From positions 64,589 to 128,588 of the forward strand of contig JBAZXP010000001.1 in NCBI GenBank assembly GCA_041659805.1: a stretch of DNA of 64,000 bases, given 5' to 3'. The position numbers and the translations under genes are program-made. Source of the stretch: Microgenomates group bacterium. Its GTDB lineage: Bacteria; Patescibacteriota; Microgenomatia; Daviesbacterales; UBA10151. Shown piece by piece: positions 1-64,000 of this stretch. The notes under the pieces were generated by a model, which saw nothing but the letters and a program-made list of their open reading frames with translations, did not search any database and was not told the origin of the DNA. How positions within the stretch are numbered: the stretch's first letter is position 1; every line of letters starts with the position of its first letter.

Positions 1-499
1 AATTCTACCGTCAGGGTCAAAGACCGGCTGTTGATTTAACCCTTTCCGTTTCCCGTGTGGGCCAACAAACCAGGACGAAACTAGCTAATCTGGTCGCTAC
101 CAGGGTTAAACAGGTACTTGCCAGGGCTGCCCAACTGGAATCAGTCAGCAGGTTTGCCTTTGAACTACCTTTTGCCACTCAATTAATCCTAAAACAAAAA
201 GACATGTTTACAGAGTTAAAAAACCAGGCTCCTTTAACAAATGTTACCCCTGAGGTTCAATTGATTTTAATGGCTTTGCCTTTTACCAATATGATGCAGG
301 ATAAAGATAAGATTTTTGTCAGACGTTATAAGGACTTGATCGTCAAAGCATTTATTGAGGATTCCGAACTTTCTGTTTTTGCCCAGAGCATTCTTAAATT
401 ACAAACCGATGATGAGCTGATTGATGCTCTTAATAACAACCCAGTTATGAAAAAGCTGGATCAGATTATTGCCGGTAAACCGATTACGCCAAAAGCCAT

Positions 500-503
<4 letters not shown>
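1..503 (+). CDS. atpA: F1 ATP synthase alpha subunit, C-terminal part; the gene starts upstream of the window
   Basis: Frame 3 is open from base 3. Translation FYRQGQRPAVDLTLSVSRVGQQT matches the conserved alpha-subunit 'RPAI(N/D)VGLSVSRVG' motif and C-terminal helical domain. It is followed by the gamma, beta and epsilon genes. Confidence 0.8.
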
Positions 504-2738
<2,235 letters not shown>

Positions 2739-2740
2739 AC

Positions 2741-3067
2741 ATGGCAACACCACCTCCTATCCCTCAATCAGCACTAGCCCCAAAACCAAAACCGCAACAG
2801 GAATTCTTAACCGTTAAGGTTCTTTCTCCGAAAATAGAATATTTTAACGGTCCTGCTGTATCGGTTTCGTCAGTTAATTCTGCAGGTCCTTTTGATATCT
2901 TACCGGAACACGGAAACTTTATTACCTTGGTGAAAAATATCCCCATTATTATCCGGCTGCCAAATAAACAAGAACGGAAGTTTACCTTTCCATTAGCGGT
3001 CTTTTATACAAAGAAAAATTTGGTCACTATTTTTACTGATATCCAGCTGGAAAGTCTTCCTGTTTAA
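2741..3067 (+). CDS. atpC: F1 ATP synthase epsilon subunit
   Basis: 108 aa, immediately after atpD. An N-terminal beta-sandwich-like sequence (LTVKVLSPKIEYFNGPAVSVS...DILPEHGNF) is typical of epsilon. Confidence 0.7.
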   Translation: MATPPPIPQSALAPKPKPQQEFLTVKVLSPKIEYFNGPAVSVSSVNSAGPFDILPEHGNFITLVKNIPIIIRLPNKQERKFTFPLAVFYTKKNLVTIFTDIQLESLPV

Positions 3068-3202
3068 TTTTTCAAACCTTTCCTAGGAATATTTTTTTCC
3101 TGTCCAATCGCCCATTTTACTTAAATCTTCAATTTAATCCATTCTTCTTATGCAATCTTTAACTTTGAGGCTAATTTTGCATAGAAAAAATCTACTTATA
3201 TC

Positions 3203-3232
3203 TTGACAAATCTATGCAAATTCTGACACTAT
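3203..3232 (+). promoter_or_regulatory. weak sigma70-like promoter candidate upstream of the giant gene
   Basis: TTGACA at 3203-3208 followed at an 18-bp spacing by the poor -10 CACTAT. Lies in the 212-bp AT-rich intergenic region after atpC. Confidence 0.2.
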
Positions 3233-3279
3233 GGATATAGACCTACTATATATTATATAGAGTTCAATTCGTTAAATTA

Positions 3280-6200
3280 ATGAAAGACTTGCCCAATAAA
3301 CAAACAAAAAAATTCGTTAAAATCGGTGAAGCTTCAGTTAAACTCGGCGTCTCAATTGATACTCTCCGCAGATGGGAAAAGGCAGGTAAAATAGAGATAA
3401 CCAGAACACCAGGTGGTACCAGACTTTACTCAATTTCCACTATTTCAAAACTAACTGAAATACCTAAAAAATATCAAAGAAAAACTGTCGACTATCCAAG
3501 AGTTCCTGTTATTGAACCGGCAAAAATAAAGGTTACGACTGTTGAGGATCTTTTAAACTTAAGCCGACAGGAAACAGAAAAACATCGCCAGACACCGTCA
3601 ACTGATCAAAAATGGCAGGAGTATGTAGATGAAAGAACAGTTAATCCGGTTGAAGTAACTATTTTATCTGAATCAGAGCTACCACAGGCTGTGGCTGAAA
3701 ATCATTCATCAAAAGCCATCAAAACATCATTCCTAGGAAACAAAATTTACAAGTTAACAGCCACAGCTTTTACAGGAACATTAATCATGATAATTCTAGC
3801 TTTTTTAGTTTTAGCCAGAACTTCAAACTTTAATATCTTTAATACAGCTAAAAACAATCAACTCTCAACTGCAAGCCAATCATCATCTACCCTACCTTCT
3901 AATGTTTTGGCTACCTCTACCAGCGGCTGGTATCTGGATTTTGATTCAGATGTAATCATCGAAGGTGACTTGGCTGTTGGTGGAAGCATTAATAAACTAA
4001 CGCTCGCTCCTAATGCAGATGGCTTTAGCATTTCAGGTGGTGATACTGCCAACCGGAAAATGACTGTTATCGGCGGAGATGTAACCTTAGACCAGGATGT
4101 TTCAACAAACGGCTCTCCCAGTTTCCAGGCCTTAGATCTTCCGGCAACATCTAAGCAAATCACTATGGGTGGAGCAGGAACTTTAACATGGACACCCACA
4201 GGCACTCAAACAATTACTTTTCCAAACGCAACAGGCACAGTCCTGCTTGATTCAGCTACTCAAACTATAACAAACAAGACTATTTCCGGTGGGTCTAATA
4301 CTCTTTCTGCTATCCCCAATTCAGCTTTATCCAACAATAAAATTACAATCTCTGCAGGAACTAACCTTTCAGGCGGTGGTGATATTTCTTTAGGCAGTTC
4401 AGGAACTCTTTCTTTAGAGGATGATATTTCCCTGTCCACAGTAACTGCAACATCCTATCTATCTCTAGGTCAAACTAGTGCACCTTCAACCGCAACCGAT
4501 AAACTTTATAATATAGCAGGCTCACTTTACTGGAATGGAACGGATCTTTCTGCTTCTGGTGGCAGCGTTCCTTCAGTTAATGGCTTAATCGGAGCCTTAA
4601 CAATTGCAGGTGGTGGAATTAATTCTGTTTCAGCCCTCGGAACCACTATTACTATAACTGGTACAGAAGCAGATACTTTGGCCAGCGTGACTGCCAGAGG
4701 GGCTACCACAACTGATGCAGTTACATTCTCCTCCACTATTAACTCCAATACTTTTACTTCCACTGCTTTAACCTTTGCAGGTGCTTCCCCTGCCATCTCT
4801 GCTTCCACCGGCGGAACAAGTATTTTTCTTGACGCCGGAACAAGTGGTAAAGTAGTAATCGCCGGAACATCTACAGGGGACGTTGATATTGCCGGCGGAT
4901 CTGGAACCACTGGTTGTACTATTGTTAATGCCACCGGAGATTTGAGCTGTTCCGGAAACATCAGTGGTGGTTCTACAGGAACTGCTGGTTTCTGGGGTAG
5001 GGCTGGTACTACTTTATCTCCAGCAACGGCGGGAGACAACATTACTACAACTGGAGCAATTTCCACAACCGGCACTGGCACTTTATCAATTGCTGGTGCA
5101 GCAACTTTTTCTTCCACTATCAACAGCAATACTTTTACATCCACTGCCCTAACTTTTGCCGGTACCACTCCTATCGTTTCTGCTTCAACTGCAGCTACTG
5201 ATATTTCCTTAAATCCAGGAGCTGGTGGAAATGTACAACTTGCTGGAGGATCTGCTTCATTTGGATGTACAATAAATGACACCACAGGTGATTTAACTTG
5301 TACAGGAGCGATTGCCAGCGGAGGAACAGGAGTGGTTGGATACTGGCAAACAGATGGCGGGTCTCCGCCGACGCTCTCCCCGGCCACGACCGGAGGACAT
5401 ATTACCACTTCAGGTAATATGTATACCTCTGGCACAGGCACAATCACTTCAGGAGGATTACTTACCGGTCAGACCGGTTTAACCGTTTCTGGAGGTGCTA
5501 TTTCTTTAAATGCTTCTTCAAATTATGACACTAATATTAATACTGGTACTTCTACTGGAGCAATTTCTATTGGTAATTCTGCAGCTGGCGCAATATCAAT
5601 GCAATCAGGCGCAGCTTCAACTTTTGCTGCCCCAGCCAATACTGCCACAGCTTTTAGGTTTACTGATGGCACAAATGCATATCTTAACCTTGATACAAGG
5701 AATACTTTATCTGGAGTTTCAGCTTTAACGCTTTCTGCAGGAACCGCCCCAACAATTACATCTGCTTCTAATGCTGAATTTACCACTTTAACCACCACTC
5801 CCCCAACTATCACCTTAACTGGCACTACTCAAGTAACCTCCCAAATGGATTCCATTTTATTTAATGCCCCAACCATCACTGACTCTTCTGCCTTAACAGT
5901 TGATAAAGCTGCATCTGTATCTATTGCAGGCGCACCTGTCTCAGGAGCAACAGGATTAGTCACTCTCACTGACTCCTATGCGCTCAAGGTAAATACAGCT
6001 TCTGTTGATGGTGGAACAGGCACTGTTACAAATTCCTTTGGTATTTCTGTTGACGCACCAACCGGAGCTACTAATAATTATGCTGCCACTTTTAATGGAG
6101 GAAACGTGGGAATTGGAACTACTGCACCTACTGCCCTTCTTTCTGTAGGGGCAACTTCCCAATTCCAGGTTAATTCATCCGGAGCCATAGCTGCCTCAAC

Positions 6201-9200
6201 TGGAATTTCAAACTCTGGAGGTTACACCCAATCCGGAACAACTGCCAATACCTTCACAGGAACTTCTACTTTTTCCAATGCCACTTATTCAGCTTTCTTT
6301 ACAGGAGGTAATGTGGGAATTGGCACTACAGCTCCTATTGGAAGATTGGATGTAACTGATACTTCTAACACAGCTGCTTCCCTATCCTTAACCAATAATA
6401 CAGCTACCACTATTGGAAACGGTGCTAATACTCTGGGGGTAATCGATCTACAATCAACCTCCTTAACTACTGGTAACTTTTTAAATGTAGAACTCAATGC
6501 CTTATCTTCTGGTAAAGGTTTCAACCTAACTTCAACCTCTACCGCTCTTTCATCCGGCTCGCTTGCCTCTTTAGATTGGAGTCCAACAGGTTCTACCACA
6601 ATTTATGCAACAGGCGATCTTTTTAGTATCAATGCTGGCCAATATGGATCTGTTGGTAACTTTTTTAATATCAAAGATAACGGCACATCTGTTTTCTCTA
6701 TTTCCCAACAGGCTTTAACAACTAGCTTGCCAGCTGCTTTTAATGCTCCTGGTGATGTATCCATTGCCTATGATATTAATTTTACTAACCCCACAGCTTC
6801 CTACCTTAAATCTCAAGCCCCACTTTATATAACACCAGGAGAAATTTTTAATTCTTCTGATTTGGTCTTATCTACCTATAATCAAGGCAGCATCATTTTA
6901 AGCAAAGATTTTACATCAACAGCTGCTGTTACTAATTATTTATCCCAAATCAATGGTTCTGATGTAACAGCCATTGCTAATACCAATTATGGTCTGTATT
7001 CTTCAATCACCCACACAGGCAATGCTGCCAAAACTGGTGTTGGATTATATTCCACCCTTTCCACATCCTCAACCACAGCAGATACTTTAATAGCTTCTGA
7101 TTTAGCCACATCCACCTCTGGAATCATGACTACTGGCACCAGAAATATCTATGGTTTGAGATCTCAGCCTGCTTCAACTGGTGCCTCAACTGGAGGAACT
7201 ACCAATGTTTATGGAGGATATCTTAAATCAGGCGGAACAGTCGGAGTGGGCGGAACTATTAATTCTTACGGAATGTATATTGCTAACGGCACCATGAGTA
7301 CTACAGGACTTTCCACCAACACAGGCCTTTATGTCGAATCGCCTACTGGGGCAGATAACAACTATGCAGCTATTTTTGCTGGTGGAAATGTGGGAATAGG
7401 CACAACTGCTCCTGCTGCCCTCTTTTCTGTAGGTTCAACCTCTCAATTTCAGGTTTCTTCTGCTGGAGCAGTTACTGCTGTAGGATTAAATTCAGGCTCA
7501 GGATTATTACAGGGTACTGGTGGTTTAACCCTAACAGGCACAACGCTTTTGAATACCACTGGTACTGCTGCTACCAGTATTGGTAATTCCACAGGAATAC
7601 TAACTTTAGCCTCAGGTGGAACGTCTGCTTGGACAAATACTTCTGGAAACTTAACTATCTCCACAGCTACATCTGGAATTTTAGCCTTAACTTCTGCAGG
7701 AGCTTTGAACCTAACTTCTGGAGCGGCTTCCACCTGGACTCTACCTGCTACTACAGTTAATGCTTTGAATATTGGATCTAATTTATTAACTTTTGATACA
7801 CAAAACTCCAGAATTGGGATTGGGACCACTGCTCCAGGAGCCAATCTAGATGTAGCTGGCAATATTATGCTTTCAGATGGAAATAATGATGCAATTACAT
7901 TCAATAATAGTTATGTACAAATTTATAGGAATGCCAGTATGATGCAATTTAATGCTTATACAGGCTGGGCTTTTTATGATACCCAAGGCTCAGCTGAGAG
8001 AGTCAGAATAACTAATGCAGGTGATGTGGGTATCGGGATAACAGCACCTATAGAGGTATCTGCTGGCAGAACATATCTTTCAATAAAAGGATCTACTGGA
8101 GCTGGAGCTCTGGAATTGTCTACTGCTCAAGCTGATGCAGATGCTGTAACTAATGGAGTTATTCAATTTACTGATGTTAACTCAACAGCAACAGATAAGC
8201 GTACTGCAATAATCCAGTCTTATTTATCAGGAGCAACTGGAAATAATCGCGGAGGCAGATTAGTTTTCAAGACTAAACCTGATGGCGTAGATAGTTTACC
8301 TGACCGCCTTACGATAGAACAAAATGGGAATGTCGGAATTGGTACAACAGCCCCTGCTAGATCTTTGGAAACAACAGGATCAATCAGAATGGGACCATTG
8401 ATTACAGGTGGAGGCTCAGCTGTGGCTATGTACAGAGATGCCAATGGCGATTTGGCAGATTCAACCTCCAGTATTAAGTTTAAAACAGATCTTACAGCTT
8501 ACCCTTCTGTTTTAGAAAAAGTATTGCAACTTAATGCAGTTAACTTTAAATGGAACGAGCTTACTCCTACCCCAGGAGCAAATGATTTTGGAATGATTGC
8601 AGAACAGGTAAATACTATTATTCCTGATTTGGTAATTTATGATGCTGACGGTGTAACACCCCACGGATTAAAGTATGACAAAATGGGGTTTGTTGCCTTA
8701 AAAGCTATCCAGGAACTAAATACTAAAGTTAACAGTTTTAATCTGACATTTGATGAAAATGGCAATGTCATTCTACCTAAAGTTAAAATCGACCAATTAG
8801 TTCTTTCGTCTGATATTCCTGTAAACGGCCAACAACAAAATTATTTCGATGTGGCTGGTAAAATAGCCGAACAAAATGCGGCACTATCTACTCAATCTAC
8901 TGAACTTGCCAAAACACAGTCACAACTTGATGTATTATCTGCCTCTGTTTCTTCTGCTTCAGCCAATCTATCTTCTGCTTCTGCAGAAATTGCTTCAGCC
9001 AGAGAACAAATTTCCTCCACCTCAAGTAGTCTTGCTTCCTTAAGAGAGGAGATCGAAGGATTAAAGCTAACTCCTCCGGAAGTTTTGCTCTCAACAGTCT
9101 CTGCTCAATTAACTGATCTTAATGTCACATCTGAGGCTACCTTCTCAGGAAAACTAACAGCTTATGAAGCAACCATATCTGATACTTTTAAATCTCTGGG

Positions 9201-9627
9201 CAATTCATTCCTGGGTAACACCACTATAGCAGGTGACTTCTCTATTGACGGAACATTATCTCTAACAGGTAGTTCCTTAAGTACAATTGATACCTTATAT
9301 GTTCAAAATAAACCTCTGGCAGGAGATGTTGATTTCTTTAATGGACAAGTCATAATTGATAAAACGGGTAAATTAACTGCTCAAAAAATAGTCTTACCTT
9401 CTGAAGTATTAGGTGAAGCAACTATTCCTGCTAATACCGTAGAAATACCTATCTTCACTACAGCTGTAACAGGTAAATCAAAGATATTCTTAACACCAAG
9501 CTCCTCTACTGGTGGTCAGGCTGTTATCCTTGGAGAAGTCCTCCCTGGTACAGGATTTGTGGCTAAACTAGATCACAGTATAAGTGCAGACATTAAACTT
9601 AATTGGGTAATATTTGATCAACAATAA
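3280..9627 (+). CDS. giant (2115 aa) membrane-anchored surface fibre protein. Domains in order: N-terminal MerR/excisionase-type HTH, single TM helix, Ser/Thr/Gly-rich tail-fibre-like repeats (GNVGIGTTAP motif repeated about 6 times), C-terminal intramolecular chaperone (Peptidase S74) domain, coiled coil.
   Basis: N-terminus KIGEASVKLGVSIDTLRRWEKAGKI is a HTH_17/MerR-like DNA-binding motif. A hydrophobic helix TGTLIMIILAFLVLA lies about 160 aa in. The GGNVGIGTTAP..L.VG motif recurs. The C-terminus SIKFKTDLTAYPSVLEKVLQLNAVNFKW...GMIAEQV..IIPDLV matches the endosialidase-chaperone/S74 consensus. A Ser/Ala-rich coiled coil (LSSASAEIASAREQISS) follows. Confidence 0.75.
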   Translation: MKDLPNKQTKKFVKIGEASVKLGVSIDTLRRWEKAGKIEITRTPGGTRLYSISTISKLTEIPKKYQRKTVDYPRVPVIEPAKIKVTTVEDLLNLSRQETEKHRQTPSTDQKWQEYVDERTVNPVEVTILSESELPQAVAENHSSKAIKTSFLGNKIYKLTATAFTGTLIMIILAFLVLARTSNFNIFNTAKNNQLSTASQSSSTLPSNVLATSTSGWYLDFDSDVIIEGDLAVGGSINKLTLAPNADGFSISGGDTANRKMTVIGGDVTLDQDVSTNGSPSFQALDLPATSKQITMGGAGTLTWTPTGTQTITFPNATGTVLLDSATQTITNKTISGGSNTLSAIPNSALSNNKITISAGTNLSGGGDISLGSSGTLSLEDDISLSTVTATSYLSLGQTSAPSTATDKLYNIAGSLYWNGTDLSASGGSVPSVNGLIGALTIAGGGINSVSALGTTITITGTEADTLASVTARGATTTDAVTFSSTINSNTFTSTALTFAGASPAISASTGGTSIFLDAGTSGKVVIAGTSTGDVDIAGGSGTTGCTIVNATGDLSCSGNISGGSTGTAGFWGRAGTTLSPATAGDNITTTGAISTTGTGTLSIAGAATFSSTINSNTFTSTALTFAGTTPIVSASTAATDISLNPGAGGNVQLAGGSASFGCTINDTTGDLTCTGAIASGGTGVVGYWQTDGGSPPTLSPATTGGHITTSGNMYTSGTGTITSGGLLTGQTGLTVSGGAISLNASSNYDTNINTGTSTGAISIGNSAAGAISMQSGAASTFAAPANTATAFRFTDGTNAYLNLDTRNTLSGVSALTLSAGTAPTITSASNAEFTTLTTTPPTITLTGTTQVTSQMDSILFNAPTITDSSALTVDKAASVSIAGAPVSGATGLVTLTDSYALKVNTASVDGGTGTVTNSFGISVDAPTGATNNYAATFNGGNVGIGTTAPTALLSVGATSQFQVNSSGAIAASTGISNSGGYTQSGTTANTFTGTSTFSNATYSAFFTGGNVGIGTTAPIGRLDVTDTSNTAASLSLTNNTATTIGNGANTLGVIDLQSTSLTTGNFLNVELNALSSGKGFNLTSTSTALSSGSLASLDWSPTGSTTIYATGDLFSINAGQYGSVGNFFNIKDNGTSVFSISQQALTTSLPAAFNAPGDVSIAYDINFTNPTASYLKSQAPLYITPGEIFNSSDLVLSTYNQGSIILSKDFTSTAAVTNYLSQINGSDVTAIANTNYGLYSSITHTGNAAKTGVGLYSTLSTSSTTADTLIASDLATSTSGIMTTGTRNIYGLRSQPASTGASTGGTTNVYGGYLKSGGTVGVGGTINSYGMYIANGTMSTTGLSTNTGLYVESPTGADNNYAAIFAGGNVGIGTTAPAALFSVGSTSQFQVSSAGAVTAVGLNSGSGLLQGTGGLTLTGTTLLNTTGTAATSIGNSTGILTLASGGTSAWTNTSGNLTISTATSGILALTSAGALNLTSGAASTWTLPATTVNALNIGSNLLTFDTQNSRIGIGTTAPGANLDVAGNIMLSDGNNDAITFNNSYVQIYRNASMMQFNAYTGWAFYDTQGSAERVRITNAGDVGIGITAPIEVSAGRTYLSIKGSTGAGALELSTAQADADAVTNGVIQFTDVNSTATDKRTAIIQSYLSGATGNNRGGRLVFKTKPDGVDSLPDRLTIEQNGNVGIGTTAPARSLETTGSIRMGPLITGGGSAVAMYRDANGDLADSTSSIKFKTDLTAYPSVLEKVLQLNAVNFKWNELTPTPGANDFGMIAEQVNTIIPDLVIYDADGVTPHGLKYDKMGFVALKAIQELNTKVNSFNLTFDENGNVILPKVKIDQLVLSSDIPVNGQQQNYFDVAGKIAEQNAALSTQSTELAKTQSQLDVLSASVSSASANLSSASAEIASAREQISSTSSSLASLREEIEGLKLTPPEVLLSTVSAQLTDLNVTSEATFSGKLTAYEATISDTFKSLGNSFLGNTTIAGDFSIDGTLSLTGSSLSTIDTLYVQNKPLAGDVDFFNGQVIIDKTGKLTAQKIVLPSEVLGEATIPANTVEIPIFTTAVTGKSKIFLTPSSSTGGQAVILGEVLPGTGFVAKLDHSISADIKLNWVIFDQQ

Positions 9628-9666
9628 TTTATTGTGATGAAAATTGATAATTATATTTTTTATCTT

Positions 9667-10016
9667 GCGTCTTTGGTGGCAAAGACGCCCAAAGCCACTT
9701 TGACGGGAAGTCGCGCTAAATTCTGTGGCTCACTAGCCGGGGGAAAGCCTCCCCCTCACAATTTCTTTGTGGCATCCCCCTGGCAGTTTCGCCTTGAATT
9801 CTTAACGCGCTTGTTCCTAGTCAAAGAACGAATAGAAGTTTATATATTTTTATTGCCCGCTTGGAATGAAAAGCGTAAAAATCGAACCAAGCCAATATTA
9901 GGGGGAGGTCCGAACCCTTTCGGAGGGGGCAAACTTTCCCCCGATAAATTGGCGAGGAGAGATTAGCTTTTCTTCCGTGGGCAGAGTTTTACCACGCTTT
10001 TGCGGTCAAAAGCGTG
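9667..10016. other. GC-rich structured intergenic element bracketed by two related perfect hairpins (9667-9688: GCGTCTTTG-GTGG-CAAAGACGC; 9993-10016: CACGCTTTTG-CGGT-CAAAAGCGTG). Several internal GGGGG/CCCCC stem-loops. Candidate ncRNA, or MITE-like element and terminator.
   Basis: Palindromes read directly from the sequence. Local GC is much higher than the flanks. The 110-aa ORF called here (9634..9966) has no protein-like composition. Confidence 0.4.
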
Positions 10017-10041
10017 AACAATAAAAATTGAGCTTTAAAAA

Positions 10042-13000
10042 TTGAAAATTATGAGTAAATTAAACAAAAATTTTAGAATAAAGAAAAAACTCTTTTTTAC
10101 TATTTTAGCCCTTTGTATAGGGATAATTGCCTTCTGGAAATTTAGTAATCCTGCTGTTGCTTCCTGGTGGGATGATAATTGGGCTTTTAGAAAATCCATT
10201 GCTATTACTGCCCATACTGCCTCTGAGAATAATGTATATATTAATTTAACAGGGGCAAACGATTTAGATACCTCTGATACCACCAGATTTCAAACTGATT
10301 GTGGAGATTTAAGATTTACCAAGGAGAATGGAGAATTACTCCCCTATTATGTTGTTTCAGGCTGTGGCACAGCTTCTACTGTAGTCCATGTTAATTTTGA
10401 TACTTTCCCAGCAGGAGCACAAACAATCTATGTTTATTATGGTAACTCCTCTGCTGCTGATGGTTTTAATTTAACTGATTTTTCTACAGAAGCTTCCAAC
10501 TACACTATTGGTTCCCAGGGCTCTGAAGAAAAAACACCTGGGATTATTGCTTATTGGCAATTTGATGAAGGACAAGGTATTTCTGTTAAGGACTCCTCTC
10601 CTAATTCTGCTAATGCCACGCTTGCCGCAGGAGACGGAACTGCACCTACAGGTACGACTAATCCTACTTATAATAGTTCTACAGGCGCTCCTGATACGGG
10701 AGATGGGGCTGACGGAGCTTGTACTGTTTCCTCTGATACCAATATCAACACAGCTTCTTGTGCTGGCAGAGGCACAGCTGATGCTATTAATTTTTCTTCT
10801 ACTGTTGATACCAGTGCAGCTTCTACCTCTATCAAACTCTCTGCAACATCCACAGGTTTAGCTGTCGGCGATGAGATATTAATTATTAACTTAAAAGGAA
10901 CTGCAGCAGTTCCTTCAGATGCAGGAGAATTTGAAACTAAAACTATTACTTCAATTACTACTACCACTAATCCGGATGACACTTTAAACTTTGCCAGTGG
11001 TTTAACAAATGCTTATGCAGGCACCACCCAAAAAATTATGGTTCAGAGGGTTCCAAATTATACAACTGTCACAGTCAATAGTGGCCAAACTATGACTGCA
11101 GCTGCCTTTGATGGGACAAAAAACGGGGTAATCTTTTTTAGGGCAACCGGAGCAGTAACTGTCACAGGTTCTATCAGTATGAGCGGTAAGGGCTTTACTG
11201 GTGGAGCAGCTCAAACTGCACATGTTAGTAAAGGTGGCAATGGCGGTACAACCTATAATGGCACTGGTGGAAACGGTGGAAATGCAGCCGTGAATGGTAC
11301 GAGTGGTCAAGGAGGTGGTGGAGGTGCAGGTGCTTTATGCCAGGCATCCGATAAAAACGGCTGTTACCAATGGGCTACCGGAGGAACTGGTACAACTGGA
11401 GGCGCAGGAGGTGGTGGTGGAGGCCATTATTCTGCTGCAGGGGGTGGAGGTGGATATGGAACAATCGGCACTGGAGGAGGCAGTTATGATGGAAATTATA
11501 ACGGCTCCCCAGGATCAGGCACTACTGGTGGTAATGGTGCCAGCTCTAATAGTAATAATATCGCTGGTGGTGGAGGTGGAGGTGGTACTTATGGAACTGC
11601 TACTTTAAGTACCTTATTTATGGGAAGTGGAGGCGCTAGCGGTGCAACTTATAGTCAAGCTGGCGATAGTGGCGCAGGAGGAGCTGGAGGCGGAATTATC
11701 TCAATTAACGGTGCAACTATAACAATAACAGGGAGTGTTGTCAGTAATGGTGCTGCTGGAGGTAATGGGGTTAATGATAATGCTTCCGGTGGTGGTGGCG
11801 CCGGTGGTTCAGTTGCTATTAATGGTTTGACAATTGCCTTAGGCTCATCTCTAGTGACAGCTACAGGAGGTGGAGGTGGGACTGTCTGGACTACAGGAGG
11901 AGCTGGAGGAGATGGACGAATAGCAGTTGGCTCTGGCGGTAATAGTCCTACCTGGAAATCAGAGGAATGGTGTATTTCGGGCAAGTGTCTATTTTTTGAT
12001 GGTACATCCTCAAATATTAAAGTTGCAAATGCTATAAATGGAATCCAAACAATCTCTATGTGGGTTAAACCCACTTCCCTCACCACTGGCGCCTTAATTG
12101 ATCTTGACGGCGGTACACATAAAATAACCTTTTCCAATGGAACTCTTTCTACCTCTGGCTTTACCGGTACTACAACCTTTTATGTTAATGGTAAAGTCTC
12201 CTCCACTTTAACCATTGATACCTGGCAATATGTTACAGTAACCACAACGAATGGTTTCAACAGCACTTCCTCTCTAACAATTGCTAAATCAAGCTCAACT
12301 TATTTACAGGGTTTTATTGATGATGTCAAAATATATAACTATGCCAAGACTGCAGCTCAAATTGCTACTGACTTACAAAAAGTTCAATCAAATATGGGTT
12401 CTGGCGAAGTTTTGGGTAACAAGCTAATTGATCCTCTATCTACAGGTTTGCTTGGTTATTGGAAAATGGATGAACTATCAGGCACAACCACAGTTTCAGA
12501 TTCTTACAGAAGCCACACAGGAACCTCTACTTCCAGCACCAATGTCACAACAGGCAAATTTGGCAATGCCAGAAGCTTTAATGGCAGCCAATATATTTCT
12601 GTTACTCACAACTCCAGTTTAAGCCCGTCTGCTATCACCATCTCTGCCTGGGTTTATACCACTTCCCAACCAGGAGTCGGCACCTCATATCAGTTTGTGG
12701 AAAAAAGCGCAAATGACAGTTACCGTTACAGGGTTAATGCCGGAGGAACTATTGGTGTATTTGATCAGGGCTGTGGTATTAGCTGTCTATCTTCACCCGG
12801 TAATATTCCATTAAATCAATGGAATCATGTAGTCTATACAGGTGACTCAACGGGCTTAAAAATGTATCTGAACGGTTCTTTGGTTGCCAGTAATTCTACA
12901 GCTTATAGTGGTGGGGCTGCCAACACCAATAATTTATTAATTGGGGGCTCTTATTTTGGCACTGCTGAGTATATGATTGGGAACATTGATGAGGTCAGGC

Positions 13001-15891
13001 TTTATAACAGATCTCTTTCTGCCACAGAAGTAACAGCCCTTTATAACTGGACACCACAGGCAAATGAAGCCCCAGGACCAGTGGGAGCCTGGGATTTTGA
13101 GGAAGCTACCGGAACAACACTTATTGATAACTCAACCAATGGTTATAACGGAACATGGTCAGGCACAGCCAGCCACTACACAACAGGAAAATATGGCAAG
13201 GCAGGTAATTTTAATAGCGCCACGGTCGACTATGTCGATATGGGTGATGTTTTAGATGCAAACACAACAAACAAAATTACTCTTGAGGCTTGGATAAAAA
13301 CGCCCTCTCCAACAGATAATTTTCCAATGATTGTTACAAAATCTGGGGCTTCTGATAACGGATACGAATTCCGTTTTAATTCTACAAACGGAAAACTCCA
13401 GGTTATATATGGAGGAACTACACCAACTAATTTAGTTGGTAATACCGTCTTAGCTGCAAATACTTGGTATCATGTTACAACTACCTATGATGGAGTAACT
13501 GCTAAAATTTATCTTAACGGTGTTTTAGATAATTCAGTGGCTATGACTGGAACTATTACTGCCAATACTGAACATTTACTTATCGGAGCTCGATATGAAA
13601 GCGGTACTCCAGCATATTTTTATACAGGTCAAATTGATGCTGTCAGAATTTATGATTATGCCAGGTCCGCTAGCCAGATTGTTTCTGATATGAATGCAGG
13701 GCATCCTGCTGTTGGCTCCCCTATTGGATCTGCTGTGGGATATTGGAAATTTGATGAAGGGGCAGATAATAGATGCTCTGCTGGAGTAAATGATGCTTGT
13801 AATTCAGGTTCAGGAGGCAATGCTTTAGATGGAGCAGAATCTAACATGGCTGTTCCTGCAACAACTGCATCAGGCTGGACTAATTCAGGTAAATTCAATA
13901 AAGCAATGATTTTTGATGGATCAGATGATCAAATCCAAATTACTGAAACAGCTCCCCTTCGATTTACAACCTCTACTCCTTATTCTTTCTCCTCTTGGGT
14001 CAAACTGGATTCTATCCCTGCTGCAAATGGCTATGAAATTATTGGTAATCGTGCTTGTGCGGTCAGGACTGCCATTTTTGTAAATACTGCCGGTAAAATT
14101 GACTTTAATATCGATGCCACATCCGGAGGAAGTACTGACCCTCTTTCTACAACAGTGCTAACAACAGGTGCCTGGTATCATATTGTCGGTACTTATGACG
14201 GGACAACAGCAAAAGTTTATGTTAATGGAAAACAGGAAGGGTCTCAAGCTATACAGGGCTCAGGAAATATTTATGCAGGTAACCCTTATTTTATTGGCGG
14301 CAGTACTTATACTTGTGGAACGTCCCAAAACTGGCATCTTGATGGCACTATTGATGAGGTTAAAATTTATAATTATGCCTTAACTGCTGATGAGGTTAAG
14401 GCAGATTTTAACAGAGGTCAAAGTCTACAGTTAGGTGGTGGTGGGAATAATTCCACTTATCAACCACAAGCTGCTAATCAGGAATATTGTGTACCTGGGG
14501 ATACCACCTCCTGTGCTGCTCCTGTGGGAGAATGGAAAATGGAAGAAGGCACAGGTCAAACTACTGCTGACACATCTAGTAATGGAAATACCGGAACTTT
14601 TGGAGTTAACTCTGGAGTTAGCACTGATGATCCCATCTGGGCCAAAGGTAAAATTGGCAAAGCTACAAGTTTTGACGGAAGCAATGATTATATTAGTGTC
14701 GCTCATAGTTCTAACCTGACGCCAACAGGAGATTATACATTACAAGCCTGGATCAAAACTTCCTCTACAAACAACCATCAACCAGTTATAGCAAAATTCA
14801 ACGCAACTAATCCTTATCCAGGATATATCTTATCAATTGGTGATTATGCCTCAGCTACTGGCAAAGTGTCACTTTGGGTTGGTGATTGGGCTAGCAGCTA
14901 TTTTAATGGTAATACCTCTGTAAATGATGGCAACTGGCACCATATCGTAGGGGTTTTAAATGGTACAGCAGTCAGAATCTATGTTGATGGAAAACTTGAT
15001 AATAGCGGGACCAGAAGCCCTTCAAGGGCTAATACCCAGGGTTTAACTATTGGCACCAGATATGATAATGGTGGTGTCCTTCCCTGGTTTTTTAACGGTT
15101 CAATAGATCAGGTTCGTGTTTATAATTATGCCAGAACAGCTGCTCAGATAGCCTGGGATTATAATAAAGGCAAGCCTATTGGACATTGGAAACTTGATGA
15201 ATGCCAAGGAAATCAGGCATATGATTCCTCAGGAAATTCTAATACTGGAACCATTACCATTGGAGCTTCTGGAGAAAACACTTTAGGCACCTGCTCTATC
15301 TCTTCCACTGCCTGGGGAGACGGGGCAACAGGCAAAAGAAATGCTTCTTTAAAATTTGACGGAACAGATGATATTTTAAGCGTTGCTTCAATGCCACTGG
15401 CCTGGACTTCTACCACCCCCTTTTCTTATGGAGGCTGGATGAAATTTGCCAATACCACCACAGGTTACATACTCTCATCAAGTGTTTCTCCTGGAGCAGG
15501 AAACCTCTTAACAGACATCAACAAAGATGCATATACTTCAGGTAGGGTAACTTTTGAGGTAGGTAAATCAGGAACAGGTTTTACCCATATAGAGTCTTCA
15601 ATCCCTTATGTCACAGGCTCTTGGGAACACTATTTTGTTACCTATAACGGTGCTAATAATATGAAATTATACCGTAACGGAATTCAAGTTTCCTCTGGCA
15701 CGTATACAAACGGCTCCGCAGCTAGTAACGGTAACGGCTTTTATATGATGTATGCCAATAATTCTACAAACTATGTAAATGGCCAACTGGATGATGTTAA
15801 AGTATTTAATTATGCCCTCACAGCTACCCAGGTCAAGGATATCTACAATGGTGGAGCCATTTTCTACGGCCCAACCACAGGCAGCCCTTAA
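10042..15891 (+). CDS. giant (1949 aa) secreted/anchored protein. Domains in order: signal-anchor, DUF2341-like N-terminal domain (WWDDNWAFRK..I.I), Gly-rich region, six tandem LamG_3 (concanavalin A-like lectin) domains.
   Basis: N-terminal hydrophobic segment. The WW..W.(F/Y)RK..I motif is characteristic of DUF2341. Long GGxGG tracts. Six repeats end in the LamG_3 signature (IDEVRLYNRSLSATEV, IDAVRIYDYARSASQI, IDEVKIYNYALTADEV, IDQVRVYNYARTAAQI, LDDVKVFNYALTATQV, IDDVKIYNYAKTAAQI), each preceded by FDG.DD.I.V and W.H(V/I)..TYDG blocks. A TTG start at 10042 or an ATG at 10051 are both possible. Confidence 0.75.
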   Translation: MKIMSKLNKNFRIKKKLFFTILALCIGIIAFWKFSNPAVASWWDDNWAFRKSIAITAHTASENNVYINLTGANDLDTSDTTRFQTDCGDLRFTKENGELLPYYVVSGCGTASTVVHVNFDTFPAGAQTIYVYYGNSSAADGFNLTDFSTEASNYTIGSQGSEEKTPGIIAYWQFDEGQGISVKDSSPNSANATLAAGDGTAPTGTTNPTYNSSTGAPDTGDGADGACTVSSDTNINTASCAGRGTADAINFSSTVDTSAASTSIKLSATSTGLAVGDEILIINLKGTAAVPSDAGEFETKTITSITTTTNPDDTLNFASGLTNAYAGTTQKIMVQRVPNYTTVTVNSGQTMTAAAFDGTKNGVIFFRATGAVTVTGSISMSGKGFTGGAAQTAHVSKGGNGGTTYNGTGGNGGNAAVNGTSGQGGGGGAGALCQASDKNGCYQWATGGTGTTGGAGGGGGGHYSAAGGGGGYGTIGTGGGSYDGNYNGSPGSGTTGGNGASSNSNNIAGGGGGGGTYGTATLSTLFMGSGGASGATYSQAGDSGAGGAGGGIISINGATITITGSVVSNGAAGGNGVNDNASGGGGAGGSVAINGLTIALGSSLVTATGGGGGTVWTTGGAGGDGRIAVGSGGNSPTWKSEEWCISGKCLFFDGTSSNIKVANAINGIQTISMWVKPTSLTTGALIDLDGGTHKITFSNGTLSTSGFTGTTTFYVNGKVSSTLTIDTWQYVTVTTTNGFNSTSSLTIAKSSSTYLQGFIDDVKIYNYAKTAAQIATDLQKVQSNMGSGEVLGNKLIDPLSTGLLGYWKMDELSGTTTVSDSYRSHTGTSTSSTNVTTGKFGNARSFNGSQYISVTHNSSLSPSAITISAWVYTTSQPGVGTSYQFVEKSANDSYRYRVNAGGTIGVFDQGCGISCLSSPGNIPLNQWNHVVYTGDSTGLKMYLNGSLVASNSTAYSGGAANTNNLLIGGSYFGTAEYMIGNIDEVRLYNRSLSATEVTALYNWTPQANEAPGPVGAWDFEEATGTTLIDNSTNGYNGTWSGTASHYTTGKYGKAGNFNSATVDYVDMGDVLDANTTNKITLEAWIKTPSPTDNFPMIVTKSGASDNGYEFRFNSTNGKLQVIYGGTTPTNLVGNTVLAANTWYHVTTTYDGVTAKIYLNGVLDNSVAMTGTITANTEHLLIGARYESGTPAYFYTGQIDAVRIYDYARSASQIVSDMNAGHPAVGSPIGSAVGYWKFDEGADNRCSAGVNDACNSGSGGNALDGAESNMAVPATTASGWTNSGKFNKAMIFDGSDDQIQITETAPLRFTTSTPYSFSSWVKLDSIPAANGYEIIGNRACAVRTAIFVNTAGKIDFNIDATSGGSTDPLSTTVLTTGAWYHIVGTYDGTTAKVYVNGKQEGSQAIQGSGNIYAGNPYFIGGSTYTCGTSQNWHLDGTIDEVKIYNYALTADEVKADFNRGQSLQLGGGGNNSTYQPQAANQEYCVPGDTTSCAAPVGEWKMEEGTGQTTADTSSNGNTGTFGVNSGVSTDDPIWAKGKIGKATSFDGSNDYISVAHSSNLTPTGDYTLQAWIKTSSTNNHQPVIAKFNATNPYPGYILSIGDYASATGKVSLWVGDWASSYFNGNTSVNDGNWHHIVGVLNGTAVRIYVDGKLDNSGTRSPSRANTQGLTIGTRYDNGGVLPWFFNGSIDQVRVYNYARTAAQIAWDYNKGKPIGHWKLDECQGNQAYDSSGNSNTGTITIGASGENTLGTCSISSTAWGDGATGKRNASLKFDGTDDILSVASMPLAWTSTTPFSYGGWMKFANTTTGYILSSSVSPGAGNLLTDINKDAYTSGRVTFEVGKSGTGFTHIESSIPYVTGSWEHYFVTYNGANNMKLYRNGIQVSSGTYTNGSAASNGNGFYMMYANNSTNYVNGQLDDVKVFNYALTATQVKDIYNGGAIFYGPTTGSP

Positions 15892-15892
15892 T

Positions 15893-16558
15893 ATGAATAA
15901 AGACCAGGAAGAAGTTATTAAAGCAGCTATTGCCCAAACCATGAGGGAACTTACTGCTCCTAAAAAACCCTTACAAGGGTCACGGGTTTGGAAAGACCCT
16001 GAAGGTTATCAATACTTGGCTGTCTGGCAAAATGCTGCCCTCTTAAGGGTTCTTATCCGTAAATTTACCCTTAATCTTACCCTTAACCACCCTTTTGAAA
16101 AACGCTTAAAAGCCCAGCTGGATGATGCAGCCAGATCTCAAAAAAGAAACATCGAAGAAGGCTGGAAAAGACCAACCACCTCTGAATATCTAAATTTCTT
16201 AGGCTTTGCCCAGGGCTCTTTGGAAGAAGTTAAGGGTGATGTTAGGGACGCCAAAACAGATGGGTTTTTAAGGGTAAAAGAAGGGTCGTGTTTAAAAGAT
16301 TTAGGGATAGACTTAACTATCTATAAGGGAGCTGCTAAGGGAATGGCCAAGGGTGAGCCCACAGATCCAGGTCACCCTTACTACCAACCCTTATCTACCC
16401 TTAATCCCAAAACCCTTACCTATGAGATGTTTATGGAGCTAATAAATAAAACAGATTATTTACTAAGATCTCTGGTTCAGTCTTTGGAAAAGAAACTAAG
16501 AGAAGATCAAAAAGGCTACAAAATAGAACAGGAAAGAATCAAAGAAAAATTTAAATAA
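15893..16558 (+). CDS. four-helix-bundle protein of the 23S rRNA intervening-sequence protein family
   Basis: NIEEGWKRPTTSEYLNFLGFAQGSLEEVKGDVRDAKTDGFL matches the conserved NIAEG..R.s..e...FL.iA.GSl.E core of IVS proteins. ATG at 15893 lies just after the upstream stop. The ORF-track start at 15779 overlaps the giant gene and is unlikely. Confidence 0.55.
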   Translation: MNKDQEEVIKAAIAQTMRELTAPKKPLQGSRVWKDPEGYQYLAVWQNAALLRVLIRKFTLNLTLNHPFEKRLKAQLDDAARSQKRNIEEGWKRPTTSEYLNFLGFAQGSLEEVKGDVRDAKTDGFLRVKEGSCLKDLGIDLTIYKGAAKGMAKGEPTDPGHPYYQPLSTLNPKTLTYEMFMELINKTDYLLRSLVQSLEKKLREDQKGYKIEQERIKEKFK

Positions 16559-19175
16559 ATTTTATAGAAGATAAAATTGTATCCAGCTTTTGCATGTTTT
16601 TATCCCCCACAGGAGAAACCTTGAGATGAAGAATGCTTTTTTGTTGTGAGAGTACAAATTCTAAGGTCTGTATGCCCTGAGAATCCACCCAAAAGGCTGC
16701 TGTTGCCTCAAACCCTGGTATCTGAGCCAACCCTTTTTTATCCAGCTTTCCTGGAAATTTAAGCAGACTTGTAGCTACCCAATCATCAGGTTTCCCTGCA
16801 AAAGACCCACCATAAAAACTAATAGTAAATTCGCTGTCTGGAACAGAAAGAGTAGCTACTTTACCTTTTTCTGTTATCTTCCAATCTCCAGGGTACTTAA
16901 AAGAAAATCCTTGTTTCTTTTGTTCAAACGTTTTCCAATCAGAAGCTATATTACTGGATAATTCCTGTCCTGTAATTTTTGCTAACTCATTTTGAGCCTC
17001 TTGCTTTATTTGAGGATTAATATCTCCAGCACCTATCACAAATTGTAACTGTTTTTTCGCCTCTTCTACTTGCCCACCAGCTAAATATGCTTTTGCCAAA
17101 TTTAATCTAACCTCAAAGCTTCCTGGCTCTAAATCTACAGCTTCCTTAAAGTATTTTATGCTAGATATCATATCTCCTTTGTTGGCGGCAAATATGGCCA
17201 TACGATTAGCAACTTCCACAGAAAAAGGAGAAATTGCATAAGCTTTTAAGATATATTCTTCTGCTTTTTTCAAAGCAAGAGATTGATCTTCTTTTGTAGG
17301 TGCACTTTGGGCAACACCAAGCAAATAATCCTCCATGGCAATATAGCTCATCCCATATTCTTGTAATAACAAATGATAAGCAGCATTGTAATTTCTTTCC
17401 AAATAGAATGGTTTATGTTCAAAAAATTTTGGATCCTTAAATTTATATGCAAATGAATCATCAGATGGAGTTAACAAATCATCTGCAGTCAGCATTCTGA
17501 ATGAAAGTCCACTAATTACAGGTTTGAGTAATTTAGGATCAAGCTTAAATTTACCTGCATCAGTTCCAGCCAAAACCGTTTCACGAAACACCATTGGGGT
17601 GACATAAACCGGATGTCCGTGATCAATCAGCCATTTGATATACCAGTTCATCACTTCGTTATACTCTTCCAATCTATCCTTTTTGATCATTCCTTCCAAC
17701 TCTTTGGGCATTAAATCAGGTCTATGGGTACGCAAATTATCACGATACCAGGGCAAAATGTACCACATATTGGCAACAACAGGAAAAACATCAGGCCGAT
17801 TTTTTATAACATCATATTCGTAAAAAGAAAGAGAGTTAAAGAAGTCACCGGAGCCTATAAGAACAGCCCCTTTGGGTAAGTTTGAGTATAAATTGTCTGC
17901 ATACTCTGAGGTGGTAATATGGGCACTTCTGTCTAATTTTGGCAACCACCAAAGGAAAGGAACAAGCACCAAAACAAATAGAATAAAGAATATAGATTTA
18001 GGATTTAAGAATTTTTGTTTTAGAGACAATAATATTTTGATTAAAAGACTAAGACCTATACCGATAAAAATAGTGAATATGACATAACTGGCAATAAACC
18101 AGCTTTCCTGATTCCCGGAAAGATATAATCCCCCAAAGATCAGGTTAGTGATTGGAACTGAGATTAGCATCAAAAATAATCTCCAATTTTTTCGCAGTAA
18201 ATAGTAACCCCCAATTAAAATTAAGGGCACTAAGAGAGGTGTAAATTGTAAAAACAGTAAGTAGAAGTACCTACCAACTGATTTGGCGAAAATTTGTGGC
18301 GAACCTGTAAAGCCATTGATGGAATTTGTTCTGGGATCATTGATATCCAATCCTTCCCCTTTTAAATGTCCCCAAAAAAGTTCCGGTGTTTGGGGATCAC
18401 CCCAATTTATAAATGGATGTTGCAAGGCTCTGATGGGCAAATAAGCATATACCAGCGCAGTTAGTCCAAGCACAATTGCTACAACTAAAATAAATCTCTT
18501 AATCCTTACTTTTTTCCAGAGAAAAATTCCTGCAATGAGTAGTGCAGGGATAGATTGAACAATTGTGGGATTTGTGCCTGTAGCCAGTCCTAAAATAACT
18601 GCCCCTAAAATTAAACGTTTGGTAGATATTTTGCCTGATTCAGGAATCAACATCACCAACCCTAAAAGGGATATCATCATTAAATTAGTTAAAATATAGC
18701 TTTCTGTGTTTAGAGTTTGAGACCAAAATTGATAGGAAAAACCTAAAATTAAGGTTGCAGTAAGGCTGATTGCCTGGATTATCGGGGTGGATAATTTGGG
18801 TATATTTTTAAAATAGCCTGTAAATAAATTTTTATCCTCTCTACCCTCTTTCACAAACCAAAAATTATTGCTGATTAATCTAAATAGTAAAAAATAAACC
18901 CAGGTTAAAACTCCCAATGCTGCAAGAACAGACAAAAGCTGCATTCTAAAAAGCACTGAACCAAACGGTATTTTAGTAAATAAGTGCCCAATCATCACAT
19001 AAAAAGGAAATCCCGGTGGATTTGGGATACCTGGCTCAAATGCTGCAGCAATCATAGTACCTGCATCAATATAAAGAATAGAGGGAGCCAGTGTTTTGAT
19101 ATATATAAATCCACAAAACAACCAAATAACTAACAAAAAAGGTAAATGAGGGAAAATAGGGCGAATATTTTTCAC
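16551..19175 (-). CDS. DUF2723 / TMEM260-like GT-C-fold membrane glycosyltransferase with C-terminal TPR repeats and a C-terminal beta domain
   Basis: 874 aa. N-terminus PSILYIDAGTMIAAAFEPGIPNPPGFPFYVMIGHLF matches the DUF2723 signature (..D.GEF..AA..LGI.HPPGYPL). More than 10 predicted TM helices. TPR-like AYHLLLQEYGMSYIAMEDY and KAYLAGGQVEEAKKQL segments. C-terminal domain shared with the next gene. Confidence 0.6.
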   Translation of the reverse strand: MKNIRPIFPHLPFLLVIWLFCGFIYIKTLAPSILYIDAGTMIAAAFEPGIPNPPGFPFYVMIGHLFTKIPFGSVLFRMQLLSVLAALGVLTWVYFLLFRLISNNFWFVKEGREDKNLFTGYFKNIPKLSTPIIQAISLTATLILGFSYQFWSQTLNTESYILTNLMMISLLGLVMLIPESGKISTKRLILGAVILGLATGTNPTIVQSIPALLIAGIFLWKKVRIKRFILVVAIVLGLTALVYAYLPIRALQHPFINWGDPQTPELFWGHLKGEGLDINDPRTNSINGFTGSPQIFAKSVGRYFYLLFLQFTPLLVPLILIGGYYLLRKNWRLFLMLISVPITNLIFGGLYLSGNQESWFIASYVIFTIFIGIGLSLLIKILLSLKQKFLNPKSIFFILFVLVLVPFLWWLPKLDRSAHITTSEYADNLYSNLPKGAVLIGSGDFFNSLSFYEYDVIKNRPDVFPVVANMWYILPWYRDNLRTHRPDLMPKELEGMIKKDRLEEYNEVMNWYIKWLIDHGHPVYVTPMVFRETVLAGTDAGKFKLDPKLLKPVISGLSFRMLTADDLLTPSDDSFAYKFKDPKFFEHKPFYLERNYNAAYHLLLQEYGMSYIAMEDYLLGVAQSAPTKEDQSLALKKAEEYILKAYAISPFSVEVANRMAIFAANKGDMISSIKYFKEAVDLEPGSFEVRLNLAKAYLAGGQVEEAKKQLQFVIGAGDINPQIKQEAQNELAKITGQELSSNIASDWKTFEQKKQGFSFKYPGDWKITEKGKVATLSVPDSEFTISFYGGSFAGKPDDWVATSLLKFPGKLDKKGLAQIPGFEATAAFWVDSQGIQTLEFVLSQQKSILHLKVSPVGDKNMQKLDTILSSIKFI

Positions 19176-19184
19176 TTATTAATC

Positions 19185-21110
19185 TTAGCTAAATTTGAGT
19201 GATGTGACAATAGAATCAAATTGTTTCATTAATTCAGTATTTACAGGATAAACCAGAATTTTTATAATTTTTTCTCCTTTAAACAGATAAAAAAGCATTT
19301 TCTCAACTTCCCCTTCCTTAAAGACCTTTACATATGCATAATCAAAATCTGGAATCTGTGCTAACCCCTGATTCACCAAATTACCATAACTTTCTGTTTG
19401 TGTTTTTAGATAATCTTCTGGAGATTTTTTATTATTTTTATCAAAAAGTAAAACCATTTCAAAGCTTTTATCTTCATTCATAATTCGCAAATCTAAATTC
19501 TTAAATCTCTCCTCAACACTCCAACTAAAGGGATAAGAAAAAGAAAATCCTAATGGAGAAACATAATTTTGTTTAGTTAAATTATCTAAAATTATTTTCC
19601 CTTCCCAAAAATTTGGATCTGCTTTAACTGCTAATTTATAATTTTCTATAGCTTTTTCTTTATCCCCTATTTGTTGATAAGTTCTGGCTTTTGAGGCAAT
19701 TGCCACAGCAAAATGTGGATTAATATCAAAAGCTTTTTGATAAGAGAAAATTGCTTTATCTATTTCTCCATTCGAAACATATGCTTCCCCTAACTGAAAA
19801 TATGCATAAGCATTATTGGGATTTGTTTGAATATCCTTTTGCCATAAAGTTATTGCATCTTTCCAATCCCCCACTCTTAAAAAAGTCACGACAAAAAACC
19901 CACCACAAACCAAAACCAAAATTGCTTTATAAAAAAATTGATTATTAATTTTTCCTAATAAATATGTTGCCACTAAAATCAAACCAAAAGACGGGGCATA
20001 TAAAAATTTCTCATGCATTAAAGACCACTGGGGAATAATATTTGAAACAGGAATTAAAGTAATGAAAAACCAACAACCACCAAAAGTAATAATTGGGTGT
20101 TTCCTAAAACTTTTCCAAATTATAAATCCCAAAAAGATTAAAGTAAAAAAAGCCAGTGAGAATTCCCAGTCAAAAATACTTTGGGAAGTTATTGGTTGCA
20201 GGGAATGTCCTCTATATAAAATAGCCTCTATTCCCCTTGGAATAATGTGATTATGCGTTAAATTTATTGGCAAAATCGTTAAAGTAAGATACTCAAATAA
20301 AACTTTAACTCCTGCCAAAAATGTTGAAAAAATACTGCCGTTTAAATATTCTCCTCTACCTACTCCATTAGTTACAATTTGCCTGATCAAAAAAAATCCT
20401 CCAGCTAAAATAAAATATGGCAAATATTTTTTCCAGGTTTTTTTAATACTATTTTTTGTAAAACACAAATCATAAAGAATAATTAAAAAAGGTAAAGTCA
20501 AAGTCATTTCATAGGTAAAAAAAGCTAATAGAGCAAACAGATAAGAACCAAATAGCGCGAGGGGTGGCGCGAAAGAGGGTTCCCATCGCCGCGCCCGCAG
20601 CGACAGCGAGGACGGACGATGGGATACTGGCGCGACAGGACCCCGAGTAAATAAGTAAAGATAAAATGATATTAAAAAGAAAACTATCCCAGTAGCTTCC
20701 ATACTTACTACTGTATAAGCTATAGTTTCTGTATGAATTGGATGTAATGCAAATAATAATCCCCCTGCAAAAGCCAAAGATTTTTTCTTTAAAATAATTT
20801 CCAGAATAAAATAAATTAAAGCTGTAGAAATTAAATGAATGAGTAATGCATGTAAGTGATATCCAAAGGGATTTGTTCCCCAAATGGAATAATAAAAAGC
20901 ATACAAAATACTTCTTATTGGTCTGTAGACTCCTTCATGCCCTGATGGCACAGCACCCTGAAAAAACTCCACAATATTAGATAAAGAATGTCCTTTTTCC
21001 CAAGCGATAATAAAAGTTTTATCATCTATCACAAATTGATTTTGAAATATATTAATGTAAGCAAAGATAGTAACTACAATAATAATTATTAGTGGTAAAT
21101 ATTTTTTCAT
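19185..21110 (-). CDS. TMTC/DUF1736-like polytopic membrane protein (putative protein O-mannosyltransferase family) with C-terminal TPR repeats. Contains a GC-rich in-frame insertion.
   Basis: 641 aa. N-terminus FQNQFVIDDKTFIIAWE...GVYRPIRSILYAFYYSIWGTNPFGYHLHALLIHL matches the TMTC N-terminal F..DD...I..N...YRP...S...Y..FG..P.GYH..N. block. TPR repeats (AYAYFQLGEAYVSNGEIDKAIFSYQKAFDINP). Paralog of the next gene. Confidence 0.6.
   Translation of the reverse strand: MKKYLPLIIIIVVTIFAYINIFQNQFVIDDKTFIIAWEKGHSLSNIVEFFQGAVPSGHEGVYRPIRSILYAFYYSIWGTNPFGYHLHALLIHLISTALIYFILEIILKKKSLAFAGGLLFALHPIHTETIAYTVVSMEATGIVFFLISFYLYLFTRGPVAPVSHRPSSLSLRARRWEPSFAPPLALFGSYLFALLAFFTYEMTLTLPFLIILYDLCFTKNSIKKTWKKYLPYFILAGGFFLIRQIVTNGVGRGEYLNGSIFSTFLAGVKVLFEYLTLTILPINLTHNHIIPRGIEAILYRGHSLQPITSQSIFDWEFSLAFFTLIFLGFIIWKSFRKHPIITFGGCWFFITLIPVSNIIPQWSLMHEKFLYAPSFGLILVATYLLGKINNQFFYKAILVLVCGGFFVVTFLRVGDWKDAITLWQKDIQTNPNNAYAYFQLGEAYVSNGEIDKAIFSYQKAFDINPHFAVAIASKARTYQQIGDKEKAIENYKLAVKADPNFWEGKIILDNLTKQNYVSPLGFSFSYPFSWSVEERFKNLDLRIMNEDKSFEMVLLFDKNNKKSPEDYLKTQTESYGNLVNQGLAQIPDFDYAYVKVFKEGEVEKMLFYLFKGEKIIKILVYPVNTELMKQFDSIVTSLKFS
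20554..20646. repeat. 93-bp GC-rich in-frame insertion inside the TMTC-like gene, absent from the tandem paralog
   Basis: Sequence gcgcgaggggtggcgcgaaagagggttcccatcgccgcgcccgcagcgacagcgaggacgg... encodes RGPVAPVSHRPSSLSLRARRWEPSFAPPLALFG. The flanking protein sequence aligns directly to the paralog (...AFFTYEMTLTLPFLIILYDLCF). It contains the palindrome CGCG-AGGGGTGG-CGCG. Confidence 0.6.
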
Positions 21111-22603
21111 TTGATAATTAATTGATCTAATATTTTTTGGGCTGGAGTAAATTCTGGATTAATTAAAACTACCTGATAAAATTGTTCCCCTGCCAAATCC
21201 CCTCTTTGTGTCTTTAAATAAATATTTCCCAAATTATATCTTGCTTCCCAAAATCTTGGATCCAAATCAATTGTTTTTAAAAAATAATATTTAGCTTTTT
21301 CAAAATTCCCCTGATCACCATATGTAACCCCTAAAGTATAAGCAGCTAAGGCAGATTTAGGATGTTGAGACTCAACCTTTGTCCAAAAACTAATAGGATC
21401 TTTCCAAGCTTGGTTTTGAATAAAAGTTAAAAAGAAATAAGTGATAAGCAATAAGATTGTAATGATGGTAATCCATTTATACTTTTTACTTAACCAAATT
21501 ATAAAATATGAAAGTAGAAGAAAAAAGGAAATAGAAGAAATATAAAGATATTTATCAGCTATAGCAATTCCTTGGGGAAAAAAATAATCAACAGGAAGTA
21601 AGCTCAAAAAAAACCAACCAATACAAAAAGTTATTAATGGGAATTTCTTAAAATATTTGATAGCTACAAAAACCAGAGAAATTAAAACTAAAATTGAAAA
21701 TAAAATATCTAAATCGAATGGTGTTTGGACTAAAATTGATTGTATATTTGAATGTGGAGTCATAAAAGATTCAAAACCTGGGGCTAAATCATGAATATAA
21801 GAAACAGTATTGGGGAAAATTAACAACCCTATATACATCATCATTACCTTGCTCATAGTTAACATGGTGTGATAAAAACTAAAACCCAAATAATCTCCCC
21901 TGCTAAAAGGAATCTGTAAAATAAAGACCCTGAGGATTAAGAAAGAAGCAGTAGCAATAAAATATGGTGAATATACTAGAATCTGTTTTGATAAATTTTT
22001 GAAGTTTAATTTTTTAAAACACAAATCATAAAGAATAATTAAAAAAGGTAAAGTCAAAGTCATTTCATAAGTAAAGAAAGCAAGGATAGCAAAAACTACA
22101 GATAATATATTTTTAGATTTTAAATACAACAAAAATGACGCTAAAAAGAAAACTACTCCTGACATCTCCATACTGGCAGAAATATAAGTTATAGATTCTG
22201 TATGAACTGGATGTAACCCAAACATTAAACTTGTTAAAAATGCCACATATTTTTTCTTGATTAGCTCCATTACCAAAAAGTAGACCAAAATTGTAGCTAA
22301 TAGATGAACTATTATGGAATGAATATGATACCCCACAGGATTTTCCCCAAAAATTTGCTGGTATACCAAATACAAGGTGCTCCTGATTGGTCTGTAAACT
22401 CCTTTGTGAATCTCTGGCACTTCCCCTTTGAGCAAATCAGGTAGGTTTTCTACATTTTTAACCTGAGGCCAATCCACAATAAAAGTTTTATCATCAATCA
22501 TAAAACCATTTTGGAAAATATTAACGTAAGCCAAAAATGTTAGAATCACTATTATCAGAAGCTGATTTTTTTTCTGACTAAGTAATGTAATTATAATTTT
22601 CAT
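21107..22603 (-). CDS. TMTC/DUF1736-like polytopic membrane protein with C-terminal TPR repeats (paralog of 19185..21110)
   Basis: 498 aa. FQNGFMIDDKTFIVDWP...GVYRPIRSTLYLVYQQIFGENPVGYHIHSIIVHLLA. TPR (ALAAYTLGVTYGDQGNFEKAKYYFLKTIDLDP). Shares a ~50-bp identical DNA block with the paralog (22019..22068 vs 20461..20510). Confidence 0.6.
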   Translation of the reverse strand: MKIIITLLSQKKNQLLIIVILTFLAYVNIFQNGFMIDDKTFIVDWPQVKNVENLPDLLKGEVPEIHKGVYRPIRSTLYLVYQQIFGENPVGYHIHSIIVHLLATILVYFLVMELIKKKYVAFLTSLMFGLHPVHTESITYISASMEMSGVVFFLASFLLYLKSKNILSVVFAILAFFTYEMTLTLPFLIILYDLCFKKLNFKNLSKQILVYSPYFIATASFLILRVFILQIPFSRGDYLGFSFYHTMLTMSKVMMMYIGLLIFPNTVSYIHDLAPGFESFMTPHSNIQSILVQTPFDLDILFSILVLISLVFVAIKYFKKFPLITFCIGWFFLSLLPVDYFFPQGIAIADKYLYISSISFFLLLSYFIIWLSKKYKWITIITILLLITYFFLTFIQNQAWKDPISFWTKVESQHPKSALAAYTLGVTYGDQGNFEKAKYYFLKTIDLDPRFWEARYNLGNIYLKTQRGDLAGEQFYQVVLINPEFTPAQKILDQLIIK

Positions 22604-22659
22604 CTCTTAAATCTTATTTCTTAAATCTTAAATCTGCTTTATTATTATATACTTAACAA

Positions 22660-24459
22660 ATGGGAAGAAAAACAAAGCTCAAATTATTAAAAAAAGAAGT
22701 CCGCACACAAGAACTTCAACAAATTAAAACTCAAAGATTTGATTCCAAAAGAAAATTACTAAATAAAATTTTAACTATATTTACCCTACTGTCTGTTTTA
22801 CTGGCTATTTTATCCTTGGCTTTTGCTGTTTTTAATCCAGGCTTACCTTCAGGACACGATCTGATTGCCCATGCTTTCCGCTCCAAAATCTTTATTGAAG
22901 CCTTAAGAGAGGAACAATTCCCTGTTAGATGGATTGACTGGGCTAATAATAATTTTAGCGGACCTTTTTTTAATTTTTATCAGGTTGGATATTATTATTT
23001 AGCTTTTTTTATCAGTTTAATCTCTTTTTCCATTTATGATTCTATAAAAATCTTAATCATTGGTTCCTGGTGGTTGGGTGCATTGTTTATGTTTCTTTAT
23101 GCCAGACGTTTTGGAATACTTCCGGCGTCTCTGGCTGCCTTAATCTATGCTTTTACCCCTTATACTATTTCTGATTTTTTTGTCAGGGCTTCTTATCCAG
23201 AATGTTTAGCAATTTCACTTAGCATAGGAATTCTTTGGGCTCTTGATAGAATTCTTGTGACAGCCAAAACTATATATGGTATCCCACTCACACTCTGTGT
23301 GGCCGGTCTGGCTCTGACTCATTTGCCTACTGTGATAATACTGGCGCCAATTTTAATTGGATATTTTTTTCTGTTACTTTTTAATAAAGAAATAAAATTA
23401 AAGGGCTTAATACCCTTTGCTATTGCGGGATTACTTGGACTTGGTTTGTCTGCTTTTTATCTTATTCCATCCCTTTTTGAATTGGATTTGGTAAAAAGTT
23501 CACTTTTAACAGCTTCTTATTATGATTTCAGGCCTCATTTTGTGTATCCTGAACAATTATTTTCTACTTTTTGGGATTATGGAATATCGAAAGCCGGAAA
23601 TACTGATGGTATGTCTTTTCAAGTAGGTCACATCAACTGGATTATTATTTTATTGGCTTTAGTGCTAACAACTTTTTACCTGTTTAAGAAAAATCACAAA
23701 AATACCCTTCATTTAGTGTTCTGGTTATTAACCATACTTTATAGCTTTTTCTTTATTCATGAAATTTCTATATCTTTTTGGGAAAATATTCAAACAATAG
23801 CTTTTATTCAATACCCCTGGAGATATTTAATGGTTATTCCAATTGCCACTGCTGTTTTAGCTAGTCTACTGCTACAAACAATCCCTAAAATATGGCAACA
23901 ATCTTTGATAATTCTTATAACAATTTTAGGAATTTTTATTTTTTACAAAGATTATCTGAAGCCCGCAACATTTCTTTCAACTGATTATTTTAAATTTGAT
24001 ACCAATGATTGGCAAAAAAGTGAGGCTGCTAAATATGCAGTTTTAGAAGAAGGATATGAACCCAAAACAGCTGAACTTACACCTCAAGGAAACTTAAATA
24101 AGTGGGCTCTTATTCAAGGTAAAGGAAAGGTGGAAGAAAAAGCTATCAAACAAGAAAACAAACAATTTACAACAACCAGTACAGAAACCTTGGCATTTTT
24201 ATTAACTACCCATTATTTCCCAGGCTGGAAAGCTTATATAGATAATGCAGAAACAAAAATAGAAACTACACAGGGTTATGGTTTCATGCAAATTGAAGTG
24301 CCTCAAGGAGTGCATAAAGTAGAATTTAAATTTACTAATACCCCAATTAGATCAGCTGCTAATTTAATTTCTATATTTTCTTTAATTACTTTTGTAATAT
24401 GGCAAATACTTGCTTGGAAAAAATATTTATTTGTAGATAAGACCAACAGTAGAAGTTAG
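22660..24459 (+). CDS. YfhO-like GT-C-fold membrane protein (putative glycosyltransferase)
   Basis: 599 aa with multiple TM helices. The C-terminal soluble domain YFPGWKAYIDNAETKIETTQGYGFMQIEVPQGVHKVEFKFTNTP matches the YfhO-family C-terminal block (YFPGWKA.VDG....V..G.H.VEF.Y). Confidence 0.5.
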   Translation: MGRKTKLKLLKKEVRTQELQQIKTQRFDSKRKLLNKILTIFTLLSVLLAILSLAFAVFNPGLPSGHDLIAHAFRSKIFIEALREEQFPVRWIDWANNNFSGPFFNFYQVGYYYLAFFISLISFSIYDSIKILIIGSWWLGALFMFLYARRFGILPASLAALIYAFTPYTISDFFVRASYPECLAISLSIGILWALDRILVTAKTIYGIPLTLCVAGLALTHLPTVIILAPILIGYFFLLLFNKEIKLKGLIPFAIAGLLGLGLSAFYLIPSLFELDLVKSSLLTASYYDFRPHFVYPEQLFSTFWDYGISKAGNTDGMSFQVGHINWIIILLALVLTTFYLFKKNHKNTLHLVFWLLTILYSFFFIHEISISFWENIQTIAFIQYPWRYLMVIPIATAVLASLLLQTIPKIWQQSLIILITILGIFIFYKDYLKPATFLSTDYFKFDTNDWQKSEAAKYAVLEEGYEPKTAELTPQGNLNKWALIQGKGKVEEKAIKQENKQFTTTSTETLAFLLTTHYFPGWKAYIDNAETKIETTQGYGFMQIEVPQGVHKVEFKFTNTPIRSAANLISIFSLITFVIWQILAWKKYLFVDKTNSRS

Positions 24460-25602
24460 GAATGGAGCTAAATTAATTCTTCTATTTTTTTGATCTATTG
24501 AATCAACCAAAAAGTTTGTTTTTTGTCCCATTTGATATGCTTGGCCTTCCATTTTTTCTATGGGCAGAAAGCCCATCACCTCGGGGGTGAGCTTTGGCTC
24601 CCCCGAGGTGGATTGCAATTTCACATCTACCCCATTTTGAGAAATATTTGAAACAGTTCCTGTTATTACATCATCAACCTGATATTTTTCAATCTCTTCA
24701 GCAAAAGGATCTTTGCTCATTTGTCTAATAGATAAATTCAGCCTGCCTAAGTTATCATCAATCCCTGTAATTTTAGCTGTTACTTCTACTCCTGGTTTAA
24801 AATCTTTAGTTAAATCAATTTCTACTCCTTCAACTGACTGTTCCCAAGTTGTTTCCTGAGGATAAATAATTCCTTCTGTACCTTTTATATCCAAGAACAA
24901 TCCAAAAGGTGTTACAGCTAAAATCTTACCAGTTACCTCATCCCCCACTTTAAAAGAAGCTAATTCCTTTTTTTCTTCATCTTTTAAAACAGGTCTGGAT
25001 GAAAAAACTAGTTTATTATTATTGGGATCAACTTCTATAACTGATAGCCTTAATTCTTTACCAACCAAATCACTCAAATTTGTTTGATTATTTAAGCTTT
25101 TTAAGCTGACTTGTGAACTTGGAATAAAACCTCTGATTCCATCAATTGAAACAATCAAACCACCTCTGTTAATTTCAGAAATTTCACCTGAATAGGTTGC
25201 TCCTGTTTCCCTGCCCTGAATAAACTTTTGCCATTTAGACATATCTATCTTTCGGGCTCCTCTGCCACCTCTGGATGAGATTATTTCCTGTTTGAACATG
25301 CTGACAATAATTTGACCTGATTCTGTTTCTGGAGAAACAACAAAGACATCAAGTTTATCACCAACTTTAAGAGCTTGTAATTTTTCAGAAGACAAATCTT
25401 TTTTGCTTAAAACACCCTCTGCTTTAGCTTTAAGATCAAGAATAATTTCAGAATCAGTAATATTTATAACCTCACCTGTGACTTGCTCACCACGATTAAA
25501 GCTTAATCTCCTGTTGTCATAGGATGACATTAGCTTGTCCATTATGGAGTTACCTGCTGATTTTTCTGAACTTTGATGATTAAATTTAGACTTTTTTGAC
25601 AA
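24427..25602 (-). CDS. rpsA: 30S ribosomal protein S1 (short form with 5-6 S1 domains)
   Basis: Repeated S1-domain cores (GEQVTGEVINITDSEIILDL, GDKLDVFVVS, YSGEISEINRGGLIVSIDGIRGFIP, GDEVTGKILAVTPFGLFLDI, GVEVTAKITGID, DDVITGTVSNISQNGVDVKL). 391 aa. Confidence 0.75.
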   Translation of the reverse strand: MSKKSKFNHQSSEKSAGNSIMDKLMSSYDNRRLSFNRGEQVTGEVINITDSEIILDLKAKAEGVLSKKDLSSEKLQALKVGDKLDVFVVSPETESGQIIVSMFKQEIISSRGGRGARKIDMSKWQKFIQGRETGATYSGEISEINRGGLIVSIDGIRGFIPSSQVSLKSLNNQTNLSDLVGKELRLSVIEVDPNNNKLVFSSRPVLKDEEKKELASFKVGDEVTGKILAVTPFGLFLDIKGTEGIIYPQETTWEQSVEGVEIDLTKDFKPGVEVTAKITGIDDNLGRLNLSIRQMSKDPFAEEIEKYQVDDVITGTVSNISQNGVDVKLQSTSGEPKLTPEVMGFLPIEKMEGQAYQMGQKTNFLVDSIDQKNRRINLAPFLTSTVGLIYK

Positions 25603-25668
25603 ACATTTATACCTGGCTTTCTTTAAAGGTGGAAAGATTGTAGCAGCTTTTAATTAATTTCTCAATAC

Positions 25669-26847
25669 TCAAGGCACACAACCATTGCCATTATTATATA
25701 AAGCAGCTATTTCAGAAGGAGAAAGAGCTCTATTATAAACCCTCACATCTTCAATAGGACCATTAAAATATGTAGTTCCACCTATTTTAAAAGTACCTGT
25801 TGAATGGGTCCCAATACCAGTAGTCCAATTACCATATCCTGGCGTGGTAGCATCCACTCCATTTTTATAAATTTTCATTTGATTTGAGCCATTATAAGTT
25901 GCCACTAAATGAACCCACTCATTTATGTTTAGAGTACCATTACCCCTTGCTTCACCAACACCATTATTATAAATATGAAAAGAGTAGCCTCCAGTAACTG
26001 TTGCAGTACTCCAAATATGAATAGCGTAGCCTCCCCGATCGGTTCCACTAACATATCTTTCTTTGTGCAAAGACCGTGTATAACCATTAACTGGCGGGAG
26101 ACCGAGAGGTTTCATCCAAATAGAAATACTAATAGGGTTTAACCCTTCGATATTTAAACTGGGAACAGTCGTTGTTGATTGTACAACCTTACTGATTCCA
26201 TCAAAATCACCCATTCTTCCAAAACCAGCTTTTTCACTGACTAGGGTGTTTGCAGCACCATATGCTCTTAAATTATTACCCTGACCAGAAGAATCAATAA
26301 CATCATTGCTAGTCCCATTCCAAGAAGCCTCATCTAATTTCCAATATCCCACCAACCCTGAAGTTAATATTCCATAAGGATCACAGGAAGGATTAGATCC
26401 ACCATATCCACCACCACTACCTCCTCCACCTCCCTCAGATAAAGAAGAGCCTTGGGTAGAAGAAGAACAAAAACAAGTGCTGGAGTTTGAGTAACAAGGA
26501 GCACTCTGGTTATCCCCCAGGGAAGCACAGTAAGCTACTCTGTCTGTTGCTTGAGTAATACAACTTGTTTCTGGTCCTACCAAACAAGGGTAATTATTTC
26601 CTTCTGGGGTTTTGGGGATTTTCCCTGCAGCAAAATCTGTAGTAGCTAAAGCTGAATAAGATCCAGCAGAAGAATATTTAACTTCATAAGCTTTAGAGAT
26701 AGCATTTAAGTCTGCTTTTCTTTGAGCATCTCTGGCAGAAGTAGTTACATTTCTAAAAACAGTCACCCCTACCACTGCTAAAATAGCAATAATAGCCACA
26801 ACAACTAGAAATTCTACCAGAGTGAAGCCTTTAATTTTTCCCTTCAT
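25669..26847 (-). CDS. type IV pilin-like protein (prepilin N-terminal methylation motif) with Cys-rich middle region and C-terminal LamG_3 lectin domain
   Basis: N-terminus MKGKIKGFTLVEFLVVVAIIAILA is a class III signal / prepilin cleavage motif (G|FTLVE). C-terminus GYWKLDE...FDG...W.HLVATYNGSNQMKIYKNGVD...IEDVRVYNRALSPSEIAALYN matches the LamG_3 signature. Confidence 0.7.
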   Translation of the reverse strand: MKGKIKGFTLVEFLVVVAIIAILAVVGVTVFRNVTTSARDAQRKADLNAISKAYEVKYSSAGSYSALATTDFAAGKIPKTPEGNNYPCLVGPETSCITQATDRVAYCASLGDNQSAPCYSNSSTCFCSSSTQGSSLSEGGGGGSGGGYGGSNPSCDPYGILTSGLVGYWKLDEASWNGTSNDVIDSSGQGNNLRAYGAANTLVSEKAGFGRMGDFDGISKVVQSTTTVPSLNIEGLNPISISIWMKPLGLPPVNGYTRSLHKERYVSGTDRGGYAIHIWSTATVTGGYSFHIYNNGVGEARGNGTLNINEWVHLVATYNGSNQMKIYKNGVDATTPGYGNWTTGIGTHSTGTFKIGGTTYFNGPIEDVRVYNRALSPSEIAALYNNGNGCVP

Positions 26848-26905
26848 AAATTTAGATTACTACACCATAAAAAAGTGGTCAAACCAATCCACTAACCCAT
26901 AGCAA

Positions 26906-26934
26906 TTGACCTCAACTTTAAAGGATGATAGAAT
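26906..26934 (+). promoter_or_regulatory. sigma70-like promoter (TTGACC, 17-bp spacer, TAGAAT) predicting a leaderless mRNA starting at the ATG at 26941
   Basis: TTGACC at 26906-26911 and TAGAAT at 26929-26934 with an exact 17-bp spacer. The ATG is at 26941, about 7 nt after the -10 element. Confidence 0.45.
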
Positions 26935-26940
26935 TGCCGA

Positions 26941-27579
26941 ATGAGTTTTTCGGAAAAAGAAATAGACACATATTTAAAAATTACAGAACAAGTTACTCCT
27001 GAAGATAAAAAAGCAGTTACAGCAGCGTTTATCAACGAAGAAACCAGAATCAAAACCTTAAAATCTTTAGGCCTGTTAGGAGATCCAACTAAATTATCGT
27101 TTTATTCTATAGATAATGTCAGTAGGATGGCTGAAGAAGAGCTTGTCAAGCTTAAATATAGCAGTGAAAACGCTCTATTACTGGAAAATTTGAACAGATG
27201 GGTCCAGAGAGTTAATCCTGAACCTTGGACAATTGACGCCCAAACTATCGGTATTGCCCTAATACTCCGCATGTTTAGATACCAATACGGAGATATATTT
27301 CCTGTCAAACTTGAAAAACTTAATCCCGGAAAAGCAATGAGAGCATTTGAAAAAACGCCATTCCAATTTAATTCAGCTCCGTCAACTATTATATCGAGAC
27401 TAATGAGCTCTCCGGAGCATGAAGCCATCCCTATTTATCAACCGAATATACAAGATAGCTTAAGCAGAATTACCTGCAAATTACCGGGGCTGACACATTT
27501 TATTGAAAGAGGTGCCGGTGGAATGTACCGGATAATTGAAGATTCCTGGCAAGATTTATCCCCTCTTACTCAAAAATAA
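26941..27579 (+). CDS. hypothetical protein
   Basis: 212-aa ORF directly downstream of a good promoter and followed by a terminator hairpin. No recognisable motif. Confidence 0.45.
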   Translation: MSFSEKEIDTYLKITEQVTPEDKKAVTAAFINEETRIKTLKSLGLLGDPTKLSFYSIDNVSRMAEEELVKLKYSSENALLLENLNRWVQRVNPEPWTIDAQTIGIALILRMFRYQYGDIFPVKLEKLNPGKAMRAFEKTPFQFNSAPSTIISRLMSSPEHEAIPIYQPNIQDSLSRITCKLPGLTHFIERGAGGMYRIIEDSWQDLSPLTQK

Positions 27580-27600
27580 TAAATCAAAAAATCCCAACAA

Positions 27601-27624
27601 AAAACCTCCTTTAGGGAGGTTTTT
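27601..27624. terminator. bidirectional rho-independent terminator hairpin (AAAACCTCC-TTTAG-GGAGGTTTTT)
   Basis: Perfect stem flanked by A-run and T-run. Lies between the stop of 26941..27579 (+) and the 3' end of the 5S rRNA (-). Confidence 0.6.
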
Positions 27625-27631
27625 ATGATAT

Positions 27632-27748
27632 TCCGGCAATGACATATTGTCCCGGGGCCTTTCGACCCTAGTATCGTCGGCGCTGCAATCTTTGACTGCT
27701 GAGTTCGGGATGGGATCAGGTCGTTCGGTTGCGCTCAAATCACCGGAC
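27632..27748 (-). rRNA. rrf: 5S ribosomal RNA
   Basis: Reverse complement reads TCCGGTGATTTGAGCGCAACCGAACGACCTGATCCCATCCCGAACTCAGCAGTCAAAG...AGCGCCGACGATACTAGGGTCGAAAGGCCCCGGGACAATATGTCATTGCCGGA. Conserved CCCATCCCGAACTCAG and AGCGCCGA.G.TACT blocks with helix I pairing. Confidence 0.8.
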
Positions 27749-27824
27749 ATCTATAATACCAAATTTTGCTCTAAGAATCAAGGATCTAGACATGCCAAAT
27801 CAAATTATATAAAATATCCTCCTA

Positions 27825-28142
27825 ATGCCGAATAAGGAAGTTTACAGCCCGCTACTTGATGCCGTTCTAAAACAAGTAGGAGCAATAGAAAATGACGTGA
27901 CATACTATGACTTCTATGATAATAGTATCCATGGGCGTGGGGAAAAAAAATTACTCAGTCTTGATCTTCCGTCAGGAGACATGCTTTTAGTATACTATCC
28001 ACCAGCATATTACGGTGCCAGTCTGGTTGGGAAAGACCCCATACTTTATTATCCCACTAAACTTGCTGACCAAATTCATGCAACAATAGCCAGTGTTGAT
28101 AAAGAACACGAGTTTTCCGCCCGAAGATACGACTTCTATTAA
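27825..28142 (+). CDS. hypothetical protein
   Basis: 105-aa ORF with a Tyr-rich composition and no motif. Confidence 0.3.
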   Translation: MPNKEVYSPLLDAVLKQVGAIENDVTYYDFYDNSIHGRGEKKLLSLDLPSGDMLLVYYPPAYYGASLVGKDPILYYPTKLADQIHATIASVDKEHEFSARRYDFY

Positions 28143-28147
28143 TTAGA

Positions 28148-29245
28148 TTAAGTTTCTGAAGGCTTAAAGAGCCCCTGACCTAAAACATACCAAAACATGA
28201 CTAAAACAGCTACGCTCAAAGGATTAAAACACAAAGCATATATTAACCCAATTAACAAAGCTAACATAAACCTATTATCTGAAGCTAAAAAGTGATAAAC
28301 AGAGATAATCAGGATCCAGAGAAAAAGAAGAACACCTAAAATCCCCCCTTGAACCCAAAAATCTAAGAATATATTATGACTGCTATCAACTATCTGATAT
28401 TGCACATTATTATTTAGCTGCTTGGCACTTTTAGCCAAAGAGCTTTGAACATTACCAAATCCATTACCATAAATCGGAGAAGACCAACCTGCATGGTATG
28501 CTGTCTGCCAAATCTCTGCCCTGTTTTCAAACCACCCTCCGCCCTCAATAAATGGGAACGATAAGCTGGCTACAATAAGCAGAAAGCCTATAATTGAGGT
28601 TTTTTTAACCTCTAGTAAAAGGTTTTGACTCAGTATTATATATATAATCGTTACAAAAAATGCAAAAAGTCCAGACCTGCTTCCGGATAATAGTATTAAC
28701 TCTAAACAAACAATTAATGAAACTATCCAGTATTTCCACCGGTTTCTGAAAAAGACGCAGGTAAAGAAAAAAATGGCAACAGCAGCTAAAGAATTCGGTT
28801 CTCCCAAAGTTCCCACTGCCCTACCGTTTAAGGTAGCCCCAAAAATAAATCCAATTAAGGCCAAAGTTAAAAGCATTGAAAGAAATAAAAAATAGAAGAA
28901 GCCGTTTAGCTTCATTACATTAATTTGGGAAGAAAGAATGGCAAAAACAATCAAATGCCAGACTAAAAAAACACCCTGGAGTCTGAAAATGTTACCGAAA
29001 AACAACTTAAAATCAGGATTAATAATCAGAGTGCTGAATGTGAGTAAAAAAAGCAAAATAAAAGGTAAAACAACCCAGCTTTTAAGCTTCTTTAAGTGAT
29101 TAGAAAAAAGGCTCACAAGGAGTAAAGCTTCCACCCCAACCTCTACCCCAATCACTTTGGGAATCTCGAAAAATGAAGTTCCGAACGGAAACACAAAAAA
29201 AGGAAGAAAGAAAACCAAGGCTAAAATAATTTGACGGGCATTCAC
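28148..29245 (-). CDS. polytopic membrane protein, possibly O-antigen ligase (Wzy_C)-like
   Basis: 365 aa with about 10 TM helices. The pattern GSRSGLFAF..TIIY resembles the O-antigen ligase core. Assignment is tentative. Confidence 0.35.
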   Translation of the reverse strand: MNARQIILALVFFLPFFVFPFGTSFFEIPKVIGVEVGVEALLLVSLFSNHLKKLKSWVVLPFILLFLLTFSTLIINPDFKLFFGNIFRLQGVFLVWHLIVFAILSSQINVMKLNGFFYFLFLSMLLTLALIGFIFGATLNGRAVGTLGEPNSLAAVAIFFFTCVFFRNRWKYWIVSLIVCLELILLSGSRSGLFAFFVTIIYIILSQNLLLEVKKTSIIGFLLIVASLSFPFIEGGGWFENRAEIWQTAYHAGWSSPIYGNGFGNVQSSLAKSAKQLNNNVQYQIVDSSHNIFLDFWVQGGILGVLLFLWILIISVYHFLASDNRFMLALLIGLIYALCFNPLSVAVLVMFWYVLGQGLFKPSET

Positions 29246-29278
29246 TAATATTATATTAGCAAAAAGTACAGGTTTAGG

Positions 29279-30037
29279 TTAGTGAGGAAGTAAACCTTTG
29301 AAGAAGTTTACAAATCTGACTTTAACATTATTAAATGATTCAAAAATACGCTCAGCAGGGCTAACTTTTGGTGTATTTGATAAAACTCTTTGAGTGAGTG
29401 TTGGTGTACTGTCATTTTTATAAGATTTAGTTGAAGCAAGCACGAAACTTTCAAAATTTCCAGCAGACCCTGTTAATTTAGAACCATTAATCGTGACTGA
29501 AACTTCATTTGAGAACTCGCCTGGCATACAATTATTTCCGGCTCTGACTCTAAAGTAATAAGTAGTTCCGCCTGATAAATGTGAAACAGTGTAGCTGGTG
29601 GTATTCACTCCTCCAACATTTGGATTACCGAACATCTTGGAGTTCTTATTTAATCCATATGTAATCATGTAATAAGTCAAAGGTCCCTGAGCTTTTTCCC
29701 AAGTTAAGGTTGCCTGATTTGAACCTGTTTGTTTGACAGAAATCAATTTTGGAGCACTTTTTGGCTTTATGTCAGTACATACTTGTGGAGCAGATGAGCC
29801 TCCATTTGATCCACTTGGAGTATCTCTGTGAATAATTGTTTTTAAAGCTGTACTGATCGGAGCAGTATCAATTGGAGTACTAATAGGTGTGCTTATTGGA
29901 GCCCCATCCAAGGTATCAGCATAAGCCCAGGAAACCTGGAAAAAAAGTATTGTTGCAAATAAAATAACAAAGAAAGCACTAAAAGCTTTTCTTAAATTCA
30001 TAAAACGTATTATAGGATACTTTGGGATAAAAGTCAA
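29279..30037 (-). CDS. secreted protein with fibronectin type III domain
   Basis: N-terminal signal/anchor. FN3-like block PKLISVKQTGSNQATLTWEKAQGPLTYYMITYG...TSYTVSHLSGGTTYYFRVRAGN. Confidence 0.5.
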   Translation of the reverse strand: MTFIPKYPIIRFMNLRKAFSAFFVILFATILFFQVSWAYADTLDGAPISTPISTPIDTAPISTALKTIIHRDTPSGSNGGSSAPQVCTDIKPKSAPKLISVKQTGSNQATLTWEKAQGPLTYYMITYGLNKNSKMFGNPNVGGVNTTSYTVSHLSGGTTYYFRVRAGNNCMPGEFSNEVSVTINGSKLTGSAGNFESFVLASTKSYKNDSTPTLTQRVLSNTPKVSPAERIFESFNNVKVRFVNFFKGLLPH

Positions 30038-30050
30038 ATATTATAGGGTA

Positions 30051-30512
30051 TTATCTTTGGCGGCGAGGATATCGTTGACTGGCGAGTAGCCAAACGCAAT
30101 AACCAGCCATAGCAGTCATAAATCCGAAAATACCAAAATACCCGAAAGCTTGCGCCTTCAATGCCCAGGGCTTTAAATATGTTTCGTTATATAAAACATT
30201 ATAAGCTTTCCTTTGATCTAATATTTGATATGACTTACTCAATTCATCCCCTCTTGCCCTTGCTGCCTCCCTCATCTGTTGTTCGTAATTATCTACCAAA
30301 ACAGAAGCCCTCTGAACTATTTCATCAGAAATAGGTGGAATTTGTGCCTCAATTGCTTGCCTTGCCTGACTATCATCTCCTCTGGATAATTTATAGAGTT
30401 CCGACATTCCCCATCCCCCGCCAAACAAGCCAGTTACCATTATCCCTGCTCCAATAGTCCTGGCAACTTTTTGTTTTAAAGTAAAATCAGGTAAAGTTCT
30501 TTCTGCACCCAT
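30051..30512 (-). CDS. hypothetical membrane protein
   Basis: 153-aa ORF with N- and C-terminal hydrophobic segments. Confidence 0.35.
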   Translation of the reverse strand: MGAERTLPDFTLKQKVARTIGAGIMVTGLFGGGWGMSELYKLSRGDDSQARQAIEAQIPPISDEIVQRASVLVDNYEQQMREAARARGDELSKSYQILDQRKAYNVLYNETYLKPWALKAQAFGYFGIFGFMTAMAGYCVWLLASQRYPRRQR

Positions 30513-31011
30513 AATCTGTGAATTATAGGACTTTGATGATATTTTGTCAACCTATAGTGAATTTAGGAGAAATATTTTATTTGTACTTCAAAATGTGAAT
30601 ACGACTTGGGTTAAAGGCTTTTAGCCAAAAAATCTCAACGATGACCATTAGTACTCTTAAGCTAAACACCTTACGATGCTTACACTGAGAGCCTATCAAC
30701 CCGGTAGTCTTCCGGGGGTCTTAAAGATTCCTAATCTCAGGATCTGCTTCGTGCTTAGATGCTTTCAGCACTTATCAGGAAAGAACGTAGCTACCCGGCG
30801 CTGCCATTTTGTGACAACCGGCACACTAGAGGTTCCCTCGTCTCGGTCCTCTCGTACTAGAGACAACTTCCCTCAAGAATCAAAACGCCCATACTGGATA
30901 GAGTCCAACCTGTCTCGCGACGGTTTGAACCCAGCTCGCGTACCACTTTAACTGGCGAACAGCCAGACCCTTGGGACCTTCTACAGCCCCAGGATGTGAT
31001 GAGCCGACATC

Positions 31012-31455
31012 GCTGTCTATTTGTCTATAATTACTTATAGGATCAGACTATACCTTCATCCAAATCGGTATATCAGAAAATCAGAGAATCAGCAGATCAG
31101 AAATATCTGAATCGCCGACTCGCCGAAACACTGACAAACTGAACTGGAGCTAGCCTTTTATTCAAGTTTCCTTCCGGATTATCCGGGACCTTGAATCCCT
31201 CCGATGTTACATCGGAGAAGTCGTTACGGGGCCAAATCCAGAAAATCAGAAGAATCAGAAAATCAGAAGAATCAGAAATTTCACTTTCCGATGTTCCGAT
31301 ATTCAGATTTTCAGATATTCCAAACCTAGTTTCCCTCGGTATTATCCTCACATTACTGTCAGGACTTCACCGATTTTAGCTAGTATTTTTTGTTCAAAAA
31401 GATTTCTAATTGTTATAACAGTGCTACAGAATTACTCCTGCCGCACCCCAATGTT
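31012..31455 (-). mobile_element. ORF-less ~440-bp insertion (putative group I intron or intervening sequence) in 23S rRNA at a position equivalent to E. coli ~2499/2500
   Basis: The conserved GGCACCTC|GATGTCGGCTCATCAC is interrupted here: the exons read GGCACCTC ... [insert] ... GATGTCGGCTC. The insert contains AATCAGAA(G/A) microsatellite repeats and no long ORF. Confidence 0.6.
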
Positions 31456-31496
31456 GAGGTGCCGAACGATACCGTCCTTGTGGACTGTTGGGTATC

Positions 31497-31530
<34 letters not shown>

Positions 31531-31842
31531 ATAAGCCTACTCCCTCCCACGAGGTAAGTAGGGATCACTAAAGCCTGCTTTCGCACCTGCTCGACTTGTA
31601 AGTCTTGCAGTCAAGCACACTGTATACTTTTGCGCTTAAATCTCCGTTGCCATTGGAGATAAGTGTACCTTTGCACTCCTCCGTTACTTTTTTGGAGGAA
31701 ACCGCCCCAGTTAAACTGCCCGCCAGACCTTGTTACGGTGCCAGATAATGGCTACCGCTAGAGATTTAAAAATCTAAAAAAGAGGTGTTTCATTGTCGCC
31801 TAAGCTCCCTCCTACTCTACATAAATAAATTTTCAAACCAGG

Positions 31843-31880
<38 letters not shown>

Positions 31881-31981
31881 AAGTATGGGAAGGCCGCATC
31901 TTCACAGCCACTGCAATTTCGCCGAGTCTATCCTCAAGACAGTTCCTAAGTCGTTCTACCTTTCGTGCGGGTCTGAACTCC

Positions 31982-32383
31982 ATTTTAAAACTGTCATTCT
32001 AAAATGAATATACGCACAACTTTACAGTCGTGGTATCTTCTTCTTCAAGCCTTCGGCTTGTAGAATAAATTTTAGAAGTCTTACATTTGTTTTTATGATT
32101 TAATGATTTTTAAATCCTCTACATCGCTATAGAGATCGGACTATATCTTGCCCCGATTGCTCGGGACTCCAACGTGTAGTCTCTGAGGGTTCCCTTACGG
32201 GCCTTCCCTGCTGATTGACTCCACTGATAGATTGTCACTCTTACGAGTACTATCAGATACTGAGTTATTCCAGCATATAGTTGGATTTTCACTACTTAAG
32301 GTTTTTTGCATACTAATCTAGCAATTTTCAACGAATTCCCGAGTGTTGTACATTGCTGTACATTCTAGCAAGTTTGTTTCCGC
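31982..32383 (-). mobile_element. ORF-less ~400-bp AT-rich insertion (putative group I intron or IVS) in 23S rRNA at a position equivalent to E. coli ~1917
   Basis: Exon sequence CCTTGTCTGGTAGGT...[insert]...GGAGTTCAGACCCGCACGAAAGG corresponds to E. coli CCTTGTCGGGTAAGT|TCCGACCTGCACGAATGG. The intervening ~400 nt has no rRNA homology. Confidence 0.55.
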
Positions 32384-33290
32384 ACCTACCAGACAAGGAA
32401 TTTCGCTACCATAGAACAGTTATAGTTACTGCTGCCGTTCACCAGATCTTAGACCCCTTCCTCGTCCCAAAATTACTTCTGGGAGTCAAGAGAGATTTTA
32501 AATTACTGGCACTGGGCAGGTGTCAGCCCCTATACATCAGCTTTCGCTTTAGCAGGGACCTGTGTTTTTGCTAAACAGTCGCTCAGGATCATTAACTGCG
32601 TCCCACATTGCTGCGGGAAGGACATCTTGCAAACTTACGTCCAGCTTTTGTTGCCGAGTTCCTTAAGGATAGTTCTCTCGATCGCCTGTGTATACTCAAC
32701 TCGCCCACCTGTGTCGGTTTGTGGTACGGCTTGATACTGTCCCCTTTACGAAACTTTTCCTGAAAACAGAATATCATTCACTTACGTATTCGTAACTCGA
32801 ATATGCATTCTGACAAGTCTTGCGACTAATCAGAACGTCCTGACTTGCGTCAGGCTGAGAACGGATTTTGCCTATTCTCACTTCCTTGTCACTTAAACCC
32901 CCATATAGAGGGCTAAATTAATCCCATTTTGTCCTTCCGTAAAGTATGCACGAACAGCACATATACCCGAATTTTGACGGGTATTCCATCGACTACGCCA
33001 TTTGGCCTCGTCTAAGGTACCGATTAACCCTGATCTGATTAACATTGATCAGGAAACCTTGGGCATTCGGCGTTAATGTTTTTCACATTAATTTCGCTAC
33101 TCATACCGGCATTCTCACTTCTATGCGCTCCACCCTGCCTCACGACAAAACTTCACTGCACATAAAACGCTCCCCTACCACGCAACTGATAAATCTCAGT
33201 TGCATCCGTAGCTTCGGTAGAACTTTTAGCCCCGGTTCGTTGTCGGCGCGAAATCCCGTAGTAGACCAGCGAGCTGTTACGCTTTCTTTA

Positions 33291-33327
<37 letters not shown>

Positions 33328-33893
33328 AAGGAATTTCACATCCTTTAACACTTAAAGTTCATTTAGGGACCTTAGCTGTCGGTCTGGGTTGTTTCCCTCA
33401 GGACCGCTCCGCTTAGCCGGATCGGACTGACTCCTGTTACACACGTTAGTATTCGGAGTTTGATTGGATTGACAGTCTTACGACCATCAGATCCATCCAG
33501 TGCTCTACCCCTAACGTGATTGCGCAGGGCTATACCTCAATATATTTCGGGGAGAACCAGCTATCTCCGAGTTCGATAGGCATATCACCTCTAACCACAC
33601 CTCATCCTAGACTATTGATACAGTCACAAGTTCGGGCCTTCCCCGCCTTTTACAGCAGGTTCACCCTGGACATGGTTAGCTCACTCGGTTTCGGGTCTGC
33701 CATATTCTCCTAAATCGCCCGGTTAGGGCTCGCTTTCACTACGCCTACAAACATTACTGTTCTTAGACTTGGAGAATAAGACAACTCACCGGTTCATTCT
33801 TCAAAAGGCACACGGTTCCCTGAATTAAATTCAGGGTTCCGCAGCTTGACAACATACGGTTTCAGGTACTATTTCACTGAGCGTTCCGCTCTT

Positions 33894-33933
<40 letters not shown>

Positions 33934-34735
33934 CGAAAGTATATTTAGCCTTAACAAGTGGTCTTGCTAGCTTCACCCAGGATTACACGTGTCCTAGGTT
34001 ACTCAGGAGTCCGACCACGGCAGTCCAGATTTCGCTTACAGGGCTATCACCCTCTTTGGCATTCCTTTCCAGGAATTTCAGCTATCCGTTCTACTCGCTA
34101 CTGTCGGTCCTACAACCCCACGGGTTTCAAGTATTGCTACCTGAAGTGATCTGTGGTTTGGGCTTTTCCCTTTTCGCTCGCCACTACTAGGGGAATAAAC
34201 TATTGTTCTCTTTTCCTGCGCTTACTTAGATGTTTCAGTTCAGCGCGTACCCCTCCCGACGTTATGAATTGGCGTCGGGATAATTATCGATTAAGATAAT
34301 TGGATTATTCCATTCGGAAACCTCTGGATCATAGCTTCTTAGCAGCTTCCCAGAGACTATCGCGGCTTAGTGCGTCCTTCTTCGGTACTTTCGACCAAGG
34401 CATCCACCGTATGCATTATTGTTGAGTATCTTTTGGCTTGTATTTCAGTTAGTCAGAGTTTCAGAGGATCAGCAAATCAGAAAATTCTGACTCGCCGATT
34501 CGCCGATCTTGCCGACCTGCTGAATAATTTGGCCTTCTTCCCAAAATAGGTTACAGGTTTTAGGTTACAGGTTACAGAATTCTTGCGTTTCCTGTTCACT
34601 GTAAACTGTCCCCTGTTCACTATTTTATAAATCGTATTCACATTTCAAAGTGCAAAAATCCAGATTATCTGGAACTCAGAATACCGGAAGTTAATTCCGA
34701 TGCTCTGAGTTAACAGATCATCCAAACTGTCCCCT

Positions 34736-34811
34736 TGGTGGACCCAAGGAGGATCGAACTCCTGACCTCCTCATTGCAAATGAGGCGCTCTACCAACTGA
34801 GCCATGGGCCC
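34736..34811 (-). tRNA. tRNA-Ala (anticodon TGC), CCA encoded
   Basis: Reverse complement GGGCCCATGGCTCAGTTGGTAGAGCGCCTCATTTGCAATGAGGAGGTCAGGAGTTCGATCCTCCTTGGGTCCACCA forms a cloverleaf with anticodon loop TTTGCAA. It lies upstream of the 23S in the same orientation. Confidence 0.85.
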
Positions 34812-35060
34812 TGGCTACTACTCTCTGGTCCCATGTCTCGCGCTTACGCACTGATCCATGGGCCCGACTCATTTATATTCAAATTTAAAATGTATAATGT
34901 AAAATTGATAATTAAAAAATTCTACATTCTAAATTATCAATTACAAAGAGGGATACAACGCTAAATGTGTCTTGCTTCCTCGCACCAAGGAAGTCTTGAA
35001 GCGAGTGTTAAATTAATGGTGCGTTGGTTCTCATGTATTAACTTTTGAATTTTATCAAAG

Positions 35061-36335
35061 TTAGCTAGCCTTGTCAACCTCAGGTTGAAGCTGATTTTCT
35101 TCTTGATCCAAAGACTGAATATATCTGGCAGCATACATTCTTTCAGCCATCTTTTTCCAATCCCTTAATGGTTCTGACATCAATAAAAACATGGTTCTAT
35201 CAAAAGTAAAACCTGCATCCCGTAAATAACAAATAGCCTCCATTGAATCAACTAATAATTGATCATATTCAGTGACAAATACTTTTTCAATCACTCTTTT
35301 AACCATATTCTCCCTTTTTACTCCTGTATGTTTTTTGAACGATTCAACACAATCTTTAGCCACCTTTTGTCTCCATTCGCCAGGAAAGCAATTATATCTT
35401 TTATTTTTTTTGAAAAGTCTAAAAATATCCGAACTGTCATCAATATTTATACTTCCAATCCTTAAATATGCTAAAATCTCCTCTCTGGAATCATTTTCTC
35501 CCTCCTGTCTTTCTTTTCTTAACATTCTTGTGAGTAAAAGTTCTTGTGTTGGCAAGTCCTTTTTACATTTAACTAATGAATCAGGAAGGTCATCAATAGG
35601 AATTGCGTTTGCAAGTTTATGTAGATACAAAGGAACGATTAAAGATCCGTCTTCCAGACTCTGATATCCGTTTTCCAGATAATTGGCATATGAACTCTGA
35701 AAAAAATAATTCAAAGCATGCTGCTCCTCATGCGTCCGGTACGAAATCATCTCCGCTTCACTTTCCAAATCTACATTTTCCACAATTATTGAACCCTCCA
35801 AATTTGGATCATTAAACAACTCATATCCGAGAAACATTCCACCGGTTCCAGAAGCTTCCCTTAATAAAGAACGATTCATGGAAAAATTGTTGCTTTGCAT
35901 TTCCCTGTTCGTCAACAAAGCATAATCATGGAGATCATGACACACAAAATTAAAAGTAATAGGCCTTAAATCAATAATCACTTTTCCCTGAGGCTCGATA
36001 CCACAAACAGCTTTAAAAAGCTGATTATCACAAGGATATGCTTCTCGAACCTCTTTCATCCGTTGGCGCCGACTAATATATCTTCCGATCGTATAATTAG
36101 TCAAACCAATCTGTTCATCATCCATTCCGATTAGTTCTATATATTCATCGGCTAAGCTAAAAAGTTTTTCTGGGTCCAAGTCAGGATCTTCATAAACCAC
36201 CCCTACCAAATGCTCCATCATTGAAGCTACTCCTTCTTTTCTTTCGGCATAGCCCATTAGATTTTGTCTGAATAGTGAAGTATTTTCTGCGTTCATGACT
36301 ATGGGATTATAGGAATATTTTAAAAATTTTGTCAA
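35061..36335 (-). CDS. hypothetical protein containing an HExxH motif (HEEQH)
   Basis: 424-aa ORF with no recognisable family. A possible zincin-like HEEQH motif sits at about aa 200. Separated from the upstream ORF by 8 nt, suggesting an operon. Confidence 0.4.
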   Translation of the reverse strand: MTKFLKYSYNPIVMNAENTSLFRQNLMGYAERKEGVASMMEHLVGVVYEDPDLDPEKLFSLADEYIELIGMDDEQIGLTNYTIGRYISRRQRMKEVREAYPCDNQLFKAVCGIEPQGKVIIDLRPITFNFVCHDLHDYALLTNREMQSNNFSMNRSLLREASGTGGMFLGYELFNDPNLEGSIIVENVDLESEAEMISYRTHEEQHALNYFFQSSYANYLENGYQSLEDGSLIVPLYLHKLANAIPIDDLPDSLVKCKKDLPTQELLLTRMLRKERQEGENDSREEILAYLRIGSINIDDSSDIFRLFKKNKRYNCFPGEWRQKVAKDCVESFKKHTGVKRENMVKRVIEKVFVTEYDQLLVDSMEAICYLRDAGFTFDRTMFLLMSEPLRDWKKMAERMYAARYIQSLDQEENQLQPEVDKAS

Positions 36336-36342
36336 TGCGCAA

Positions 36343-36699
36343 TCAAACTGGAGGCATCTGTCTCGTATTTAATAGTCTGTAAGCTTCCTCACCGAAATTT
36401 AAATTAATCCCTTTTAATGCAGCCAACATTGAGGTAGCCCCACAAACCTTATTACGCACGAAAATCCCGTTTTCAGAATCGTTTTCTATCTGAACGTAAG
36501 CTGAAAAAGGCGGCGCGCCGACTTCTGTATTTTTCCTGACTATTACCCTGTGCAAATTTCCGCCATATGGAAAAATTAAATCAGGATTTTGAGTCAGAGC
36601 ATCCAGAATTTCCGGTGTCATAGAGTATCCCGGTAAATAGCTGCTGTCTTCTGTTTGTCTTATTTGTTGCTCACACATAGGGGTAATATGCCACATCAA
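36343..36699 (-). CDS. hypothetical protein
   Basis: 118-aa ORF immediately upstream of 35061..36335 on the same strand. Confidence 0.35.
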   Translation of the reverse strand: MMWHITPMCEQQIRQTEDSSYLPGYSMTPEILDALTQNPDLIFPYGGNLHRVIVRKNTEVGAPPFSAYVQIENDSENGIFVRNKVCGATSMLAALKGINLNFGEEAYRLLNTRQMPPV

Positions 36700-36762
36700 G
36701 CCTCAGAGGTCAATTTTTTAAACATTTTTGATAAATTTTATACATTATGTTAAATTTCTAAC

Positions 36763-37413
36763 ATGATTACAGTTCCTGAAATAGTAGAAGAAATGATAAA
36801 GCAGACTCCTTTTTTAGAGGAAGGCCTTTCATTAGGAATTATTGACCTTTCTTCTCTTGCCAGAAAGTTTCAACCCGAAATTCAAAAAAAGCTTTATAAA
36901 GATATTCAAATAGGCGCAATTGTTATGGCTTTAAAAAGATTAAGTTCTACTCTTAAAATTAAACAACAGAAATCTAATCCTCTTTTTGCTGGATTAGATA
37001 ATATGACTGTACGTTCTAATTTAATTGAATATAGTTTTGAAAACTCCCCTACTTTGTCTGAAAAGGAAATAGAACTACTCTCGTGCGTTGATAAAGAAAA
37101 AGATGGGTTTTTAACTTTTACTCATGGAGTATTTGAAACCACTCTTATTATTAGCTCTATATTCACTAAAGAAGTTGAAAGAATTTACAAAGGTGAAACC
37201 CTTCGCTTAAAACTAAATAATCTTTCTGCTATAACCTTAATTTTACCAAAAGAGGCACTTAACCAACCTGGTGTTTATTACACAGTATTAAAAACCTTAG
37301 CTTGGGAGGGAATCAACGTGATTGAAGGTATTTCAAGTTTTACAGAGTTAACTCTAACTTTTGAAAACAGTCAAGTGGATAAAGCTTTTTCAGCTCTCAA
37401 AAAACTCTCTTAA
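36763..37413 (+). CDS. hypothetical protein, possibly ACT-domain-like
   Basis: 216-aa ORF. The C-terminal LSAITLILPKEALNQPGVYYTVLKTLAWEGINVIEGISS resembles an ACT regulatory fold. Tentative. Confidence 0.35.
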   Translation: MITVPEIVEEMIKQTPFLEEGLSLGIIDLSSLARKFQPEIQKKLYKDIQIGAIVMALKRLSSTLKIKQQKSNPLFAGLDNMTVRSNLIEYSFENSPTLSEKEIELLSCVDKEKDGFLTFTHGVFETTLIISSIFTKEVERIYKGETLRLKLNNLSAITLILPKEALNQPGVYYTVLKTLAWEGINVIEGISSFTELTLTFENSQVDKAFSALKKLS

Positions 37414-38433
37414 TTATTTAGCAGAAATATTAAGAATCTGTTCAACTAATCTATTAGAATACCCAAATTCATTGTCATACCAGGCAAAGACTTTAACTAA
37501 ATCCCCATCAACCACTTGAGTTAAAGATAAATCAATTATGGCTGATTCACTCCTACCAATAATATCAGATGAAACAAGTGGTTCTTCACTCCAGGTAGCA
37601 ATATTTTTCCATCTTGGTGTTTCACAGGCGTCTTTTATGGCTTGATTTAGCTCTTCTACAGTTGTTTTAGTTTTCAAAAGAAAGGTAAAATCAACAATTG
37701 AACCTAAAATAACAGGCACACGAATGGCTACCCCATCAAATAAACCTTTGAGTTCTGGAATAACTTCTGTGGTAGAAATTGCTGCACCAGTGGTGGTAGG
37801 AATAATATTAGAGTAGGCAGCGCGAGCCCGGCGCAAATCATTACTTTTCCCTCCCGGAGGAGGTCCGTCAACCAAATTTTGTTCTGCAGTTACTGCATGA
37901 GTGGTGGTCATCAAAGCTTTTAGGATTCCAAATTTATCATGCAGAATAGCTGCCACAGGAGCCACACAATTAGTGGTACATGAGGCATTATTTATCATTT
38001 GCTCACCCTGATATTTATCTTGATTTACCCCCATTAAAAATGTTCCGACATTACCACCTTTACCTGGGGCTGATAAAATTACCTTTTTTGCCCCTGCTAA
38101 AATGTGTTGCTGCAGGTCTTCCTCTTTTGTAAATCTGCCAGTACATTCTAAAACCACATCAACCCCTAAAGTACCCCATGGGAGGTTTGCAGGGATCTTT
38201 TCTGCCAAGATTGGGTATTTTTTGTTATCAATAATGATATTTTGGGCTTCTGCAAAGACCTCTTTACCCCATCTACCATAGGCAGAATCATGTTGGAGAA
38301 GGTGAGCTAAAACAGGGGCTTCTGTTAAATCATTAATAGCAATCACATCAATTTGATCACTATATTTTTCCACAATAATTTTAAATGCAGCTCTTCCAAT
38401 TCTTCCAAATCCATTCACAGCAACTTTTATCAT
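37414..38433 (-). CDS. gap: glyceraldehyde-3-phosphate dehydrogenase
   Basis: MIKVAVNGFGRIGR Rossmann N-terminus. Catalytic ASCTTNCVAP(V) motif. 339 aa. Confidence 0.9.
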   Translation of the reverse strand: MIKVAVNGFGRIGRAAFKIIVEKYSDQIDVIAINDLTEAPVLAHLLQHDSAYGRWGKEVFAEAQNIIIDNKKYPILAEKIPANLPWGTLGVDVVLECTGRFTKEEDLQQHILAGAKKVILSAPGKGGNVGTFLMGVNQDKYQGEQMINNASCTTNCVAPVAAILHDKFGILKALMTTTHAVTAEQNLVDGPPPGGKSNDLRRARAAYSNIIPTTTGAAISTTEVIPELKGLFDGVAIRVPVILGSIVDFTFLLKTKTTVEELNQAIKDACETPRWKNIATWSEEPLVSSDIIGRSESAIIDLSLTQVVDGDLVKVFAWYDNEFGYSNRLVEQILNISAK

Positions 38434-38505
38434 AATTTTAGTATAACGAAAATTACAGGATCTCGCTACCAGCGAGTAGCCCTATATAGGTTTAGATTAG
38501 CATAA

Positions 38506-39474
38506 TCACTTTAAGGCTTCAATCGTTGGGAGTGTTCCTGTTTCCAAAAACTTCAGCATTGCCCCACCCCCTGTTGAAACGAAAGAAATTTTTGATAAAT
38601 CTTTTAATTTATTCAGGTAAGCAATTGTATCCCCTCCTCCAATAATACTTTTAGCATCTGAGGCAATAACTGCTTCTGCTATCATCCCGGTCTGGTTATT
38701 TTTAGAATCTTCTATTTTACCCAAAGGCCCATTCCATAAAATCATTTTGGCAGAAGATATAATAGGAACCCATTTGCTAACTGTTTCAGCTGTAATATCT
38801 TCCTGATCAACTGTTAAATCAGCCAAAATCAGATTCTCAGGCAAATCAGTTCTTTTTTTAAGCTCTGCAATAATTTTCCCACCTACTAAAACCTGATCAG
38901 CCACTTTAGATAAAGCCAGAGCAGCAGGTAATTTATCATCTACCTTTAACCCTCCAATAATTACCACTAGTGGTTTTTCAGGATTTTCCCTTACTTCTGT
39001 TAAAGTTTCTATTTCTTTGGCAAATTGTAACCCAGCAGCATGAGGTAAAAGCATGGGTAAAATCGTGGTTGATGCTGCCTTGTGATGGGAAGCAAAAGCA
39101 TCATTGACATAAAAATTGCCTAAAGCAGCCAACTCTTTGGCATAATAAACACTCGCTTCTTCTTCCCCTTTTTCAAACCTTAAATTCTCCAGTAATTGTA
39201 ATTTACCACTATCTAATTCATCACCAAATCCATGTTCCACCAACCAATTAAAAATAGGAGCAACTGATAGTTCTTCTACTTTCTTACCATTTGGCCTACC
39301 AATGTGCCCCATAACAATAACTTTTGCAGCCGACTCCAAACAAAGTTCAAGAGTGGGCATTCCGGCAACCAACCTAAAATCATCAACTACCCTACCATCT
39401 TCTATTGGGACGTCGATATCTAAACGGAGTAAAACTTTTTTACCTTTTATTAAGGGGGCAGAAACAACTTGCAT
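38506..39474 (-). CDS. pgk: phosphoglycerate kinase (short form)
   Basis: N-terminal RLDIDVP...D..R.....PT......GA.V....H.GRP.G pattern (LRLDIDVPIEDGRVVDDFRLVAGMPTLELCLESAAKVIVMGHIGRPNGK). Glycine-rich C-terminal domain GGGDT / STGGGA. Confidence 0.75.
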   Translation of the reverse strand: MQVVSAPLIKGKKVLLRLDIDVPIEDGRVVDDFRLVAGMPTLELCLESAAKVIVMGHIGRPNGKKVEELSVAPIFNWLVEHGFGDELDSGKLQLLENLRFEKGEEEASVYYAKELAALGNFYVNDAFASHHKAASTTILPMLLPHAAGLQFAKEIETLTEVRENPEKPLVVIIGGLKVDDKLPAALALSKVADQVLVGGKIIAELKKRTDLPENLILADLTVDQEDITAETVSKWVPIISSAKMILWNGPLGKIEDSKNNQTGMIAEAVIASDAKSIIGGGDTIAYLNKLKDLSKISFVSTGGGAMLKFLETGTLPTIEALK

Positions 39475-39638
39475 ATATAAATCCTAACATAATTGTCGAT
39501 GTTAGTGAAAAATGTTATACTTACCCTCAGTTTTGGGCACGTAGTTCACTGGGAAGGCAGAAACTTTGTTTTCTGCCTTGCGATCCCGATTTATCGGGAT
39601 CTAATGAACGCTTTATTGATTTTGAAAGCATTGTAAAA

Positions 39639-39710
39639 GGGCCGGTAGTTCACTGGTAGAACGCTTCACTGATAATGAAGAAGTAGATGGTTCGATTCCA
39701 TCCCGGCCCA
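39639..39710 (+). tRNA. tRNA-Ile (anticodon GAT)
   Basis: GGGCCGGTAGTTCACTGGTAGAACGCTTCACTGATAATGAAGAAGTAGATGGTTCGATTCCATCCCGGCCCA folds as a cloverleaf: acceptor GGGCCGG/CCGGCCC, anticodon stem CTTCA/TGAAG, loop CTGATAA. Confidence 0.8.
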
Positions 39711-39756
39711 CAGATGCTTTCAAAATATCAAAAATTTAGTAAAAAATTTTTGAATA

Positions 39757-39797
39757 TAATGAAGAAGTAGATGGTTCGATTCCATCCGTGCCCACTT
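39757..39797 (+). repeat. partial direct repeat of the 3' half of tRNA-Ile (att-like scar)
   Basis: ATAATGAAGAAGTAGATGGTTCGATTCCATCC is identical to the tRNA 3' half over 32 nt, then diverges (gtgcccac vs cggcccac). Located 46 bp downstream of the intact tRNA. Confidence 0.7.
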
Positions 39798-39868
39798 AAT
39801 CCCTTTTTTCCTTTTGGCGAGATGGCGAATCAGCATAACGCGGTCGTCTGCAAAACGACTATTGGCGG

Positions 39869-40663
39869 GTGCAACTCCCGCTCTCGCCTCACAATAGATA
39901 TCTTGATTTTCGTCTTTTGTTTGGGTACTCTTATTTTATGCACCCTACTGCCCTTAAAGATTCTCGAGGAGGACATAACCACGCTCAGATAAACCAAGAT
40001 TTCTTTAAAACATGGTCCCCTGCCATGTCTTATATCTTAGGTTTTATTTTTGCAGATGGTGCCATCGAAGATGTACAAAAATCTTCCAGAACATACTACA
40101 TATCAATAACTAGCAAAGATCTATCCATTTTAAATAGTATTAAAAAGTTTATGAGTTCCACACATAAATTATATACAAAGCCTCTTCAAAAAATACTTTA
40201 TCCTGGGGGCAAATATTATATTTCTAGCGAACGATTCGTTCTAAGAATTGGAAGTAAAAATATGTATAACGATTTATTGAAACTTGGAGTCACCCCAAGA
40301 AAATCACTTAGTATTAAATTTCCAATTGTTCCAACCGAATATTTATCTTTTTTTATAAGAGGTTATTTCGATGGAGACGGGTGTCTACACCTTCTCAAAG
40401 GAATATATCCAAGATTGATATTTACGTCTGGAAGTAATCAATTTTTTGAAGGGTTATCGGCAACTCTATCTCAAACTTTACAAATACCTATTAAATCAGC
40501 TTATCAGCAACTACAGCAAAGCAATAATTTTTGTTACCGCCTACATTACAATACGAAAATTAGTCATCTAATTTTAGAGTATATGTATAGAGATTTAGAA
40601 AAAGCCCCATTTTTAGATAGAAAGTATGTTATTTATCAGAAATATTTACAAACAAAAGAATAA
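39869..40663 (+). CDS. free-standing double-motif LAGLIDADG homing endonuclease
   Basis: Two LAGLIDADG-type motifs: ILGFIFADGAIED and FFIRGYFDGDGCLHL. About 240-264 aa; the true start may be at an internal Met. Confidence 0.65.
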   Translation: MQLPLSPHNRYLDFRLLFGYSYFMHPTALKDSRGGHNHAQINQDFFKTWSPAMSYILGFIFADGAIEDVQKSSRTYYISITSKDLSILNSIKKFMSSTHKLYTKPLQKILYPGGKYYISSERFVLRIGSKNMYNDLLKLGVTPRKSLSIKFPIVPTEYLSFFIRGYFDGDGCLHLLKGIYPRLIFTSGSNQFFEGLSATLSQTLQIPIKSAYQQLQQSNNFCYRLHYNTKISHLILEYMYRDLEKAPFLDRKYVIYQKYLQTKE

Positions 40664-40702
40664 TCTATATTTCGCCCGCACCTCTGAATTTTTCTTCAAA
40701 AT

Positions 40703-41029
40703 TTATTCTACTTTGGAATTAGGATCGTTTGGGTTGGGCACTTTATAAAGAGGATGTTCTTTTTCAGTTACATCAGGCCGTTTCCCAAACAACATCATTC
40801 CTAATTTACCTAATAACGACATTGTTTTTGTAGACTCTGGTGTAACAACTTCCGTATTTTCTTTTTTATGAGGGTCTATTCCTAATATACCTCTTTCAGT
40901 GTAAGGTGATCCTTTTTCGGGATAATCACCTTGTTTAAACCATTTCCCTAATATCCCTTCATCTTCGAGTATTTGCCCCTTCGGTTTTTCAACATTTTTT
41001 ATCTCCCCTATCTCAGTGTTGCTTTCCAT
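40703..41029 (-). CDS. hypothetical small protein
   Basis: 108-aa ORF in the region between the 16S 3' end and the LAGLIDADG gene. No motif. Confidence 0.3.
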   Translation of the reverse strand: MESNTEIGEIKNVEKPKGQILEDEGILGKWFKQGDYPEKGSPYTERGILGIDPHKKENTEVVTPESTKTMSLLGKLGMMLFGKRPDVTEKEHPLYKVPNPNDPNSKVE

Positions 41030-41419
41030 GTTTTCATCTTACACTATTTTAAAAAATCCATCAAAAAAACTCCCCGGAGGGAGCTTAAGAAAGACTATAG
41101 TCTTGAGCGAGTCAAGACGAGTCGAAAGATTTAATTCCAAAAAAGTGGTGGGGAGGGTTTTTAAAGAAGCCCTCAACTTCTATCACCATTTACCCTGAAT
41201 TTTGTTCAGAATAGCGTGAAGGTGATCTTGGATCAAACCATGGCTATCATCTCTTGCGAGTTTAATGAAATCCTCCAGCTTGACCTAATCTCCAGAAAGG
41301 AGGTGATCCATCCCCAGCTTCGGCTAGGGATACCTTGTTACGACTTAAGCTTCATCGCTGGTTTCACCTTCCTCCGTAATCACGGAGTTCGGGTGCCCCC
41401 AACTTTGCTGCCTTGACGG

Positions 41420-42292
41420 ATTGGAATAACTTAAGGTTGTTTTCCGTTCCCACCCGGCGAGCCGATTTCCGGCACCGGGCGAGCCCTAATGATGCATTAA
41501 TGCTTTTAAATTTCGAATCTTAGTTTCTCCCTCTAAAGTAAAGTGTTCTTTTTTAATGATCATTTTTGAAACTTGAGAAAAAATCTCAAAATCTCTTTTC
41601 TTCTTGGGACTAAGGAGTTGATGCTTATCAAAAAAATCAATCAATTTTAACTTATCTTCGTTCGAGTTTACCTCAAAACGATAACAAGATTGGTGATTTT
41701 TTCTCTTCTCTTTTTGATAATAAATAAAACCAAATCCTAAGTACTTTTTAATAGTTTCTAAAACTAATAAATCATCTTCACGAAGTTTTATATAAAAATG
41801 AGACTTCGCCATAATGTGTGCTTTTGGGTTTTTTGTTTTATCCCTCTCTGTTAAAAGAATATAAAAACATCCTTCTCCATCACTAAGACCAACTATATAG
41901 CTTGCATCTATCATTAGGTAGTTCCCTTCATCACCGCAGCGTAGTATTTTCAGTATAAACTGAACCTAAAACACTGTCAATAACTACTATGAAACTGCTG
42001 ACTTCCTACCAAGCAATTACCTTCTTCTTAGTAGGATCTCCATGGGTTATATATATCACTGTTCCAAACATTCCATTAAAGTTCTTAGACTAATTTGTTA
42101 AGTTTCTCTCAAACCGCCCGATGAGATCACTTATTAAAAGAACTCTTTTTAAAAATGGACTGTTTTTTGTCTCAGGCCCTCCAGCTAAATCAATTACTCA
42201 ATCTAGCCTGCCAATTTTTTTTGACTATCCACCATTGGTGGAGTAGGATTTTAACCTACTAGTTATATATACTGCCACGCGCGCATAAATTT
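41420..42292 (-). mobile_element. insertion (putative group I intron) in 16S rRNA at ~E. coli 1402/1403, carrying a LAGLIDADG homing endonuclease gene
   Basis: Exon junction reconstructs ...CTTGTACACACCGC|CCGTCAAGG... The interrupting ~870 nt contains ORF 41486..41914 in the same orientation as the rRNA. Confidence 0.65.
41486..41914 (-). CDS. single-motif LAGLIDADG homing endonuclease encoded inside the 16S insertion
   Basis: MIDASYIVGLSDGEGCFYIL is the LAGLIDADG motif (GFxDGEGCF type). 142 aa, typical of the I-CreI-like family. Confidence 0.75.
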   Translation of the reverse strand: MIDASYIVGLSDGEGCFYILLTERDKTKNPKAHIMAKSHFYIKLREDDLLVLETIKKYLGFGFIYYQKEKRKNHQSCYRFEVNSNEDKLKLIDFFDKHQLLSPKKKRDFEIFSQVSKMIIKKEHFTLEGETKIRNLKALMHH

Positions 42293-43576
42293 GCGGTGTG
42301 TACAAGAGGCGAGAACGTATTCACCGCGACCTGCTGATTCGCGATTACTAGCAATTCCGACTTCATGAGGTCGAATTTCAGACCTCAATCTGAACTGGGG
42401 CGAAATTTGAGAGATTAGCTTGCCGTTACCGACTTGCAACTCGTTGTTTTTCGCCATTGTAGGGTGTGTGTAGCCCAGGGTGTAAGAGCCGTGCTGACTT
42501 GACGTCATCCGCGCCTTCCTCCCCTCAAAGAGGGGCAGTTCCGCATGAATTATTTAACATACGGTGCGGGTTGCGCTCGTTATCCGACTTAACGGTACAG
42601 CTCACGCCACGAGCTGACGACAGCCATGCAGCATCTGTGCTAGTCTCCTTGCGGATTTTCCCAGTTTCTTGGGAATAGAACTCTAGCATGTCAAACCCTG
42701 GTGAGGTTTTTCGCTTTGTCTCGAATTAAACCACACGCTCCACTGCTTGTGCGCCTCCCCGTCAATTCCTTTGAGTTTTAAACTTGCGTTCGTACTCCCC
42801 AGGCGCTCTGCTTAACGCGTTAGCTTCGACACTGATCCGAAAGGACCAATATCTAGCAGAGATCGTTTACGGCTTGGACTACGCAGGTCTCTAATCTGCT
42901 TCGCTCCCCAAGCTTTCGTGCCTAAGCGTCAAGAATACACCAGATGTCTGACTACTCCTTCGGCGTTCCCGATCATATCAACACATTTCACTGCTCCATG
43001 ATCAGTTCCAACATCCTATTGTATCTTCCAGGCCGATCATATTTTGCCCGAAACCGTGGTTGAGCCACGGGCTTTCAAGCAAAATGCATCGGTCCGCCTA
43101 CGCAACACTTTACGCCCAATAAATCCGGATAACGCTTGCACCCTACGTATTACCGAGGCTTCTGGCACGTAGTTAGCAGGTGCTTATTCTTGTGGTACCG
43201 TCATAATCTTCCCACATAAAAGGAGTTTACAACCCGAGGGCCTTCAATCCTCCACGCGGCGTCGCTCGATCAGGCTTTCGCCCATTGTCGAATATTCCCA
43301 GTTGCTGCCACCCGTAGGTGTATGGGCCGTTCTCAGTCCCATTGTGGCTGACCATCCTCTCAGACCAGCTATCCGTCGTCGCCTTGGTAGGCCATTACCC
43401 CACCAACAAGCTGATAGAACGCGGGCTAATCTCAAAGCGCATTGCTGCTTTACTCTTACGAGCACATGGGAGATTACCCAACCTTTCGGCTGGCTATATC
43501 CCACTTCGAGGTATATTCCCACGCATTACTCACCCGTCCGCCGGTTATCTTGCGATCCCCTTGACTTGCATGCTTA

Positions 43577-43619
<43 letters not shown>

Positions 43620-43802
43620 AATAAAAGTGAATTTGTATCCAGCTCCACTAATAAATCAATGAAGCTTTCAACAAGCTTCACTCAAAGAATTGACAAAAGA
43701 TTATCTCAATAAATTGAGATTGCACTCTTGTTTATCGATTTACCTAGACTTGGTAAATCATTTTCCCACCACTTTTCCGGAATTAAACGCCTAAAAAGGC
43801 AT

Positions 43803-43835
43803 GAAAAAACCGAAAAAGGGTAAAAACTTTTTCGG
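43803..43835 (-). terminator. rho-independent terminator for the acidic-protein gene (hairpin CCGAAAAAG-GGTAAAAA-CTTTTTCGG followed by a U-run on the minus strand)
   Basis: 9-bp perfect stem at 43810..43835. On the minus strand it is followed by TTTTTTCATGC. About 165 bp downstream of the stop at 43999. Confidence 0.45.
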
Positions 43836-43998
43836 TTGTTAATGTGCCGTGAAGTTAAGCGACTAGCGCATACTTTACGGCTATGAAGCAAAATATTTAA
43901 TATTTGTTGTAAACTTCATAGCAAAACTGAAAATAGTATCCCAATCACTCAGGACTAGTTTCCAAGTAGAAAGATTTTAATCTAAATTGAAGCTATTG

Positions 43999-45282
43999 TC
44001 AAACAGCTGACCTGCCGGAGAAATTTCTTAAATTTAAAACTGCGTTGGGCTTCGGATTTAGAACTCTTTTAACATCCTCTTCCCCTGCTTCTTGTCCTGA
44101 TTCTGAAATAGTAACAGGAATAAACCTTCTATTTAATTCCCAGCCTTTTTGTAAAATTTCCCATTTGGTTTTTAAACCCAGCTTACCAATTGCTGCAACG
44201 AACAAACGGTAAGCTCCGTCACCCTGATAAAATGGGCTCAAAAAGTCAAGCATATTTTTGGTTAAGATTCCGCTTTTTACTGCCCTGTTTTCTATTTCTG
44301 TTGGCATGCCGGCTGCTACTATCTCAGCATCGATCATCTCTTCCGGAATCCCTTCTACTGCTTTTTTCAAAGCCTCGTCCCTTTTTGCCAAAGCTTCAGC
44401 ATCAAGCACAAATTTATATTGAGGTTTCTTTATTTGCTTTTTTTCCTCCTCTGCTACTTCCTCCTCAATAACTTCTGTTTTTTCAATCTCAGTTACCTTT
44501 TGTTCTGATTTTATTATTGTCTGCTTCATGATTTGAGCAACTGCTTCAGGTTCAGTTCCTGATTGAATTAAAGCTGTTTGTACCAATTCAGTAGCAGAAG
44601 CTTCCTCTATCCCTGCAGTGATTAAACTTTCATAAGTAATACTCGCCTGAATTGCCTCAGGAATTGATATTGGATCTGAAAGAATCTCAGGTAAAATTGA
44701 AGTTACTTCAGATAAAGATGCTAAATTTTCTGCTACTTCCACGATTACATCTTCAGACACCATTTGCTCAATGTTTTGAATAACTAATTCAGGAACAATT
44801 TCCTGAATAATATTTTCTTCAGTCAAAGCTTCCTCAATTTCCCTGTCTAATATTTGCGATAAAGGGGCTTCTAAAATTTCATCAGAAATTTCTACTATTT
44901 CAGGTTCTGAAAAAAAACTGGGTTCGATAATAGATTCTAAATACGAAGACGGAATTAGGATTTCTTCTACAGAATCTTCTGTGAAAGCATCACGGAAAGC
45001 TTGAGGTACCTCATATGTAGGTACGTCAGGATCTAAATTTATATCCGCAAAACTTTCATTAAAGATTGACGGAATTGGAGTTATATCTATTGAAGGGCTA
45101 TTAAAAATATCTATGCTTGGATTAAGTGATCCCCCGCTTAAACCCGACGTTTCGAATGAAGAAAAACTACTAAAAGAGGAGAACTCTGATCCCATCCCGA
45201 TTCCAGGACTGGAAGGCGCAGATATACCCACACCGGCAGAAGAAAAGCCATCGCCTGAGATTGATACTCCTTCGATACTCAT
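43999..45282 (-). CDS. highly acidic, low-complexity hypothetical protein
   Basis: 427 aa. Extremely Glu/Asp/Ile/Ser-rich N-terminal two-thirds with a more ordered C-terminal ~150 aa. No motif. Confidence 0.45.
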   Translation of the reverse strand: MSIEGVSISGDGFSSAGVGISAPSSPGIGMGSEFSSFSSFSSFETSGLSGGSLNPSIDIFNSPSIDITPIPSIFNESFADINLDPDVPTYEVPQAFRDAFTEDSVEEILIPSSYLESIIEPSFFSEPEIVEISDEILEAPLSQILDREIEEALTEENIIQEIVPELVIQNIEQMVSEDVIVEVAENLASLSEVTSILPEILSDPISIPEAIQASITYESLITAGIEEASATELVQTALIQSGTEPEAVAQIMKQTIIKSEQKVTEIEKTEVIEEEVAEEEKKQIKKPQYKFVLDAEALAKRDEALKKAVEGIPEEMIDAEIVAAGMPTEIENRAVKSGILTKNMLDFLSPFYQGDGAYRLFVAAIGKLGLKTKWEILQKGWELNRRFIPVTISESGQEAGEEDVKRVLNPKPNAVLNLRNFSGRSAV

Positions 45283-45340
45283 CTTAAGCCTCCTTTCTAA
45301 CTTACAAGTGAATTATACCAAATATTATACGAAAGTTCAA

Positions 45341-45883
45341 CTAATCTAAGCCTGCATCACTAATTATGCGGTATAAAACAATTCCCAAAGAAACCATTAC
45401 ATTTAAGGAAACATTTACTCCAAGCATAGGTAATTCAACTATCCCATCACATAAATCCAACACTTCTTTGGATACCCCATTACTTTCATGCCCTACTACC
45501 AAAGCAATTGGTAATTTGTAGTCAAATTTATCATATGGAACAGATTTATCAGATTGCTCCACTGCTACAATCTGCAAATTTTCAATTTTCAATTTTAAAT
45601 TTTCAATTGCCAAAACTGCTGTTTCACAATATTCCCAGTCCACTATTTCCATAGTATTAATAGAAGCTTTTTTTATTCTGTGATTGGGGGGTGTTTCAGA
45701 ACCTTTACAAAGATAAATCTTTTTAACATTTACAGCATCAGCTAATCTAAAGATACTTCCTATATTATATGTGTCCAAAACATCATCCAAAATAATATAA
45801 ATCTCATTTTTCTTTCTTGGCAAAAGTCTTGAAACAGTTCTTTGCAGACGTGATTTTCTAAGTTTGGTAGCATTTAATTTCAT
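45341..45883 (-). CDS. SpoU/TrmH-family RNA 2'-O-methyltransferase
   Basis: IYIILDDVLDTYNIGSIFRLADAV...LVVGHESNGVSKEVLDLCDGIVELPMLGVNVSLNVMVSLGIVLYRI matches the SpoU methylase motifs, including the trefoil knot region. Confidence 0.7.
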   Translation of the reverse strand: MKLNATKLRKSRLQRTVSRLLPRKKNEIYIILDDVLDTYNIGSIFRLADAVNVKKIYLCKGSETPPNHRIKKASINTMEIVDWEYCETAVLAIENLKLKIENLQIVAVEQSDKSVPYDKFDYKLPIALVVGHESNGVSKEVLDLCDGIVELPMLGVNVSLNVMVSLGIVLYRIISDAGLD

Positions 45884-45986
45884 TATTCAACAATTTTAAC
45901 ATATATTGTATAATCTTATATTATAGGTTTATAATAGACAGGTCTAGCATCTTGGTAATTAGTACTTATAATTAATTAAAGAACTT

Positions 45987-47093
45987 ATGTCAAAAGATAT
46001 TGATTATGATCCGATAAGGAGAAGAATAGTTTTTGGAATACCATTATTAATGGTAGCAGCCGCAGTTGGTGGACTTTCTTGTGATTTTCCAGAATCCAAA
46101 GATAGCAATGTTGAAAAAACCACTGGAATATTACTAGGGCTTAACCAAAATATTGATGAAATTCAGGCAATAAGAGGAAGTGAAAAATGGTCCAAAGTTG
46201 GGACTCGTTATTTTGTAGAGAGAGAAAATGAAACTATTGAGGGTATAGCAGACAGAAATCAAACTACACCTGACAAAATTAGACAACTGAATAAACCAAA
46301 TGGACTTTTTGGGAAAGATATTTTTTCCAGAGGTGAAATATTTTTGGTGCCTGTTAGCCCTACTCCAACCCGTTTTTTTGGTGAACTTTTTGATCAAACT
46401 AGGGAAACTTTAACAAACCTTGAGGGTATTAAGAAAAGTAAAGGTGCTACTTCAACTGAAGCAAAAACATCGGCAGCTCACATTGAAGCAAAATGGTATA
46501 CTGCTCCGGCAAAGTCTGAACCAGTTAAAGCACCTGAAATTGTTGTTGACTTTGAAGTTAATAATATTGACGCCTCCCGCATAACTTCTGAGATTGCTGA
46601 ACTCATTGATCCCCTACCTAAACTAGGACGTTTTGTTAAAAAGATTTCTGTTGTTGATTGGAAAAAATCTCCTAATGGGCTTTTGTTTAACTTTGATCTA
46701 AATGATCCCAGAGCACAAATTACTATACCAACCAGGTTAGGACATGATAAAGAAGACTGGACAAAAGAAATCCGCAGCAGACACTTGGCTGGTTCAATTG
46801 GCAGCTTAATCAGCATTTACCGGGATGATTCTCTTGTCTCTCAGTTTATGCCAAAAACAGAATTAATAAAATTCTTACTTGAATACACCAAAATTGCTGA
46901 TAAAAGAATTGAACTATTTAGTCCAAATGGAACAGCTGCCTTACTGGAAGATGGAGAATTTGCCTGGTCTATTGCCAGCAATTTAACAAAAATAGATAGT
47001 TCTTCTTCAAGCCCCAAAGAAGATAAAATCAGGGATGAAATTTCTGCATTAAACGAAAAATGGCTTTCAACACTGCTTGGCAAAAAACAATAA
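45987..47093 (+). CDS. LysM-like domain protein (paralog A of 52657..53982)
   Basis: 368 aa. LysM-like block ETIEGIADRNQTTPDKIRQLNKP...GEIFLVP. Shares a near-identical ~110-bp DNA segment (46440..46550 vs 53300..53410; STEAKT..A.IEAKW.TAPAKSEPVK.PEI.VD) with the paralog. Confidence 0.55.
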   Translation: MSKDIDYDPIRRRIVFGIPLLMVAAAVGGLSCDFPESKDSNVEKTTGILLGLNQNIDEIQAIRGSEKWSKVGTRYFVERENETIEGIADRNQTTPDKIRQLNKPNGLFGKDIFSRGEIFLVPVSPTPTRFFGELFDQTRETLTNLEGIKKSKGATSTEAKTSAAHIEAKWYTAPAKSEPVKAPEIVVDFEVNNIDASRITSEIAELIDPLPKLGRFVKKISVVDWKKSPNGLLFNFDLNDPRAQITIPTRLGHDKEDWTKEIRSRHLAGSIGSLISIYRDDSLVSQFMPKTELIKFLLEYTKIADKRIELFSPNGTAALLEDGEFAWSIASNLTKIDSSSSSPKEDKIRDEISALNEKWLSTLLGKKQ

Positions 47094-47159
47094 GCACCCA
47101 CAGCTTCAATCAATAGTTGTATTTTCCCTCAAATTATATATATAGTTAAATATATATTT

Positions 47160-48092
47160 ATGGATATACAATCAGATGCTCCAAAAATAACATCTTCAAA
47201 AGTTAATAAACCAATTATTTTTATTCCCTTGATTATATTAATTTTAATTGGGGTATTTTTATATTTTAATAAACAAACTTCTCTTTTTATTGATCCTAAT
47301 ACTATTGATTTAACTAAAGGTAGGGTTATAGATTTAAAGGACAATTTTGGATTTTATATAGAACAAGCACCAGAAGTTTGTGATCAATCTAATTTAAGTA
47401 AATATTTTAAATCTTTTGTGATTCCTGGAAAGAATGGTGAAGCTACTACAAGTGGAGCAATGTCTGTTTATGGAGAAACTACCTGGAATTATATCTTGCA
47501 GGGAGAAATATCTAAAATTGAAACTAACAGCAGTGGTATTAAATATACTTTAGTTAGTGGTGAAAATAAATTAATTACACAAAGCACAAATAACACCACT
47601 ACCTTTTTAAAGAATCCTACAGCCTCACCTAGTAGTAGCTTAGTCCCAACCAAAATTAATGCTTCAACCTTTGCAATAAAAGATAAAGTATATCTGTACT
47701 ATCTAGTTAAATGTGGGGGCAATAAATCACCTCTACTCTTTTTAGAATATATTCAAAAGATTACAGCAAAACAAACCAACACCACAGCAACCAGTTCTGG
47801 ATATTTAAAAATCATGTCTGATGGTTTAGGCAATTTTTACGGACAAGTTAAAGAAAAGGGAGAAAATTATCTGATTTTAGGCAGAGGCACCCAAACTATT
47901 AAGATAATAATTCCTAATAATGTTCCAATTAATATAGTTCCTAAATCTATACTAACTTCAGACGCTGATTTAGCTAAACCACCAACCGAGAGCATATCAT
48001 TATCTTCAGTTAAAATAGGTGATTTTGTCAGTGTTACAGGTAAATATGATGGAAAATTACTAACAGCTGCTTTTATAGCTGTTACTAAATAA
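47160..48092 (+). CDS. N-terminally membrane-anchored extracytoplasmic protein (paralog A of 49775..50764)
   Basis: 310 aa with one N-terminal TM helix. Long conserved blocks are shared with the paralog (YIEQAPEVC.Q.NLS.YFKSF, SVYGETTWNY.LQGEIS.IE.N.SGIKYTLVSGENKLITQS, AIKDKV.LYYLVKCGGNK.PLLFLEYIQK). Confidence 0.55.
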   Translation: MDIQSDAPKITSSKVNKPIIFIPLIILILIGVFLYFNKQTSLFIDPNTIDLTKGRVIDLKDNFGFYIEQAPEVCDQSNLSKYFKSFVIPGKNGEATTSGAMSVYGETTWNYILQGEISKIETNSSGIKYTLVSGENKLITQSTNNTTTFLKNPTASPSSSLVPTKINASTFAIKDKVYLYYLVKCGGNKSPLLFLEYIQKITAKQTNTTATSSGYLKIMSDGLGNFYGQVKEKGENYLILGRGTQTIKIIIPNNVPINIVPKSILTSDADLAKPPTESISLSSVKIGDFVSVTGKYDGKLLTAAFIAVTK

Positions 48093-48096
48093 TTAT

Positions 48097-49713
48097 ATGA
48101 ATTTAAAAATAAAAGCTTTATTAATATTTTCGTTTTTTTCCTTGATGTTATTTGTTTACCCAAAACAAGCTCAAGCATGTGTTTATGGTCCAGACGACAT
48201 GGGATGTGGAGATCCGGAAGGAGTTTGCTGGACAGTTGATGCTGGTGGCAATTGGCATGGAGACCGTACGAGTTGTGGTCAACCTCCTCCACCACCTGAT
48301 TCCCCTGTGGTTACAGGGCATTTAAGAGATTTTTTTTATCAACCCATAGTTGGAAAAGAAGTTAGATGGACAGACAAACTCGGAAATGTCCGTAAATACT
48401 GGACAGACGCAAATGGATACTTTTCTTTTTCCAGCTGGTTAAATATATCAGGAGCTCAGCGTACAGCAGAATATGGCTCTTTCCCAAATGCTCCATGGAC
48501 ATCTAATACCTATCAGTATGAGGCTTTTAGTGCAGCCCAAAATGCTCACACATTTACAGGTATTAAACCTGGCAATTGGTATGGAGCCATGGTTGTCCGT
48601 TCAGGAATTCTTTTAGCTGCCACCCCTGATCCAACTATCATAGATTTGTGGTATAAAAATACTCCTACTGCTTCCATTAATGGTCCTACTTCTGGTTATG
48701 TTGGGACAGCATATAATTTTGCAGCTACGGGTACTGGACCAGGGATAGGAAGAGTACAAGTTTATTGGGCCAGACAGGGTGATACTTTAAGTAGCCCCAC
48801 TGCATGGACTATGGTAAATCAAGTCACTCAGTGTGCTGAAGGCCAATGGCAAAATTGTTGTGATGGAAGCAGTACCTGTACTCTTTATACAGCTTCTTTT
48901 ACCCCTCCTTCAGTAGGATCATATTATATTACTGTTAATTCTTATGCTGATTTCCATACTCCCAGCACAGTCTGTTCAGGTAACCCCTGGATTGATACTG
49001 GCCAGATCACAGGTGTGGCTAGTTGTAATTGGGGCAGTGCTACTGATTGGATATTATTTACTGCTACCAACGCTCCTGTTGATGGAGGCTGGGGTGTAAA
49101 TGGAGGATGGAGTGCTTGTTCTGCTTCTTGTGGTGGTGGGACACAAACCAGAACTTGTAATAGTCCTCCTCCTTCTAATGGTGGGCTGCAGTGTTTAAAA
49201 AATGATGGTTCCAGAGGCCTAACAGATACTCAGAGTTGTAATACACAATGTTGTGCTGTTAATGGTGGTTGGACAGCTTTTGGAGCCTGGAGTAGCTGTT
49301 CTCTAACTTGTGGTGGTGGGACACAAAGTAGAAGCAGATCTTGTACTAATCCTGCTCCTTCTTGTGGTGGGGCTGCCTGTAGTGGGTCTGCCACAGAAAC
49401 CCAAGCCTGTAATACCCAAGCCTGTCCTGTTACTGGAGGCTGGGATCATCCAGAAGATCCTGATGGAAATCCTGCCACACCTGACTGGGGTCTGTGGGGA
49501 GCTTGTTCGTCTAGCTGTGGAGGTGGTACTCAAACCAAAACAAGATATTGTAACAATCCTACACCACAAAATGGTGGTCCAGAATGCAGGAGAGGTAATG
49601 GTACATATACCACCCCTGGAGACAGAACAGAAACTGCAAGTCAAGGATGCAATAATATCCCTTGTTCAGCTTACCTCAAAACCACAGGTGGTGATGTTCA
49701 TGCTAATCAGTAA
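48097..49713 (+). CDS. secreted Cys-rich protein with three C-terminal thrombospondin type-1 (TSP1) repeats (paralog A)
   Basis: 538 aa with a signal peptide. Three repeats match the TSR consensus W..W..CS.(S/T)CGGGTQ.R.R.C..P.P.NGG..C.....C....C: GGWSACSASCGGGTQTRTCNSPPPSNGGLQC..., WTAFGAWSSCSLTCGGGTQSRSRSCTNPAPSCGGAAC...ACP, WGLWGACSSSCGGGTQTKTRYCNNPTPQNGGPEC... Confidence 0.7.
   Translation: MNLKIKALLIFSFFSLMLFVYPKQAQACVYGPDDMGCGDPEGVCWTVDAGGNWHGDRTSCGQPPPPPDSPVVTGHLRDFFYQPIVGKEVRWTDKLGNVRKYWTDANGYFSFSSWLNISGAQRTAEYGSFPNAPWTSNTYQYEAFSAAQNAHTFTGIKPGNWYGAMVVRSGILLAATPDPTIIDLWYKNTPTASINGPTSGYVGTAYNFAATGTGPGIGRVQVYWARQGDTLSSPTAWTMVNQVTQCAEGQWQNCCDGSSTCTLYTASFTPPSVGSYYITVNSYADFHTPSTVCSGNPWIDTGQITGVASCNWGSATDWILFTATNAPVDGGWGVNGGWSACSASCGGGTQTRTCNSPPPSNGGLQCLKNDGSRGLTDTQSCNTQCCAVNGGWTAFGAWSSCSLTCGGGTQSRSRSCTNPAPSCGGAACSGSATETQACNTQACPVTGGWDHPEDPDGNPATPDWGLWGACSSSCGGGTQTKTRYCNNPTPQNGGPECRRGNGTYTTPGDRTETASQGCNNIPCSAYLKTTGGDVHANQ
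48964..49634. repeat. 671-bp block identical to 51663..52333 (TSP1-repeat coding region), copy A
   Basis: Base-for-base identity was read across both copies. Identity begins at agcacagtctgttcagg and ends at acagaacagaaac, then resumes for the last ~50 bp before the stop. Confidence 0.8.
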
Positions 49714-49774
49714 AATTTAGCCAGCAGTTGCATTTTTCCTTAAGATATATATATAGTTAAAGTATACAAGATGT

Positions 49775-50764
49775 ATGCATATTCACAAAAAAGTCAAAGC
49801 TCATATCAAACATCATTTAGAAAAAAGACATAAACATCATATGGATACTTCTTCAAAAATTAAAAAACCAATTGTTTTTGTTCCCCTATTAGTTTTAATC
49901 ATCATAATTTTAGTAGCTGCATTTTTGTATTTTAAAAAAACACCATTTCAGCTAATTTCTTCCAATACCATTGATTTAACTACAGGAAAAGTTACTGATT
50001 TAAAAGATAATCTAGGTCCTTATATTGAACAAGCTCCTGAGGTGTGTAATCAGGATAATTTAAGTGCCTATTTCAAATCGTTTACAGTTTCTATTGAAGC
50101 AGGAAAACCTACTAAAAGTGGAGCGCCATCTGTCTATGGAGAAACAACTTGGAATTATCTACTGCAGGGAGAAATTTCTAACATTGAAGCTAACAACAGT
50201 GGTATTAAATATACTTTAGTTAGTGGTGAAAATAAATTAATTACCCAATCCTTAAATAATACTGTTTCTTTTATTAAAGATATTGCTTCTTCTAGTGGTG
50301 AGTTAACCCCTAAAGTTGTTAATGCTTCTACTTTTGCTATAAAAGATAAAGTTTTTTTATACTACTTAGTTAAATGTGGGGGTAATAAACCTCCTCTGCT
50401 CTTTTTAGAATATATTCAAAAAGCAGCTATTGCATCCCAGCAACCTTCAACAGTTGCTACCAGTTCAGGTGGATTGAGAACCAGAAGTAATAATTGGCAA
50501 GGCTTTAGAGGTACAGTAAAAGAAAAAGGAATAAACTTCTTAGTTTTAATAGGAGGAGGACAAACAATGAAAGTTGAGATTGGTAATAATATCCACTTAC
50601 GGGTAATCGATGAGGCTGAATCTTTGAAAAACCCAGATCTTTACTCTAAACAACCACCACAGGAAACATCAATTTCTGCAGTAAAAATTGGTGAAACAGT
50701 TGATGCAACAGGAGTGATTGATGGAGTAATATTTAAAGCTATGTCTGTTCTTATTATTAGATAA
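49775..50764 (+). CDS. N-terminally membrane-anchored extracytoplasmic protein (paralog B)
   Basis: 329 aa. Same architecture and conserved blocks as 47160..48092. Confidence 0.55.
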   Translation: MHIHKKVKAHIKHHLEKRHKHHMDTSSKIKKPIVFVPLLVLIIIILVAAFLYFKKTPFQLISSNTIDLTTGKVTDLKDNLGPYIEQAPEVCNQDNLSAYFKSFTVSIEAGKPTKSGAPSVYGETTWNYLLQGEISNIEANNSGIKYTLVSGENKLITQSLNNTVSFIKDIASSSGELTPKVVNASTFAIKDKVFLYYLVKCGGNKPPLLFLEYIQKAAIASQQPSTVATSSGGLRTRSNNWQGFRGTVKEKGINFLVLIGGGQTMKVEIGNNIHLRVIDEAESLKNPDLYSKQPPQETSISAVKIGETVDATGVIDGVIFKAMSVLIIR

Positions 50765-50768
50765 AACT

Positions 50769-52412
50769 ATGAATTTAAAAATCAAAACTATAATAATATT
50801 GTTAGCTTTTTTGATTTTTCAGCTAACTTCTCCTAAATTGACTTTTGCTCAATTAAATGAATGTCCTGCTGCTGGATGTGGTTCTTGCGCTCCGTCTGGA
50901 TATGCAGGTGATGCCTGTGGCTCTGGAACTGCTTCTTGTTCAGATGGTAATTGTAATTCTTGGTCTGAATCTTGCTGCTCTACAGGAGGAGCTGCCCCAC
51001 CCTCCTCGCCTGTAGTAGCTGGTTATTTAAAGGATTATTTTTATAACGTTTTACCTGGAAGAGAAGTAAGATGGACTGATAGTCTGGGAAACGTTCGTAA
51101 ACGATGGACCAATGCTAGCGGAGGATATTATTATTCTAGCTGGGCAAATATATCAGGAACAGATCGTTCCAATGAATTAACTGATGGAAGATCCAGCACT
51201 CAGGCCTATGAAGCATACACTGCAACCCAAAACCCCCATACACTTACCGGTATTTTACCATCAGGATGGTTAGGGGTAATGATTCCCTATTCAGGAACTA
51301 CAGCAATTCAATTAGCTGCTACACCTGACCCTACTTTAGTAGATTTATGGTATAAAAATACTCCTACTGCTTCCATTAATGGTCCTACTTCTGGTTATGT
51401 TGGGACAGCATATAATTTTGCAGCTACGGGTACTGGACCAGGGATAGGAAGGGTACAAATTTATTATGCTAATACAAGCGCTACTCTAAGCAATCCGGCT
51501 GCATGGACTTTGGTAAATCAAGTCAACAAGTGTGCTGCCGGCCAATGGCAAAATTGTTGTGACGGAAGCAGTACCTGTACTCTTTACAATGCTTCTTTTA
51601 CTCCTCCCGCAACAGGACAATATTATATTGCAGTAAATTCCTATGCTGATTATGTTAACCCAAGCACAGTCTGTTCAGGTAACCCCTGGATTGATACTGG
51701 CCAGATCACAGGTGTGGCTAGTTGTAATTGGGGCAGTGCTACTGATTGGATATTATTTACTGCTACCAACGCTCCTGTTGATGGAGGCTGGGGTGTAAAT
51801 GGAGGATGGAGTGCTTGTTCTGCTTCTTGTGGTGGTGGGACACAAACCAGAACTTGTAATAGTCCTCCTCCTTCTAATGGTGGGCTGCAGTGTTTAAAAA
51901 ATGATGGTTCCAGAGGCCTAACAGATACTCAGAGTTGTAATACACAATGTTGTGCTGTTAATGGTGGTTGGACAGCTTTTGGAGCCTGGAGTAGCTGTTC
52001 TCTAACTTGTGGTGGTGGGACACAAAGTAGAAGCAGATCTTGTACTAATCCTGCTCCTTCTTGTGGTGGGGCTGCCTGTAGTGGGTCTGCCACAGAAACC
52101 CAAGCCTGTAATACCCAAGCCTGTCCTGTTACTGGAGGCTGGGATCATCCAGAAGATCCTGATGGAAATCCTGCCACACCTGACTGGGGTCTGTGGGGAG
52201 CTTGTTCGTCTAGCTGTGGAGGTGGTACTCAAACCAAAACAAGATATTGTAACAATCCTACACCACAAAATGGTGGTCCAGAATGCAGGAGAGGTAATGG
52301 TACATATACCACCCCTGGAGACAGAACAGAAACAGCCTCTCAATCCTGTAATACTCAGGCTTGTTCAGCTTACCTCAAAACCACAGGTGGTGATGTTCAT
52401 GCTAATCAGTAA
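50769..52412 (+). CDS. secreted Cys-rich protein with three TSP1 repeats (paralog B)
   Basis: 547 aa with a signal peptide. The C-terminal ~270 aa are identical to paralog A (DNA identical over 671 bp). The N-terminal region is diverged but homologous (SPVVAGYLKDYFYN..EVRWTD.LGNVRK.WT). Confidence 0.7.
   Translation: MNLKIKTIIILLAFLIFQLTSPKLTFAQLNECPAAGCGSCAPSGYAGDACGSGTASCSDGNCNSWSESCCSTGGAAPPSSPVVAGYLKDYFYNVLPGREVRWTDSLGNVRKRWTNASGGYYYSSWANISGTDRSNELTDGRSSTQAYEAYTATQNPHTLTGILPSGWLGVMIPYSGTTAIQLAATPDPTLVDLWYKNTPTASINGPTSGYVGTAYNFAATGTGPGIGRVQIYYANTSATLSNPAAWTLVNQVNKCAAGQWQNCCDGSSTCTLYNASFTPPATGQYYIAVNSYADYVNPSTVCSGNPWIDTGQITGVASCNWGSATDWILFTATNAPVDGGWGVNGGWSACSASCGGGTQTRTCNSPPPSNGGLQCLKNDGSRGLTDTQSCNTQCCAVNGGWTAFGAWSSCSLTCGGGTQSRSRSCTNPAPSCGGAACSGSATETQACNTQACPVTGGWDHPEDPDGNPATPDWGLWGACSSSCGGGTQTKTRYCNNPTPQNGGPECRRGNGTYTTPGDRTETASQSCNTQACSAYLKTTGGDVHANQ
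51663..52333. repeat. 671-bp block identical to 48964..49634, copy B
   Basis: See copy A. Offset between copies is 2699 bp. Confidence 0.8.
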
Positions 52413-52656
52413 AATTTAGACACTATTTTCCCTCAAAATTTAACTTCCACAAAAACACATATAACTTAGAAAAAGTATGATATAATAGGAATAATCACTT
52501 ATTATAGGATAAACCTATGATGAGTTAATCTATGAATTTAGATAAAAGTTTGGACGGATCCGTACCAACTAAAACTAGTAACAGTACCCTACCACAGATA
52601 CTGGCGCTTAATAACATTACAGGAAAAACTCTTCTTGGTCAAGGGGGGAAACACTA

Positions 52657-53982
52657 ATGGCCCTAGAAGAACTGTCCCACCTGTTTCCAAAATTACCCTC
52701 AAAGAAGCAAAAAATTATAGGCCCAACCGAGCAGGAAATTGAGGAAGCTAATTCCGGTCAATATAAAGATGGAATAATTACCAGATTTATTAAAAAACAC
52801 CCCTATCTTTCAGCCATAGGCGCAACCAGTGCTGTTGCTGCTGTAGCTTATGAACTAGTACCAGCAATCCATCAGGAAGTGGACTCTCATGTTCAAGATT
52901 TATTTCAAGTTATCAATCTTGAAACTCCTGCTATTGCCGCTAATTCCCCTCGTGCTGAAAAATTACCAGCACCAGAAATGCTTAGCCCTGTAGAAAAAAC
53001 ATATGCAATGCTAACTGATATAAATCAAAAAATTGACTCAATTTATGAAATGAGAGAAAGCTGGAAAATAGGCACTCCTTATCACGTTCAAAAAGGAGAT
53101 ACCCTCACAAATATTGCCGAACAAAACAATACCACTGTAGATAAGATTATGAAATTAAATAAATTCAGTTCAACTAATCTTTTTGAAGGTCAAGTCTTCT
53201 CTATTCCCATTAACCCTGATCCCGCTCCTCATATTGTTACAGTTTTTAACCAGGCAAAGGCAGACTTGACTGAACTTGAAAAAATAAAAAAGGAAAAAGG
53301 AGAAAATTCAACTGAAGCAAAAACATTGGCAGCTAACATTGAAGCAAAATGGCATACTGCTCCGGCAAAATCTGAACCAGTTAAAACTCCCGAAATTATC
53401 GTTGACCCAAGTGTAAAAAATAGCGAGTTTATAGTTCCCCGTATCGAAAAGTTCAATAGCTATTTACTAAAAATTGGGCTCACAGTTGATAGAATTCTTG
53501 TTTTGCCTTGTGACCCATCTTTTCCCTACCCTATGGGTGCAAGAACATTTCCAGATAAAGGGGCTGAAGTCTTGGTTTATGAATATCCTGATTCAAAAAA
53601 CAAACAAGATCTGTGGACAGAAAGACGTTTTTATACAACTCTTTTTCATGAATATAACCATACCATGGATCCATATGAACCATACGCCGCCCGTAATTTT
53701 ACCCCTGAACAACTGGTTAATACTGTCTTTGAAGACACTCAAATTTCTAATGATAGCTACAAGGTTTACCCTGAAACTTCACGAGTAATGCTACATAGTG
53801 AAGCATCAGCCTGGGAGGGAGTAATTTTACTTACCACAAATCCTAAAGCTATATCTACCTCACCAGACAGAGAAATAGAAAAAAGAGAGCTTGATTATGC
53901 CAATAAACGACTTTCAATAATCCTGGAACCTGAAATAGCCTTCTCAAAAATAGGTGAAGAGCTTGGGGTACAACCTAATTAA
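52657..53982 (+). CDS. LysM domain protein (paralog B)
   Basis: 441 aa. LysM block YHVQKGDTLTNIAEQNNTTVDKIMKLNKFSSTNLFEGQVFSIP. Shares the STEAKT...IEAKWHTAPAKSEPVK segment with 45987..47093. Confidence 0.55.
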   Translation: MALEELSHLFPKLPSKKQKIIGPTEQEIEEANSGQYKDGIITRFIKKHPYLSAIGATSAVAAVAYELVPAIHQEVDSHVQDLFQVINLETPAIAANSPRAEKLPAPEMLSPVEKTYAMLTDINQKIDSIYEMRESWKIGTPYHVQKGDTLTNIAEQNNTTVDKIMKLNKFSSTNLFEGQVFSIPINPDPAPHIVTVFNQAKADLTELEKIKKEKGENSTEAKTLAANIEAKWHTAPAKSEPVKTPEIIVDPSVKNSEFIVPRIEKFNSYLLKIGLTVDRILVLPCDPSFPYPMGARTFPDKGAEVLVYEYPDSKNKQDLWTERRFYTTLFHEYNHTMDPYEPYAARNFTPEQLVNTVFEDTQISNDSYKVYPETSRVMLHSEASAWEGVILLTTNPKAISTSPDREIEKRELDYANKRLSIILEPEIAFSKIGEELGVQPN

Positions 53983-54029
53983 TTTTATGCTTTTAATCTT
54001 TTTTTAGAGGTTCCCACCGAATTCTATTT

Positions 54030-55163
54030 CTAAACTAATGTATTTGAAAAATCAAATTCTTTCTTAAACACTTTTTCAACGCTTTTAATTACATACTCAA
54101 CTTCTTGGTTTGTCATAGTTGACCAAACAGGCAAGCACAGGTGTGTTGTACAAAAATGATCAGCTTTGGGAAATTTTTTATTCTTAAACATTGTTTTAAA
54201 AATTGGTTGTCGGTGAATCGGTATATCATATACTCCACCACCTAAATACACCTGATGTTCTTGTTCCAGGGTCTTTTTTATCTGCTGACAAATTTTTGCA
54301 GTAGGAAATTGAACAATAAATTTATATCCACTTGGAATCATATGCTCTGAAGCTGTATAAATCCTGATCTGGTTATATTTCCCTAGTACAGAAGCATATT
54401 TTTTCATAATTTCATTTCTGCGTTTAACGAATTTTGCCAAATGTTTAAGCTGATGAAAACCTAAAACAGCCTGTAATTCACTCATCCTCCAGCTATTTCC
54501 CCAAGCTACGTTCTGCTTTGTTACAGGATCTTTTCCCTGATCTCTTAAAATTAATATTTTTTGATAATCATTTTTATTATCTGTAACTATCATTCCTCCT
54601 TCTCCGGAAGTTATAACTTTAGTCGGAAAAAATGAGAAAGCCGCAGCATGACCAAAATTCCCTGCTGGTTGTCCTTTTAAAGTTGCTCCATGAGCATGGG
54701 CAGCATCTTCAATTAAAAACAACCCTTTGCTTTCACAATAACTTTTCAAATCATCCAGTTCATTTGATAAATAACCTCCAATATGAACAAAGATTATTCC
54801 TACAGTGGAGATATCCACGGCATTTTTTATGTCATCCAAAGATGGATAAATTCCACCATCAACTAATTTAAGCTTACCTCCGGCAAAAAGCACAGCTGCA
54901 GCTGTTGCATAATTTGTATTCGTCTGAACTATTACTGTTTTTCCTTTAACATCCTTTACTCTTAACAATATCTCCAGCGCTGTAGTCCCTGAATTAACTG
55001 CTACAGCATACTTTCTTTTTGTTAATAAAGAGAACTGATCTTCAAATCTTTTAGTCATGTTTCCTAAACTCAATTGACCACTACGTAAAACATGCTTTAT
55101 GTCTGAAGCTATACTGTTGATGTCGGTTTCGGAAAAATGAATTTTTAGTGGAGGAACGTGCAT
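54030..55163 (-). CDS. DegT/DnrJ/EryC1/StrS-family PLP-dependent sugar aminotransferase
   Basis: 377 aa. AVNSGTTALEILL...IIFVHIGGY..ELDDLKSYCESKGLFLIEDAAHAHGA...SFFPTKVITSGEGGMIVT includes the typical Lys-containing SFFPTK motif. Confidence 0.8.
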   Translation of the reverse strand: MHVPPLKIHFSETDINSIASDIKHVLRSGQLSLGNMTKRFEDQFSLLTKRKYAVAVNSGTTALEILLRVKDVKGKTVIVQTNTNYATAAAVLFAGGKLKLVDGGIYPSLDDIKNAVDISTVGIIFVHIGGYLSNELDDLKSYCESKGLFLIEDAAHAHGATLKGQPAGNFGHAAAFSFFPTKVITSGEGGMIVTDNKNDYQKILILRDQGKDPVTKQNVAWGNSWRMSELQAVLGFHQLKHLAKFVKRRNEIMKKYASVLGKYNQIRIYTASEHMIPSGYKFIVQFPTAKICQQIKKTLEQEHQVYLGGGVYDIPIHRQPIFKTMFKNKKFPKADHFCTTHLCLPVWSTMTNQEVEYVIKSVEKVFKKEFDFSNTLV

Positions 55164-55176
55164 TTAAAAAAATATT

Positions 55177-56235
55177 CTATTTATTGTCTTTTTTCCAGTC
55201 CCCCTCAGCTATTTGTAATTTCTTTTTTAGAGGTTCCCACCATGCTCTGTTATCTTTATACCACTGAATTGTCTGTCTCATTCCTTCCTCAAATTCAACT
55301 TCAGGAGTCCAACCTAATTCGGTTCTTATTTTGGAAGAATCCAATATGTACCTTCTGTCGTGACCTGGTCGATCTTGCACATACTTTTTCATTGAAGCAG
55401 GTTGACCAAGTTCATTAAGTATAATATCAGTAATTTCTTCTACACTTTTTTCAATTCCGCTACCCACATTATACGTCTCGCCTATTTTTCCTTTTTGAAT
55501 TACTAAATCAACAGCCCGACAATGATCCATTACAAAAAGCCATTCTCTTCTATTTTGACTGCTGGTGTAAATTGGCACTTGTTGACCATCCATTAAGTTT
55601 GTCACAAAAAGAGGAATTAATTTTTCCGGAAATTGATATGGCCCATAATTGTTAGAACAATTTGTGGTCGTAACTGGTAATTTATACGTTTCCCAATATG
55701 CTCTAACTGCCAAATCCGAGCCTGCTTTAGATGCATTATAAGGAGTGCGCGGGCGGAGAGGTGAGTTTTCAGAAAAACTTTCATCAGAATCCAATGGTAA
55801 ATCACCATACACCTCACAAGTAGAAATATGATGGAATCTGGCTACTTTATTCTGACGGCAGACTTCAAGCAAAGTTTGGGTTCCAATAACATTAGTCTTG
55901 AAAAATACACTTGGGTTTATTACTGCCCAACTGTTATGACTTTCAGCTGCAAAATTGACAATTACATCCGGTTTGAATTCTTTGATTGTTTCGTCTACTA
56001 CCTTAAAATCTGCGATATCACCTTGAACAAAGCTATAATGAGGATTACTTTTTATGTCTGTTAAACTATCCAAATTGCCTGCATAAGTCAAAGCATCAAA
56101 ATTCAGCACGTCATCCTTAGGATATTTTTCCAACCAATATCTAATAAAGTTAGATCCTATAAAACCAGCTCCACCTGTAACTATTATTTTCATTCTTTCA
56201 GTCTCTAAATTCATATTTAATTCTTTTTCGCTCAC
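55177..56235 (-). CDS. rfbB: dTDP-glucose 4,6-dehydratase
   Basis: MKIIVTGGAGFIGSNFIRYWL...FDALTYAGNLDSL...FHHISTCEVYGDL...YNASKAGSDLAVRAY. Short-chain dehydratase with YxxxK and characteristic RmlB blocks. Confidence 0.85.
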   Translation of the reverse strand: MSEKELNMNLETERMKIIVTGGAGFIGSNFIRYWLEKYPKDDVLNFDALTYAGNLDSLTDIKSNPHYSFVQGDIADFKVVDETIKEFKPDVIVNFAAESHNSWAVINPSVFFKTNVIGTQTLLEVCRQNKVARFHHISTCEVYGDLPLDSDESFSENSPLRPRTPYNASKAGSDLAVRAYWETYKLPVTTTNCSNNYGPYQFPEKLIPLFVTNLMDGQQVPIYTSSQNRREWLFVMDHCRAVDLVIQKGKIGETYNVGSGIEKSVEEITDIILNELGQPASMKKYVQDRPGHDRRYILDSSKIRTELGWTPEVEFEEGMRQTIQWYKDNRAWWEPLKKKLQIAEGDWKKDNK

Positions 56236-56272
56236 TTTGTCAAGCTGTACTATATTTAGAAAAAAACCAAAT

Positions 56273-57487
56273 TTAGATAAAATACCGGTCAGAAATCTCC
56301 ATACCAGATGATTCTTTCAAATCCTCTAATACGTCTAGATCCATCTTTCTAGCTTGCAATGCTAGATTAGTAATAACATTTATATTATGGCGAAGACAAT
56401 ATAGTGAACAATCTTTCTCACAATTCAAATTTTTTATTACCAGTCTTCGTTTGTTACTTTCCCAAATTTCTTTTAAAGAGCTCTTCAAAATATCACCAAC
56501 CCTCAATTTTTTCGCTCCCCTCCAATTAGGACAAACATAAACACCGTGAGGAGTAATAAGTGGTACAAACTGTTGTGCTGCACAATATGAATATTTTTTA
56601 TTTTGGTTTAACATTTTTTTGTTTAGAGCTGCTGTTAATGATCCAGTAACTAAAACACTAAATTTATCTGTTTCTTCTTTTTGCGCCATAGATAACTCTC
56701 TCCTTATTTTTGGTAATAGTGCATCATTGTAAAATTGAATAATTCGTCGATTTGATTTTAAAGGAGTATATTCCGGTTTAAATTGAATAAAATTGCATCC
56801 GATTTTTTTTGCAATTTTAGTCGCTATACTGATATCTGAAATGTTTTCCTTCATAACAACAAAAGAAACACCAACAGTGCCAGATGCTGCTTTAGCTAGA
56901 CTCTTGGTGTTGGCAATAATTTGGTCAAAAAAATCCTTTCCATGCATCTTTTGATAAGTTATAGCAGTACCTGCATCCCAAGAAACTCTAGTCCAGGAGC
57001 ATGTCTTACCAATAATTGGCACAACTTTGTCTAATGCTATCCCATTGGTATTAATTGCATAATCTATCCCTAATTTAACTGTTTTTTCTATAATCTCGTT
57101 TATTCCGGGATGAATCAGAGGTTCTCCGCCCCCAAAATATACGATACTTAAAATACCCATACTTTTAAATTCATCCAAAAGATCCAACATTCTTTTTGTT
57201 GGAATCTCTTTCCCGAAACGGGCATATTTATCAATACACCAAGGACAATCTAGATTACATCTATTGGTTAAGTCAACTAATACTGCAAACGGAGGAGAGG
57301 AATAATCATCAGAGGCAAGTTTATCTATTGTTTCTTTAAGTCTTGGTCTTAGCTCATCTTGAAGTAACTTAGTAAGCAAGCTTTCTGTTGTTTTTCCTGA
57401 TTTAATTGAAATCTTAGGCTTATACATTATTACGGTCAAATGTGAGCACATGCTACTAAAAGCACGAACAAAAATCAACAATGACAA
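56273..57487 (-). CDS. radical SAM enzyme, probably with a SPASM-like C-terminal Cys cluster
   Basis: 404 aa. CNLDCPWC (CxxxCxxC) near the N-terminus. C-terminal Cys-rich region CPNWRG...CEKDCSLYCLRHN. Confidence 0.7.
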   Translation of the reverse strand: MSLLIFVRAFSSMCSHLTVIMYKPKISIKSGKTTESLLTKLLQDELRPRLKETIDKLASDDYSSPPFAVLVDLTNRCNLDCPWCIDKYARFGKEIPTKRMLDLLDEFKSMGILSIVYFGGGEPLIHPGINEIIEKTVKLGIDYAINTNGIALDKVVPIIGKTCSWTRVSWDAGTAITYQKMHGKDFFDQIIANTKSLAKAASGTVGVSFVVMKENISDISIATKIAKKIGCNFIQFKPEYTPLKSNRRIIQFYNDALLPKIRRELSMAQKEETDKFSVLVTGSLTAALNKKMLNQNKKYSYCAAQQFVPLITPHGVYVCPNWRGAKKLRVGDILKSSLKEIWESNKRRLVIKNLNCEKDCSLYCLRHNINVITNLALQARKMDLDVLEDLKESSGMEISDRYFI

Positions 57488-57536
57488 TTGTAAGATCGAG
57501 TTGAATTGGTTTATCTTACTGTGCTACATTTAAATT

Positions 57537-57923
57537 ATGCGAAAGCATGTTTTTTTTGCCTTTAGAATTCTGGTGTTCCTGCTAATACTACCTTTACTTG
57601 GAGTTGCTTTTGCCCCACCTGTTAAAATAAATGCTGCATGCGATACTGCTACCGGCTCACAAATTCAGGTAAGTGGTGGATTAATCTCTGCAATTAGTGT
57701 CAGTAATTTCAGTGCTTCTTCATCTGCTGATGTCAGCTGTGTGACAGGTGCTCCTGCAGCTATCCCCCAGTTTTCTATCCCAACTTACGATGATCCGAAT
57801 GATCCAAATAATATGATAAAAAATTATTTTAATCAGGCAAAAAGTACATATAATAAAAAAACTCTCCAAGGAGATCAAACCCAAAATTCAGCCAGCGATC
57901 CCATTAATTTAATTTCTTACTAA
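57537..57923 (+). CDS. small secreted protein (signal peptide)
   Basis: 128 aa. N-terminus MRKHVFFAFRILVFLLILPLLGVAFA followed by a Ser/Ala-rich sequence. Confidence 0.4.
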   Translation: MRKHVFFAFRILVFLLILPLLGVAFAPPVKINAACDTATGSQIQVSGGLISAISVSNFSASSSADVSCVTGAPAAIPQFSIPTYDDPNDPNNMIKNYFNQAKSTYNKKTLQGDQTQNSASDPINLISY

Positions 57924-57965
57924 AAAATGTTTGACTTTTAAGCTTGATTATGTCTACATTAAATT

Positions 57966-59483
57966 ATGCAAAAATTTCTGTCTAAATTAACACATAAAAC
58001 AATAATCCTAATGTTAGCCTTGATTATTGTAGGACTTGCTACTCCTGTAATTAACAAACAATTTAATATTGGTCCCAAATTAAGCAGGATGGGTGGTGAA
58101 GTTGCTGGAGTATTGATAGAAAATACCACTGAAAAGTTTTTGGGTACTGCCAACATAGTTGGAGCTGTAGGTACAGCCCCCTATCAAACAATAGGAGGTG
58201 AAGTTTCTATTGCAGGTGCGATACGTATGGATACCGGTGGATATATAATCGGAGAACCAACTTATGGAGTCAGACTTAATAACTCTTTAAACACATTAAA
58301 TTTAATCGTTGCTAAAAATGACGGAACTGTTTATATGCCCAGCGGTAAGGTTGGTATAGGGATAACTAGTCCAGGGTATCAACTTGATGTCAAAGGGGCT
58401 AATGATACAGAACTCATCTCTTGGAAAAATGCTGGTGGATACCTATTGGGCACTCTAGGCAGGGCAACAAATGGAGCATACAATTCAGGAGGATTACAAA
58501 TAAAATCAGATGGCACAACAACACAGGTTTATTTAACCGGTAGCGGGAACTCTTATATAAATCAAGGTAAATTTGGTATTGGAACAGCAACACCTACAGA
58601 CAAACTGAATATTAATCAGAATTGGTTTGATAACAGCACAACTGATTGGGGAGGTGGTATTAAAATGGAAGGAAACAATCCTACTATTGGTTTTTGGGAA
58701 ACAGATAATGGTGCCCATCGATGGATGTGGCATCTTTCTAGTGACATTATGAACCTTTATAGAAGACCTGTCGGAGGCGGATGGGAAAGGAAATTATATG
58801 TAGAGAATAATGGGAATGTTACTGCTACAAGTTTTACTGGTAATTTAAATGGTAATGCCACTTATGCTACCACAGCTGGTAGTGCTCCTGCTTCTGACGT
58901 ACCCTCACAATCAAAAAATTTGAATCAATGGGTAAACACTGATTCTGCGCCTACTTTTGCTTATCTAAATGGAACTTCAATTCTTACGGAACCATATTGG
59001 TTCCATCATCAAGGCGATGCAAATTTAGTTATAAGAAATAGGTATGATGGTTTTGTCATGTGGGCTGCGTCTTACACCGGCACTGCCTGGAAATCAGATA
59101 TCAGACTAAAGGAAAATATCAAACCGCTTGGTGACTCTCTGGATAAATTAAATCAACTCCAATCTGTTAGTTTTGACTGGAAAGAACATAAACCTGCTCC
59201 CTATCATGATAATGCTCCTTTAGGTTTTATTGCTCAGGAGTTAGAAAAAATATATCCGGAATTAGTTTATGAAGATAGTCTAACAGGTATGAAAATGATT
59301 GATTATGGTGGCTTAACCGCACCAATAATCAAATCTATCCAGGAACTGGATAATAAAATTTCGTATCTTTGGAATATGATAACCTCTGCTTCTGAAAGAA
59401 TAGATGCTCTGACCAAACAAGTCAACAGCCAACAAAACGAAATTAATGCCCTGAAAGCTGAAATAGAAAATTTAAAGAAATAA
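57966..59483 (+). CDS. tail-fibre-like protein with C-terminal intramolecular chaperone (Peptidase S74) domain and coiled coil
   Basis: 505 aa. N-terminal anchor. G.(V/F)GIGT..P..(L/K)(D/N)(V/I) motifs. C-terminus SDIRLKENIKPLGDSLDKLNQLQSVSFDWKEH...GFIAQELEKIYPELVYED...MIDYGGLTAPIIKSIQELDNKI matches the S74 consensus. Coiled-coil tail. Confidence 0.7.
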   Translation: MQKFLSKLTHKTIILMLALIIVGLATPVINKQFNIGPKLSRMGGEVAGVLIENTTEKFLGTANIVGAVGTAPYQTIGGEVSIAGAIRMDTGGYIIGEPTYGVRLNNSLNTLNLIVAKNDGTVYMPSGKVGIGITSPGYQLDVKGANDTELISWKNAGGYLLGTLGRATNGAYNSGGLQIKSDGTTTQVYLTGSGNSYINQGKFGIGTATPTDKLNINQNWFDNSTTDWGGGIKMEGNNPTIGFWETDNGAHRWMWHLSSDIMNLYRRPVGGGWERKLYVENNGNVTATSFTGNLNGNATYATTAGSAPASDVPSQSKNLNQWVNTDSAPTFAYLNGTSILTEPYWFHHQGDANLVIRNRYDGFVMWAASYTGTAWKSDIRLKENIKPLGDSLDKLNQLQSVSFDWKEHKPAPYHDNAPLGFIAQELEKIYPELVYEDSLTGMKMIDYGGLTAPIIKSIQELDNKISYLWNMITSASERIDALTKQVNSQQNEINALKAEIENLKK

Positions 59484-59487
59484 GGTT

Positions 59488-60384
59488 ATGGGCAAAATTT
59501 TAACTGTATTTATTACTGTCATCGTTTGTACTGTGGTGGTTGTTGGCGCTTACTTTTTTATCTACAAGAAAACCGGCGCTCCTTTACTCCAAAGCACTTC
59601 TCCTAATGTTCTATATCTTACTAACCCTGTTTTATCTTTTTCAGGAAAAATAGAATCAATCAAGGAAAATACTTTTACAGTCAGTCAGGAGATGATTTTA
59701 AATCAAGCCGTATCCTTACAAACAAATCCCAACCAAACAACTAAAGCACAAACAAAAAAAATAACATACCAAGTACTGGTAACTGAAAAAACAATGATTA
59801 TTCAATCCACAAATAATGTTCCTTACTTGCTGAAACAAACTACCTCACTCGCCTCTCCTTCCGCAACCTCAAATAAATTAACCAACAAAGATCTGAAAAC
59901 AGGACAATATATTACAGTAACCTCCAATACAGATCTTCGAACCCTTTTAGGAAACCAATTTGAGGCAAATTATATTAGTATTACCCCTAATATATTCTCA
60001 ATCATTGGTAAAATTAACAAAATTAATGGTAATGAGATTAGTGTCTTAGGAACTGCCAATCCAGCTGCTTTTCCCACTTCAACTAATCTTCAAGCTTCTA
60101 AAGAAAAGGAATATACAATTATCATTGATCAAAATACAGAAATATCAGGAAGTATAGCAACAAACAACCCTACTATACCTTCAAAACCTGAAAAATATTC
60201 ATTATCAGACCTTAAAAAAGACCTTCAGGTAATGATCTACGCTGAAGGTGATGTTAATTCAAACCAGAAAACAACAGCTTTAAGAGTCAGCCCCCTCTTT
60301 ATAACCAACCTCCCTCTTACTCAATTACTCCAATCATCATCACCAGCTCAATCTACAAAATCCGGTACACAAAAACCAAAATGA
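59488..60384 (+). CDS. membrane-anchored Ser/Thr-rich protein
   Basis: 298 aa. N-terminal TM helix FITVIVCTVVVVGAYFFIY. Low-complexity T/S/N-rich ectodomain. Confidence 0.4.
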   Translation: MGKILTVFITVIVCTVVVVGAYFFIYKKTGAPLLQSTSPNVLYLTNPVLSFSGKIESIKENTFTVSQEMILNQAVSLQTNPNQTTKAQTKKITYQVLVTEKTMIIQSTNNVPYLLKQTTSLASPSATSNKLTNKDLKTGQYITVTSNTDLRTLLGNQFEANYISITPNIFSIIGKINKINGNEISVLGTANPAAFPTSTNLQASKEKEYTIIIDQNTEISGSIATNNPTIPSKPEKYSLSDLKKDLQVMIYAEGDVNSNQKTTALRVSPLFITNLPLTQLLQSSSPAQSTKSGTQKPK

Positions 60385-61301
60385 GCCTAAATAAAAGTTT
60401 ACTTGGATTAATTCTGGCGCTGTTTATTTTTCCAACAATAGCACATGCAGAGATTGCTACAGTAAAAGACTGGATTGGATTATTTCCTATAAACGTAACT
60501 GGGTATAGCAAAGCTGATACTTATGCCGGTTGTCCGAGTTTAGACCCAATCAATAAATATTGTTGGTTCTATACCAGTAGTCCAACTTGTAACCAAGTAG
60601 CTGGTACAGTGCCAAAACTGGCTGATAATCCTGCTACTTGCTCTTTTACTTTTAATCCTCTTCCCCCTGTTGGTTATTATGTGTTCCGCTTAATGGCTAA
60701 TGACGAACAAACTATCGACGCTTTAATTGCCACATCAAGACAAATGTATACTAATGCCACTGCTTCTGCAACGCTCACGCCAACCCCAACCCCTGTTGCA
60801 GCCAATGGTAAACTTTACCGTATTACAGGAGACTTAACCTTAAATAGTGATATTACAGTCTATGAAACAGGAGTTATTTTTGTTGATGGTAATCTTACTA
60901 TAAATACTAATATTCTTAACAACAATGCAACAAAGGGGCTTGTTTTTGTAGTCAAGGGTGAAATCTTTATTCAACGTGATGTAACAAAGGTTAATGCTTT
61001 TTTGATTGCCCACGGAAAAAACTCCAGCGGAGATGACATAACTCCGTTTTGTACGGCATACGATCCAGTTGATGGTTGTAATGATTACGCAGTTAATGCA
61101 ACCCGTAAATACTTGGAGATTAACGGATCGATTATTTCTTTAAACCAAAATACTGCCTACCCTGCGAATTTTGCCAGAAAAAAATATGATGCAATATTGG
61201 CTGACAAGCCAGCTGAAACTATTAATTATGAAGCAAAATATTTAGTAATCATGAAGGATATTTTTTCCAGAGACTTAAGAATCTGGAGAGAAGTTCAATA
61301 G
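60381..61301 (+). CDS. secreted protein, possibly beta-helical
   Basis: 306 aa with a signal peptide. Repetitive LTLNSDITVYETGVIFVDGNLTINTNIL...VFVVKGEIFIQ segment. Confidence 0.4.
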   Translation: MSLNKSLLGLILALFIFPTIAHAEIATVKDWIGLFPINVTGYSKADTYAGCPSLDPINKYCWFYTSSPTCNQVAGTVPKLADNPATCSFTFNPLPPVGYYVFRLMANDEQTIDALIATSRQMYTNATASATLTPTPTPVAANGKLYRITGDLTLNSDITVYETGVIFVDGNLTINTNILNNNATKGLVFVVKGEIFIQRDVTKVNAFLIAHGKNSSGDDITPFCTAYDPVDGCNDYAVNATRKYLEINGSIISLNQNTAYPANFARKKYDAILADKPAETINYEAKYLVIMKDIFSRDLRIWREVQ

Positions 61302-61363
61302 GATAAAGTCTAAATGACTTTCGAGTCCCATCTTATTTTTCCGAAAGGAAAAGCAAGCTTTGC

Positions 61364-62128
61364 TTATTTCCCAAAATTTCTTTTTTGATCCTGGTACCAT
61401 TTTATGGCTTTTTTTAATTCTTCTGGGGTAAAATCAGGCCAAAGCACTTTCGTAAAATATAATTCAGAATATGCAGTTTGCCAAAGTAAAAAATTTGAAA
61501 GTCTCACATAACCCCCTGTTCTGATAACCAAATCAGGATCAGATTGTCCGCTGGTATATAAATGTCTTGAGATTATCTCATCATTGATTTTATTCACATC
61601 CACACCTTCTTTAATTAATTCTTTAATGGCTTCAACAATCTCTTTTTTACCCCCATAATTTAAAGCAACATTTACTTTTATCGCTTCATTCTTTATATAA
61701 ACTTTTTTCAAATCTTCAATCACTTTTCTGACTGAGCCAGGAAGACCTTCAAGCTCCCCCAAGACATTGACCCTTACCCCTTTTTCAGCTAACTTTTTAA
61801 CCTTATTTTTAAATCCAAACTTAAGCAAATGAAACAATCCAGAAACCTCCCTTTTAGCCCTTTCCTTAATATTTTCTGTGGAGAGCGCATAAACTGTTAA
61901 AGTTTTAACTCCCATTTTGGCTGCTGGTTCTATTAAATTCTCCAATGCATCTGCTCCTGCTTCATGACCTTTACCTTCAGGCAGTCCTTTTAATCTCGCC
62001 CATCTGCGATTTCCATCCATAATTATGGCAATATGTTGAGGAACATTTTCCGTACTCATACCCGCAAGATTAACAAATATTTCCGTAATCTTCAATCCGC
62101 TGTTACAATACATGAATGAAAATTGCAA
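61364..62128 (-). CDS. uppS: undecaprenyl-diphosphate synthase (isoprenyl transferase). The true start is probably the internal Met (MSTENV...), which gives an end near 62059.
   Basis: HIAIIMDGNRRWA...GHEAGADALENLIE...VKTLTVYALSTENIKER...DLVIRTGGYVRLSNFLLWQTAYSELYFTKVLWPDF are the canonical cis-prenyltransferase motifs. Confidence 0.85.
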   Translation of the reverse strand: MQFSFMYCNSGLKITEIFVNLAGMSTENVPQHIAIIMDGNRRWARLKGLPEGKGHEAGADALENLIEPAAKMGVKTLTVYALSTENIKERAKREVSGLFHLLKFGFKNKVKKLAEKGVRVNVLGELEGLPGSVRKVIEDLKKVYIKNEAIKVNVALNYGGKKEIVEAIKELIKEGVDVNKINDEIISRHLYTSGQSDPDLVIRTGGYVRLSNFLLWQTAYSELYFTKVLWPDFTPEELKKAIKWYQDQKRNFGK

Positions 62129-63345
62129 TCATGGGCGCAGGGTTCACCGGGCTGACTGCTGCTTTAAGGTTAGCTAAGTTAGGACATCAGATCACTGTTT
62201 TTGAAAAGGAATCTACTGTGGGAGGCCTTGCTGCGGGTTTTAAAGAAAAAGGTTGGGATTGGTTCGTGGATAAAACATATCATCACCTTTTTACCAATGA
62301 TATATATGCCATACATTTAGCCCGCGAGGTAAACCAAAAACTGATTACCAAACAGCCGGAAACTGCAGTCTTGGTAGATAATAAAATGTCTGCTTTTGAT
62401 TCTCCGATTACTCTATTAAAATTTTCCCATCTGACGGTTTTCAACCGTTTCAGAGTTGGGATTTGTACTTTTTATTTAAAATACTTAAGTTCAGCGGAAA
62501 CTTTTGAAAGCCGTTTCGCCCTTGATTGGTTAAATAAATTTATGGGTGAAAGTGCCACAAAAACGATCTGGGATCCTCTGTTTGAAGGTAAATTCGGATC
62601 ACAAAAATATACTATCTCCCTCACCTGGTTTTGGGCCAGAATTAAAAAAAGGACTCAATCATTGGTATACCCTGAAGGAGGATTCCAACATTTTGCAGAG
62701 AAAATCTCACAAGAAATTACTGACCTGGGCGGTAAAATTATCTTGGACACTGAAATCAAAACCCTTAAAAAAGGTTTTGATAAAACAATCATTACCTTAC
62801 CGACACCAACTTTTACCAAAATTACAAAATTGCCAAAACCATATCAAAAAAGGCTTGATTCTATTCCCCATTTATCTGCATTAAATTTAATCATAAAACT
62901 TAAAAAACCTTTTTTTACAAACGGCACTTACTGGTTAAATATTACCGATAAATCCTTCCCCTTTTTAGTAATGGCGGAACATACAAATTTTATGAATAAA
63001 AAATATTATAACAATCAGCACATCTTATATATTGGCTGTTATTTACCGGCAGACCACCCTTACCTAAAAATGTCTGGCGAAAAGCTATTTAAAGTATTTG
63101 ATCCTTACCTCAAAAAAATCAATCCAAATTATGCCCTATGCCCCAAACCTTTAAACCTGTTCACTTTTTCCAATGCTCAACCGATAGTTACACCGAATCA
63201 CAAAACAAAAATACCTGCGTTCAAAACCCCACTTAAGAATGTTTTTTTGGCTAATTTAGATATGGTTTACCCTTGGGACAGGGGTGTAAATTACGCTATA
63301 AATTTAGGGGAAGAAGTTGCTAAAATGGTTAATGGGGAAAAATAA
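62116..63345 (+). CDS. FAD/NAD(P)-binding oxidoreductase (amine oxidase / phytoene desaturase-like family)
   Basis: MKIAIMGAGFTGLTAALRLAKLGHQITVFEKESTVGGLAAGF is a Rossmann dinucleotide-binding motif with the GG signature. 409 aa. Confidence 0.6.
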   Translation: MKIAIMGAGFTGLTAALRLAKLGHQITVFEKESTVGGLAAGFKEKGWDWFVDKTYHHLFTNDIYAIHLAREVNQKLITKQPETAVLVDNKMSAFDSPITLLKFSHLTVFNRFRVGICTFYLKYLSSAETFESRFALDWLNKFMGESATKTIWDPLFEGKFGSQKYTISLTWFWARIKKRTQSLVYPEGGFQHFAEKISQEITDLGGKIILDTEIKTLKKGFDKTIITLPTPTFTKITKLPKPYQKRLDSIPHLSALNLIIKLKKPFFTNGTYWLNITDKSFPFLVMAEHTNFMNKKYYNNQHILYIGCYLPADHPYLKMSGEKLFKVFDPYLKKINPNYALCPKPLNLFTFSNAQPIVTPNHKTKIPAFKTPLKNVFLANLDMVYPWDRGVNYAINLGEEVAKMVNGEK

Positions 63346-63352
63346 AAAGCAT

Positions 63353-64000
63353 GCTTTTAAATGACTTACTATCGGAAATAAATTGGTGGTTAATATTGTT
63401 AGGTTTAGGACTCACCTTTTTACCACTCACCTCATTACTTTTTAAATCTTTTTTTGATAAGGGCTATGCATTTACCAAAATATTGGGGATGCTTTTTTTA
63501 GGATATTTAGTTTGGCTGACCGCAAGCCTAAAAATTCTTCCTTTTAATTTTTTCCAGATAGTTAGTATTCTATTCATATGCTTAATTATTAACCTCAGTT
63601 TACTTTTTAAATATAACCTTATCACTGTTTTTAAAAAACATTTCTGGATTTTTCTCTTGGAAGAATTGATTTTTCTAACTTGCTTTTTATTTTGGGGATA
63701 CGTCAAAGCCCATGCACCTGAAATACACGGATTAGAAAAATTTATGGATTTTGGGTTTATTAATTCTATTCTGAGATCAGATTTCTTCCCTCCTAAGGAC
63801 ATGTGGTTAACCCCATTTAGTATTAATTATTATTATTTCGGGCACTTTGTATCGGCATTACTTATTAAATTATCAAACATTCCCCCTGAAATTGGTTATA
63901 ATTTGATGCTAACTTCTATATTCGGATTGTGTTTTACAGCTTCTTTTTCCATCAGCGCTAATCTTTACCACTCTTTGTTATCACATAAACCTTTCGTGCC
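63353..64000 (+). CDS. DUF2298-like (YYY-motif) polytopic membrane protein, N-terminal part; continues past the window end
   Basis: Open frame from the ATG at 63353 to the window end. Multiple TM helices. DMWLTPFSINYYYFGHF contains the YYY motif of the Chlor_Arch_YYY/DUF2298 family. Confidence 0.45.

Follow-up and report, generated by a model that had tools for sequence, protein, structure and literature searches.

All four consecutive genes that we designate P1 to P4, located within the 64-kb stretch of DNA analysed here (the window) from a small, uncultured bacterium of the Microgenomates (CPR), encode membrane glycosyltransferases of the GT-C type, and sequence homology indicates that the products of three of them, P1, P2 and P3, are genuinely related to TMEM260 and TMTC, the protein O-mannosyltransferases of animals. 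Surface proteins are probably the targets of the four enzymes. The four open reading frames were found where the original prediction had placed them, and the peptide strings quoted in it occur in their translations: P1 (16551..19175, minus strand; 874 aa) is of the TMEM260/DUF2723 type, P2 (19185..21110, minus strand; 641 aa) and P3 (21107..22603, minus strand; 498 aa) are of the TMTC type, and P4 (22660..24459, plus strand; 599 aa) is of the YfhO/PTPS_related type. The stop of P3 and the start of P2 overlap by 4 bp, and P4 is divergent from P3, with a 56-bp spacer between them. The proteins have the multi-helix membrane fold of GT-C enzymes, and all four have an acidic residue in the first extracytoplasmic loop, where one had been anticipated (D37 in P1, D29-D30 in P2, D37-D38 in P3 and H66-D67 in P4). 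The possibility that P1-P4 are transporters was rejected, because no transporter profile was matched in any search. Their description as eukaryote-like is loaded: the families occur widely among CPR bacteria and DPANN archaea and in several further bacterial phyla.

P1 is composed, in order, of a membrane GT-C core, an extracytoplasmic Rossmann-like domain, a TPR region and a PsbP-like domain. The assignment of this protein as DUF2723/TMEM260-like was borne out by the match of residues 37-218 to PF11028 (75.6 bits, cutoff 24.2) and by comparison with human TMEM260, for which solved structures are available (PDB 9RQL/9RQM/9RQN). In a phmmer search with 9rql_A (E 5e-16), P1 residues 21-487 aligned in three collinear stretches, pairing residues 21-103 with 36-119, 139-271 with 125-262, and 353-487 with 350-483, so that the collinearity extends from the GT-C core through the Rossmann-like domain on the luminal side; the order of GT-C core, Rossmann-like domain and TPR is likewise shared. 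About 120 relatives of P1 were found among the matches listed, some of which NCBI names 'DUF2723 domain-containing protein'.

In TMEM260, D52 of the first loop is the donor-aligning Asp, and D441 of the luminal Rossmann-like domain is the proposed general base (10.64898/2026.03.17.711096). Both have equivalents in P1: D52 aligns with D37 (codon 19065..19067, minus strand), which is invariant in alignment A3 (41 sequences), and D441 aligns with D444 of the Rossmann-like domain (codon 17844..17846, minus strand; 'GSGDF' vs 'LRGDL'), which is at least 90% conserved in the same 41 sequences. Two donor contacts of TMEM260 differ, however, as H67 is replaced by Asn (N52) and R355 by Ser (S358) in P1; in the human enzyme, H67A abolished activity and R355A left approximately 20% (10.64898/2026.03.17.711096). 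R264 and Y267 of TMEM260 lie just beyond the aligned stretch. The TPR region of P1 (residues 637-714; 17034..17267, minus strand) was recognised through TPR_19 and TPR_17 matches, and consensus-TPR structures match residues 637-711. [quoted passage not shown] Beyond these residues, P1 differs from human TMEM260 in being bacterial, in being paired with a YfhO-like gene, and in its extra C-terminal PsbP-like domain; furthermore, TMEM260 uses Dol-P-Man as donor and Thr of IPT domains as acceptor, whereas the donor of P1 would be an undecaprenyl-P-sugar.

P2 and P3 are 41% identical, and each consists of a membrane domain with TPRs (TPR_1, TPR_2 and TPR_8 matches) directly after the last TM helix, at residues 405-505 in P2 and 403-497 in P3; TPR helices are visible in the AF2 model. 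P3 ends with about three of these repeats, and in P2 they are followed by a PsbP-like domain. These proteins had been described as TMTC/DUF1736-like, and the first half of this label was upheld by homology across the whole membrane domain and by the TPRs. The profile of alignment A1, which includes P2, aligned with the N-domain of TMTC3 (residues 1-442) over 394 columns (hhalign 99.8%, E 5e-28), and P3 matched TMTC3 by BLASTP with E 6e-19. The comparator is a sequence that we take to be human TMTC3; it matched PF08409 at 259-330 (published 258-331) with E 1e-31, and the published residue numbers agree with it. The DUF1736 half of the label fared worse. The membrane domains of P2 and P3 alone gave no matches in Pfam at E<=10, PF08409 (DUF1736) included, so DUF1736 membership is not demonstrable by profile, and PF08409 was also absent from the top-25 family list for 55 family members and from the precomputed Pfam matches of homologs. 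Among PDB sequences, the P3 membrane domain had no phmmer match, and TPR matches dominated the search with the full-length P2/P3 family profile.

Several of the TMTC motifs are kept in this pair. The 'DD' of motif M1, as defined for TMTC (PMC7801869), lies in the first loop of P2 (codons 21021..21026, minus strand; FVIDDKTFI) and P3 (codons 22490..22495, minus strand), and this column pair is at least 90% conserved in A1. Motif M2, 'SHKSYRP' in the first luminal loop of TMTC, reads H66-K67-G-V-Y70-R71-P72 in P3 and HEGVYRP in P2, with a one-residue insertion relative to TMTC; its Y and R are at least 90% conserved in A1 and P72 is invariant. The HPxHTE motif and the RNxDW junction into the C-terminal TPRs are present in P2 and P3 as in TMTC1-4, and M7 ('ERxxY'; E[KR]xLY in the comparison with TMTC1-4) takes the form E/D-K-x-L-Y in the family, where E350 and Y354 are at least 90% conserved and P3 itself has D at position 350. 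In contrast, neither the Arg of M3 nor the Lys of M4 is conserved. The acidic residue of M3 ('RxD') is kept as E146, and the Arg is replaced by Ser; E180, which is invariant within 'YEMTLT', may correspond to M4 ('KE(T/Q)xxT') on a manual reading, as neither hhalign nor BLASTP paired it with TMTC3 E189. The DUF1736 loop has diverged, and the metal-binding 'DW' of M5 is missing, since the TMTC 'CCDW' falls opposite a non-conserved 'YIHD' (consensus 'SxNH'). TMTC1-4, the metazoan cadherin and protocadherin O-mannosyltransferases, carry many more TPRs than the approximately three of P2 and P3, and P2 differs from them also in its added PsbP-like domain.

The C-terminal beta domain that P1 and P2 had been predicted to share (P1 residues 740-874, 16554..16958, minus strand; P2 residues 508-641, 19188..19589, minus strand) is indeed common to the two proteins, with 30% identity over 121 residues (BLASTP, E 1e-16), but the fold is not novel as had been proposed. 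PF18933 (PsbP_2) was matched by 13 of 28 copies of this domain (best E 7.5e-7) and PsbP by 7 of 28, and these sub-threshold Pfam matches point to a divergent PsbP-like domain; P1 itself gave a weak PsbP_2 match. The profile of the domain returned nothing significant among PDB sequences. An exhaustive phmmer search of 1.84 billion representatives found the domain in 111 clusters, where it almost invariably forms the very C-terminal end of proteins of 580-880 aa. The GT-C–TPR–PsbP-like architecture seen in P1 and P2 is previously undescribed.

P4 had been called YfhO-like, and it passes the PF09586 cutoff (39.8 bits, cutoff 28.5), although the best stretch is limited to residues 491-560, so that the 835-position YfhO model is matched mainly at the C-terminal end of P4, where a beta-sandwich (residues 482-558) precedes the last TM helix (562-598). 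The relatives of P4 mostly match PF10131 (PTPS_related) instead, the commonest precomputed match among them, and P4 itself scored 16.7 bits against this family, below its 26.4 cutoff. Besides the GT-C fold, P4 shares with the YfhO family a conserved Asp in the first loop: H66-D67 (codons 22855..22860, plus strand), which contains the candidate catalytic Asp, is at least 90% conserved in alignment A2 (57 sequences), and hhalign aligns it with the DD motif that the TMTC-like family carries. The profiles of the P4 and P1 families were related with only 15% probability, and we therefore excluded a close relationship between these two proteins. P4 also differs from the YfhO family in its surroundings, as neither a GT2-type polyprenyl-phosphate-sugar synthase (CsbB/GtrB) nor a GtcA-type flippase was found among the scanned ORFs of the 64-kb window of this 1.13-Mb genome. 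An undecaprenyl-diphosphate synthase (TIGR00055, 245 bits) is encoded in the window.

We evaluated the conservation of this locus in the 27 species that encode a full-length relative of P1, considering the 10 kb around the P1-like gene. A P4-like gene was present within this distance in 15 of the 27 species and TMTC-like genes in six. The number of TMTC-like genes varies from zero to four per locus, with arrays reaching four. The conserved unit in relatives is a P1-like/P4-like pair plus 0–4 TMTC-like paralogs. In the closest relative (84% identity for P1, 77% for P4), the P1/P4 pair and the synteny of the right flank were kept, and this locus contained neither a TMTC-like pair nor giant genes.

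The original prediction had joined the four enzymes to giant Ser/Thr-rich surface proteins as a dedicated system, and such giants do flank the cluster. G1 (3280..9627, plus strand; 2115 aa, 27% Ser+Thr) comprises a MerR-HTH, a single TM helix (residues ~156-180), a fibre rich in Ser and Thr, and an endosialidase-chaperone domain (Pfam MerR and Peptidase_S74 matches, TM prediction), and is a candidate membrane-anchored fibre and a candidate acceptor. G2 (10042..15891, plus strand; 1949 aa, 22% Ser+Thr), also a candidate acceptor, has an N-terminal signal anchor, a DUF2341 domain, a region rich in Gly and six domains of the LamG/ConA type (six Laminin_G_3 matches, E 2e-148). The corresponding Ser+Thr content of P1-P4 is 11-13%. 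Another candidate acceptor is a LamG protein that resembles pilins and has a linker rich in Ser and Gly (25669..26847, minus strand; N_methyl and Laminin_G_3 matches), which has an ortholog in L003/L009 (39% identity, E 1e-53) and is the sole putative surface protein still linked to P1/P4 in the closest relative. The dTDP-sugar genes that had been predicted at 54-57 kb are also present, with a dTDP-glucose 4,6-dehydratase (TIGR01181, 453 bits, cutoff 365) and a DegT-family aminotransferase at 54-56 kb, but we excluded them from the cluster because of the 30 kb between them, which holds 5S, 23S and 16S rRNA genes and housekeeping (glycolytic) genes.

Dedication of the four enzymes to O-glycosylating the adjacent G1 and G2, with sugars from the dTDP genes, is plausible but not supported by conservation, and we regard it as unlikely. 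Both giants are predicted to be surface-exposed, with local Ser/Thr tracts of up to 56-64%, and in other genomes a 3141-aa G1 homolog (61% identity over 266 aa) adjoins the P1-like gene at locus L010 and a weaker G1-like giant lies within 10 kb of it at L017. There are also precedents for GT-C genes beside those of their substrates, in the Streptococcus mutans Pgf cluster with the Cnm/CnaB/CbpA adhesins (PMC12041528) and in Caldicellulosiruptor bescii, where the gene for a GT39 enzyme adjoins celA. However, only 3 of the 27 species had a non-glycosyltransferase ORF of at least 1000 aa no farther than 10 kb from the P1-like gene, a frequency that a rough estimate, made without a formal background, places near chance given how common giant genes are in CPR genomes. 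The absence of giants and of a TMTC-like pair from the locus of the closest relative and the distance of the sugar genes, past three rRNA genes, also argue against it, as do the loci L001, L005, L007 and L008, where the neighbours are instead MreB, PEGA, sortase and dockerin proteins and polysaccharide-synthesis genes. The concept of fibre glycosylation would, by analogy, not be new either, as streptococcal YfhO-type enzymes already supply it: these modify extracytoplasmic Ser/Thr-rich regions using Und-P-sugar (PMC12041528).

The explanation that we favour, with some reservation, is that the locus is a conserved module, found in CPR (Microgenomates), of paralogous, polyprenyl-phosphate-sugar-dependent GT-C enzymes. 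P1-P4 would act on the external side of the cytoplasmic membrane, where an Und-P-linked monosaccharide may be bound in the membrane core through the conserved first-loop Asp, and the sugar would be moved with inversion onto an acceptor hydroxyl; in P1, the role of general base would fall to the second Asp, that of the extracytoplasmic Rossmann-like domain. The extracytoplasmic TPR region of P1-P3, together with the PsbP-like domain in P1 and P2, may capture extended polypeptide segments, and we therefore read P1-P3 as putative protein Ser/Thr O-glycosyltransferases, presumably acting on secreted and surface proteins with a separate acceptor preference for each paralog. The substrate of P4 might be protein segments rich in Ser and Thr or, alternatively, a glycopolymer of the cell wall. 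The data demonstrate the fold, the relationship to the families, the conserved catalytic residues, the order of domains and the persistence of the module; the donor lipid, the sugar, the preference for protein over glycopolymer acceptors and the proteins modified are what we infer. We counted in favour of this explanation the PF11028 match, the collinearity with TMEM260, the D52/D441 equivalents, the TPRs and the part that they play in acceptor recruitment by TMEM260, the protein glycosylation by streptococcal YfhO-family enzymes, the Und-PP synthase and the recurring module, and counted against it the lack of a GT2 or flippase gene in the window, the missing H67/R355 equivalents of P1, and the lack of the TMTC 'DW' motif and DUF1736 signature in P2/P3.

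It is rather improbable that the acceptors are non-protein ones, for example glycopolymers of the cell wall, polymers resembling teichoic acid, or lipids of the membrane, with the TPR and PsbP-like domains docking to envelope machinery. ArnT, YfhO/GtlB, the Emb/Aft enzymes and PimE offer precedents for such acceptors, and both LTA and WTA are glycosylated by YfhO homologs (PMC5836110). Teichoic-acid glycosylation, in which B. subtilis YfhO and Listeria GtlB act, was the first characterised role of YfhO (PMC5836110), which we counted against protein O-glycosylation; the streptococcal enzymes PgtC2, PgfM1 and PgfM2 glycosylate Ser/Thr-rich protein regions. Genes of the Wzy_C type (O-antigen-ligase-like) are found with the module in the window (28148-29245) and at L005 and L007, and at L008 the module adjoins a polysaccharide-synthesis cluster. 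We likewise counted against protein modification that TPRs occur on envelope proteins that do not modify proteins, for example in the Wzy_C-TPR fusion of L005. Non-protein acceptors are, however, opposed by the significant sequence homology of P1-P3 specifically to two families in which the members characterised so far are protein O-mannosyltransferases, by the retention in P1 of the Asp equivalent to D441, which is proposed to deprotonate the acceptor Thr, and by the peptide binding of the TMEM260 TPR. That some paralogs lack catalytic activity and instead assist the assembly of surface proteins as TPR scaffolds or chaperones, as the D at M7 position 350 of P3, the replaced H67 and R355 equivalents of P1 and the high, variable copy number (0-4 per locus) might suggest, is very improbable, because the first-loop acidic residues and most donor-site motifs are invariant or at least 90% conserved across 41-57 diverse sequences per family, which argues for selection on catalysis.

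The enzymes of the module can also be set against the PMT/GT39 family (yeast Pmt1/2/4, actinobacterial Pmt and C. bescii Cbes_1864), to whose profiles they are weakly similar; P1-P4 lack the MIR domain, and the acceptor-binding module here would be a TPR region with or without the PsbP-like domain. TMTC and TMEM260 have only recently been recognised as protein O-mannosyltransferases, and ultra-small CPR bacteria retain both types with catalytic residues intact, in a module that recurs and also encodes an enzyme of the YfhO type. Our literature search found no study of prokaryotic TMTC or TMEM260 relatives, and the TMEM260 paper (PMC10214176) gives bacterial relatives one phrase, "distant homologs in bacteria". 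CPR surface glycosylation has been described as unexplored (PMC11623550) and could bear on host-cell attachment, and these genes are therefore concrete candidates for its study. We tentatively propose, as a speculation more likely wrong than right, that CPR, and DPANN through shared relatives, have built a multi-enzyme, acceptor-class-specific O-glycosylation from prokaryotic TMTC and TMEM260 relatives, in which the TPR and PsbP-like module would select folded-domain or linker acceptors on host-attachment pilins, LamG adhesins and giant fibres. If so, the module would be a tractable prokaryotic model of the animal TMTC/TMEM260 pathways, possibly near their evolutionary source. At locus L001, a GT2 gene ends the cluster. 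As members of the GT-C superfamily the enzymes themselves are unremarkable, and databases already label them generically as DUF2723, TPR or YfhO.

The four genes predicted to encode GT-C membrane glycosyltransferases were recovered in our ORF check at exactly the coordinates originally predicted: P1 (16551-19175, minus strand, 874 aa), P2 (19185-21110, minus strand, 641 aa), P3 (21107-22603, minus strand, 498 aa) and P4 (22660-24459, plus strand, 599 aa). Because the stop of P3 and the start of P2 overlap by 4 bp and a gap of 9 bp separates P2 from P1, P3, P2 and P1 look like a single operon, from which P4 diverges across a 56-bp spacer.

The assignment of P1 to the DUF2723/TMEM260 family held. 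PF11028 (TMEM260-like/DUF2723) matched P1 residues 37-218 at 75.6 bits (cutoff 24.2), Pfam placed TPRs at residues 637-714, and a phmmer search of PDB sequences matched P1 to human TMEM260 (9rql; E 5e-16) in three collinear stretches that cover the GT-C core and then run into the luminal domain. In a 2026 cryo-EM preprint on TMEM260, D52 is the donor-aligning residue, D441, sited in the Rossmann-like luminal domain, is the general base, H67, R264, Y267 and R355 contact the donor, and the TPR "fingers" bring in the acceptor peptide (10.64898/2026.03.17.711096). In the HMMER alignment, D52 and D441 correspond to P1 D37 and D444, whereas the donor contacts H67 and R355 are changed to N52 and S358. 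D37 was invariant and D444 at least 90% conserved in the P1 family alignment (n=41). On the basis of this collinearity, the conserved Asp pair and the altered contacts, P1 is a true TMEM260-type enzyme that has kept both catalytic Asp residues and whose donor pocket differs somewhat.

P2 and P3 had been called TMTC/DUF1736-like proteins with TPRs. TPRs were indeed their only Pfam matches, and the TMTC homology was upheld, while membership in Pfam DUF1736 was not: PF08409 went undetected in P2 and P3 even when just their membrane domains were scanned at E<=10, and was absent from the families reported across 55 members of the P2/P3 family, each scanned individually, 12 of which matched PMT_2. 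As a comparator we used a sequence which we take to be the N-domain of human TMTC3, an identity borne out by two checks. PF08409 matched this sequence at 259-330 (E 1e-31; published range 258-331), and D31/D32 and H67-P72 were at their published positions (PMC7801869). The P2/P3 family profile aligned with it over 394 columns (99.8% probability, E 5e-28), and P3 alone matched it across the entire membrane domain (BLASTP, E 6e-19). The 55-sequence alignment showed conservation, in P3 numbering, of N28, N32, D37-D38, Y70-R71-P72, H131-P132-x-H134-x-E136, E180, P264 and E350-x-x-x-Y354, and of R396-N397 where the membrane domain meets the TPRs. The described TMTC motifs are DD (M1), SHKSYRP (M2), RxD (M3), KE(T/Q)xxT (M4), DW within the DUF1736 loop (M5) and ERxxY (M7) (PMC7801869). 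TMTC3 and the P2/P3 family share M1, the YRP core of M2, an HPxHTE block, M7 and an RNxDW junction, but not DW, the M3 Arg or the M4 Lys. The two alignments and the motifs in common thus support the description of P2 and P3 as TMTC-like by homology.

P2 also contains an in-frame insert of ~100 bp (20544-20645, minus strand) with 65% GC against a background of ~30%, which codes for RGPVAPVSHRPSSLSLRARRWEPSFAPP within a loop that separates TM helices and contains the inverted repeat CCCATCG...CGATGGG. Four homologs (P0002, P0016, P0022 and P0032) carry inserts of other lengths at the identical loop position, and the P2 insert could represent a short GC-rich element, palindromic or mobile, that is tolerated there. 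The closest P3 relatives in the homolog list included DPANN archaea (Woesearchaeota, Nanoarchaeota, Altiarchaeota; 42-47% identity), which suggests gene exchange between ultra-small CPR and DPANN organisms.

P1 and P2 had further been predicted to share a novel C-terminal domain, and here the sharing was borne out and the novelty of the fold was not. P1 residues 740-874 align to P2 508-641 (E 1e-16, 30% identity), and the domain closes many proteins in both families. No solved structure was matched by sequence; we do not regard the fold as new, given matches of PsbP_2 to 13 of 28 domain copies (best E 7.5e-7) and of PsbP to 7 of the 28. When 1.84 billion representative proteins were searched exhaustively with phmmer, the domain turned up in 111 clusters only, nearly all with it at the extreme C-terminus of proteins of 580-880 aa, which makes it a narrowly distributed accessory module of these GT-C–TPR enzymes.

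P4 was YfhO-like, as predicted, with PF09586 matching at 39.8 bits (cutoff 28.5), chiefly via the C-terminal beta-sandwich; among its relatives PF10131 (PTPS_related) was commoner than YfhO, and a few matched PMT_2. In the family alignment the first-loop H66-D67 was at least 90% conserved and R90, R176, E181 and H221 were invariant. Profile-profile comparison related P4 to the TMTC-like family (83% probability, E 8e-6), placing its HD opposite the TMTC-like DD. A conserved acidic residue was found in the first loop of all four proteins: P1 (D37), P2 (D29-D30), P3 (D37-D38) and P4 (H66-D67).

The best-supported reading is that P1-P4 are GT-C transferases, paralogous to one another, which depend on Und-P-sugars and work outside the membrane. 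What we observed is the fold, the homology, the conservation of catalytic residues and that of the module; to this the reading adds a donor, sugar and acceptors that we infer. The donor would be an Und-P-sugar, with transfer on the outer side of the membrane. By analogy with TMEM260, whose TPRs recruit the acceptor peptide, the TPR domain of P1-P3, with or without the PsbP-like domain, would bind extended acceptor polypeptides, and these three would be protein Ser/Thr O-glycosyltransferases. P4 might act on Ser/Thr-rich protein segments, for which the streptococcal PgtC2 and PgfM1 provide a precedent (PMC12041528), or on a wall polymer, as does B. subtilis YfhO (PMC5836110).

The original prediction went further, in that it saw P1-P4 as consistent with a dedicated O-glycosylation system for the adjacent giant Ser/Thr-rich fibres, here G1 (3280-9627, plus strand; MerR HTH, one TM helix, ~1,900-aa fibre and endosialidase-chaperone domain; 27% Ser+Thr) and G2 (10042-15891, plus strand; signal anchor, DUF2341, Gly-rich region and six LamG; 22% Ser+Thr). 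We compared 62 loci, one genome per species, with ORFs classified by HMMs from membrane domains only, and counted neighbours up to 10 kb on either side of the P1-like gene in 27 full-length CPR relatives. Gene neighbourhoods of homologs showed a recurrent module in which P1-like and P4-like genes form a divergent pair, joined by 0-4 TMTC-like paralogs and in some cases Wzy_C. In the counts, P4-like genes were present in 15/27 and TMTC-like genes in 6/27. In one locus (L010), a G1 homolog (3,141 aa, 25% Ser+Thr; 61% identity over 266 aa) directly adjoins the P1-like gene, and a giant in another (L017) weakly matches the G1 C-terminus, both in favour of dedication to the fibres. However, these two are among just 3 of the 27 relatives with a non-GT ORF of at least 1,000 aa, so the fibre association recurs in a minority of species and is not conserved, and, roughly estimated, it does not clearly exceed chance expectation from CPR giant-gene density. 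In the closest relative genome (P1 84%, P4 77% identical), the P1/P4 pair directly abuts and the right flank (S1, pilin-LamG) is kept, and the locus contains no TMTC-like genes and no giants. We therefore consider dedication of the cluster to G1 and G2 unlikely.

Many records with full-length P1 relatives (L011, L012, L015-L018, L023, L024, L028, L030) bear the title 'uncultured Gammaproteobacteria bacterium'. With 29-38% identity to P1, the P1-like genes in them fall where those of the Levybacteria/Daviesbacteria relatives do, and in many a P4-like gene lies no more than 10 kb away; these TPA assemblies may carry a wrong taxon label.

Clustering of GT-C enzymes with Ser/Thr-rich substrates, adhesins or enzymes, has precedents in Firmicutes: the S. 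mutans Pgf cluster lies beside Ser/Thr-rich adhesin substrates and a C. bescii GT39 enzyme lies beside celA. TMEM260 homologs of bacteria have received no more than a passing mention (PMC10214176), and the literature searched yielded no account of TMTC or TMEM260 homologs from CPR. Apparently new are the joint occurrence of the TMTC and TMEM260 families with a YfhO-type enzyme in a module conserved in CPR, the retention of TMEM260 catalytic residues in CPR homologs, and the GT-C–TPR–PsbP-like architecture, which appears undescribed before.

In G1, a predicted MerR-type HTH (residues 14-61) is followed by a ~100-aa linker, a single TM helix (~156-180) and the extracellular fibre; it is unusual for a surface fibre to be fused to a DNA-binding domain of the cytoplasm. 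In two relatives (L006, L007) the P4 homolog is directly followed by a separate MerR/HTH_17 gene of 71 aa. The window also encodes a second, smaller Peptidase_S74 (endosialidase-chaperone) protein of 505 aa with an N-terminal anchor (57966-59483, plus strand), which resembles the C-terminal end of G1. Between G2 and P1 lies an ORF of the 23S_rRNA_IVP (four-helix-bundle) family (15779-16558, plus strand); its listed span runs ~110 bp into the 3' end of G2 and 8 bp into that of P1, so its real start is probably further downstream.

On the other side of the cluster are genes for ribosomal protein S1, a pilin-like LamG protein and, ~4 kb away on the minus strand, a Wzy_C (O-antigen-ligase-like) membrane protein (28148-29245) and an fn3 protein (29279-30037). 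Wzy_C also accompanies the module in two relatives (L005 12650-14905, fused to TPRs; L007 6250-7347). A dTDP-sugar cluster predicted at 54-57 kb was present, with genes for a dTDP-glucose 4,6-dehydratase, a DegT-family aminotransferase and a radical-SAM/SPASM protein (54-57.5 kb), but it is not part of the glycosyltransferase cluster, being 30 kb from P1-P4 with rRNA genes in between. Undecaprenyl-diphosphate synthase is encoded at 61.4 kb, and no GT2 Und-P-sugar synthase was found in the window.

The rRNA genes are unlinked, with 5S, 23S and 16S apart and all on the minus strand, and the 23S gene has a group I intron; these genes, the intron and a LAGLIDADG ORF occupy 27631-27747, 30629-34429, 32117-32376, 39869-40663 and 42234-43625. 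The LAGLIDADG-domain ORF adjoins tRNA genes, between the PGK and 16S genes. Bacteria uncommonly carry the TSP_1 (thrombospondin type 1) domain; animal TSP1 repeats undergo C-mannosylation by DPY19, which is a GT-C enzyme. Two secreted proteins in the window (48097-49713 and 50769-52412, both plus strand) contain this domain (E 1.5e-20 and 2e-19).

Follow-up and report, generated by a model that had tools for sequence, protein, structure and literature searches.

Results and Discussion

A gene with modular pilin architecture

The minus strand of the Microgenomates contig analyzed here carries, in a 64-kb window (by which we mean the whole stretch of DNA under study, 64,000 nucleotides), a complete coding sequence with the layout of a modular type IV pilin. 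Read from its 5′ end, the gene is made up of the following parts.

25669..26847 (-), complete coding sequence of the modular type IV pilin, 392 aa plus the stop codon at 25669-25671 (ORF list)

26827..26847 (-), leader peptide MKGKIKG, aa 1-7, net charge +3, ending in Gly-1 (direct sequence reading; N_methyl and TIGR02532)

26680..26826 (-), alpha1 helix of the mature pilin, aa 8-56 (AF2 helix 10-56, pLDDT >90)

26458..26679 (-), globular pilin head, aa 57-130, a three-stranded beta-sheet with six Cys (AF2 strands 88-91, 104-109, and 125-130)

26386..26457 (-), flexible Gly/Ser-rich linker, aa 131-154, TQGSSLSEGGGGGSGGGYGGSNPS (low pLDDT)

25672..26385 (-), LamG_3/ConA-like jelly-roll domain, aa 155-392 (Pfam Laminin_G_3; AF2; Foldseek)

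The reading frame begins with ATG and has in-frame stops immediately upstream, so the pilin leader is MKGKIKG. Its 392-aa product is 100% identical to an NCBI/JGI/ENA entry (P0001) named [quoted passage not shown]. Across all six frames of the window this ORF alone has a prepilin-type N-terminus; the window lacks a second pilin and holds none of pilB, pilC, pilD, pilM, and pilT. Recent horizontal acquisition of the gene was considered, but there is no sign of it, because the GC content (0.393) lies near the window mean (0.379) and the gene order around the pilin is kept in a Daviesbacteria genome. Scans for promoters and terminators in its surroundings did not exceed shuffled controls (15 promoter-like sites, 11.9 expected), and no clear operon boundary emerged to separate the pilin gene from the S1 gene downstream of it. 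In composition the protein is of the extracellular type, with a GAST content of 40% as compared with 26-29% in the cytoplasmic proteins of the window.

Signal peptide and pilin module

The sequence-only reading had described a canonical prepilin N-terminus, and profile searches bear this out. Prepilin peptidase is predicted to cut between G7 and F8 (MKGKIKG/FTLVEF), which places Gly at -1, Phe at +1, and Glu at +5; in the class III signal as a whole, MKGKIKG/FTLVEFLVVVAIIAILAVVGVTVF, the +1 residue is Phe and the +5 Glu lies inside a hydrophobic stretch of about 21 residues. The Pfam N_methyl profile matches aa 4-26 with 28.3 bits (cut-off 21.2) and TIGR02532 matches with 26.6 bits (cut-off 16.3). 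Residues F8 (+1), L10, and E12 (+5) are invariant across 65 homologs.

The AlphaFold model of the full protein (pLDDT 83.3, pTM 0.77) consists of a lollipop-shaped pilin joined by a disordered linker to a jelly roll. In the pilin part, a long alpha1 helix packs on an antiparallel beta-sheet head with pLDDT of about 90. The helix begins with a hydrophobic alpha1N bearing Phe+1 and Glu+5, which gives way to an amphipathic alpha1C with an ARDxxRxxDL motif. The head contains Cys at positions 88, 96, 107, 118, 125, and 127. In the homolog alignment, C88 and C96 are gained or lost together across the family while C107/118/125/127 vary as a quartet, a covariation from which we infer that the six residues may form three disulfides. 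This Cys-bearing stretch had been taken for a Cys-rich linker in the sequence-only reading; it is instead the beta-sheet pilin head, and the true linker is the Gly/Ser-rich segment at aa 131-154. The linker has a GAST content of 75%, differs in sequence and length between homologs, and is predicted to be disordered over its ∼24 residues (pLDDT <50 at aa 137-152 in the AF2 model). A Ser/Thr-rich segment at aa 120-137, where head and linker meet, might carry O-glycans.

PDB matches of the pilin module comprise the PilA proteins of Geobacter, Thermus, Myxococcus, and PAK, together with GspG, PpdD, and S. sanguinis PilE1; its best matches are exclusively major pilins or pseudopilins, and the sequence matches to solved pilins reach aa 101-130. 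The module (aa 8-130) is complete, keeps Glu5, and resembles a major pilin. Membership in the equivalog models for GspG/H/I/J, ComG, and Myxococcus PilA was rejected, with scores far below the cut-offs: the T2SS major pseudopilin model GspG (TIGR01710) gives 25.8 bits against a cut-off of 88.85 and covers only aa 6-62, and the Myxococcus PilA model NF041775 matches aa 5-107, again far below its cut-off.

The LamG domain

A complete LamG_3 domain, as had been proposed, is present. Laminin_G_3 (PF13385) matches aa 226-381 with an E value of 1.8e-22 and 80.5 bits (cut-off 27.6), covering profile positions 7-151 of 151, so that the two profiles suggested for checking, N_methyl and Laminin_G_3, both exceed their curated cut-offs. 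The structural domain (∼aa 155-392) is larger than the Pfam match: in the AF2 model a two-sheet, jelly-roll beta-sandwich spans aa 165-387. In 38 of 38 close homologs C155 and C390 are found together, and the pair would staple both ends of the domain; with it included, a scheme of four disulfides is likely for the whole protein. Foldseek returned 302 PDB matches for the domain at E ≤ 1e-3, of which the best are LamG/ConA-like modules. Matches with E values of 1e-9 to 1e-11 include AbnA domain 4 (5hon_A, TM 0.71 on the target), clostridial neurotoxin Hc, and the lectin domain of trans-sialidase, and the family profile matches 4qvs with an E value of 7e-30. Taken together, the Pfam, TIGR02532, AF2, Foldseek, and profile matches confirm the original description, a pilin-like protein of the type IV class that ends in a LamG domain.

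What the domain binds is suggested by its relatives. By analogy with AbnA domain 4 and sialidase CBM40, and with the characterized pilin analogues, we infer that it may bind carbohydrate. LamG_3 also occurs in non-lectin contexts (neurotoxin HcN, neurexins, pentraxins), so glycan binding is read here from the fold class. The domain might instead be no lectin at all, recognizing a protein or having a structural or aggregative part to play, for example, in bundling pili or in contact between cells; this reading is compatible with display on a pilus, but we regard it as somewhat unlikely. The nearest solved relatives do include neurexin LNS, pentraxins, neurotoxin HcN, and an S-layer-domain protein, which have non-carbohydrate ligands or no known sugar ligand. 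Moreover, no conserved sugar- or Ca-binding signature could be defined and no ligand-binding residues could be identified in the domain; its conserved residues (W169, W244, W311, and the DDVRIYNRAL motif) are framework positions. However, several of the best matches are true carbohydrate binders, namely, AbnA domain 4, which was solved with ligand, and the CBM40-type lectin domains of sialidases, and the characterized pilin analogues bind glycans (S. sanguinis PilC and, as proposed, TM7x PilX1). A GH16-like glucanase role was rejected; the ExDxxE catalytic motif is absent from the domain on direct sequence reading, which makes an enzymatic role unlikely.

Homologs and their loci

Pilins of this kind had been called rare in the sequence-only reading, a view that does not survive the database searches. 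Approximately half of the best 120 database homologs combine N_methyl and Laminin_G_3 in 360-440 aa, dozens of CPR homologs have the same pilin plus LamG architecture, and 229 such proteins have been catalogued (PMC8179133). When the full-length family alignment was searched as a profile against 1.84 billion representatives, it gave 963,184 matches at E ≤ 1e-3, a number dominated by multi-LamG giants and unusable for counting the pilin plus LamG architecture; the best 150 matches are all giant multi-LamG proteins of 1,295-7,764 aa with 6-36 matched stretches. A scan of genome contigs with the same alignment gave at least 600 stretches, mostly partial and either pilin-only or LamG-only, and among six loci checked (L010, L012, L013, L017, L024, and L078) only L013 has the homolog in a single ORF.

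Most of the sampled homologs are orphan genes amid housekeeping genes. At locus L003, two LamG-pilin paralogs lie directly upstream of genes for a HisKA protein, a response regulator, PilB (MshEN+T2SSE), and PilC (T2SSF). The same locus further encodes a PilA/GspG-like pilin of 164 aa and four minor-pilin-like genes, and the LamG-pilin paralogs, upstream of pilB, are separate from this minor-pilin block. A T2SSE ATPase lies 3-7 kb from the homolog in loci L089 and L090.

The two halves of the protein differ in their conservation. Alpha1 is 58-68% identical across close homologs, and the framework of the LamG domain is conserved, whereas aa 246-355 are hypervariable (4-20% identity among close homologs). 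Some loci hold arrays of two or three paralogs with differing heads. In L091 the carriers are 55-76% identical and the heads 32-35%, and the L003 paralogs share 97.9% DNA identity over the pilin module and are then unrelated, with a sharp junction at GYWKxDE beyond which only a 60-nt stretch, encoding a conserved C-terminal motif, is similar (76.7%). Since the pilin carrier is conserved and the LamG head hypervariable, it may be the head that sets binding specificity.

A probable pilus-borne adhesin

CPR/Patescibacteria presumably spend their lives attached to other microbes, and the few surface machines that they conserve include type IV pili; lectin-headed pilins are obvious candidates for partner recognition. 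In our view, this CPR bacterium probably makes a modular type IV pilin from the gene and displays the LamG domain from the pilus as an adhesin. A prepilin peptidase, whose gene would lie elsewhere in the genome, would remove MKGKIKG and N-methylate Phe8, and by means of alpha1N and Glu5 the T4P machinery (PilB, PilC, PilM, and others) would pull the subunit from the membrane into the pilus, so that LamG would hang off the filament by its linker as the binding module. The most probable target would be a glycan on the surface of a partner or host microbe, another component of such an envelope, or else a substrate surface. Processing by PilD and assembly by PilB/PilC would be consistent with the neighborhood of L003 and with the reported conservation of pilB/T/M/C in most Patescibacteria phyla (PMC11623550).

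Going by S. sanguinis PilC and TM7x PilX1, the subunit would most likely be of low abundance, and the sequence-only suggestions of a minor tip pilin and of host glycan recognition are reasonable, with the provision that the "host" of a CPR bacterium would be another microbe rather than an animal. Minor pilins of GspK/PilX/PilABC-type tip complexes are often encoded together with the core minor pilins, and the capping subunit often lacks Glu5; here, Glu5 is present and the window holds no neighboring pilins.

In a different placement, the protein would be an abundant, major-type subunit or one incorporated all along the filament, yielding pili coated in LamG instead of a single tip adhesin. We consider this unlikely, even though the pilin module is complete with Glu5 and its best matches are to major pilins or pseudopilins and to standalone CPR pilins. 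The LamG pilins of L003, upstream of a pilS/pilR-like pair and pilB, also occupy what we take, from its likeness to pilA loci, to be the classical pilA position. In addition, a disordered linker of ∼24 residues would let LamG be shown along the filament body, a location that Raynaud et al. also considered such linkers could permit (PMC8179133). On the other hand, L003 encodes its separate small PilA/GspG-like pilin, the paralog arrays with different heads fit accessory adhesins better, and similarity in alpha1, being common to all pilins, discriminates poorly. Every modular pilin studied experimentally is, moreover, a minor pilin (PMC8179133, PMC9934059, PMC11623550). We are similarly doubtful that CPR pili are sheathed in the lectin domains of such a filament-body subunit, and of the related notion that the family acts as a recombining cassette of one nearly invariant carrier and interchangeable adhesin heads; were the latter true, the carrier/head repertoire could define which partners or hosts are open to these episymbionts.

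Pilins reside in the membrane before assembly, and the prepilin-like N-terminus might be only a membrane anchor or export signal of a LamG protein that is surface- or pseudopilus-associated (T2SS-like or competence-type) and never enters an extended pilus. The absence of machinery and other pilins from the window, the orphan setting of most homologs, and the subthreshold matches to GspG/H/I/J and ComG models point that way, but we judge it very improbable: those matches are not only far under the cut-offs but also confined to the shared N-terminal helix, a classical T2SS role is unlikely because, to our knowledge, CPR cells have no outer membrane, and both the strict conservation of F+1, E+5, and the entire alpha1 and the co-location of pilB and pilC in L003 argue for filament assembly.

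Comparison with known systems

The protein has all the elements by which Raynaud et al. (2021, PNAS, PMC8179133) define modular pilins, that is, the IPR012902 motif, a pilin module, a linker, and a domain that is not T4P-specific. In their catalogue, which is bioinformatic only, IPR012902-PF13385 is the most frequent modular-pilin architecture (229 of >1,200 proteins, Dataset S1), and the example in their figure appears, by listing order, to be from a CPR bacterium (Ca. Magasanikbacteria). The two-signature layout of these proteins, a class III signal and pilin module followed by one C-terminal PF13385, is identical to ours. The Microgenomates subfamily adds an 8-Cys pattern and a Gly-rich linker.

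Streptococcus sanguinis PilC (Shahin et al. 2023, PMC9934059) is a minor modular pilin whose lectin module binds glycans and which has been modeled at the pilus tip. Like the present protein, it has a class III signal with Glu5 and a pilin moiety fused to a module of the ConA-like lectin/glucanase superfamily. However, its pilin moiety is short and distorted and is accompanied by an Ig-like module, whereas ours has a complete pilin module, a long disordered linker, and no Ig-like module in the AF2 model; organism and envelope context differ as well. PilC was found neither among the PDB sequence matches at E ≤ 1 with the single sequence nor among the best 60 with the family profile. We therefore regard PilC as an analogue and not as an orthologue.

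Another relevant protein is TM7x PilX1 from Nanosynbacter lyticus (PMC11623550), a minor pilin whose C-terminal domain is a beta-jelly-roll resembling L-type lectins and is proposed to bind host cell-wall glycans; rhamnose inhibits host binding. By its published description, it too is a pilin of a CPR bacterium that ends in a lectin-like jelly roll. In PilX1, though, the domain is absent from CD-Search and no PilD-type signal is predicted (PMC11623550), whereas the LamG_3 domain and the prepilin signal are both clear here.

Other relatives share one half of the protein. Standalone CPR pilins (PilA/GspG-like, 140-180 aa) are 55-60% identical in alpha1 and the start of the head and have a C-terminal Cys motif, CAxLE...C...Q, similar to CAxL...C...C.C..S.Q in our head, but they stop where the linker begins and lack LamG. 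Conversely, the S-layer-domain protein 4qvs, Geobacillus AbnA domain 4, and a six-LamG protein in the window (1949 aa, 10042-15891, each repeat 28-30% identical to the LamG of the pilin) have the common fold and the GYWKxDE and DDVRIYNRALS motifs without a prepilin signal or pilin module. The haloarchaeal filament subunit TafC (NF052521) resembles aa 166-388 of our protein in its C-terminal part, but it is exported by the Tat pathway and assembled by another system (PMC11821415); our protein has a prepilin signal and no twin-arginine, and with 27.1 bits against a cut-off of 410 its membership in NF052521 was rejected.

The present protein is probably a pilus-borne adhesin. As a Microgenomates example it is well defined, since its cleavage site is clear and its domain boundaries are known, and it could be expressed for glycan-array work. 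It opens no new category, being of the commonest catalogued modular-pilin type and having functional precedents in Streptococcus and Saccharibacteria.

A Modular Pilin Encoded in the Window

The sequence-only reading placed a type IV pilin-like protein with a C-terminal LamG domain exactly at the following open reading frame:

25669-26847, minus strand: pilin-LamG gene, ATG start, 392 aa

In-frame stop codons lie directly upstream of the ATG, so the N-terminus is MKGKIKG-FTLVEFLVVVAIIAILAVVGVTVF. The class III signal is supported by two profiles above their cut-offs, Pfam N_methyl (aa 4-26, 28.3 bits, gathering cut-off 21.2) and NCBIfam TIGR02532, the prepilin-type N-terminal cleavage/methylation domain (26.6 versus 16.3). 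Pfam Laminin_G_3 matches aa 226-381 (E 1.8e-22, 80.5 bits, cut-off 27.6) over profile positions 7-151 of 151, nearly the full profile. A missing class III signal and an insignificant LamG match had been named as the two grounds for rejecting the assignment; both fall away, and the observation is thus confirmed. In a six-frame regular-expression scan, this ORF carries the sole prepilin-type N-terminus of the 64-kb window. The GC content of the gene is unremarkable, and the GAST content of its product (40%, versus 26-29% in cytoplasmic proteins of the window) fits an extracellular location. On all testable criteria, the product qualifies as a type IV pilin and as a LamG_3 domain protein, and it fits the definition of modular pilins given by Raynaud et al. 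(PMC8179133). Membership in the GspG, ComG, Myxococcus PilA and TafC equivalogs was rejected, with scores far below the cut-offs.

Predicted Structure and Cysteine Pairs

An AlphaFold2 model based on 65 aligned homologs with the same architecture (mean pLDDT 83.3, pTM 0.77) contains these elements:

aa 10-56: long helix
aa 88-91, 104-109 and 125-130: small beta-sheet
aa 137-152: low-confidence segment, coinciding with the Gly/Ser-rich stretch SEGGGGGSGGGYGG
aa 165-387: beta-sandwich, with a short helix (377-387) at its end

The helix and small sheet are predicted to form the classical pilin lollipop. What had been read as a Cys-rich linker does not stand, since the modeled sheet falls at the Cys-rich stretch, making it the globular head of the pilin module, and the low-confidence segment marks the true linker as Gly-rich. 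Below, we call the pilin module (aa 8-130) the carrier and the LamG domain (~aa 155-392) the head, with the linker at aa 131-154. Across the family, C88 and C96 come and go as a pair, and C107, C118, C125 and C127 act as a quartet. This co-occurrence supports four disulfides, with the pairing itself inferred. C155 and C390 occur only together, also where the quartet is missing, and so probably tie the N-terminal end of the LamG domain to its C-terminal end.

Relatives of the Carrier and the Head

Every solved structure that matches the carrier is a major pilin or pseudopilin (Geobacter, Thermus, Myxococcus and Pseudomonas PilA; GspG; PpdD; S. sanguinis PilE1). A database search with aa 1-135 only retrieved standalone CPR pilins of 140-180 aa, whose alpha1 is 55-60% identical to that of our protein and which end in a similar Cys-containing motif. 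Given these matches, the protein looks like a complete small pilin extended by a linker and a LamG domain.

Foldseek matches of the head in the PDB (E 1e-9 to 1e-11) include domain 4 of the Geobacillus arabinanase AbnA (5hon_A, carbohydrate-binding; TM 0.71 normalised on the target), clostridial neurotoxin Hc fragments and the lectin-like domain of trypanosomal trans-sialidase. At the sequence level, the family profile matches the S-layer-domain LamG protein 4qvs (E 7e-30), neurexin LNS domains, CBM40-type domains of sialidases and pentraxins; protein binders are among the relatives of the head. The head is also 28-30% identical to each LamG repeat of a giant 1949-aa protein in the window (10042-15891, plus strand), which has six Laminin_G_3 domains and an N-terminal DUF2341 and probably serves this organism as a further surface adhesin.

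Close homologs share 58-68% identity in alpha1 and keep the LamG framework motifs, but match at just 4-20% over LamG aa 246-355, a profile that fits a "carrier plus specificity head" design. Two tandem paralogs in the homologous locus L003 (1948-4935; ENA ERZ28564264, ANAN16-1 scaffold_29), with an 83-aa ORF and a PIN-domain gene between them, share 97.9% DNA identity across nt 25-496, which covers the pilin module and linker up to GYWKMDE. Past this motif, nucleotide similarity is undetectable apart from 60 nt at the C-terminal motif, and so sharp a boundary suggests module swapping or gene conversion. A second array, in L091 (93-4964), packs three paralogs into 5 kb, the first two separated by an S1-domain gene; the carriers of the three are 55-76% identical and their heads 32-35%.

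Genomic Context

Unlinked rRNA genes and LAGLIDADG ORFs mark the genome behind the window as CPR-type. The rRNA genes are listed here together with two membrane-protein loci:

27631-27747, minus strand: 5S rRNA, ~780 bp upstream of the pilin-LamG gene
30629-34429, minus strand: 23S rRNA, containing a group I intron
42234-43625, minus strand: 16S rRNA, unlinked to 5S and 23S
16551-24459: large membrane-protein cluster with GT-C-like signatures (TMEM260-like O-mannosyltransferase N-domain plus TPR, 874 aa; TPR, 641 and 498 aa; YfhO-like, 599 aa)
28148-29245, minus strand: Wzy_C (O-antigen-ligase family) membrane protein, 1.3 kb upstream of the pilin-LamG gene

Protein-coding genes separate 5S from 23S, and the pilin-LamG gene itself lies downstream of 5S. 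Unlinked rRNA genes, a 23S intron and LAGLIDADG ORFs are typical of CPR genomes. Near the tRNA and 16S genes are two ORFs for LAGLIDADG endonucleases, and a 23S-rRNA-intervening-sequence protein is also encoded; 32117-32376, 39869-40663, 41486-41914 and 15779-16558 belong to this set of rRNA, intron, LAGLIDADG and intervening-sequence features. Short ORFs at 27556-27750 and 27647-27835, overlapping the 5S rRNA, are probably spurious.

An S1-domain protein gene lies 66 bp downstream of the pilin-LamG gene; other neighbors encode the YfhO-like protein, two TMEM260-like/TPR membrane glycosyltransferase-type proteins, the Wzy_C protein and an fn3 protein. Pilin O-oligosaccharyltransferases (PilO/TfpO, PglL) are members of the Wzy_C family, and the pilin-LamG protein is rich in Ser/Thr at aa 120-137; the Wzy_C-pilin adjacency is not kept in the Daviesbacteria locus L001.

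Elsewhere in the window, a giant GAST-rich (49%) protein of 2115 aa (3280-9627, plus strand) begins, in an odd pairing, with a DNA-binding MerR-type HTH (aa 14-50) and carries Peptidase_S74 (endosialidase-chaperone) near aa 1730-1785; a second Peptidase_S74 protein has 505 aa (57966-59483, plus strand). A two-gene cassette is duplicated in tandem at 47160-52412 (plus strand), each copy having an unannotated ORF (310 or 329 aa) followed by a 538- or 547-aa protein with three thrombospondin type 1 (TSP_1) repeats, a domain known chiefly from eukaryotes. LysM proteins lie on both sides (45987-47093 and 52657-53982).

Link to Pilus Genes

Among annotated ORFs of at least 100 aa in the 64-kb window, we found no pilB, pilC, pilD, pilM, pilT or second pilin. 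We compared ten contexts: the window, L001, L003-L006 and L089-L092. L001 keeps the pilin, S1, YfhO-like and TMEM260-like arrangement, with no annotated counterpart of the two TPR proteins, and the pilin-to-S1 adjacency recurs in L091. A T2SSE ATPase lies within 10 kb in three contexts (L003, L089 and L090). The link to T4P genes is direct in L003. Immediately after the tandem pilin-LamG pair come genes for HisKA, a response regulator, PilB and PilC, then four for minor-pilin-like products (149, 616, 166 and 129 aa) and one for a PilA-like pilin of 164 aa. At the other loci the pilin-LamG genes are orphans amid housekeeping genes, a placement common for pilin genes. Homologs of pilB, pilT, pilM and pilC occur in most of 56 Patescibacteria phyla (PMC11623550).

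The analysis shows the class III signal, pilin fold, flexible linker, LamG fold and, in at least one locus, association of the family with T4P genes. On the likely reading, PilD would cut at G7|F8 and N-methylate the protein, alpha1N and Glu5 would drive its assembly into T4P, and the LamG domain would be displayed as a putative adhesin. Its incorporation might be into the filament body, as a major-type subunit, rather than at the tip as a minor pilin: the module is complete, Glu5-bearing and major-pilin-like, the disordered linker spans ~24 residues, and Raynaud et al. (PMC8179133) explicitly allow this location for modular pilins if the linker is flexible. We consider this unlikely. An accessory role is favored by every experimental precedent, by the arrays of several paralogs and by the small PilA-like pilin that L003 encodes separately. 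Lectin-sheathed pili and a carrier/head cassette repertoire setting partner specificity are the most interesting remaining possibilities, at similarly long odds.

Comparison with Known Systems

The sequence is already public as P0001, an identical NCBI protein on a 1,130,263-bp contig ([quoted passage not shown]). Pilins of this kind had been called rare, a claim left without support: about half of the best 120 homologs combine N_methyl and Laminin_G_3 at 360-440 aa, and IPR012902-PF13385, with predicted carbohydrate binding, heads Dataset S1 of Raynaud et al. 2021 (PMC8179133) with 229 proteins, in an InterPro search for modular pilins that returned >1,200 proteins in 264 architectures. The named sources among those 120 homologs are CPR lineages (Daviesbacteria, Paceibacterota, "Patescibacteria group"). 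The protein is an uncharacterised addition to an already catalogued kind of pilin.

Orthology to S. sanguinis PilC was rejected, given no sequence match to PilC in the PDB (single sequence at E<=1, or the top 60 with the family profile) and no Ig-like module in our protein; the pilin moiety, complete here, is truncated in PilC. Functional analogues exist in PilC and in PilX1 of the CPR bacterium TM7x. PilC binds sialylated glycans and heparin, carries a ConA-like lectin module, and is placed by modelling at the tip of the pilus together with PilA and PilB (PMC9934059); PilX1 has a jelly-roll, L-type-lectin-like domain, with host binding inhibited by rhamnose (PMC11623550).

What the first reader, a model, noticed from the sequence alone, without database searches (positions are those of the whole stretch)
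39639..40663. tRNA-Ile followed by a duplicated 3'-half and a free-standing double-motif LAGLIDADG gene: integration or inversion scar
An intact tRNA-Ile(GAT) lies on the strand opposite to the rRNAs. 46 bp downstream, 32 nt of its 3' half are repeated exactly (39757-39797). A double-motif LAGLIDADG endonuclease gene (FADGAI / FDGDGCL), not embedded in any recognisable intron, follows immediately. Partial tRNA 3'-end repeats are the usual signature of site-specific integration. Here the tRNA probably marks one end of a small inverted or integrated segment delivered by, or associated with, the homing endonuclease.
Basis: partly seen in the sequence, partly recalled or inferred. Interest (0 to 1): 0.55.

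Follow-up and report, generated by a model that had tools for sequence, protein, structure and literature searches.

The report
Transfer RNA gene nested inside another
The "duplicated half" is the tail of an older isoleucine tRNA gene that was split open by an insertion carrying a complete working copy of the same tRNA, a Russian-doll layout that recurs in related ultra-small bacteria and, in some of them, travels with a selfish nuclease gene.

Summary
A tRNA-Cys lies between the repeat and the LAGLIDADG gene. An 18-nt tRNA 5' fragment (39535-39552) lies upstream, and its acceptor strand GGGCACG pairs with the CGTGCCC of the repeat.

Together they form an outer tRNA-Ile gene "A" (39535-39794). 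A is interrupted by a two-hairpin insertion in its D-loop. It is also interrupted by an insertion in its anticodon loop that carries the intact inner tRNA-Ile "B" (39639-39710).

The same nest occurs in a second species (L103). Twelve of the first 20 tRNA-Ile(GAT) contexts examined in related Microgenomates have such an outer 5' fragment, and outer acceptor halves covary. In five further lineages an 80-aa GIY-YIG nuclease ORF sits between the outer 5' copy and the inner tRNA, and its stop codon is tRNA positions 8-10.

I read the window locus as a nuclease-less relic of tRNA-replacing insertion. The LAGLIDADG gene did not deliver it. That family is linked to tRNA-Cys in 90 of 92 CPR loci, and relatives keep the same gene order without any repeat.

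The architecture is well supported. The mechanism is inferred.

The parts
39493..39521 (+). Promoter-like site (TTGTCG, 17 nt, TATACT, with TG) 13 nt upstream of the outer tRNA 5' end. It is the presumed promoter for the whole nest.
   Evidence: In all 12 nested loci a -10-like hexamer lies 3-16 nt upstream of the OUTER 5' fragment, not of the inner tRNA.
39535..39552 (+). Outer tRNA-Ile 'A', 5' segment: acceptor 5' strand GGGCACG, U8 A9, D-stem 5' strand GTTC, and the start of the D-loop.
   Evidence: 16 of 18 positions identical to B (family D2). GGGCACG is complementary to CGTGCCC at 39787-39793. The same acceptor occurs in intact tRNA-Ile genes of L005, L121 and L127.
39553..39603 (+). Insertion of about 51 nt in the D-loop of A, forming two hairpins (39556-39577 and 39582-39601). 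The boundaries are ambiguous by 2 nt.
   Evidence: It is unique within the window. Hairpin 2 is identical in L103. Analogous two-hairpin D-loop insertions occur in the outer copies of L014 and L005.
39606..39620 (+). Outer A, middle segment: D-stem 3' strand GAAC, G26, anticodon-stem 5' strand CTTTA, and loop TTGAT up to the GAT anticodon.
   Evidence: Read. It differs from B only at C30T and C32T. It is identical in L103.
39619..39638 (+). 5' side of the anticodon-loop insertion: helix arm ATTTTGAAAGCAT (39619-39631) plus a variable linker.
   Evidence: There is a perfect 13-bp inverted repeat with 39714-39726. It is paired in the MFE structure. The linker differs in L103 while the arm is identical.
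39639..39710 (+). Inner intact tRNA-Ile(GAT) 'B', acceptor GGGCCGG/CCGGCCC. This is the presumed functional gene.
   Evidence: It is identical in L103 and stands alone, not nested, in L163. It is nearly identical to the GIY-YIG-linked tRNA-Ile of L176.
39712..39755 (+). 3' side of the insertion: helix arm ATGCTTTCAAAAT (39714-39726) and an A/U hairpin (39729-39752).
   Evidence: In L103 the hairpin stem is kept or extended and its loop is changed.
39756..39794 (+).
   Evidence: Covariation of outer acceptor halves across lineages.
It is the conserved partner of the LAGLIDADG gene.
   Evidence: It is identical in L009. Linkage holds in 90 of 92 loci.
39903..39931 (+). Promoter-like element of the LAGLIDADG gene (TTGATT, 17 nt, TACTCT), conserved including its spacer in Microgenomates relatives.
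   Evidence: Read from the sequences (TTGACTTTTCG..TTTGGGTA..AT in most loci). The simple consensus scan did not list it.
39938..40663 (+). Free-standing two-domain LAGLIDADG gene, 241 aa.
   Evidence: AlphaFold pLDDT 91.2. Best folds: bI3 maturase, I-AniI, I-SceI, I-DmoI.

Best explanation
The locus is a nested tRNA-Ile(GAU) gene.

1. An older resident gene A (39535-39794) sits at the ancestral position, directly downstream of the promoter and 21 nt upstream of tRNA-Cys. It was opened in its anticodon loop by an insertion of about 135 nt that brought a complete tRNA-Ile(GAU) gene, B, of a different allele. B differs from A by two compensatory base pairs in the acceptor stem.
2. B has no promoter of its own. 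It is transcribed from A's promoter, presumably cut out of the precursor by the ordinary tRNA end-processing enzymes, and serves as the cell's tRNA-Ile(GAU).
3. A, which also carries a two-hairpin insertion in its D-loop, is left as 5' and 3' shells.
4. The generating process is most likely a homing-type or DNA-break-repair replacement. Related Microgenomates have cassettes with this layout: promoter, partial tRNA-Ile 5' copy, 80-aa GIY-YIG nuclease ORF, intact tRNA-Ile, and in some cases a partial 3' copy.
5. In those cassettes the tRNA-derived repeats can act as homology arms for any tRNA-Ile locus, and the carried tRNA replaces the gene that is destroyed. The window copy has no nuclease gene. 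It either lost it or was made in trans.

Shown: the architecture, its recurrence, the covariation of the outer halves, and the nuclease association in relatives.
Inferred: transcription and processing, loss of function of A, and the homing mechanism.

The neighbouring LAGLIDADG gene belongs to a separate, CPR-wide partnership with tRNA-Cys. It is not the cause of the nest.
For: - Complementary halves in the window. GGGCACG (39535-39541) pairs with CGTGCCC (39787-39793), whereas B has GGGCCGG/CCGGCCC.
- The 5' part of A runs to the GAT anticodon and the 3' part starts in the anticodon loop, so the two abut.
- The nested cloverleaf is the MFE fold, z = -8.7. L103 gives the same fold, z = -7.4.
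- Position. The promoter lies upstream of A, not of B. The 3' end of A lies 21 nt before tRNA-Cys (39795-39815). Relatives have the simple tRNA-Ile 11-23 nt before tRNA-Cys (14 nt in L010 and L012).
- Second species. The L103 nest is 95% identical, while pgk 4-fold sites are only 54.5% identical.
- Recurrence. 12 of 20 distinct tRNA-Ile(GAT) contexts have an orphan 5' tRNA fragment upstream. Five also have a matching 3' acceptor strand downstream.
- Control. All 15 orphan fragments that have a tRNA within 400 nt downstream precede tRNA-Ile(GAT).
- Outer acceptor covariation. 90.5% of cells are paired, 4 of 7 pairs change on both sides, 0 of 500 shuffles reach the score, and slid controls give 20-52%.
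- Allele swapping. The A type is inner in L121, L127 and L154. The B type is outer in L098, L101 and L139 and stands alone in L163.
- Decay of outer copies. L101 and L139 are truncated. The halves of L106 and L116 no longer pair.
- Nuclease link. A GIY-YIG ORF lies between the outer 5' copy and the inner tRNA in L127, L165, L169, L170 and L176, and its stop codon is tRNA nt 8-10. The tRNA-Ile of L176 equals B except for one acceptor pair and one T-loop base.
Against: - No nuclease gene or remnant is present in the window nest or in the other nuclease-less nests.
- The inserts of different lineages share little sequence, so a single mobile family is not shown.
- The nuclease-bearing cassettes have a different outer shell: the anticodon arm is replaced by the hairpin GTCGCC-TRA-GGCGAC and the ORF sits in the T-loop. 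They are therefore an analogue of the window nest, not demonstrably its parent.
- Between the window and L103, the 12 differences among about 169 non-B positions all fall in hairpin 1, the linker and the A/U hairpin. None fall in the outer tRNA-like segments, the 13-bp helix arms or hairpin 2. This suggests constraint on the shell rather than neutral decay.
- No empty-site and filled-site pair at the same locus was found.
- No cleavage or RNA data exist.
Confidence: 0.6

Rival explanations
1. The outer shell is a functional RNA scaffold. Its stems are kept by selection, for example to guide processing of the precursor, or because A is itself matured into a second tRNA-Ile by removal of the loop insertions. 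That would be analogous to the insertion sequences removed from CPR rRNAs.
For: - All insertions in A sit in loops (D, anticodon, and in L103 the T-loop), and every stem is intact.
- The non-B parts of the nest are 93% identical between the window and L103, against 54.5% at pgk 4-fold sites. Conservation starts at G1 of A and ends at its 3' end.
- Differences fall only in linkers and loops. The A/U hairpin stem is kept or extended in L103.
- The outer copy of L121 has perfect acceptor, D and T stems.
- The hairpin of the L169 outer copy covaries: GTTGCC/GGCAAC against GTCGCC/GGCGAC.
Against: - Many outer copies are clearly broken. L101 and L139 lack most of the 3' half, L014 has no 3' half, and the halves of L106, L116 and L127 do not pair.
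- No group I intron was detected by Rfam. No bulge-helix-bulge motif is seen in the predicted folds.
- Close relatives manage with a plain tRNA-Ile gene.
- The high identity could equally result from recent lateral transfer limited to the homologous tRNA sequence.
Confidence: 0.17
2. Purely local origin. tRNA-Ile underwent tandem duplications (three copies), followed by deletion of the 3' part of the first copy and the 5' part of the third. No mobile element or nuclease was involved.
For: - A and B are nearly identical outside the acceptor stem.
- The window tRNA-Ala has an internally deleted pseudo-copy in tandem just upstream (34826-34865, minus strand), so local tRNA duplication does happen in this genome.
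Against: - The two fragments abut at the same point, the anticodon loop, in the window, L103, L098 and L106. Independent truncations would not be expected to do that.
- The spacers flanking B are unrelated to those flanking A, so no duplicated spacer is seen.
- A and B alleles both exist separately in other organisms: intact A as the inner copy in L121, B standing alone in L163.
- In several nests the inner and outer copies are strongly divergent alleles (L098, L121, L139, L169).
Confidence: 0.15
3. The 3'-half repeat is an attachment-site scar of a site-specific integration, or marks the end of an inverted segment, delivered by or with the LAGLIDADG endonuclease.
For: - Partial tRNA 3' repeats are typical of integrase-mediated integration (established knowledge).
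- The tRNA genes next to this LAGLIDADG gene change strand between relatives (L002, L005, L014, L103).
- L028 and L031 carry a 23-31-nt copy of the tRNA-Cys 3' part on the far side of the LAGLIDADG ORF.
Against: - Only 44 nt separate the tRNA and the repeat, and there is no integrase.
- The repeat has a complementary 5' partner upstream, which the att model does not predict.
- Relatives have the same gene order without a repeat.
- The LAGLIDADG gene is linked to tRNA-Cys, not tRNA-Ile, across the CPR.
Confidence: 0.04

Closest known systems
Phage T4 SegB, a free-standing GIY-YIG homing endonuclease in the T4 tRNA gene cluster (PMC2330249; see also PMC13096335)
   Same: - A GIY-YIG nuclease gene embedded among tRNA genes.
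- It promotes preferential inheritance of itself and flanking tRNA genes by cutting the tRNA region of genomes that lack it.
- No intron is involved.
   Different: - SegB lies between tRNA genes and does not split one.
- No tRNA is nested in another, and no ORF ends inside a tRNA.
- The CPR nuclease is an 80-aa minimal protein. The window nest has no nuclease at all.
Integrative elements that target tRNA genes and duplicate the tRNA 3' part, including the archaeal tRNA-Thr fragment plus recombinase element (PMC3293823)
   Same: - A tRNA gene is the target.
- The element carries tRNA sequence so that a working gene persists.
- A displaced fragment remains as a scar.
   Different: - Those elements are kilobases long and encode an integrase.
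- They duplicate only part of the tRNA and leave a single fragment.
- Here the insert is about 135 nt, carries a whole tRNA, sits in the anticodon loop, and both halves of the old gene remain.
Group I introns in bacterial tRNA anticodon loops (tRNA-Leu UAA of cyanobacteria, tRNA-Ile CAU of Azoarcus; from my own knowledge)
   Same: An intervening sequence of about 200 nt lies in the anticodon loop of a bacterial tRNA gene.
   Different: - There is no group I core (Rfam).
- The intervening sequence contains a complete tRNA.
- The interrupted gene has further loop insertions and is decayed in many lineages.
Archaeal multi-intron, split and permuted tRNA genes (PMC3218864, PMC4033280)
   Same: tRNA genes are interrupted at several loop positions, including the D-loop and T-loop.
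   Different: - Those genes depend on bulge-helix-bulge motifs and a splicing endonuclease.
- They restore the interrupted tRNA.
- None is reported with a complete tRNA of the same identity inside.
Insertion sequences in CPR rRNA genes, often encoding LAGLIDADG nucleases (PMC11270868)
   Same: - Same organisms.
- Insertions sit at loop positions of a structured RNA gene, and many have no ORF.
- The window itself has one in 16S and a group I intron in 23S.
   Different: - That work covers rRNA only; 'tRNA' does not occur in its text.
- rRNA function is kept by removal or fragmentation, not by carrying a replacement gene.
Endonuclease ORFs in fungal mitochondria that insert at the end of a host gene and bring a replacement copy of the displaced segment (Allomyces atp6; from my own knowledge), and 'fractured genes' (PMC2677866)
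   Same: A self-complementing insertion: the mobile ORF carries host-gene sequence that keeps the gene working, and the displaced native piece stays as a pseudogene.
   Different: - Those cases involve protein-coding hosts and replace only part of the gene.
- Here the whole RNA gene is replaced and nested.

Membership tests
Integrase-type integration into a tRNA gene (att repeat) | The direct repeat of the tRNA 3' part bounds an element that encodes an integrase or recombinase. | tested here: not met
   44 nt lie between the tRNA and the repeat. No ORF with an integrase domain is nearby.
Integrase-type integration into a tRNA gene (att repeat) | The displaced fragment is a lone 3' piece without a matching 5' partner. 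| tested here: not met
   A complementary 5' fragment lies at 39535-39552. The halves covary across lineages.
Group I intron in a tRNA anticodon loop | The intervening sequence lies in the anticodon loop. | tested here: met
   The 5' part of A ends at TTGAT (39620). The 3' part resumes within the anticodon loop, at 39756-39758 depending on how the 2-nt overlap is assigned.
Group I intron in a tRNA anticodon loop | A catalytic group I core is present. | tested here: not met
   Rfam E-value scans of 39450-39950 and of 8 nest loci find no Intron_gpI in the nests.
Archaeal-type tRNA introns and split tRNAs | A bulge-helix-bulge motif lies at each exon-intron junction. | tested here: inconclusive
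   Predicted folds show continuous helices and three-way junctions, with no 3-4-3 bulge-helix-bulge. No dedicated motif search was run.
Archaeal-type tRNA introns and split tRNAs | The genome encodes a splicing endonuclease and a ligase. | not tested
   Only 64 kb of the genome is available.
Free-standing homing-endonuclease cassette (SegB-like) | A nuclease gene lies inside or next to the mobile segment. | tested here: not met
   There is none in the window nest (tblastn; profile search). The feature is met in related loci L127, L165, L169, L170 and L176.
Free-standing homing-endonuclease cassette (SegB-like) | The nuclease cuts alleles that lack the cassette, and the cassette is copied by repair. 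| not testable with these tools
   This needs cleavage assays and crosses or population data.
Free-standing homing-endonuclease cassette (SegB-like) | The cassette shows lateral spread, being more similar between genomes than the host genes are. | tested here: inconclusive
   The nest is 93-95% identical between the window and L103, against 54.5% at pgk 4-fold sites. GIY-YIG proteins are 75-84% identical across many Microgenomates. Constraint could give the same pattern.
LAGLIDADG homing endonuclease (the 241-aa ORF) | Two LAGLIDADG motifs are present, each with a conserved acidic residue. | tested here: met
   D40 and D147 are invariant in 45 sequences. ADG and RGYFDGDGC are conserved in at least 80% of 110 sequences.
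LAGLIDADG homing endonuclease (the 241-aa ORF) | The protein has the two-domain alpha-beta-beta-alpha-beta-beta-alpha fold. | tested here: met
   AlphaFold pLDDT 91.2. Foldseek gives probability 1.0 to bI3 maturase, I-AniI, I-SceI and I-DmoI, with TM 0.50-0.55.
LAGLIDADG homing endonuclease (the 241-aa ORF) | The gene resides in an intron or intein, or has a sporadic distribution typical of a selfish element. | tested here: not met
   It is free-standing. 390 stretches encoding a relative were found among GTDB species representatives. tRNA-Cys is adjacent in 90 of 92 loci. Identity falls with taxonomic distance.
LAGLIDADG homing endonuclease (the 241-aa ORF) | The protein has site-specific DNA cleavage activity. 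| not testable with these tools
   This needs biochemistry.
Canonical bacterial tRNA gene | An uninterrupted cloverleaf is recognised by tRNA models. | tested here: met
   Met for B. Not met for A: ARAGORN fails even in intron mode. A is called tRNA-Ile(GAT) only after both insertions are removed by hand.

The most novel reading that the evidence does not exclude
CPR bacteria carry an undescribed class of self-complementing homing cassettes aimed at tRNA genes. The parts are:

- a small nuclease gene: GIY-YIG for tRNA-Ile, the 241-aa LAGLIDADG for tRNA-Cys;
- an ORF that ends inside a replacement tRNA gene. The stop codon is tRNA nt 8-10 for the GIY-YIG ORF. The LAGLIDADG stop lies mostly 18-23 nt inside tRNA-Cys in Parcubacteria;
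- for the GIY-YIG/tRNA-Ile cassettes, flanking partial copies of the target tRNA that can serve as portable homology arms. For the LAGLIDADG/tRNA-Cys pair only L028 and L031 show a partial tRNA-Cys copy.

Repeated invasion gives Russian-doll tRNA genes. The window holds both halves of the story: a nuclease-less nested tRNA-Ile, and next to it the LAGLIDADG/tRNA-Cys pair.

A further twist that is not excluded: the outer shells are kept by selection as RNA scaffolds.
Probability: 0.4. Interest if true: 0.8.

Novelty: new variant of a known kind. Interest (0 to 1): 0.66.

Why it matters
- **A third way for a selfish insertion to spare its host.** Introns and inteins splice themselves out. Here the insertion would instead bring a spare copy of the gene it destroys.
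- **Unexplained sequence in CPR genomes.** The model would account for orphan tRNA fragments, for tRNA genes that flip strand in place, and for broken rRNA-tRNA operons.
- **Annotation.** Standard tRNA finders miss the outer genes altogether.
- **Control of nuclease expression.** If the nuclease ORF ends inside the tRNA, cutting the tRNA out of the transcript would remove the stop codon from the nuclease message. That would be a simple way to keep a selfish nuclease at a low level.
- **Testability.** The strict LAGLIDADG/tRNA-Cys and GIY-YIG/tRNA-Ile pairings give concrete, testable target predictions for two nuclease families in organisms that cannot yet be cultured.

Tried and rejected
- ARAGORN with anticodon-loop introns of up to 400 nt and lowered thresholds did not call the outer gene, because of the D-loop insertion.
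- Rfam E-value scans found no ribozyme, intron or other family in the inserts.
- The two D-loop hairpins and the helix arm have no other copies in the 64-kb window, so no repeated small element is evident.
- L001 turned out to be the same genome (99.97% identity) and gave no comparison.
- The GTDB scan did not contain the window's own genome.
- The exact 23-mer of the window tRNA-Cys found nothing in metagenome contigs.
- The tRNA-Ile 22-mer found nothing in viral contigs.
- The closest LAGLIDADG relative, L009 (85% identity), ends 69 nt upstream of tRNA-Cys. It only shows that tRNA-Ile is not adjacent there. L103 later showed that this lineage has the nest on the other side.
- A six-frame profile search found no GIY-YIG remnant in nuclease-less nests.
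- Partial tRNA-Cys copies around the LAGLIDADG gene were found only in L028 and L031, and not in the window.
- I considered a tmRNA-like reading and rejected it: the acceptor has G3-C70, not G3-U70, and ARAGORN makes no tmRNA call.
- I rejected an assembly artefact because two assemblies and a second species show the nest.
- The literature searches that bear on this found no description of nested bacterial tRNA genes or of tRNA-linked nucleases in the CPR. The library is limited to open-access text.
Full report
**Context**

The window comes from a CPR bacterium. The exact LAGLIDADG protein is named in NCBI as from a 'Microgenomates group bacterium' on a 1.13-Mb contig.

The rRNA genes lie on the minus strand and are not contiguous:
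- 16S at about 43625 to 41295, with an insertion of about 870 nt that carries a single-motif LAGLIDADG ORF;
- tRNA-Ala at 34736-34811;
- 23S at 30629-34429, with a group I intron;
- 5S at 27631-27747.

Between 16S and tRNA-Ala lie the LAGLIDADG gene of the finding, tRNA-Cys, tRNA-Ile, pgk, gap and several unknown ORFs.

**The observation**

tRNA-Ile(GAT) at 39639-39711 on the + strand is solid. Its 3' part is repeated at 39756-39795 with 38/40 identity, and 32 nt are exact. The 241-aa two-motif LAGLIDADG ORF is 39938-40663.

Two things were missed.
- tRNA-Cys(GCA) at 39816-39890 separates the repeat from the ORF.
- 104 nt upstream of the intact tRNA lies GGGCACGTAGTTCACTGG (39535-39552). This is a copy of the first 18 nt of the tRNA with two changes.

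Those two changes (GGGCACG against GGGCCGG) are exactly complementary to the two changes in the downstream repeat (CGTGCCC against CCGGCCC). The upstream and downstream fragments therefore belong to one tRNA, which I call A. The intact tRNA is B.

**Anatomy**

Reading A against B, the segments in order are:
1. acceptor 5' strand, U8 A9, D-stem GTTC and ACTGG (39535-39552);
2. an insertion of about 51 nt made of two hairpins (39553-39603);
3. GAAC, G26, anticodon stem CTTTA and loop TTGAT (39606-39620);
4. an insertion of about 135 nt. It consists of a helix arm, a linker, the whole of B, CAG, the complementary helix arm (a perfect 13-bp inverted repeat) and an A/U hairpin;
5. the rest of the anticodon loop, TGAAG, the variable loop, the T-arm, CGTGCCC and the discriminator A (39756-39794).

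Outside the acceptor stem, A differs from B only at C30T (which still pairs as U-G) and C32T. The minimum-energy fold of 39525-39800 is this nested cloverleaf: -102.6 kcal/mol, z = -8.7.

A sigma-70-like promoter ends 13 nt before A. B has none of its own.

ARAGORN cannot see A, even in intron mode. Rfam finds no intron or ribozyme in the inserts.

**A is the old resident gene**

In relatives found through the LAGLIDADG protein (L003, L006, L010, L012), a plain tRNA-Ile(GAT) lies a short distance downstream of a -10 element and 11-23 nt upstream of tRNA-Cys. A occupies exactly that position.

The acceptor of A (GGGCACG/CGTGCCC) is that of intact tRNA-Ile genes in L005, L121, L127 and others. 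The inner tRNA of L121 is what A would be without its insertions and its two substitutions. B occurs unnested in L163.

**The nest is not a one-off**

A metagenome scan for the 5' motif returned L103, a contig with two hits 103 nt apart. L103 carries the same nest: 1232-1475 is 95.1% identical to the window. Yet the organism is different. Its pgk protein is 85% identical and pgk 4-fold degenerate sites are only 54.5% identical.

- In L103 tRNA-Cys lies on the other side of the nest and on the other strand.
- The T-loop of A carries an extra insertion of about 59 nt.
- L103 folds into the same nested structure, z = -7.4.

Other lineages show the same plan with other alleles.
- Of 20 distinct intact tRNA-Ile(GAT) contexts held at that stage, 12 have an unannotated tRNA 5' fragment 40-288 nt upstream on the same strand.
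- In most of these the fragment breaks off inside the anticodon loop. In every case it is preceded by the -10 element.
- Five also have a 3' acceptor strand downstream that matches it. The pairs are GGGCACG/CGTGCCC, GGGCGCA/TGCGCCC, and GGGCCGG/CCAGCCC with one mismatch.

With the nuclease-bearing loci added, a formal count on six distinct outer acceptor pairs gave these results:
- 90.5% of cells paired;
- 4 of 7 pairs changed on both sides;
- 0 of 500 shuffles reaching the covariation score;
- 20-52% pairing when the partner strand is slid.

As a control, every orphan fragment that has a tRNA within 400 nt downstream precedes tRNA-Ile(GAT).

**Relic or scaffold?**

Many outer copies are plainly decayed.
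- L101 and L139 lack most of the 3' half.
- L014 has no 3' half.
- In L106, L116 and L127 the two halves no longer pair.
- L106 and L116, which share promoter and downstream flanks, have fast-diverging shells around an identical inner tRNA.

Allele types swap roles. The A type is outer in the window and inner in L121, L127 and L154. The B type is inner in the window and outer in L098, L101 and L139. This fits repeated replacement better than one ancient event.

Against simple decay, the window and L103 shells are far more alike than neutral sites.
- There are 12 differences in about 169 non-B positions.
- All 12 lie in hairpin 1, the 8-nt linker and the A/U hairpin.
- Similarity starts at G1 of A and stops at its 3' end.

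This means either constraint on the shell, or recent lateral transfer limited to the only sequence shared between different loci, the tRNA itself. I cannot decide between these two.

Two-hairpin D-loop insertions recur in the outer copies of L014 and L005. T-loop insertions recur in L103, L098 and L121. The preference for loops is unexplained.

**The nuclease link**

In L127 the 288 nt between the outer 5' fragment and the inner tRNA encode a GIY-YIG protein.

Its family has 255 homologues, all Pfam PF01541. The close ones are 80 aa long and 75-84% identical across Microgenomates. 44 of the 120 listed homologues end in [LIMV]-G-x, most often ..I-L-G-x, and another 10 end in ..ILDR or ..IMDR.

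Contexts L165-L176 show a constant design:
1. a promoter;
2. a tRNA-Ile-like 5' copy, in which the anticodon arm is replaced by the hairpin GTCGCC-TRA-GGCGAC and which runs into the T-loop;
3. the ATG of the ORF;
4. an ORF ending TTG GGN NNN TAG, which is nt 1-10 of a tRNA-Ile sequence. That sequence is the intact tRNA-Ile(GAT) in L127, L165, L170 and L176. In L169 it is a partial second copy that precedes the intact gene. The stop codon is U8 A9 G10;
5. in L165, L169 and L127, a 3' copy whose acceptor strand pairs with the 5' copy.

The carried tRNAs are A-like (L127, L165) or B-like. The tRNA of L176 equals B except for one acceptor pair and one T-loop base.

A cassette with tRNA-derived repeats on both sides of the nuclease gene could recombine into any tRNA-Ile locus and would replace the gene it breaks. 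This is my inference, not a shown mechanism.

The window nest has no nuclease gene or remnant, and its shell is of a different kind. The link is therefore by analogy and by shared alleles.

**The LAGLIDADG gene**

- It has more than 1000 homologues.
- 390 stretches encoding a relative were found among GTDB species representatives all over the CPR.
- Both catalytic aspartates are invariant.
- The model is a confident two-domain LAGLIDADG fold, closest to bI3 maturase, I-AniI, I-SceI and I-DmoI.

In 90 of 92 loci a tRNA-Cys(GCA) gene lies within about 90 nt. The two exceptions sit at contig ends.
- In Microgenomates tRNA-Cys lies upstream of a conserved promoter-like element.
- In Parcubacteria it lies downstream and the ORF runs into it. 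The stop codon is 18 nt inside the tRNA in 17 loci and 21-23 nt inside in 14 loci.

This is the same ORF-into-tRNA design as the GIY-YIG/tRNA-Ile pair. The LAGLIDADG gene is therefore an old partner of tRNA-Cys, not the vehicle of the tRNA-Ile repeat.

**Comparison with what is known**

The nearest analogues are:
- T4 SegB in the phage tRNA cluster (PMC2330249);
- tRNA-targeting integrative elements and the archaeal tRNA-Thr fragment case (PMC3293823);
- group I introns in bacterial tRNA anticodon loops;
- archaeal multi-intron and split tRNAs (PMC3218864);
- CPR rRNA insertion sequences (PMC11270868);
- mitochondrial endonuclease ORFs that bring a replacement piece of the host gene.

None of these has a complete tRNA nested in the anticodon loop of a tRNA of the same identity. 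My searches of the held literature found no such description.

**Verdict**

- The architecture is well supported.
- The homing-type origin is the most likely mechanism but is inferred.
- The apparent conservation of the shell remains unexplained.

Noticed in passing
window 39816-40663; loci L002-L093: The 241-aa LAGLIDADG family is found across the CPR and is next to tRNA-Cys(GCA) in 90 of 92 loci. In Parcubacteria-type loci the ORF runs into the tRNA, with the stop codon mostly 18-23 nt inside it.
   Followed up: partly
L127 3202-3453(-); L165, L169, L170 1501-1743; L176 233-475: An 80-aa GIY-YIG ORF is wedged between a partial tRNA-Ile 5' copy and a tRNA-Ile sequence (the intact gene in four of the five; a partial second copy in L169). 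Its stop codon TAG is tRNA positions 8-10, so removal of the tRNA from the transcript would leave a message without a stop codon.
   Followed up: partly
window 34826-34865 (-): An internally deleted pseudo-tRNA-Ala (GGGCCCATGGATCAGTGCGTAAGCGCGAGACATGGGACCA) lies in tandem just upstream of the intact tRNA-Ala (34736-34811). A -10-like TATAAA precedes the pseudo-copy, not the intact gene.
   Followed up: partly
window about 41420-42292 (-): The 16S rRNA gene has an insertion of about 870 nt after ..TTGTACACACCGC (E. coli position about 1400). It carries a single-motif LAGLIDADG ORF (41486-41914). The Rfam hit stops at 42234, but the true 3' end (GGATCACCTCCTTTCT) is near 41295.
   Followed up: partly
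window 41130-41152 and 43765-43787: A 23-nt inverted repeat, 91% complementary, brackets the whole 16S gene including its insertion. It is probably the processing stem of the precursor.
   Followed up: no
window 30629-34429 (-): The 23S gene spans 3801 nt for a 2925-position model. It has a group I intron at 32117-32376, so more inserted sequence must be present.
   Followed up: no
window 27631-43625: The rRNA operon is dispersed. pgk, gap and four unknown ORFs lie between 16S and tRNA-Ala/23S. Wzy_C and fibronectin-III ORFs lie between 23S and 5S.
   Followed up: partly
window 39903-39931; same position in L002-L050: The promoter-like element in front of the LAGLIDADG gene has a conserved spacer (TTGACTTTTCG..TTTGGGTA..AT) across Microgenomates. 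It could be a binding or target site of the protein.
   Followed up: no
L103 about 1475-1535: The outer tRNA-Ile of L103 has an extra insertion of about 59 nt in its T-loop that the window lacks. T-loop insertions also occur in the outer copies of L098 and L121, and in L103 and L098 they end in ..CCTATT.
   Followed up: partly
L028 3716-3746; L031 3719-3741: An exact 31-nt (L028) or 23-nt (L031) copy of the tRNA-Cys 3' part lies just downstream of the LAGLIDADG ORF. The full tRNA-Cys lies upstream on the other strand, so inverted tRNA-Cys sequence flanks the gene.
   Followed up: partly
L002, L005, L014, L019, L028, L031, L035, L037, L045: Single tRNA genes (Ile or Cys) sit at the same position as in relatives but on the opposite strand. 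They appear to have been flipped or replaced in place.
   Followed up: no
window 1-64000: GC skew is negative over most of the window. This is reminiscent of the one-directional skew reported for the Microgenomates genome Ch65 (PMC7143001).
   Followed up: no

Follow-up and report, generated by a model that had tools for sequence, protein, structure and literature searches.

A probable LAGLIDADG-encoding group II intron between C1402 and C1403 of the 16S rRNA gene of a CPR bacterium

The window, a 64-kb stretch of DNA, derives from an ultra-small bacterium of the CPR/Microgenomates group. Its minus strand carries a 16S rRNA gene, the sole 16S gene detected in the window using Rfam. E. coli 16S numbering was anchored on the universal primer sites at 1392-1406 and 1492-1510. 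On this numbering the gene is split exactly between C1402 and C1403 by an insert of 873 nt (41420-42292); an earlier note on this DNA had placed the interruption near C1402. The 5' exon (42293-43625, minus strand; E. coli approximately 1 to 1402) was delimited by an Rfam SSU_rRNA_bacteria match of 1273 bits together with reading of the sequence, and ends with CTCTTGTACACACCGC at window position 42293 (C1402). That the Rfam match itself ends at 42234 is due solely to the displaced 3' exon. The 3' exon (41296-41419, minus strand; C1403 to the 3' end, comprising h44, h45 and the anti-Shine-Dalgarno sequence) restarts with CCGTCAAGG at 41419 (C1403), reads through AAGTCGTAACAAGGTA and then GGATCACCTCCTTTCT, and ends at approximately 41296. 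The insert begins AAATTT and ends CCAAT. Its boundaries are unambiguous because insert and exons have no bases in common.

Five contigs assembled independently from other samples (L081-L085) show the same junction and ORF, so an assembly artefact is ruled out. Metagenome-assembled CPR genomes tend to be misassembled around their rRNA genes, and archaeal rRNA introns near 16S position 1391 carry LAGLIDADG genes. An assembly chimera, an archaeal-type bulge-helix-bulge intron and a dead 16S pseudogene were considered together on this account and are, as a group, of negligible probability. The five assemblies speak against a chimera, and co-folding of the junction regions gave no mutual bulge-helix-bulge pairing. 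Against a pseudogene, the 16S exons are complete and conserved, with the h44 partners and the anti-Shine-Dalgarno sequence present, and the window holds no second 16S gene.

The insert contains an intact ORF of 142 aa (41486-41914, minus strand) that begins MIDASYIVGLSDGEGCF and lies in the same orientation as the rRNA; both this orientation and the presence of a LAGLIDADG homing endonuclease agree with the earlier note. Pfam, PDB and homologue comparisons assigned the product to single-domain LAGLIDADG homing endonucleases, with the motif IVGLSDGEG. The ORF scored 65.9 bits against Pfam LAGLIDADG_1 (PF00961; cut-off 23.1), and its best PDB match (E 2e-28) was to LAGLIDADG enzymes of the I-OnuI type, at the level of half-domains. 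Across 100 homologues of 40-91% identity, residues G9, D12, G13, E14, G15, Q67, R71, R79 and K137 were invariant, E14 being the terminal acidic residue of the LAGLIDADG motif. The ORF occupies domain IV of the ribozyme described below, between domains III and V. In five relatives (L014, L017, L029, L064, L034) the ORF is degenerate or truncated and the ribozyme is retained, a combination that reads as a signature of the homing cycle.

LAGLIDADG genes most often reside in group I introns, and the insert had been described as a textbook arrangement of an intron with a homing endonuclease. A group I intron would be excised by guanosine attack, its P1 helix having a U·G pair at the 5' splice site. 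Two such introns lie in the 23S gene of the window (32117-32376, 58.1 bits; 31024-31443, 34.5 bits), and relatives L008, L009 and L020 have a group I intron slightly further 3' in 16S, as is often so. The two 23S introns served as positive controls for the group I covariance search proposed in the earlier note. This search was negative in the insert, where no Intron_gpI (RF00028) match was returned at E <= 10 with lax filters. Moreover, the last base of the 5' exon is C and that of the insert is U, whereas a group I intron requires an exon-terminal U and an omega-G, and the structures that covary are group II domains V and VI and the EBS1 loop. On these sequence grounds the group I reading is effectively refuted, and the chance that it is right was put at almost nil. 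A mobile intron-like insertion with a LAGLIDADG gene is what stands of the textbook description; the group I type is replaced by group II, class IIC-like, a pairing of ribozyme and gene that is atypical although described before.

Subtraction of the ORF from the whole element (41420-42292, minus strand) leaves a ribozyme of approximately 441 nt. Its 5' terminal linker, AAAUUU (42287-42292, minus strand), was defined from homologue alignments and extends from the 5' splice site to a degenerate GUGYG. GUGYG is absent directly at the 5' splice site. Its positional equivalent in the alignments, AUGCG (42282-42286, minus strand), comes 6 nt in, and the same column holds canonical GUGCG in relatives L039 and L069. 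A linker was present in all 69 loci compared; it measures 6-8 nt in most relatives, and in L001, L002, L005, L007 and L034 it contains a hairpin and reaches up to approximately 30 nt. Pairing between this leader and domain VI was examined by eye and set aside as inconsistent between the window and its relatives. A 5' terminal linker is a documented variant of rRNA group II-LHE introns (PMC13190283, PMC4424553). It therefore lowers the case for membership of the canonical group II introns, not for membership of the rRNA group II-LHE subset.

Domain I (42040-42279, minus strand) was folded with RNAalifold using 25 homologues. Its basal stem pairs CGUGG (42275-42279) with CCAUG (42041-42045), internal helices are present besides, and GGAGGGCCUGAGAC is conserved at 42169-42182. 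Of the 64 pairs in domains I and II together, 48 show compensatory changes in the same 25 homologues. The domain II hairpin (42005-42035, minus strand; CCUACUAAG ... CUUGGUAGG) was identified by covariation, with alignment columns 328-334 pairing with 361-367 and double changes at each pair in 10-16 of the 25 sequences. J2/3 and the domain III core (41924-42003, minus strand; AGUCAGCAG, CAUAGUAG and GAAGGG) lead into domain IV. The evidence for domain III consists of motif conservation and the Rfam alignment. The Rfam family group-II-D1D4-1 matched 41923-42040 below threshold (19.9 bits, E 0.44; gathering score 35), its consensus aligning to the core as AGAAgUCAGCAG..CAUAGUA..GAAGG, and relative L058 reaches the gathering score with 35.5 bits.

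RF00029 (group II D5-D6) gave no match in the window, and a custom D5-D6 alignment and covariance model were therefore built. Domain V (41450-41482, minus strand) was identified by covariation, by its MFE fold and by a score of 81.8 bits, which comes from the covariance model built in this analysis. It comprises a U·G closing pair, a CGC triad with a G·U wobble, a 9-bp lower helix, a 2-nt bulge (CU), an upper helix and a GAAAU loop. The triad (C-G / G·U / C-G) was invariant in 60/60 sequences. Over these 60 homologues 98.2% of cells were paired (slid controls, 29-46%), with 213 compensatory cells and double changes in 11 of the 16 pairs. The MFE fold of 41420-41488, which is independent of the alignment, gave both domains V and VI (z = -4.0). 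Domain VI (41423-41445, minus strand; alignment and MFE fold) is a hairpin with a bulged A at 41427, which lies 7 nt before the last base of the intron and is a candidate branch point. Pairing of domain VI was kept in 26-27 of 27 sequences, and the bulged A was present in 27/27 site-1398 and 3/3 site-1402 sequences; in the site-1399 subfamily domain VI differs. The intron ends in AAU (41420-41422, minus strand), matching the group II 'AY'.

The EBS1 hairpin lies in domain I (42106-42128, minus strand) and was recognised from the way its loop tracks the insertion site over 69 loci. In the window the loop reads CGGGCGGU (42113-42120) and has ACCGC|CCG at 16S 1398-1405 as its complement. ACCGC, the IBS1, forms the last 5 nt of the 5' exon (42293-42297, minus strand). 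CCG, the first 3 nt of the 3' exon, pairs with the 5' part of the loop. Pairing between the loop and the 3' exon spans 3-7 nt and so exceeds a classical delta-delta' or EBS3 contact. Among the 69 homologous CPR introns the insertion point is 1398, 1399 or 1402, and in 54 of them EBS1 complementarity begins exactly 5 nt upstream of the junction: at 1394 for site 1398, at 1395 for site 1399 and at 1398 for site 1402. Changes in the loop also accompany an exon polymorphism, A1396U (GUGUGU versus GUGAGU). No credible EBS2 was found in these introns; the only candidates were G·U-rich matches in stems or GNRA loops, and the window has none. Placement of the 5' splice site at AUGCG, with the 6-nt leader kept in the rRNA, was rejected because in all site classes the EBS1 loop pairs with the bases flanking the homology-defined junction, and because the leader ranges from 6 to 30 nt in length.

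These observations also bear on removal of the insert by host RNases (e.g. RNase III) as an intervening sequence. In such a case the exons would not be religated, the 3' piece of approximately 125 nt would be held in place by base pairing, and the ribozyme-like RNA would be a relic or serve only the endonuclease gene. Fragmenting intervening sequences exist in bacterial rRNA and have been proposed for some CPR insertions (PMC11270868), and the 5' linker does make the 5' end non-canonical. However, the duplex between the first and last 60 nt (-21.4 kcal/mol) is no more stable than that of shuffled sequences (-20.8 +/- 4.1), i.e. there is no terminal stem beyond chance. Purifying selection and compensatory changes have kept domains V, VI, I and II in approximately 70 divergent hosts, and the exon-binding loop tracks the junction to the nucleotide, the 3'-exon side included. 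Such tracking is expected of a ligation-competent ribozyme and is needless for plain excision. A break between C1402 and C1403 would, in addition, sever the decoding-centre strand. Excision without religation was accordingly judged quite improbable.

The insert is very probably a mobile group II intron with a compact, IIC-like backbone and a LAGLIDADG gene, situated in the 16S gene of a CPR bacterium. Both the anatomy and the covariation set out above were observed directly in the alignments. As to class, an element resembling IIC is suggested by the CGC triad, by the compact size and missing EBS2, and by comparison with the Oceanobacillus iheyensis intron sequence. The intron is probably self-splicing, and we infer from its sequence that it is spliced out and that its exons are ligated. 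The earlier note was right that the site is a functionally critical one, C1402|C1403, and an insert at this spot needs to be removed precisely. That splicing is also efficient may reasonably be inferred from the conserved, covarying ribozyme.

In the proposed mechanism, pre-16S rRNA would fold into domains I-VI. The EBS1 loop, 3'-UGGCG-5', would pair with ACCGC (1398-1402), the last five exon bases, and neighbouring loop bases would pair with the 3' exon CCG (1403-1405), holding both exons at the domain V active site. Cleavage of the 5' splice site, where the IBS1 helix ends, would take place upstream of the 6-nt linker, with the bulged A of domain VI (branching) or water as the attacking group. 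Exon ligation would then restore ...ACACCGC-CCGUCA..., the decoding-centre strand. By analogy, the single-domain LAGLIDADG protein encoded in domain IV would presumably act as a homodimer and cut intron-less 16S alleles around 1398-1403, and repair of the cut allele would copy the intron in (homing). Its putative target in intron-less 16S would be CTTGTACACACCGCCCGTCAAGG, CTCTTGTACACACCGCCCGTCAAGGCAGC. Looked at by eye for pseudo-palindromy, the presumed 22-bp target is symmetric only in its outer CTTG/CAAG arms (4/11 positions). I-ShaI, the one CPR enzyme to have been assayed, is encoded in a group I intron of a 23S gene (Tsurumaki et al. 2024, PMC11270868).

Co-variation of EBS1 with the insertion site was seen directly across the family. 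Most relatives are inserted at 1398|1399 and 1399|1400, and the closest relatives of the window element, which sits at 1402|1403, are at 1398/1399. From this comparison the whole element, from the linker to AAU, has apparently moved exactly 4 nt downstream in the window lineage. The tetranucleotide CCGC, which forms the 3' flank in the closest relatives, forms the 5' flank in the window, and EBS1 has changed from GGUGUGU to GGGCGGU to match the shift. At least two further branches (L011/L017; L027) would have arrived at site 1402|1403 on their own. The intron family would repeatedly re-target itself within a 6-nt stretch of the decoding-centre strand, at 1398|1399, 1399|1400 and 1402|1403. A tentative suggestion, which we think unlikely, is that the two favoured sites, 1398|1399 and 1402|1403, correspond to the staggered LAGLIDADG nicks with a 4-nt CCGC overhang. 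Re-insertion would occur at the break made by the endonuclease or by reverse splicing of an EBS1 variant. If so, the tolerated 5' linker would let the splice site slide without killing a single-copy rRNA gene.

The element lies between C1402 and C1403, in the P-site/decoding strand of what is apparently the sole 16S gene, and every ribosome would therefore depend on accurate splicing. It also destroys the universal primer site at 1392-1406 and lengthens the 16S gene, which helps to explain why amplicon surveys miss such organisms. An exon-binding loop that co-varies to the nucleotide with three insertion points represents a natural experiment on target change in group II introns.

Relatives are encoded by 401 species-representative genomes, those inspected being CPR, and among the best 80 relatives almost all lie just upstream of the 16S 3' end. 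Insertions of the 16IS9 type were reportedly first noted by Brown et al. in 2015. The 16IS9 of CPR, at 16S position approximately 1400, has been described as comprising group-II-like insertions with a single-domain LAGLIDADG_1 protein (Tsurumaki et al. 2024, J Bacteriol, PMC11270868). The element of the window is a member of this 16IS9 population, a class already described, and its homologues are loci of the same sort. It shares with that population its CPR/Microgenomates host, its gene region, its single-domain LAGLIDADG_1 ORF and a weak Rfam group II signal, and it likewise has no reverse transcriptase. The survey lumps its insertions at 'position 1400' and classes them by Rfam matches only (PMC11270868). 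In contrast, the junction here is resolved to the nucleotide, and D5, D6, EBS1 and the 5' linker are defined. The 16IS9 class gains an example that is annotated structurally and resolved to the nucleotide.

Introns of the rns-1396 family are said to occur in giant sulfur bacteria (Thiomargarita and other Thiotrichaceae), as in the work of Salman et al. in PNAS in 2012. This family, of the group IIC-LHE type, is marked by a 5' terminal linker, a single-motif LHE in DIV and the absence of EBS2 (Liu et al. 2026 GBE, PMC13190283). Judged by the published description, the present family is similar in its position at 16S approximately 1396-1402, its IIC-type backbone, its LHE in DIV, the 5' linker in all members, the absence of EBS2, and the use of IBS1 together with a 3'-exon contact. 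It differs in its host, which is CPR rather than Gammaproteobacteria, and in position, that of rns-1396 being reported as 1396. Bacterial members were reported in Thiotrichaceae only (Liu et al. 2026, PMC13190283), whereas the relatives found here occur in 401 species-level genomes, of which the inspected ones are CPR. Contrary to the 2026 survey, LAGLIDADG-encoding IIC-like group II introns would thus be widespread in CPR, beyond the giant sulfur bacteria. The window intron has the traits of the rns-1396-type IIC-LHE introns: the CGC triad, no EBS2, compact size, an LHE in DIV and a linker.

Mitochondrial rRNA group II-LAGLIDADG introns were reportedly treated by Toor & Zimmerly (2002), Mullineux et al. 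(2010) and Li et al. (2011). Such introns in fungal and algal mitochondrial rRNA genes combine a LAGLIDADG ORF with a 5'-terminal insertion. Their splice site lies 1-33 nt upstream of GUGYG, the EBS1-IBS1 pairing is altered and EBS2 is lost, and for some members both endonuclease activity and self-splicing have been demonstrated (reviewed in PMC4424553). Like the window element, they lie in an rRNA gene and join a group II ribozyme to a LAGLIDADG gene. Their backbones, however, are IIB1, IIB2 or IIA1 and their LHEs mostly two-domain, with the ORF sometimes in DIII or DI. The branch A is often missing in the mitochondrial introns, whereas the bulged A is invariant in the subfamily of the window.

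The ribozyme is like IIC introns of the Oceanobacillus iheyensis type in its CGC triad, its compact size of approximately 440 nt and its lack of EBS2. The core motifs of the O. iheyensis type, which we take to be similar (..CCCGGCA.., GAAGUCAGCAG..CAUAGUA..GAAGG), are supported in part by the Rfam D1D4-1 alignment. A typical IIC intron codes for a reverse transcriptase, inserts after a terminator hairpin and has an IBS1 of 3-4 nt. The window intron, in contrast, encodes an LHE, lies inside an rRNA gene and would pair with 5 + 3 nt of exon. What sets this copy apart is a site 4 bases from that of its closest relatives, with an exon-recognition loop changed to match.

The window holds a single set of rRNA genes, all on the minus strand, in which protein-coding genes separate the 16S (43625 to ~41296), 23S (34429-30629) and 5S (27747-27631) genes. 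Read on the minus strand, the 5' part of the 16S gene (...GAATACGTTCTCGCCTCTTGTACACACCGC) ends at 42293 and is followed by an 873-nt insert (42292-41420) that starts with AAATTTATGCGCG and ends with GTTATTCCAAT. The 16S sequence restarts at 41419 with CCGTCAAGGCAGC..., followed by AAGTCGTAACAAGGTA and GGATCACCTCCTTTCT. E. coli numbering was anchored on the universal primer sites 1392-1406 and 1492-1510, and places the break between C1402 and C1403. The insert begins and ends with bases other than the missing exon bases, which makes the boundary unambiguous. Identical junctions were present in five independently assembled contigs from other samples (L081, L082, L083, L084 and L085; L083 is an NCBI MAG, and the L081 and L082 endonucleases are 91% identical to that of the window), so an assembly artefact was ruled out.

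Between 16S and 23S lie ~6.9 kb that carry protein genes in both orientations, phosphoglycerate kinase among them; the 23S-5S gap measures ~2.9 kb. Genes for tRNA-Ile and tRNA-Cys lie on the strand opposite to the rRNAs, and only tRNA-Ala precedes the 23S gene. The intact tRNA-Ile(GAU) gene (39639-39711, plus) is bracketed by the ends of a further tRNA-Ile-like gene (39535-39552 and 39756-39795). GGGCACGTAGTTCACTGG forms the 5' piece of the latter. Its 3' piece, a 40-nt copy with 95% identity, covers the anticodon loop through the acceptor end and contains a CGTGCCC that matches the 5' piece. The middle of this gene looks to have been replaced by ~200 nt carrying a fresh copy, possibly as a relic of integration or gene conversion.

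Within the insert, a LAGLIDADG ORF of 142 aa (MIDASYIVGLSDGEGCF..., 41486-41914, minus strand) is oriented as the rRNA; the insert coordinates, motif and ORF orientation described in the earlier note were all correct. The ORF comprises one Pfam LAGLIDADG_1 domain (65.9 bits, cut-off 23.1), and the closest solved structures are half-domains of I-OnuI-type enzymes (E 2e-28). One hundred homologues were returned at 40-91% identity, most of them 141-159 aa long; the few named ones belong to Levybacteria or Patescibacteria. The motif GL(S/T)DGEG and residues Q67, R71, R79 and K137 are invariant among homologues, which makes the endonuclease gene look functional. Single-domain LAGLIDADG proteins form homodimers, and family membership implies that the window enzyme would do likewise. 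I-ShaI, a different enzyme from CPR (the host clade that includes Microgenomates), is a homodimer by experiment (PMC11270868). Outside the rRNA genes, the window has a second, free-standing LAGLIDADG gene (39869/39938-40663, plus; LAGLIDADG_3, 35 bits, 241-264 aa), which closely follows tRNA-Cys and is shared with the related contig L083; a CPR survey reported LAGLIDADG_3 genes only within 16S insertions (PMC11270868).

Homologous loci were gathered from the protein alignment, which placed relatives in 401 species-representative genomes; 80 loci were fetched. The fetched loci inspected were from CPR genomes, several with wrong labels in their records. In third-party assemblies, many of the intron-bearing CPR contigs go under the names 'uncultured Gammaproteobacteria' or 'Candidatus Saccharibacteria'. 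The 16S sequence around the intron is CPR-like in these contigs, and the taxonomy given in the records thus cannot be relied on.

The earlier note had read the insert as a textbook intron-plus-homing-endonuclease arrangement, which implies group I, and proposed a group I covariance search. With lax filters and a limit of E <= 10, Rfam gave no group I match for the insert; the same searches detected group I introns at two places in 23S, 32117-32376 (58.1 bits, above the gathering score) and 31024-31443 (34.5 bits, E 1e-6). Group I introns have a U·G pair at the 5' splice site and an omega-G; here the last base of the 5' exon is C and that of the insert is U, which is incompatible with both. A group I intron was therefore rejected. 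The reading as an intron with a homing endonuclease stands, with group II features in place of group I. Both 23S introns are ORF-less; the 23S gene is ~3.8 kb, vs 2.9 kb for the model, and includes ~200 nt of extra sequence beyond the two introns. Many relatives (L003, L006, L007, L008, L009 and L020) carry a second 16S insertion ~95 nt 3' of the group II intron, after AAGTCGT (~E. coli 1498), which is a recognised group I intron in L008, L009 and L020 (54-65 bits); the window has none.

The sole Rfam signal in the insert was a sub-threshold match to group-II-D1D4-1 (41923-42040, 19.9 bits; consensus AGAAgUCAGCAG..CAUAGUA..GAAGG). The homologue L058 attains the gathering score for the group II model. 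The 66 nt 3' of the stop codon are highly conserved. A model of domain V (D5; 13 pairs) plus three basal pairs of domain VI (D6) was tested on 60 non-identical homologues. In this model 98.2% of cells were paired, vs 77% after shuffling and 29-46% with partners slid; both sides had changed in 11 of 16 pairs, giving 213 compensatory cells. The first three D5 pairs are invariant (C-G, G·U, C-G), forming the 'CGC' catalytic triad with its diagnostic G·U wobble, and further up are a 2-nt bulge and a GAAA(U) loop. Loci L013, L018, L027 and L066 were left out of the D5 alignment; they have extra or different sequence where D5 is expected, possibly insertions in or near it. Unguided minimum free energy folding of 41420-41488 recovered this D5, along with a D6 hairpin in which one A is bulged (z = -4.0). 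Where the base just 5' of the intron is 1398 or 1402 (sites 1398 and 1402), 26-27 of 27 sequences form the D6 pairs, the bulged A of D6, 7 nt before the last intron base, is invariant (30/30), and the intron ends in AAU. D6 is built differently in the site-1399 subfamily, where its 5' strand contains two unpaired A's. A covariance model from the D5-D6 alignment had one match in the 64-kb window, this intron, at 81.8 bits.

For the 5' part of the intron, RNAalifold on 25 homologues predicted 64 pairs, 48 of them with compensatory changes. Domain I (DI) is long, with a basal stem CGUGG/CCAUG and several internal helices, including an exon-binding hairpin; DII is a hairpin, followed by a conserved J2/3-DIII core, and the ORF lies in DIV. 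In almost all of the 80 fetched loci the ORF is ~150 nt upstream of the 16S 3' end. It stops just before D5 in the window, and in many relatives its C-terminal tail reads through D5. In L014, L017, L029, L064 and L034 the ORFs are degenerate and the ribozymes intact, a pattern that homing cycles usually leave. The ribozyme measures ~441 nt when the ORF is discounted, and no credible EBS2 was found in it. The CGC triad, compact size and missing EBS2 point to a class IIC-like backbone, and the core motifs presumably resemble those of the O. iheyensis IIC intron. The GUGYG equivalent (AUGCG in the window, canonical GUGCG in L039 and L069) is absent from the junction itself and lies 6-8 nt downstream of it in most loci. 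The linker reaches ~30 nt, with a hairpin, in L001, L002, L005, L007 and L034. Such a '5' terminal linker' is a documented peculiarity of rRNA-gene group II introns (PMC4424553, PMC13190283), and every member of the bacterial rns-1396 family has one (PMC13190283); as summarised in PMC4424553, Li et al. 2011 found that rRNA group II introns splice 1-33 nt upstream of GUGYG.

The insertion bond varies among homologous introns, lying between A1398 and C1399 in ~30 loci and between C1399 and C1400 in ~35. The window intron lies between C1402 and C1403, and L011, L017 and L027 are at 1402-1403 with a one-base ambiguity. The DI hairpin (consensus CGAC-stem-loop-stem-GAAG) has a loop complementary to the exons flanking the junction. 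The first complementary base lies exactly 5 nt before the junction in 54 of 69 loci and 4-7 nt before it in 65, and the 5-nt rule is independent of the site used. Pairing runs from 1394 at site 1398 (loop GGUGUGU, or GGUGAGU where the exon has U1396), from 1395 at site 1399 (..GGCGGUGAG) and from 1398 at site 1402 (CGGGCGGU), and extends 3-7 nt into the 3' exon. The window loop (42113-42120) lies opposite ACCGC of the 5' exon and CCG of the 3' exon. It behaves as would be expected of EBS1 pairing with its exon partner IBS1, plus a delta- or EBS3-like contact, which would put the 5' splice site at the boundary given by rRNA homology. An RNase III-type intervening sequence, leaving a fragmented 16S, is disfavoured: the terminal stem of the insert ends is not beyond chance, the two junction regions do not pair, and a nucleotide-exact exon-binding loop and selected catalytic core would be needless for simple excision. 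The lack of pairing between junction regions also counts against a bulge-helix-bulge intron, and a 16S pseudogene or chimera is likewise not supported. From structure and conservation we infer that this group II insert splices and that the element homes.

The window endonuclease is 78-82% identical to those of L001-L008 and, by neighbour-joining, nested within their clade, all other members of which are inserted between 1398 and 1399. The introns are colinear, with the same linker length and D6-to-end distance. The window intron is displaced by 4 nt: CCGC precedes it, and in the relatives CCGC follows the intron. The EBS1 of the window differs in keeping with this shift. The hosts are distant; the window and L008 share only 79% identity in the 16S 5' exon. 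In the same tree L011/L017 and L027 arrive at the 1402-1403 site on separate branches, and sites 1398 and 1399 are interleaved in another clade; junction shifts are therefore recurrent in this intron family. Speculatively, the 4-nt displacement may relate to LAGLIDADG cuts being staggered by 4 nt, and tolerance of a 5' linker might serve as a buffer for shift intermediates. The retargeting is the part of the case worth pursuing; the element itself is of moderate to low interest.

Insertions are abundant in CPR rRNA genes, and within 16S the group-II-like ones are confined to site 16IS9 ('position 1400'), where 39 of the 53 insertions encode LAGLIDADG proteins and none a reverse transcriptase (Tsurumaki et al. 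2024, PMC11270868). The rns-1396 family, in the 16S of Thiomargarita and relatives, is a group IIC intron with a single-motif LAGLIDADG endonuclease in DIV and a 5' linker (PMC13190283). With both populations described, the intron kind is already known. Going slightly beyond the published accounts consulted are the nucleotide-level anatomy, an exon-binding loop shown to follow the junction to each of its three alternative positions, the 4-nt displacement seen in this lineage, and the size of the CPR family, vs the statement that bacterial group II introns with such endonucleases occur only in Thiotrichaceae (PMC13190283).
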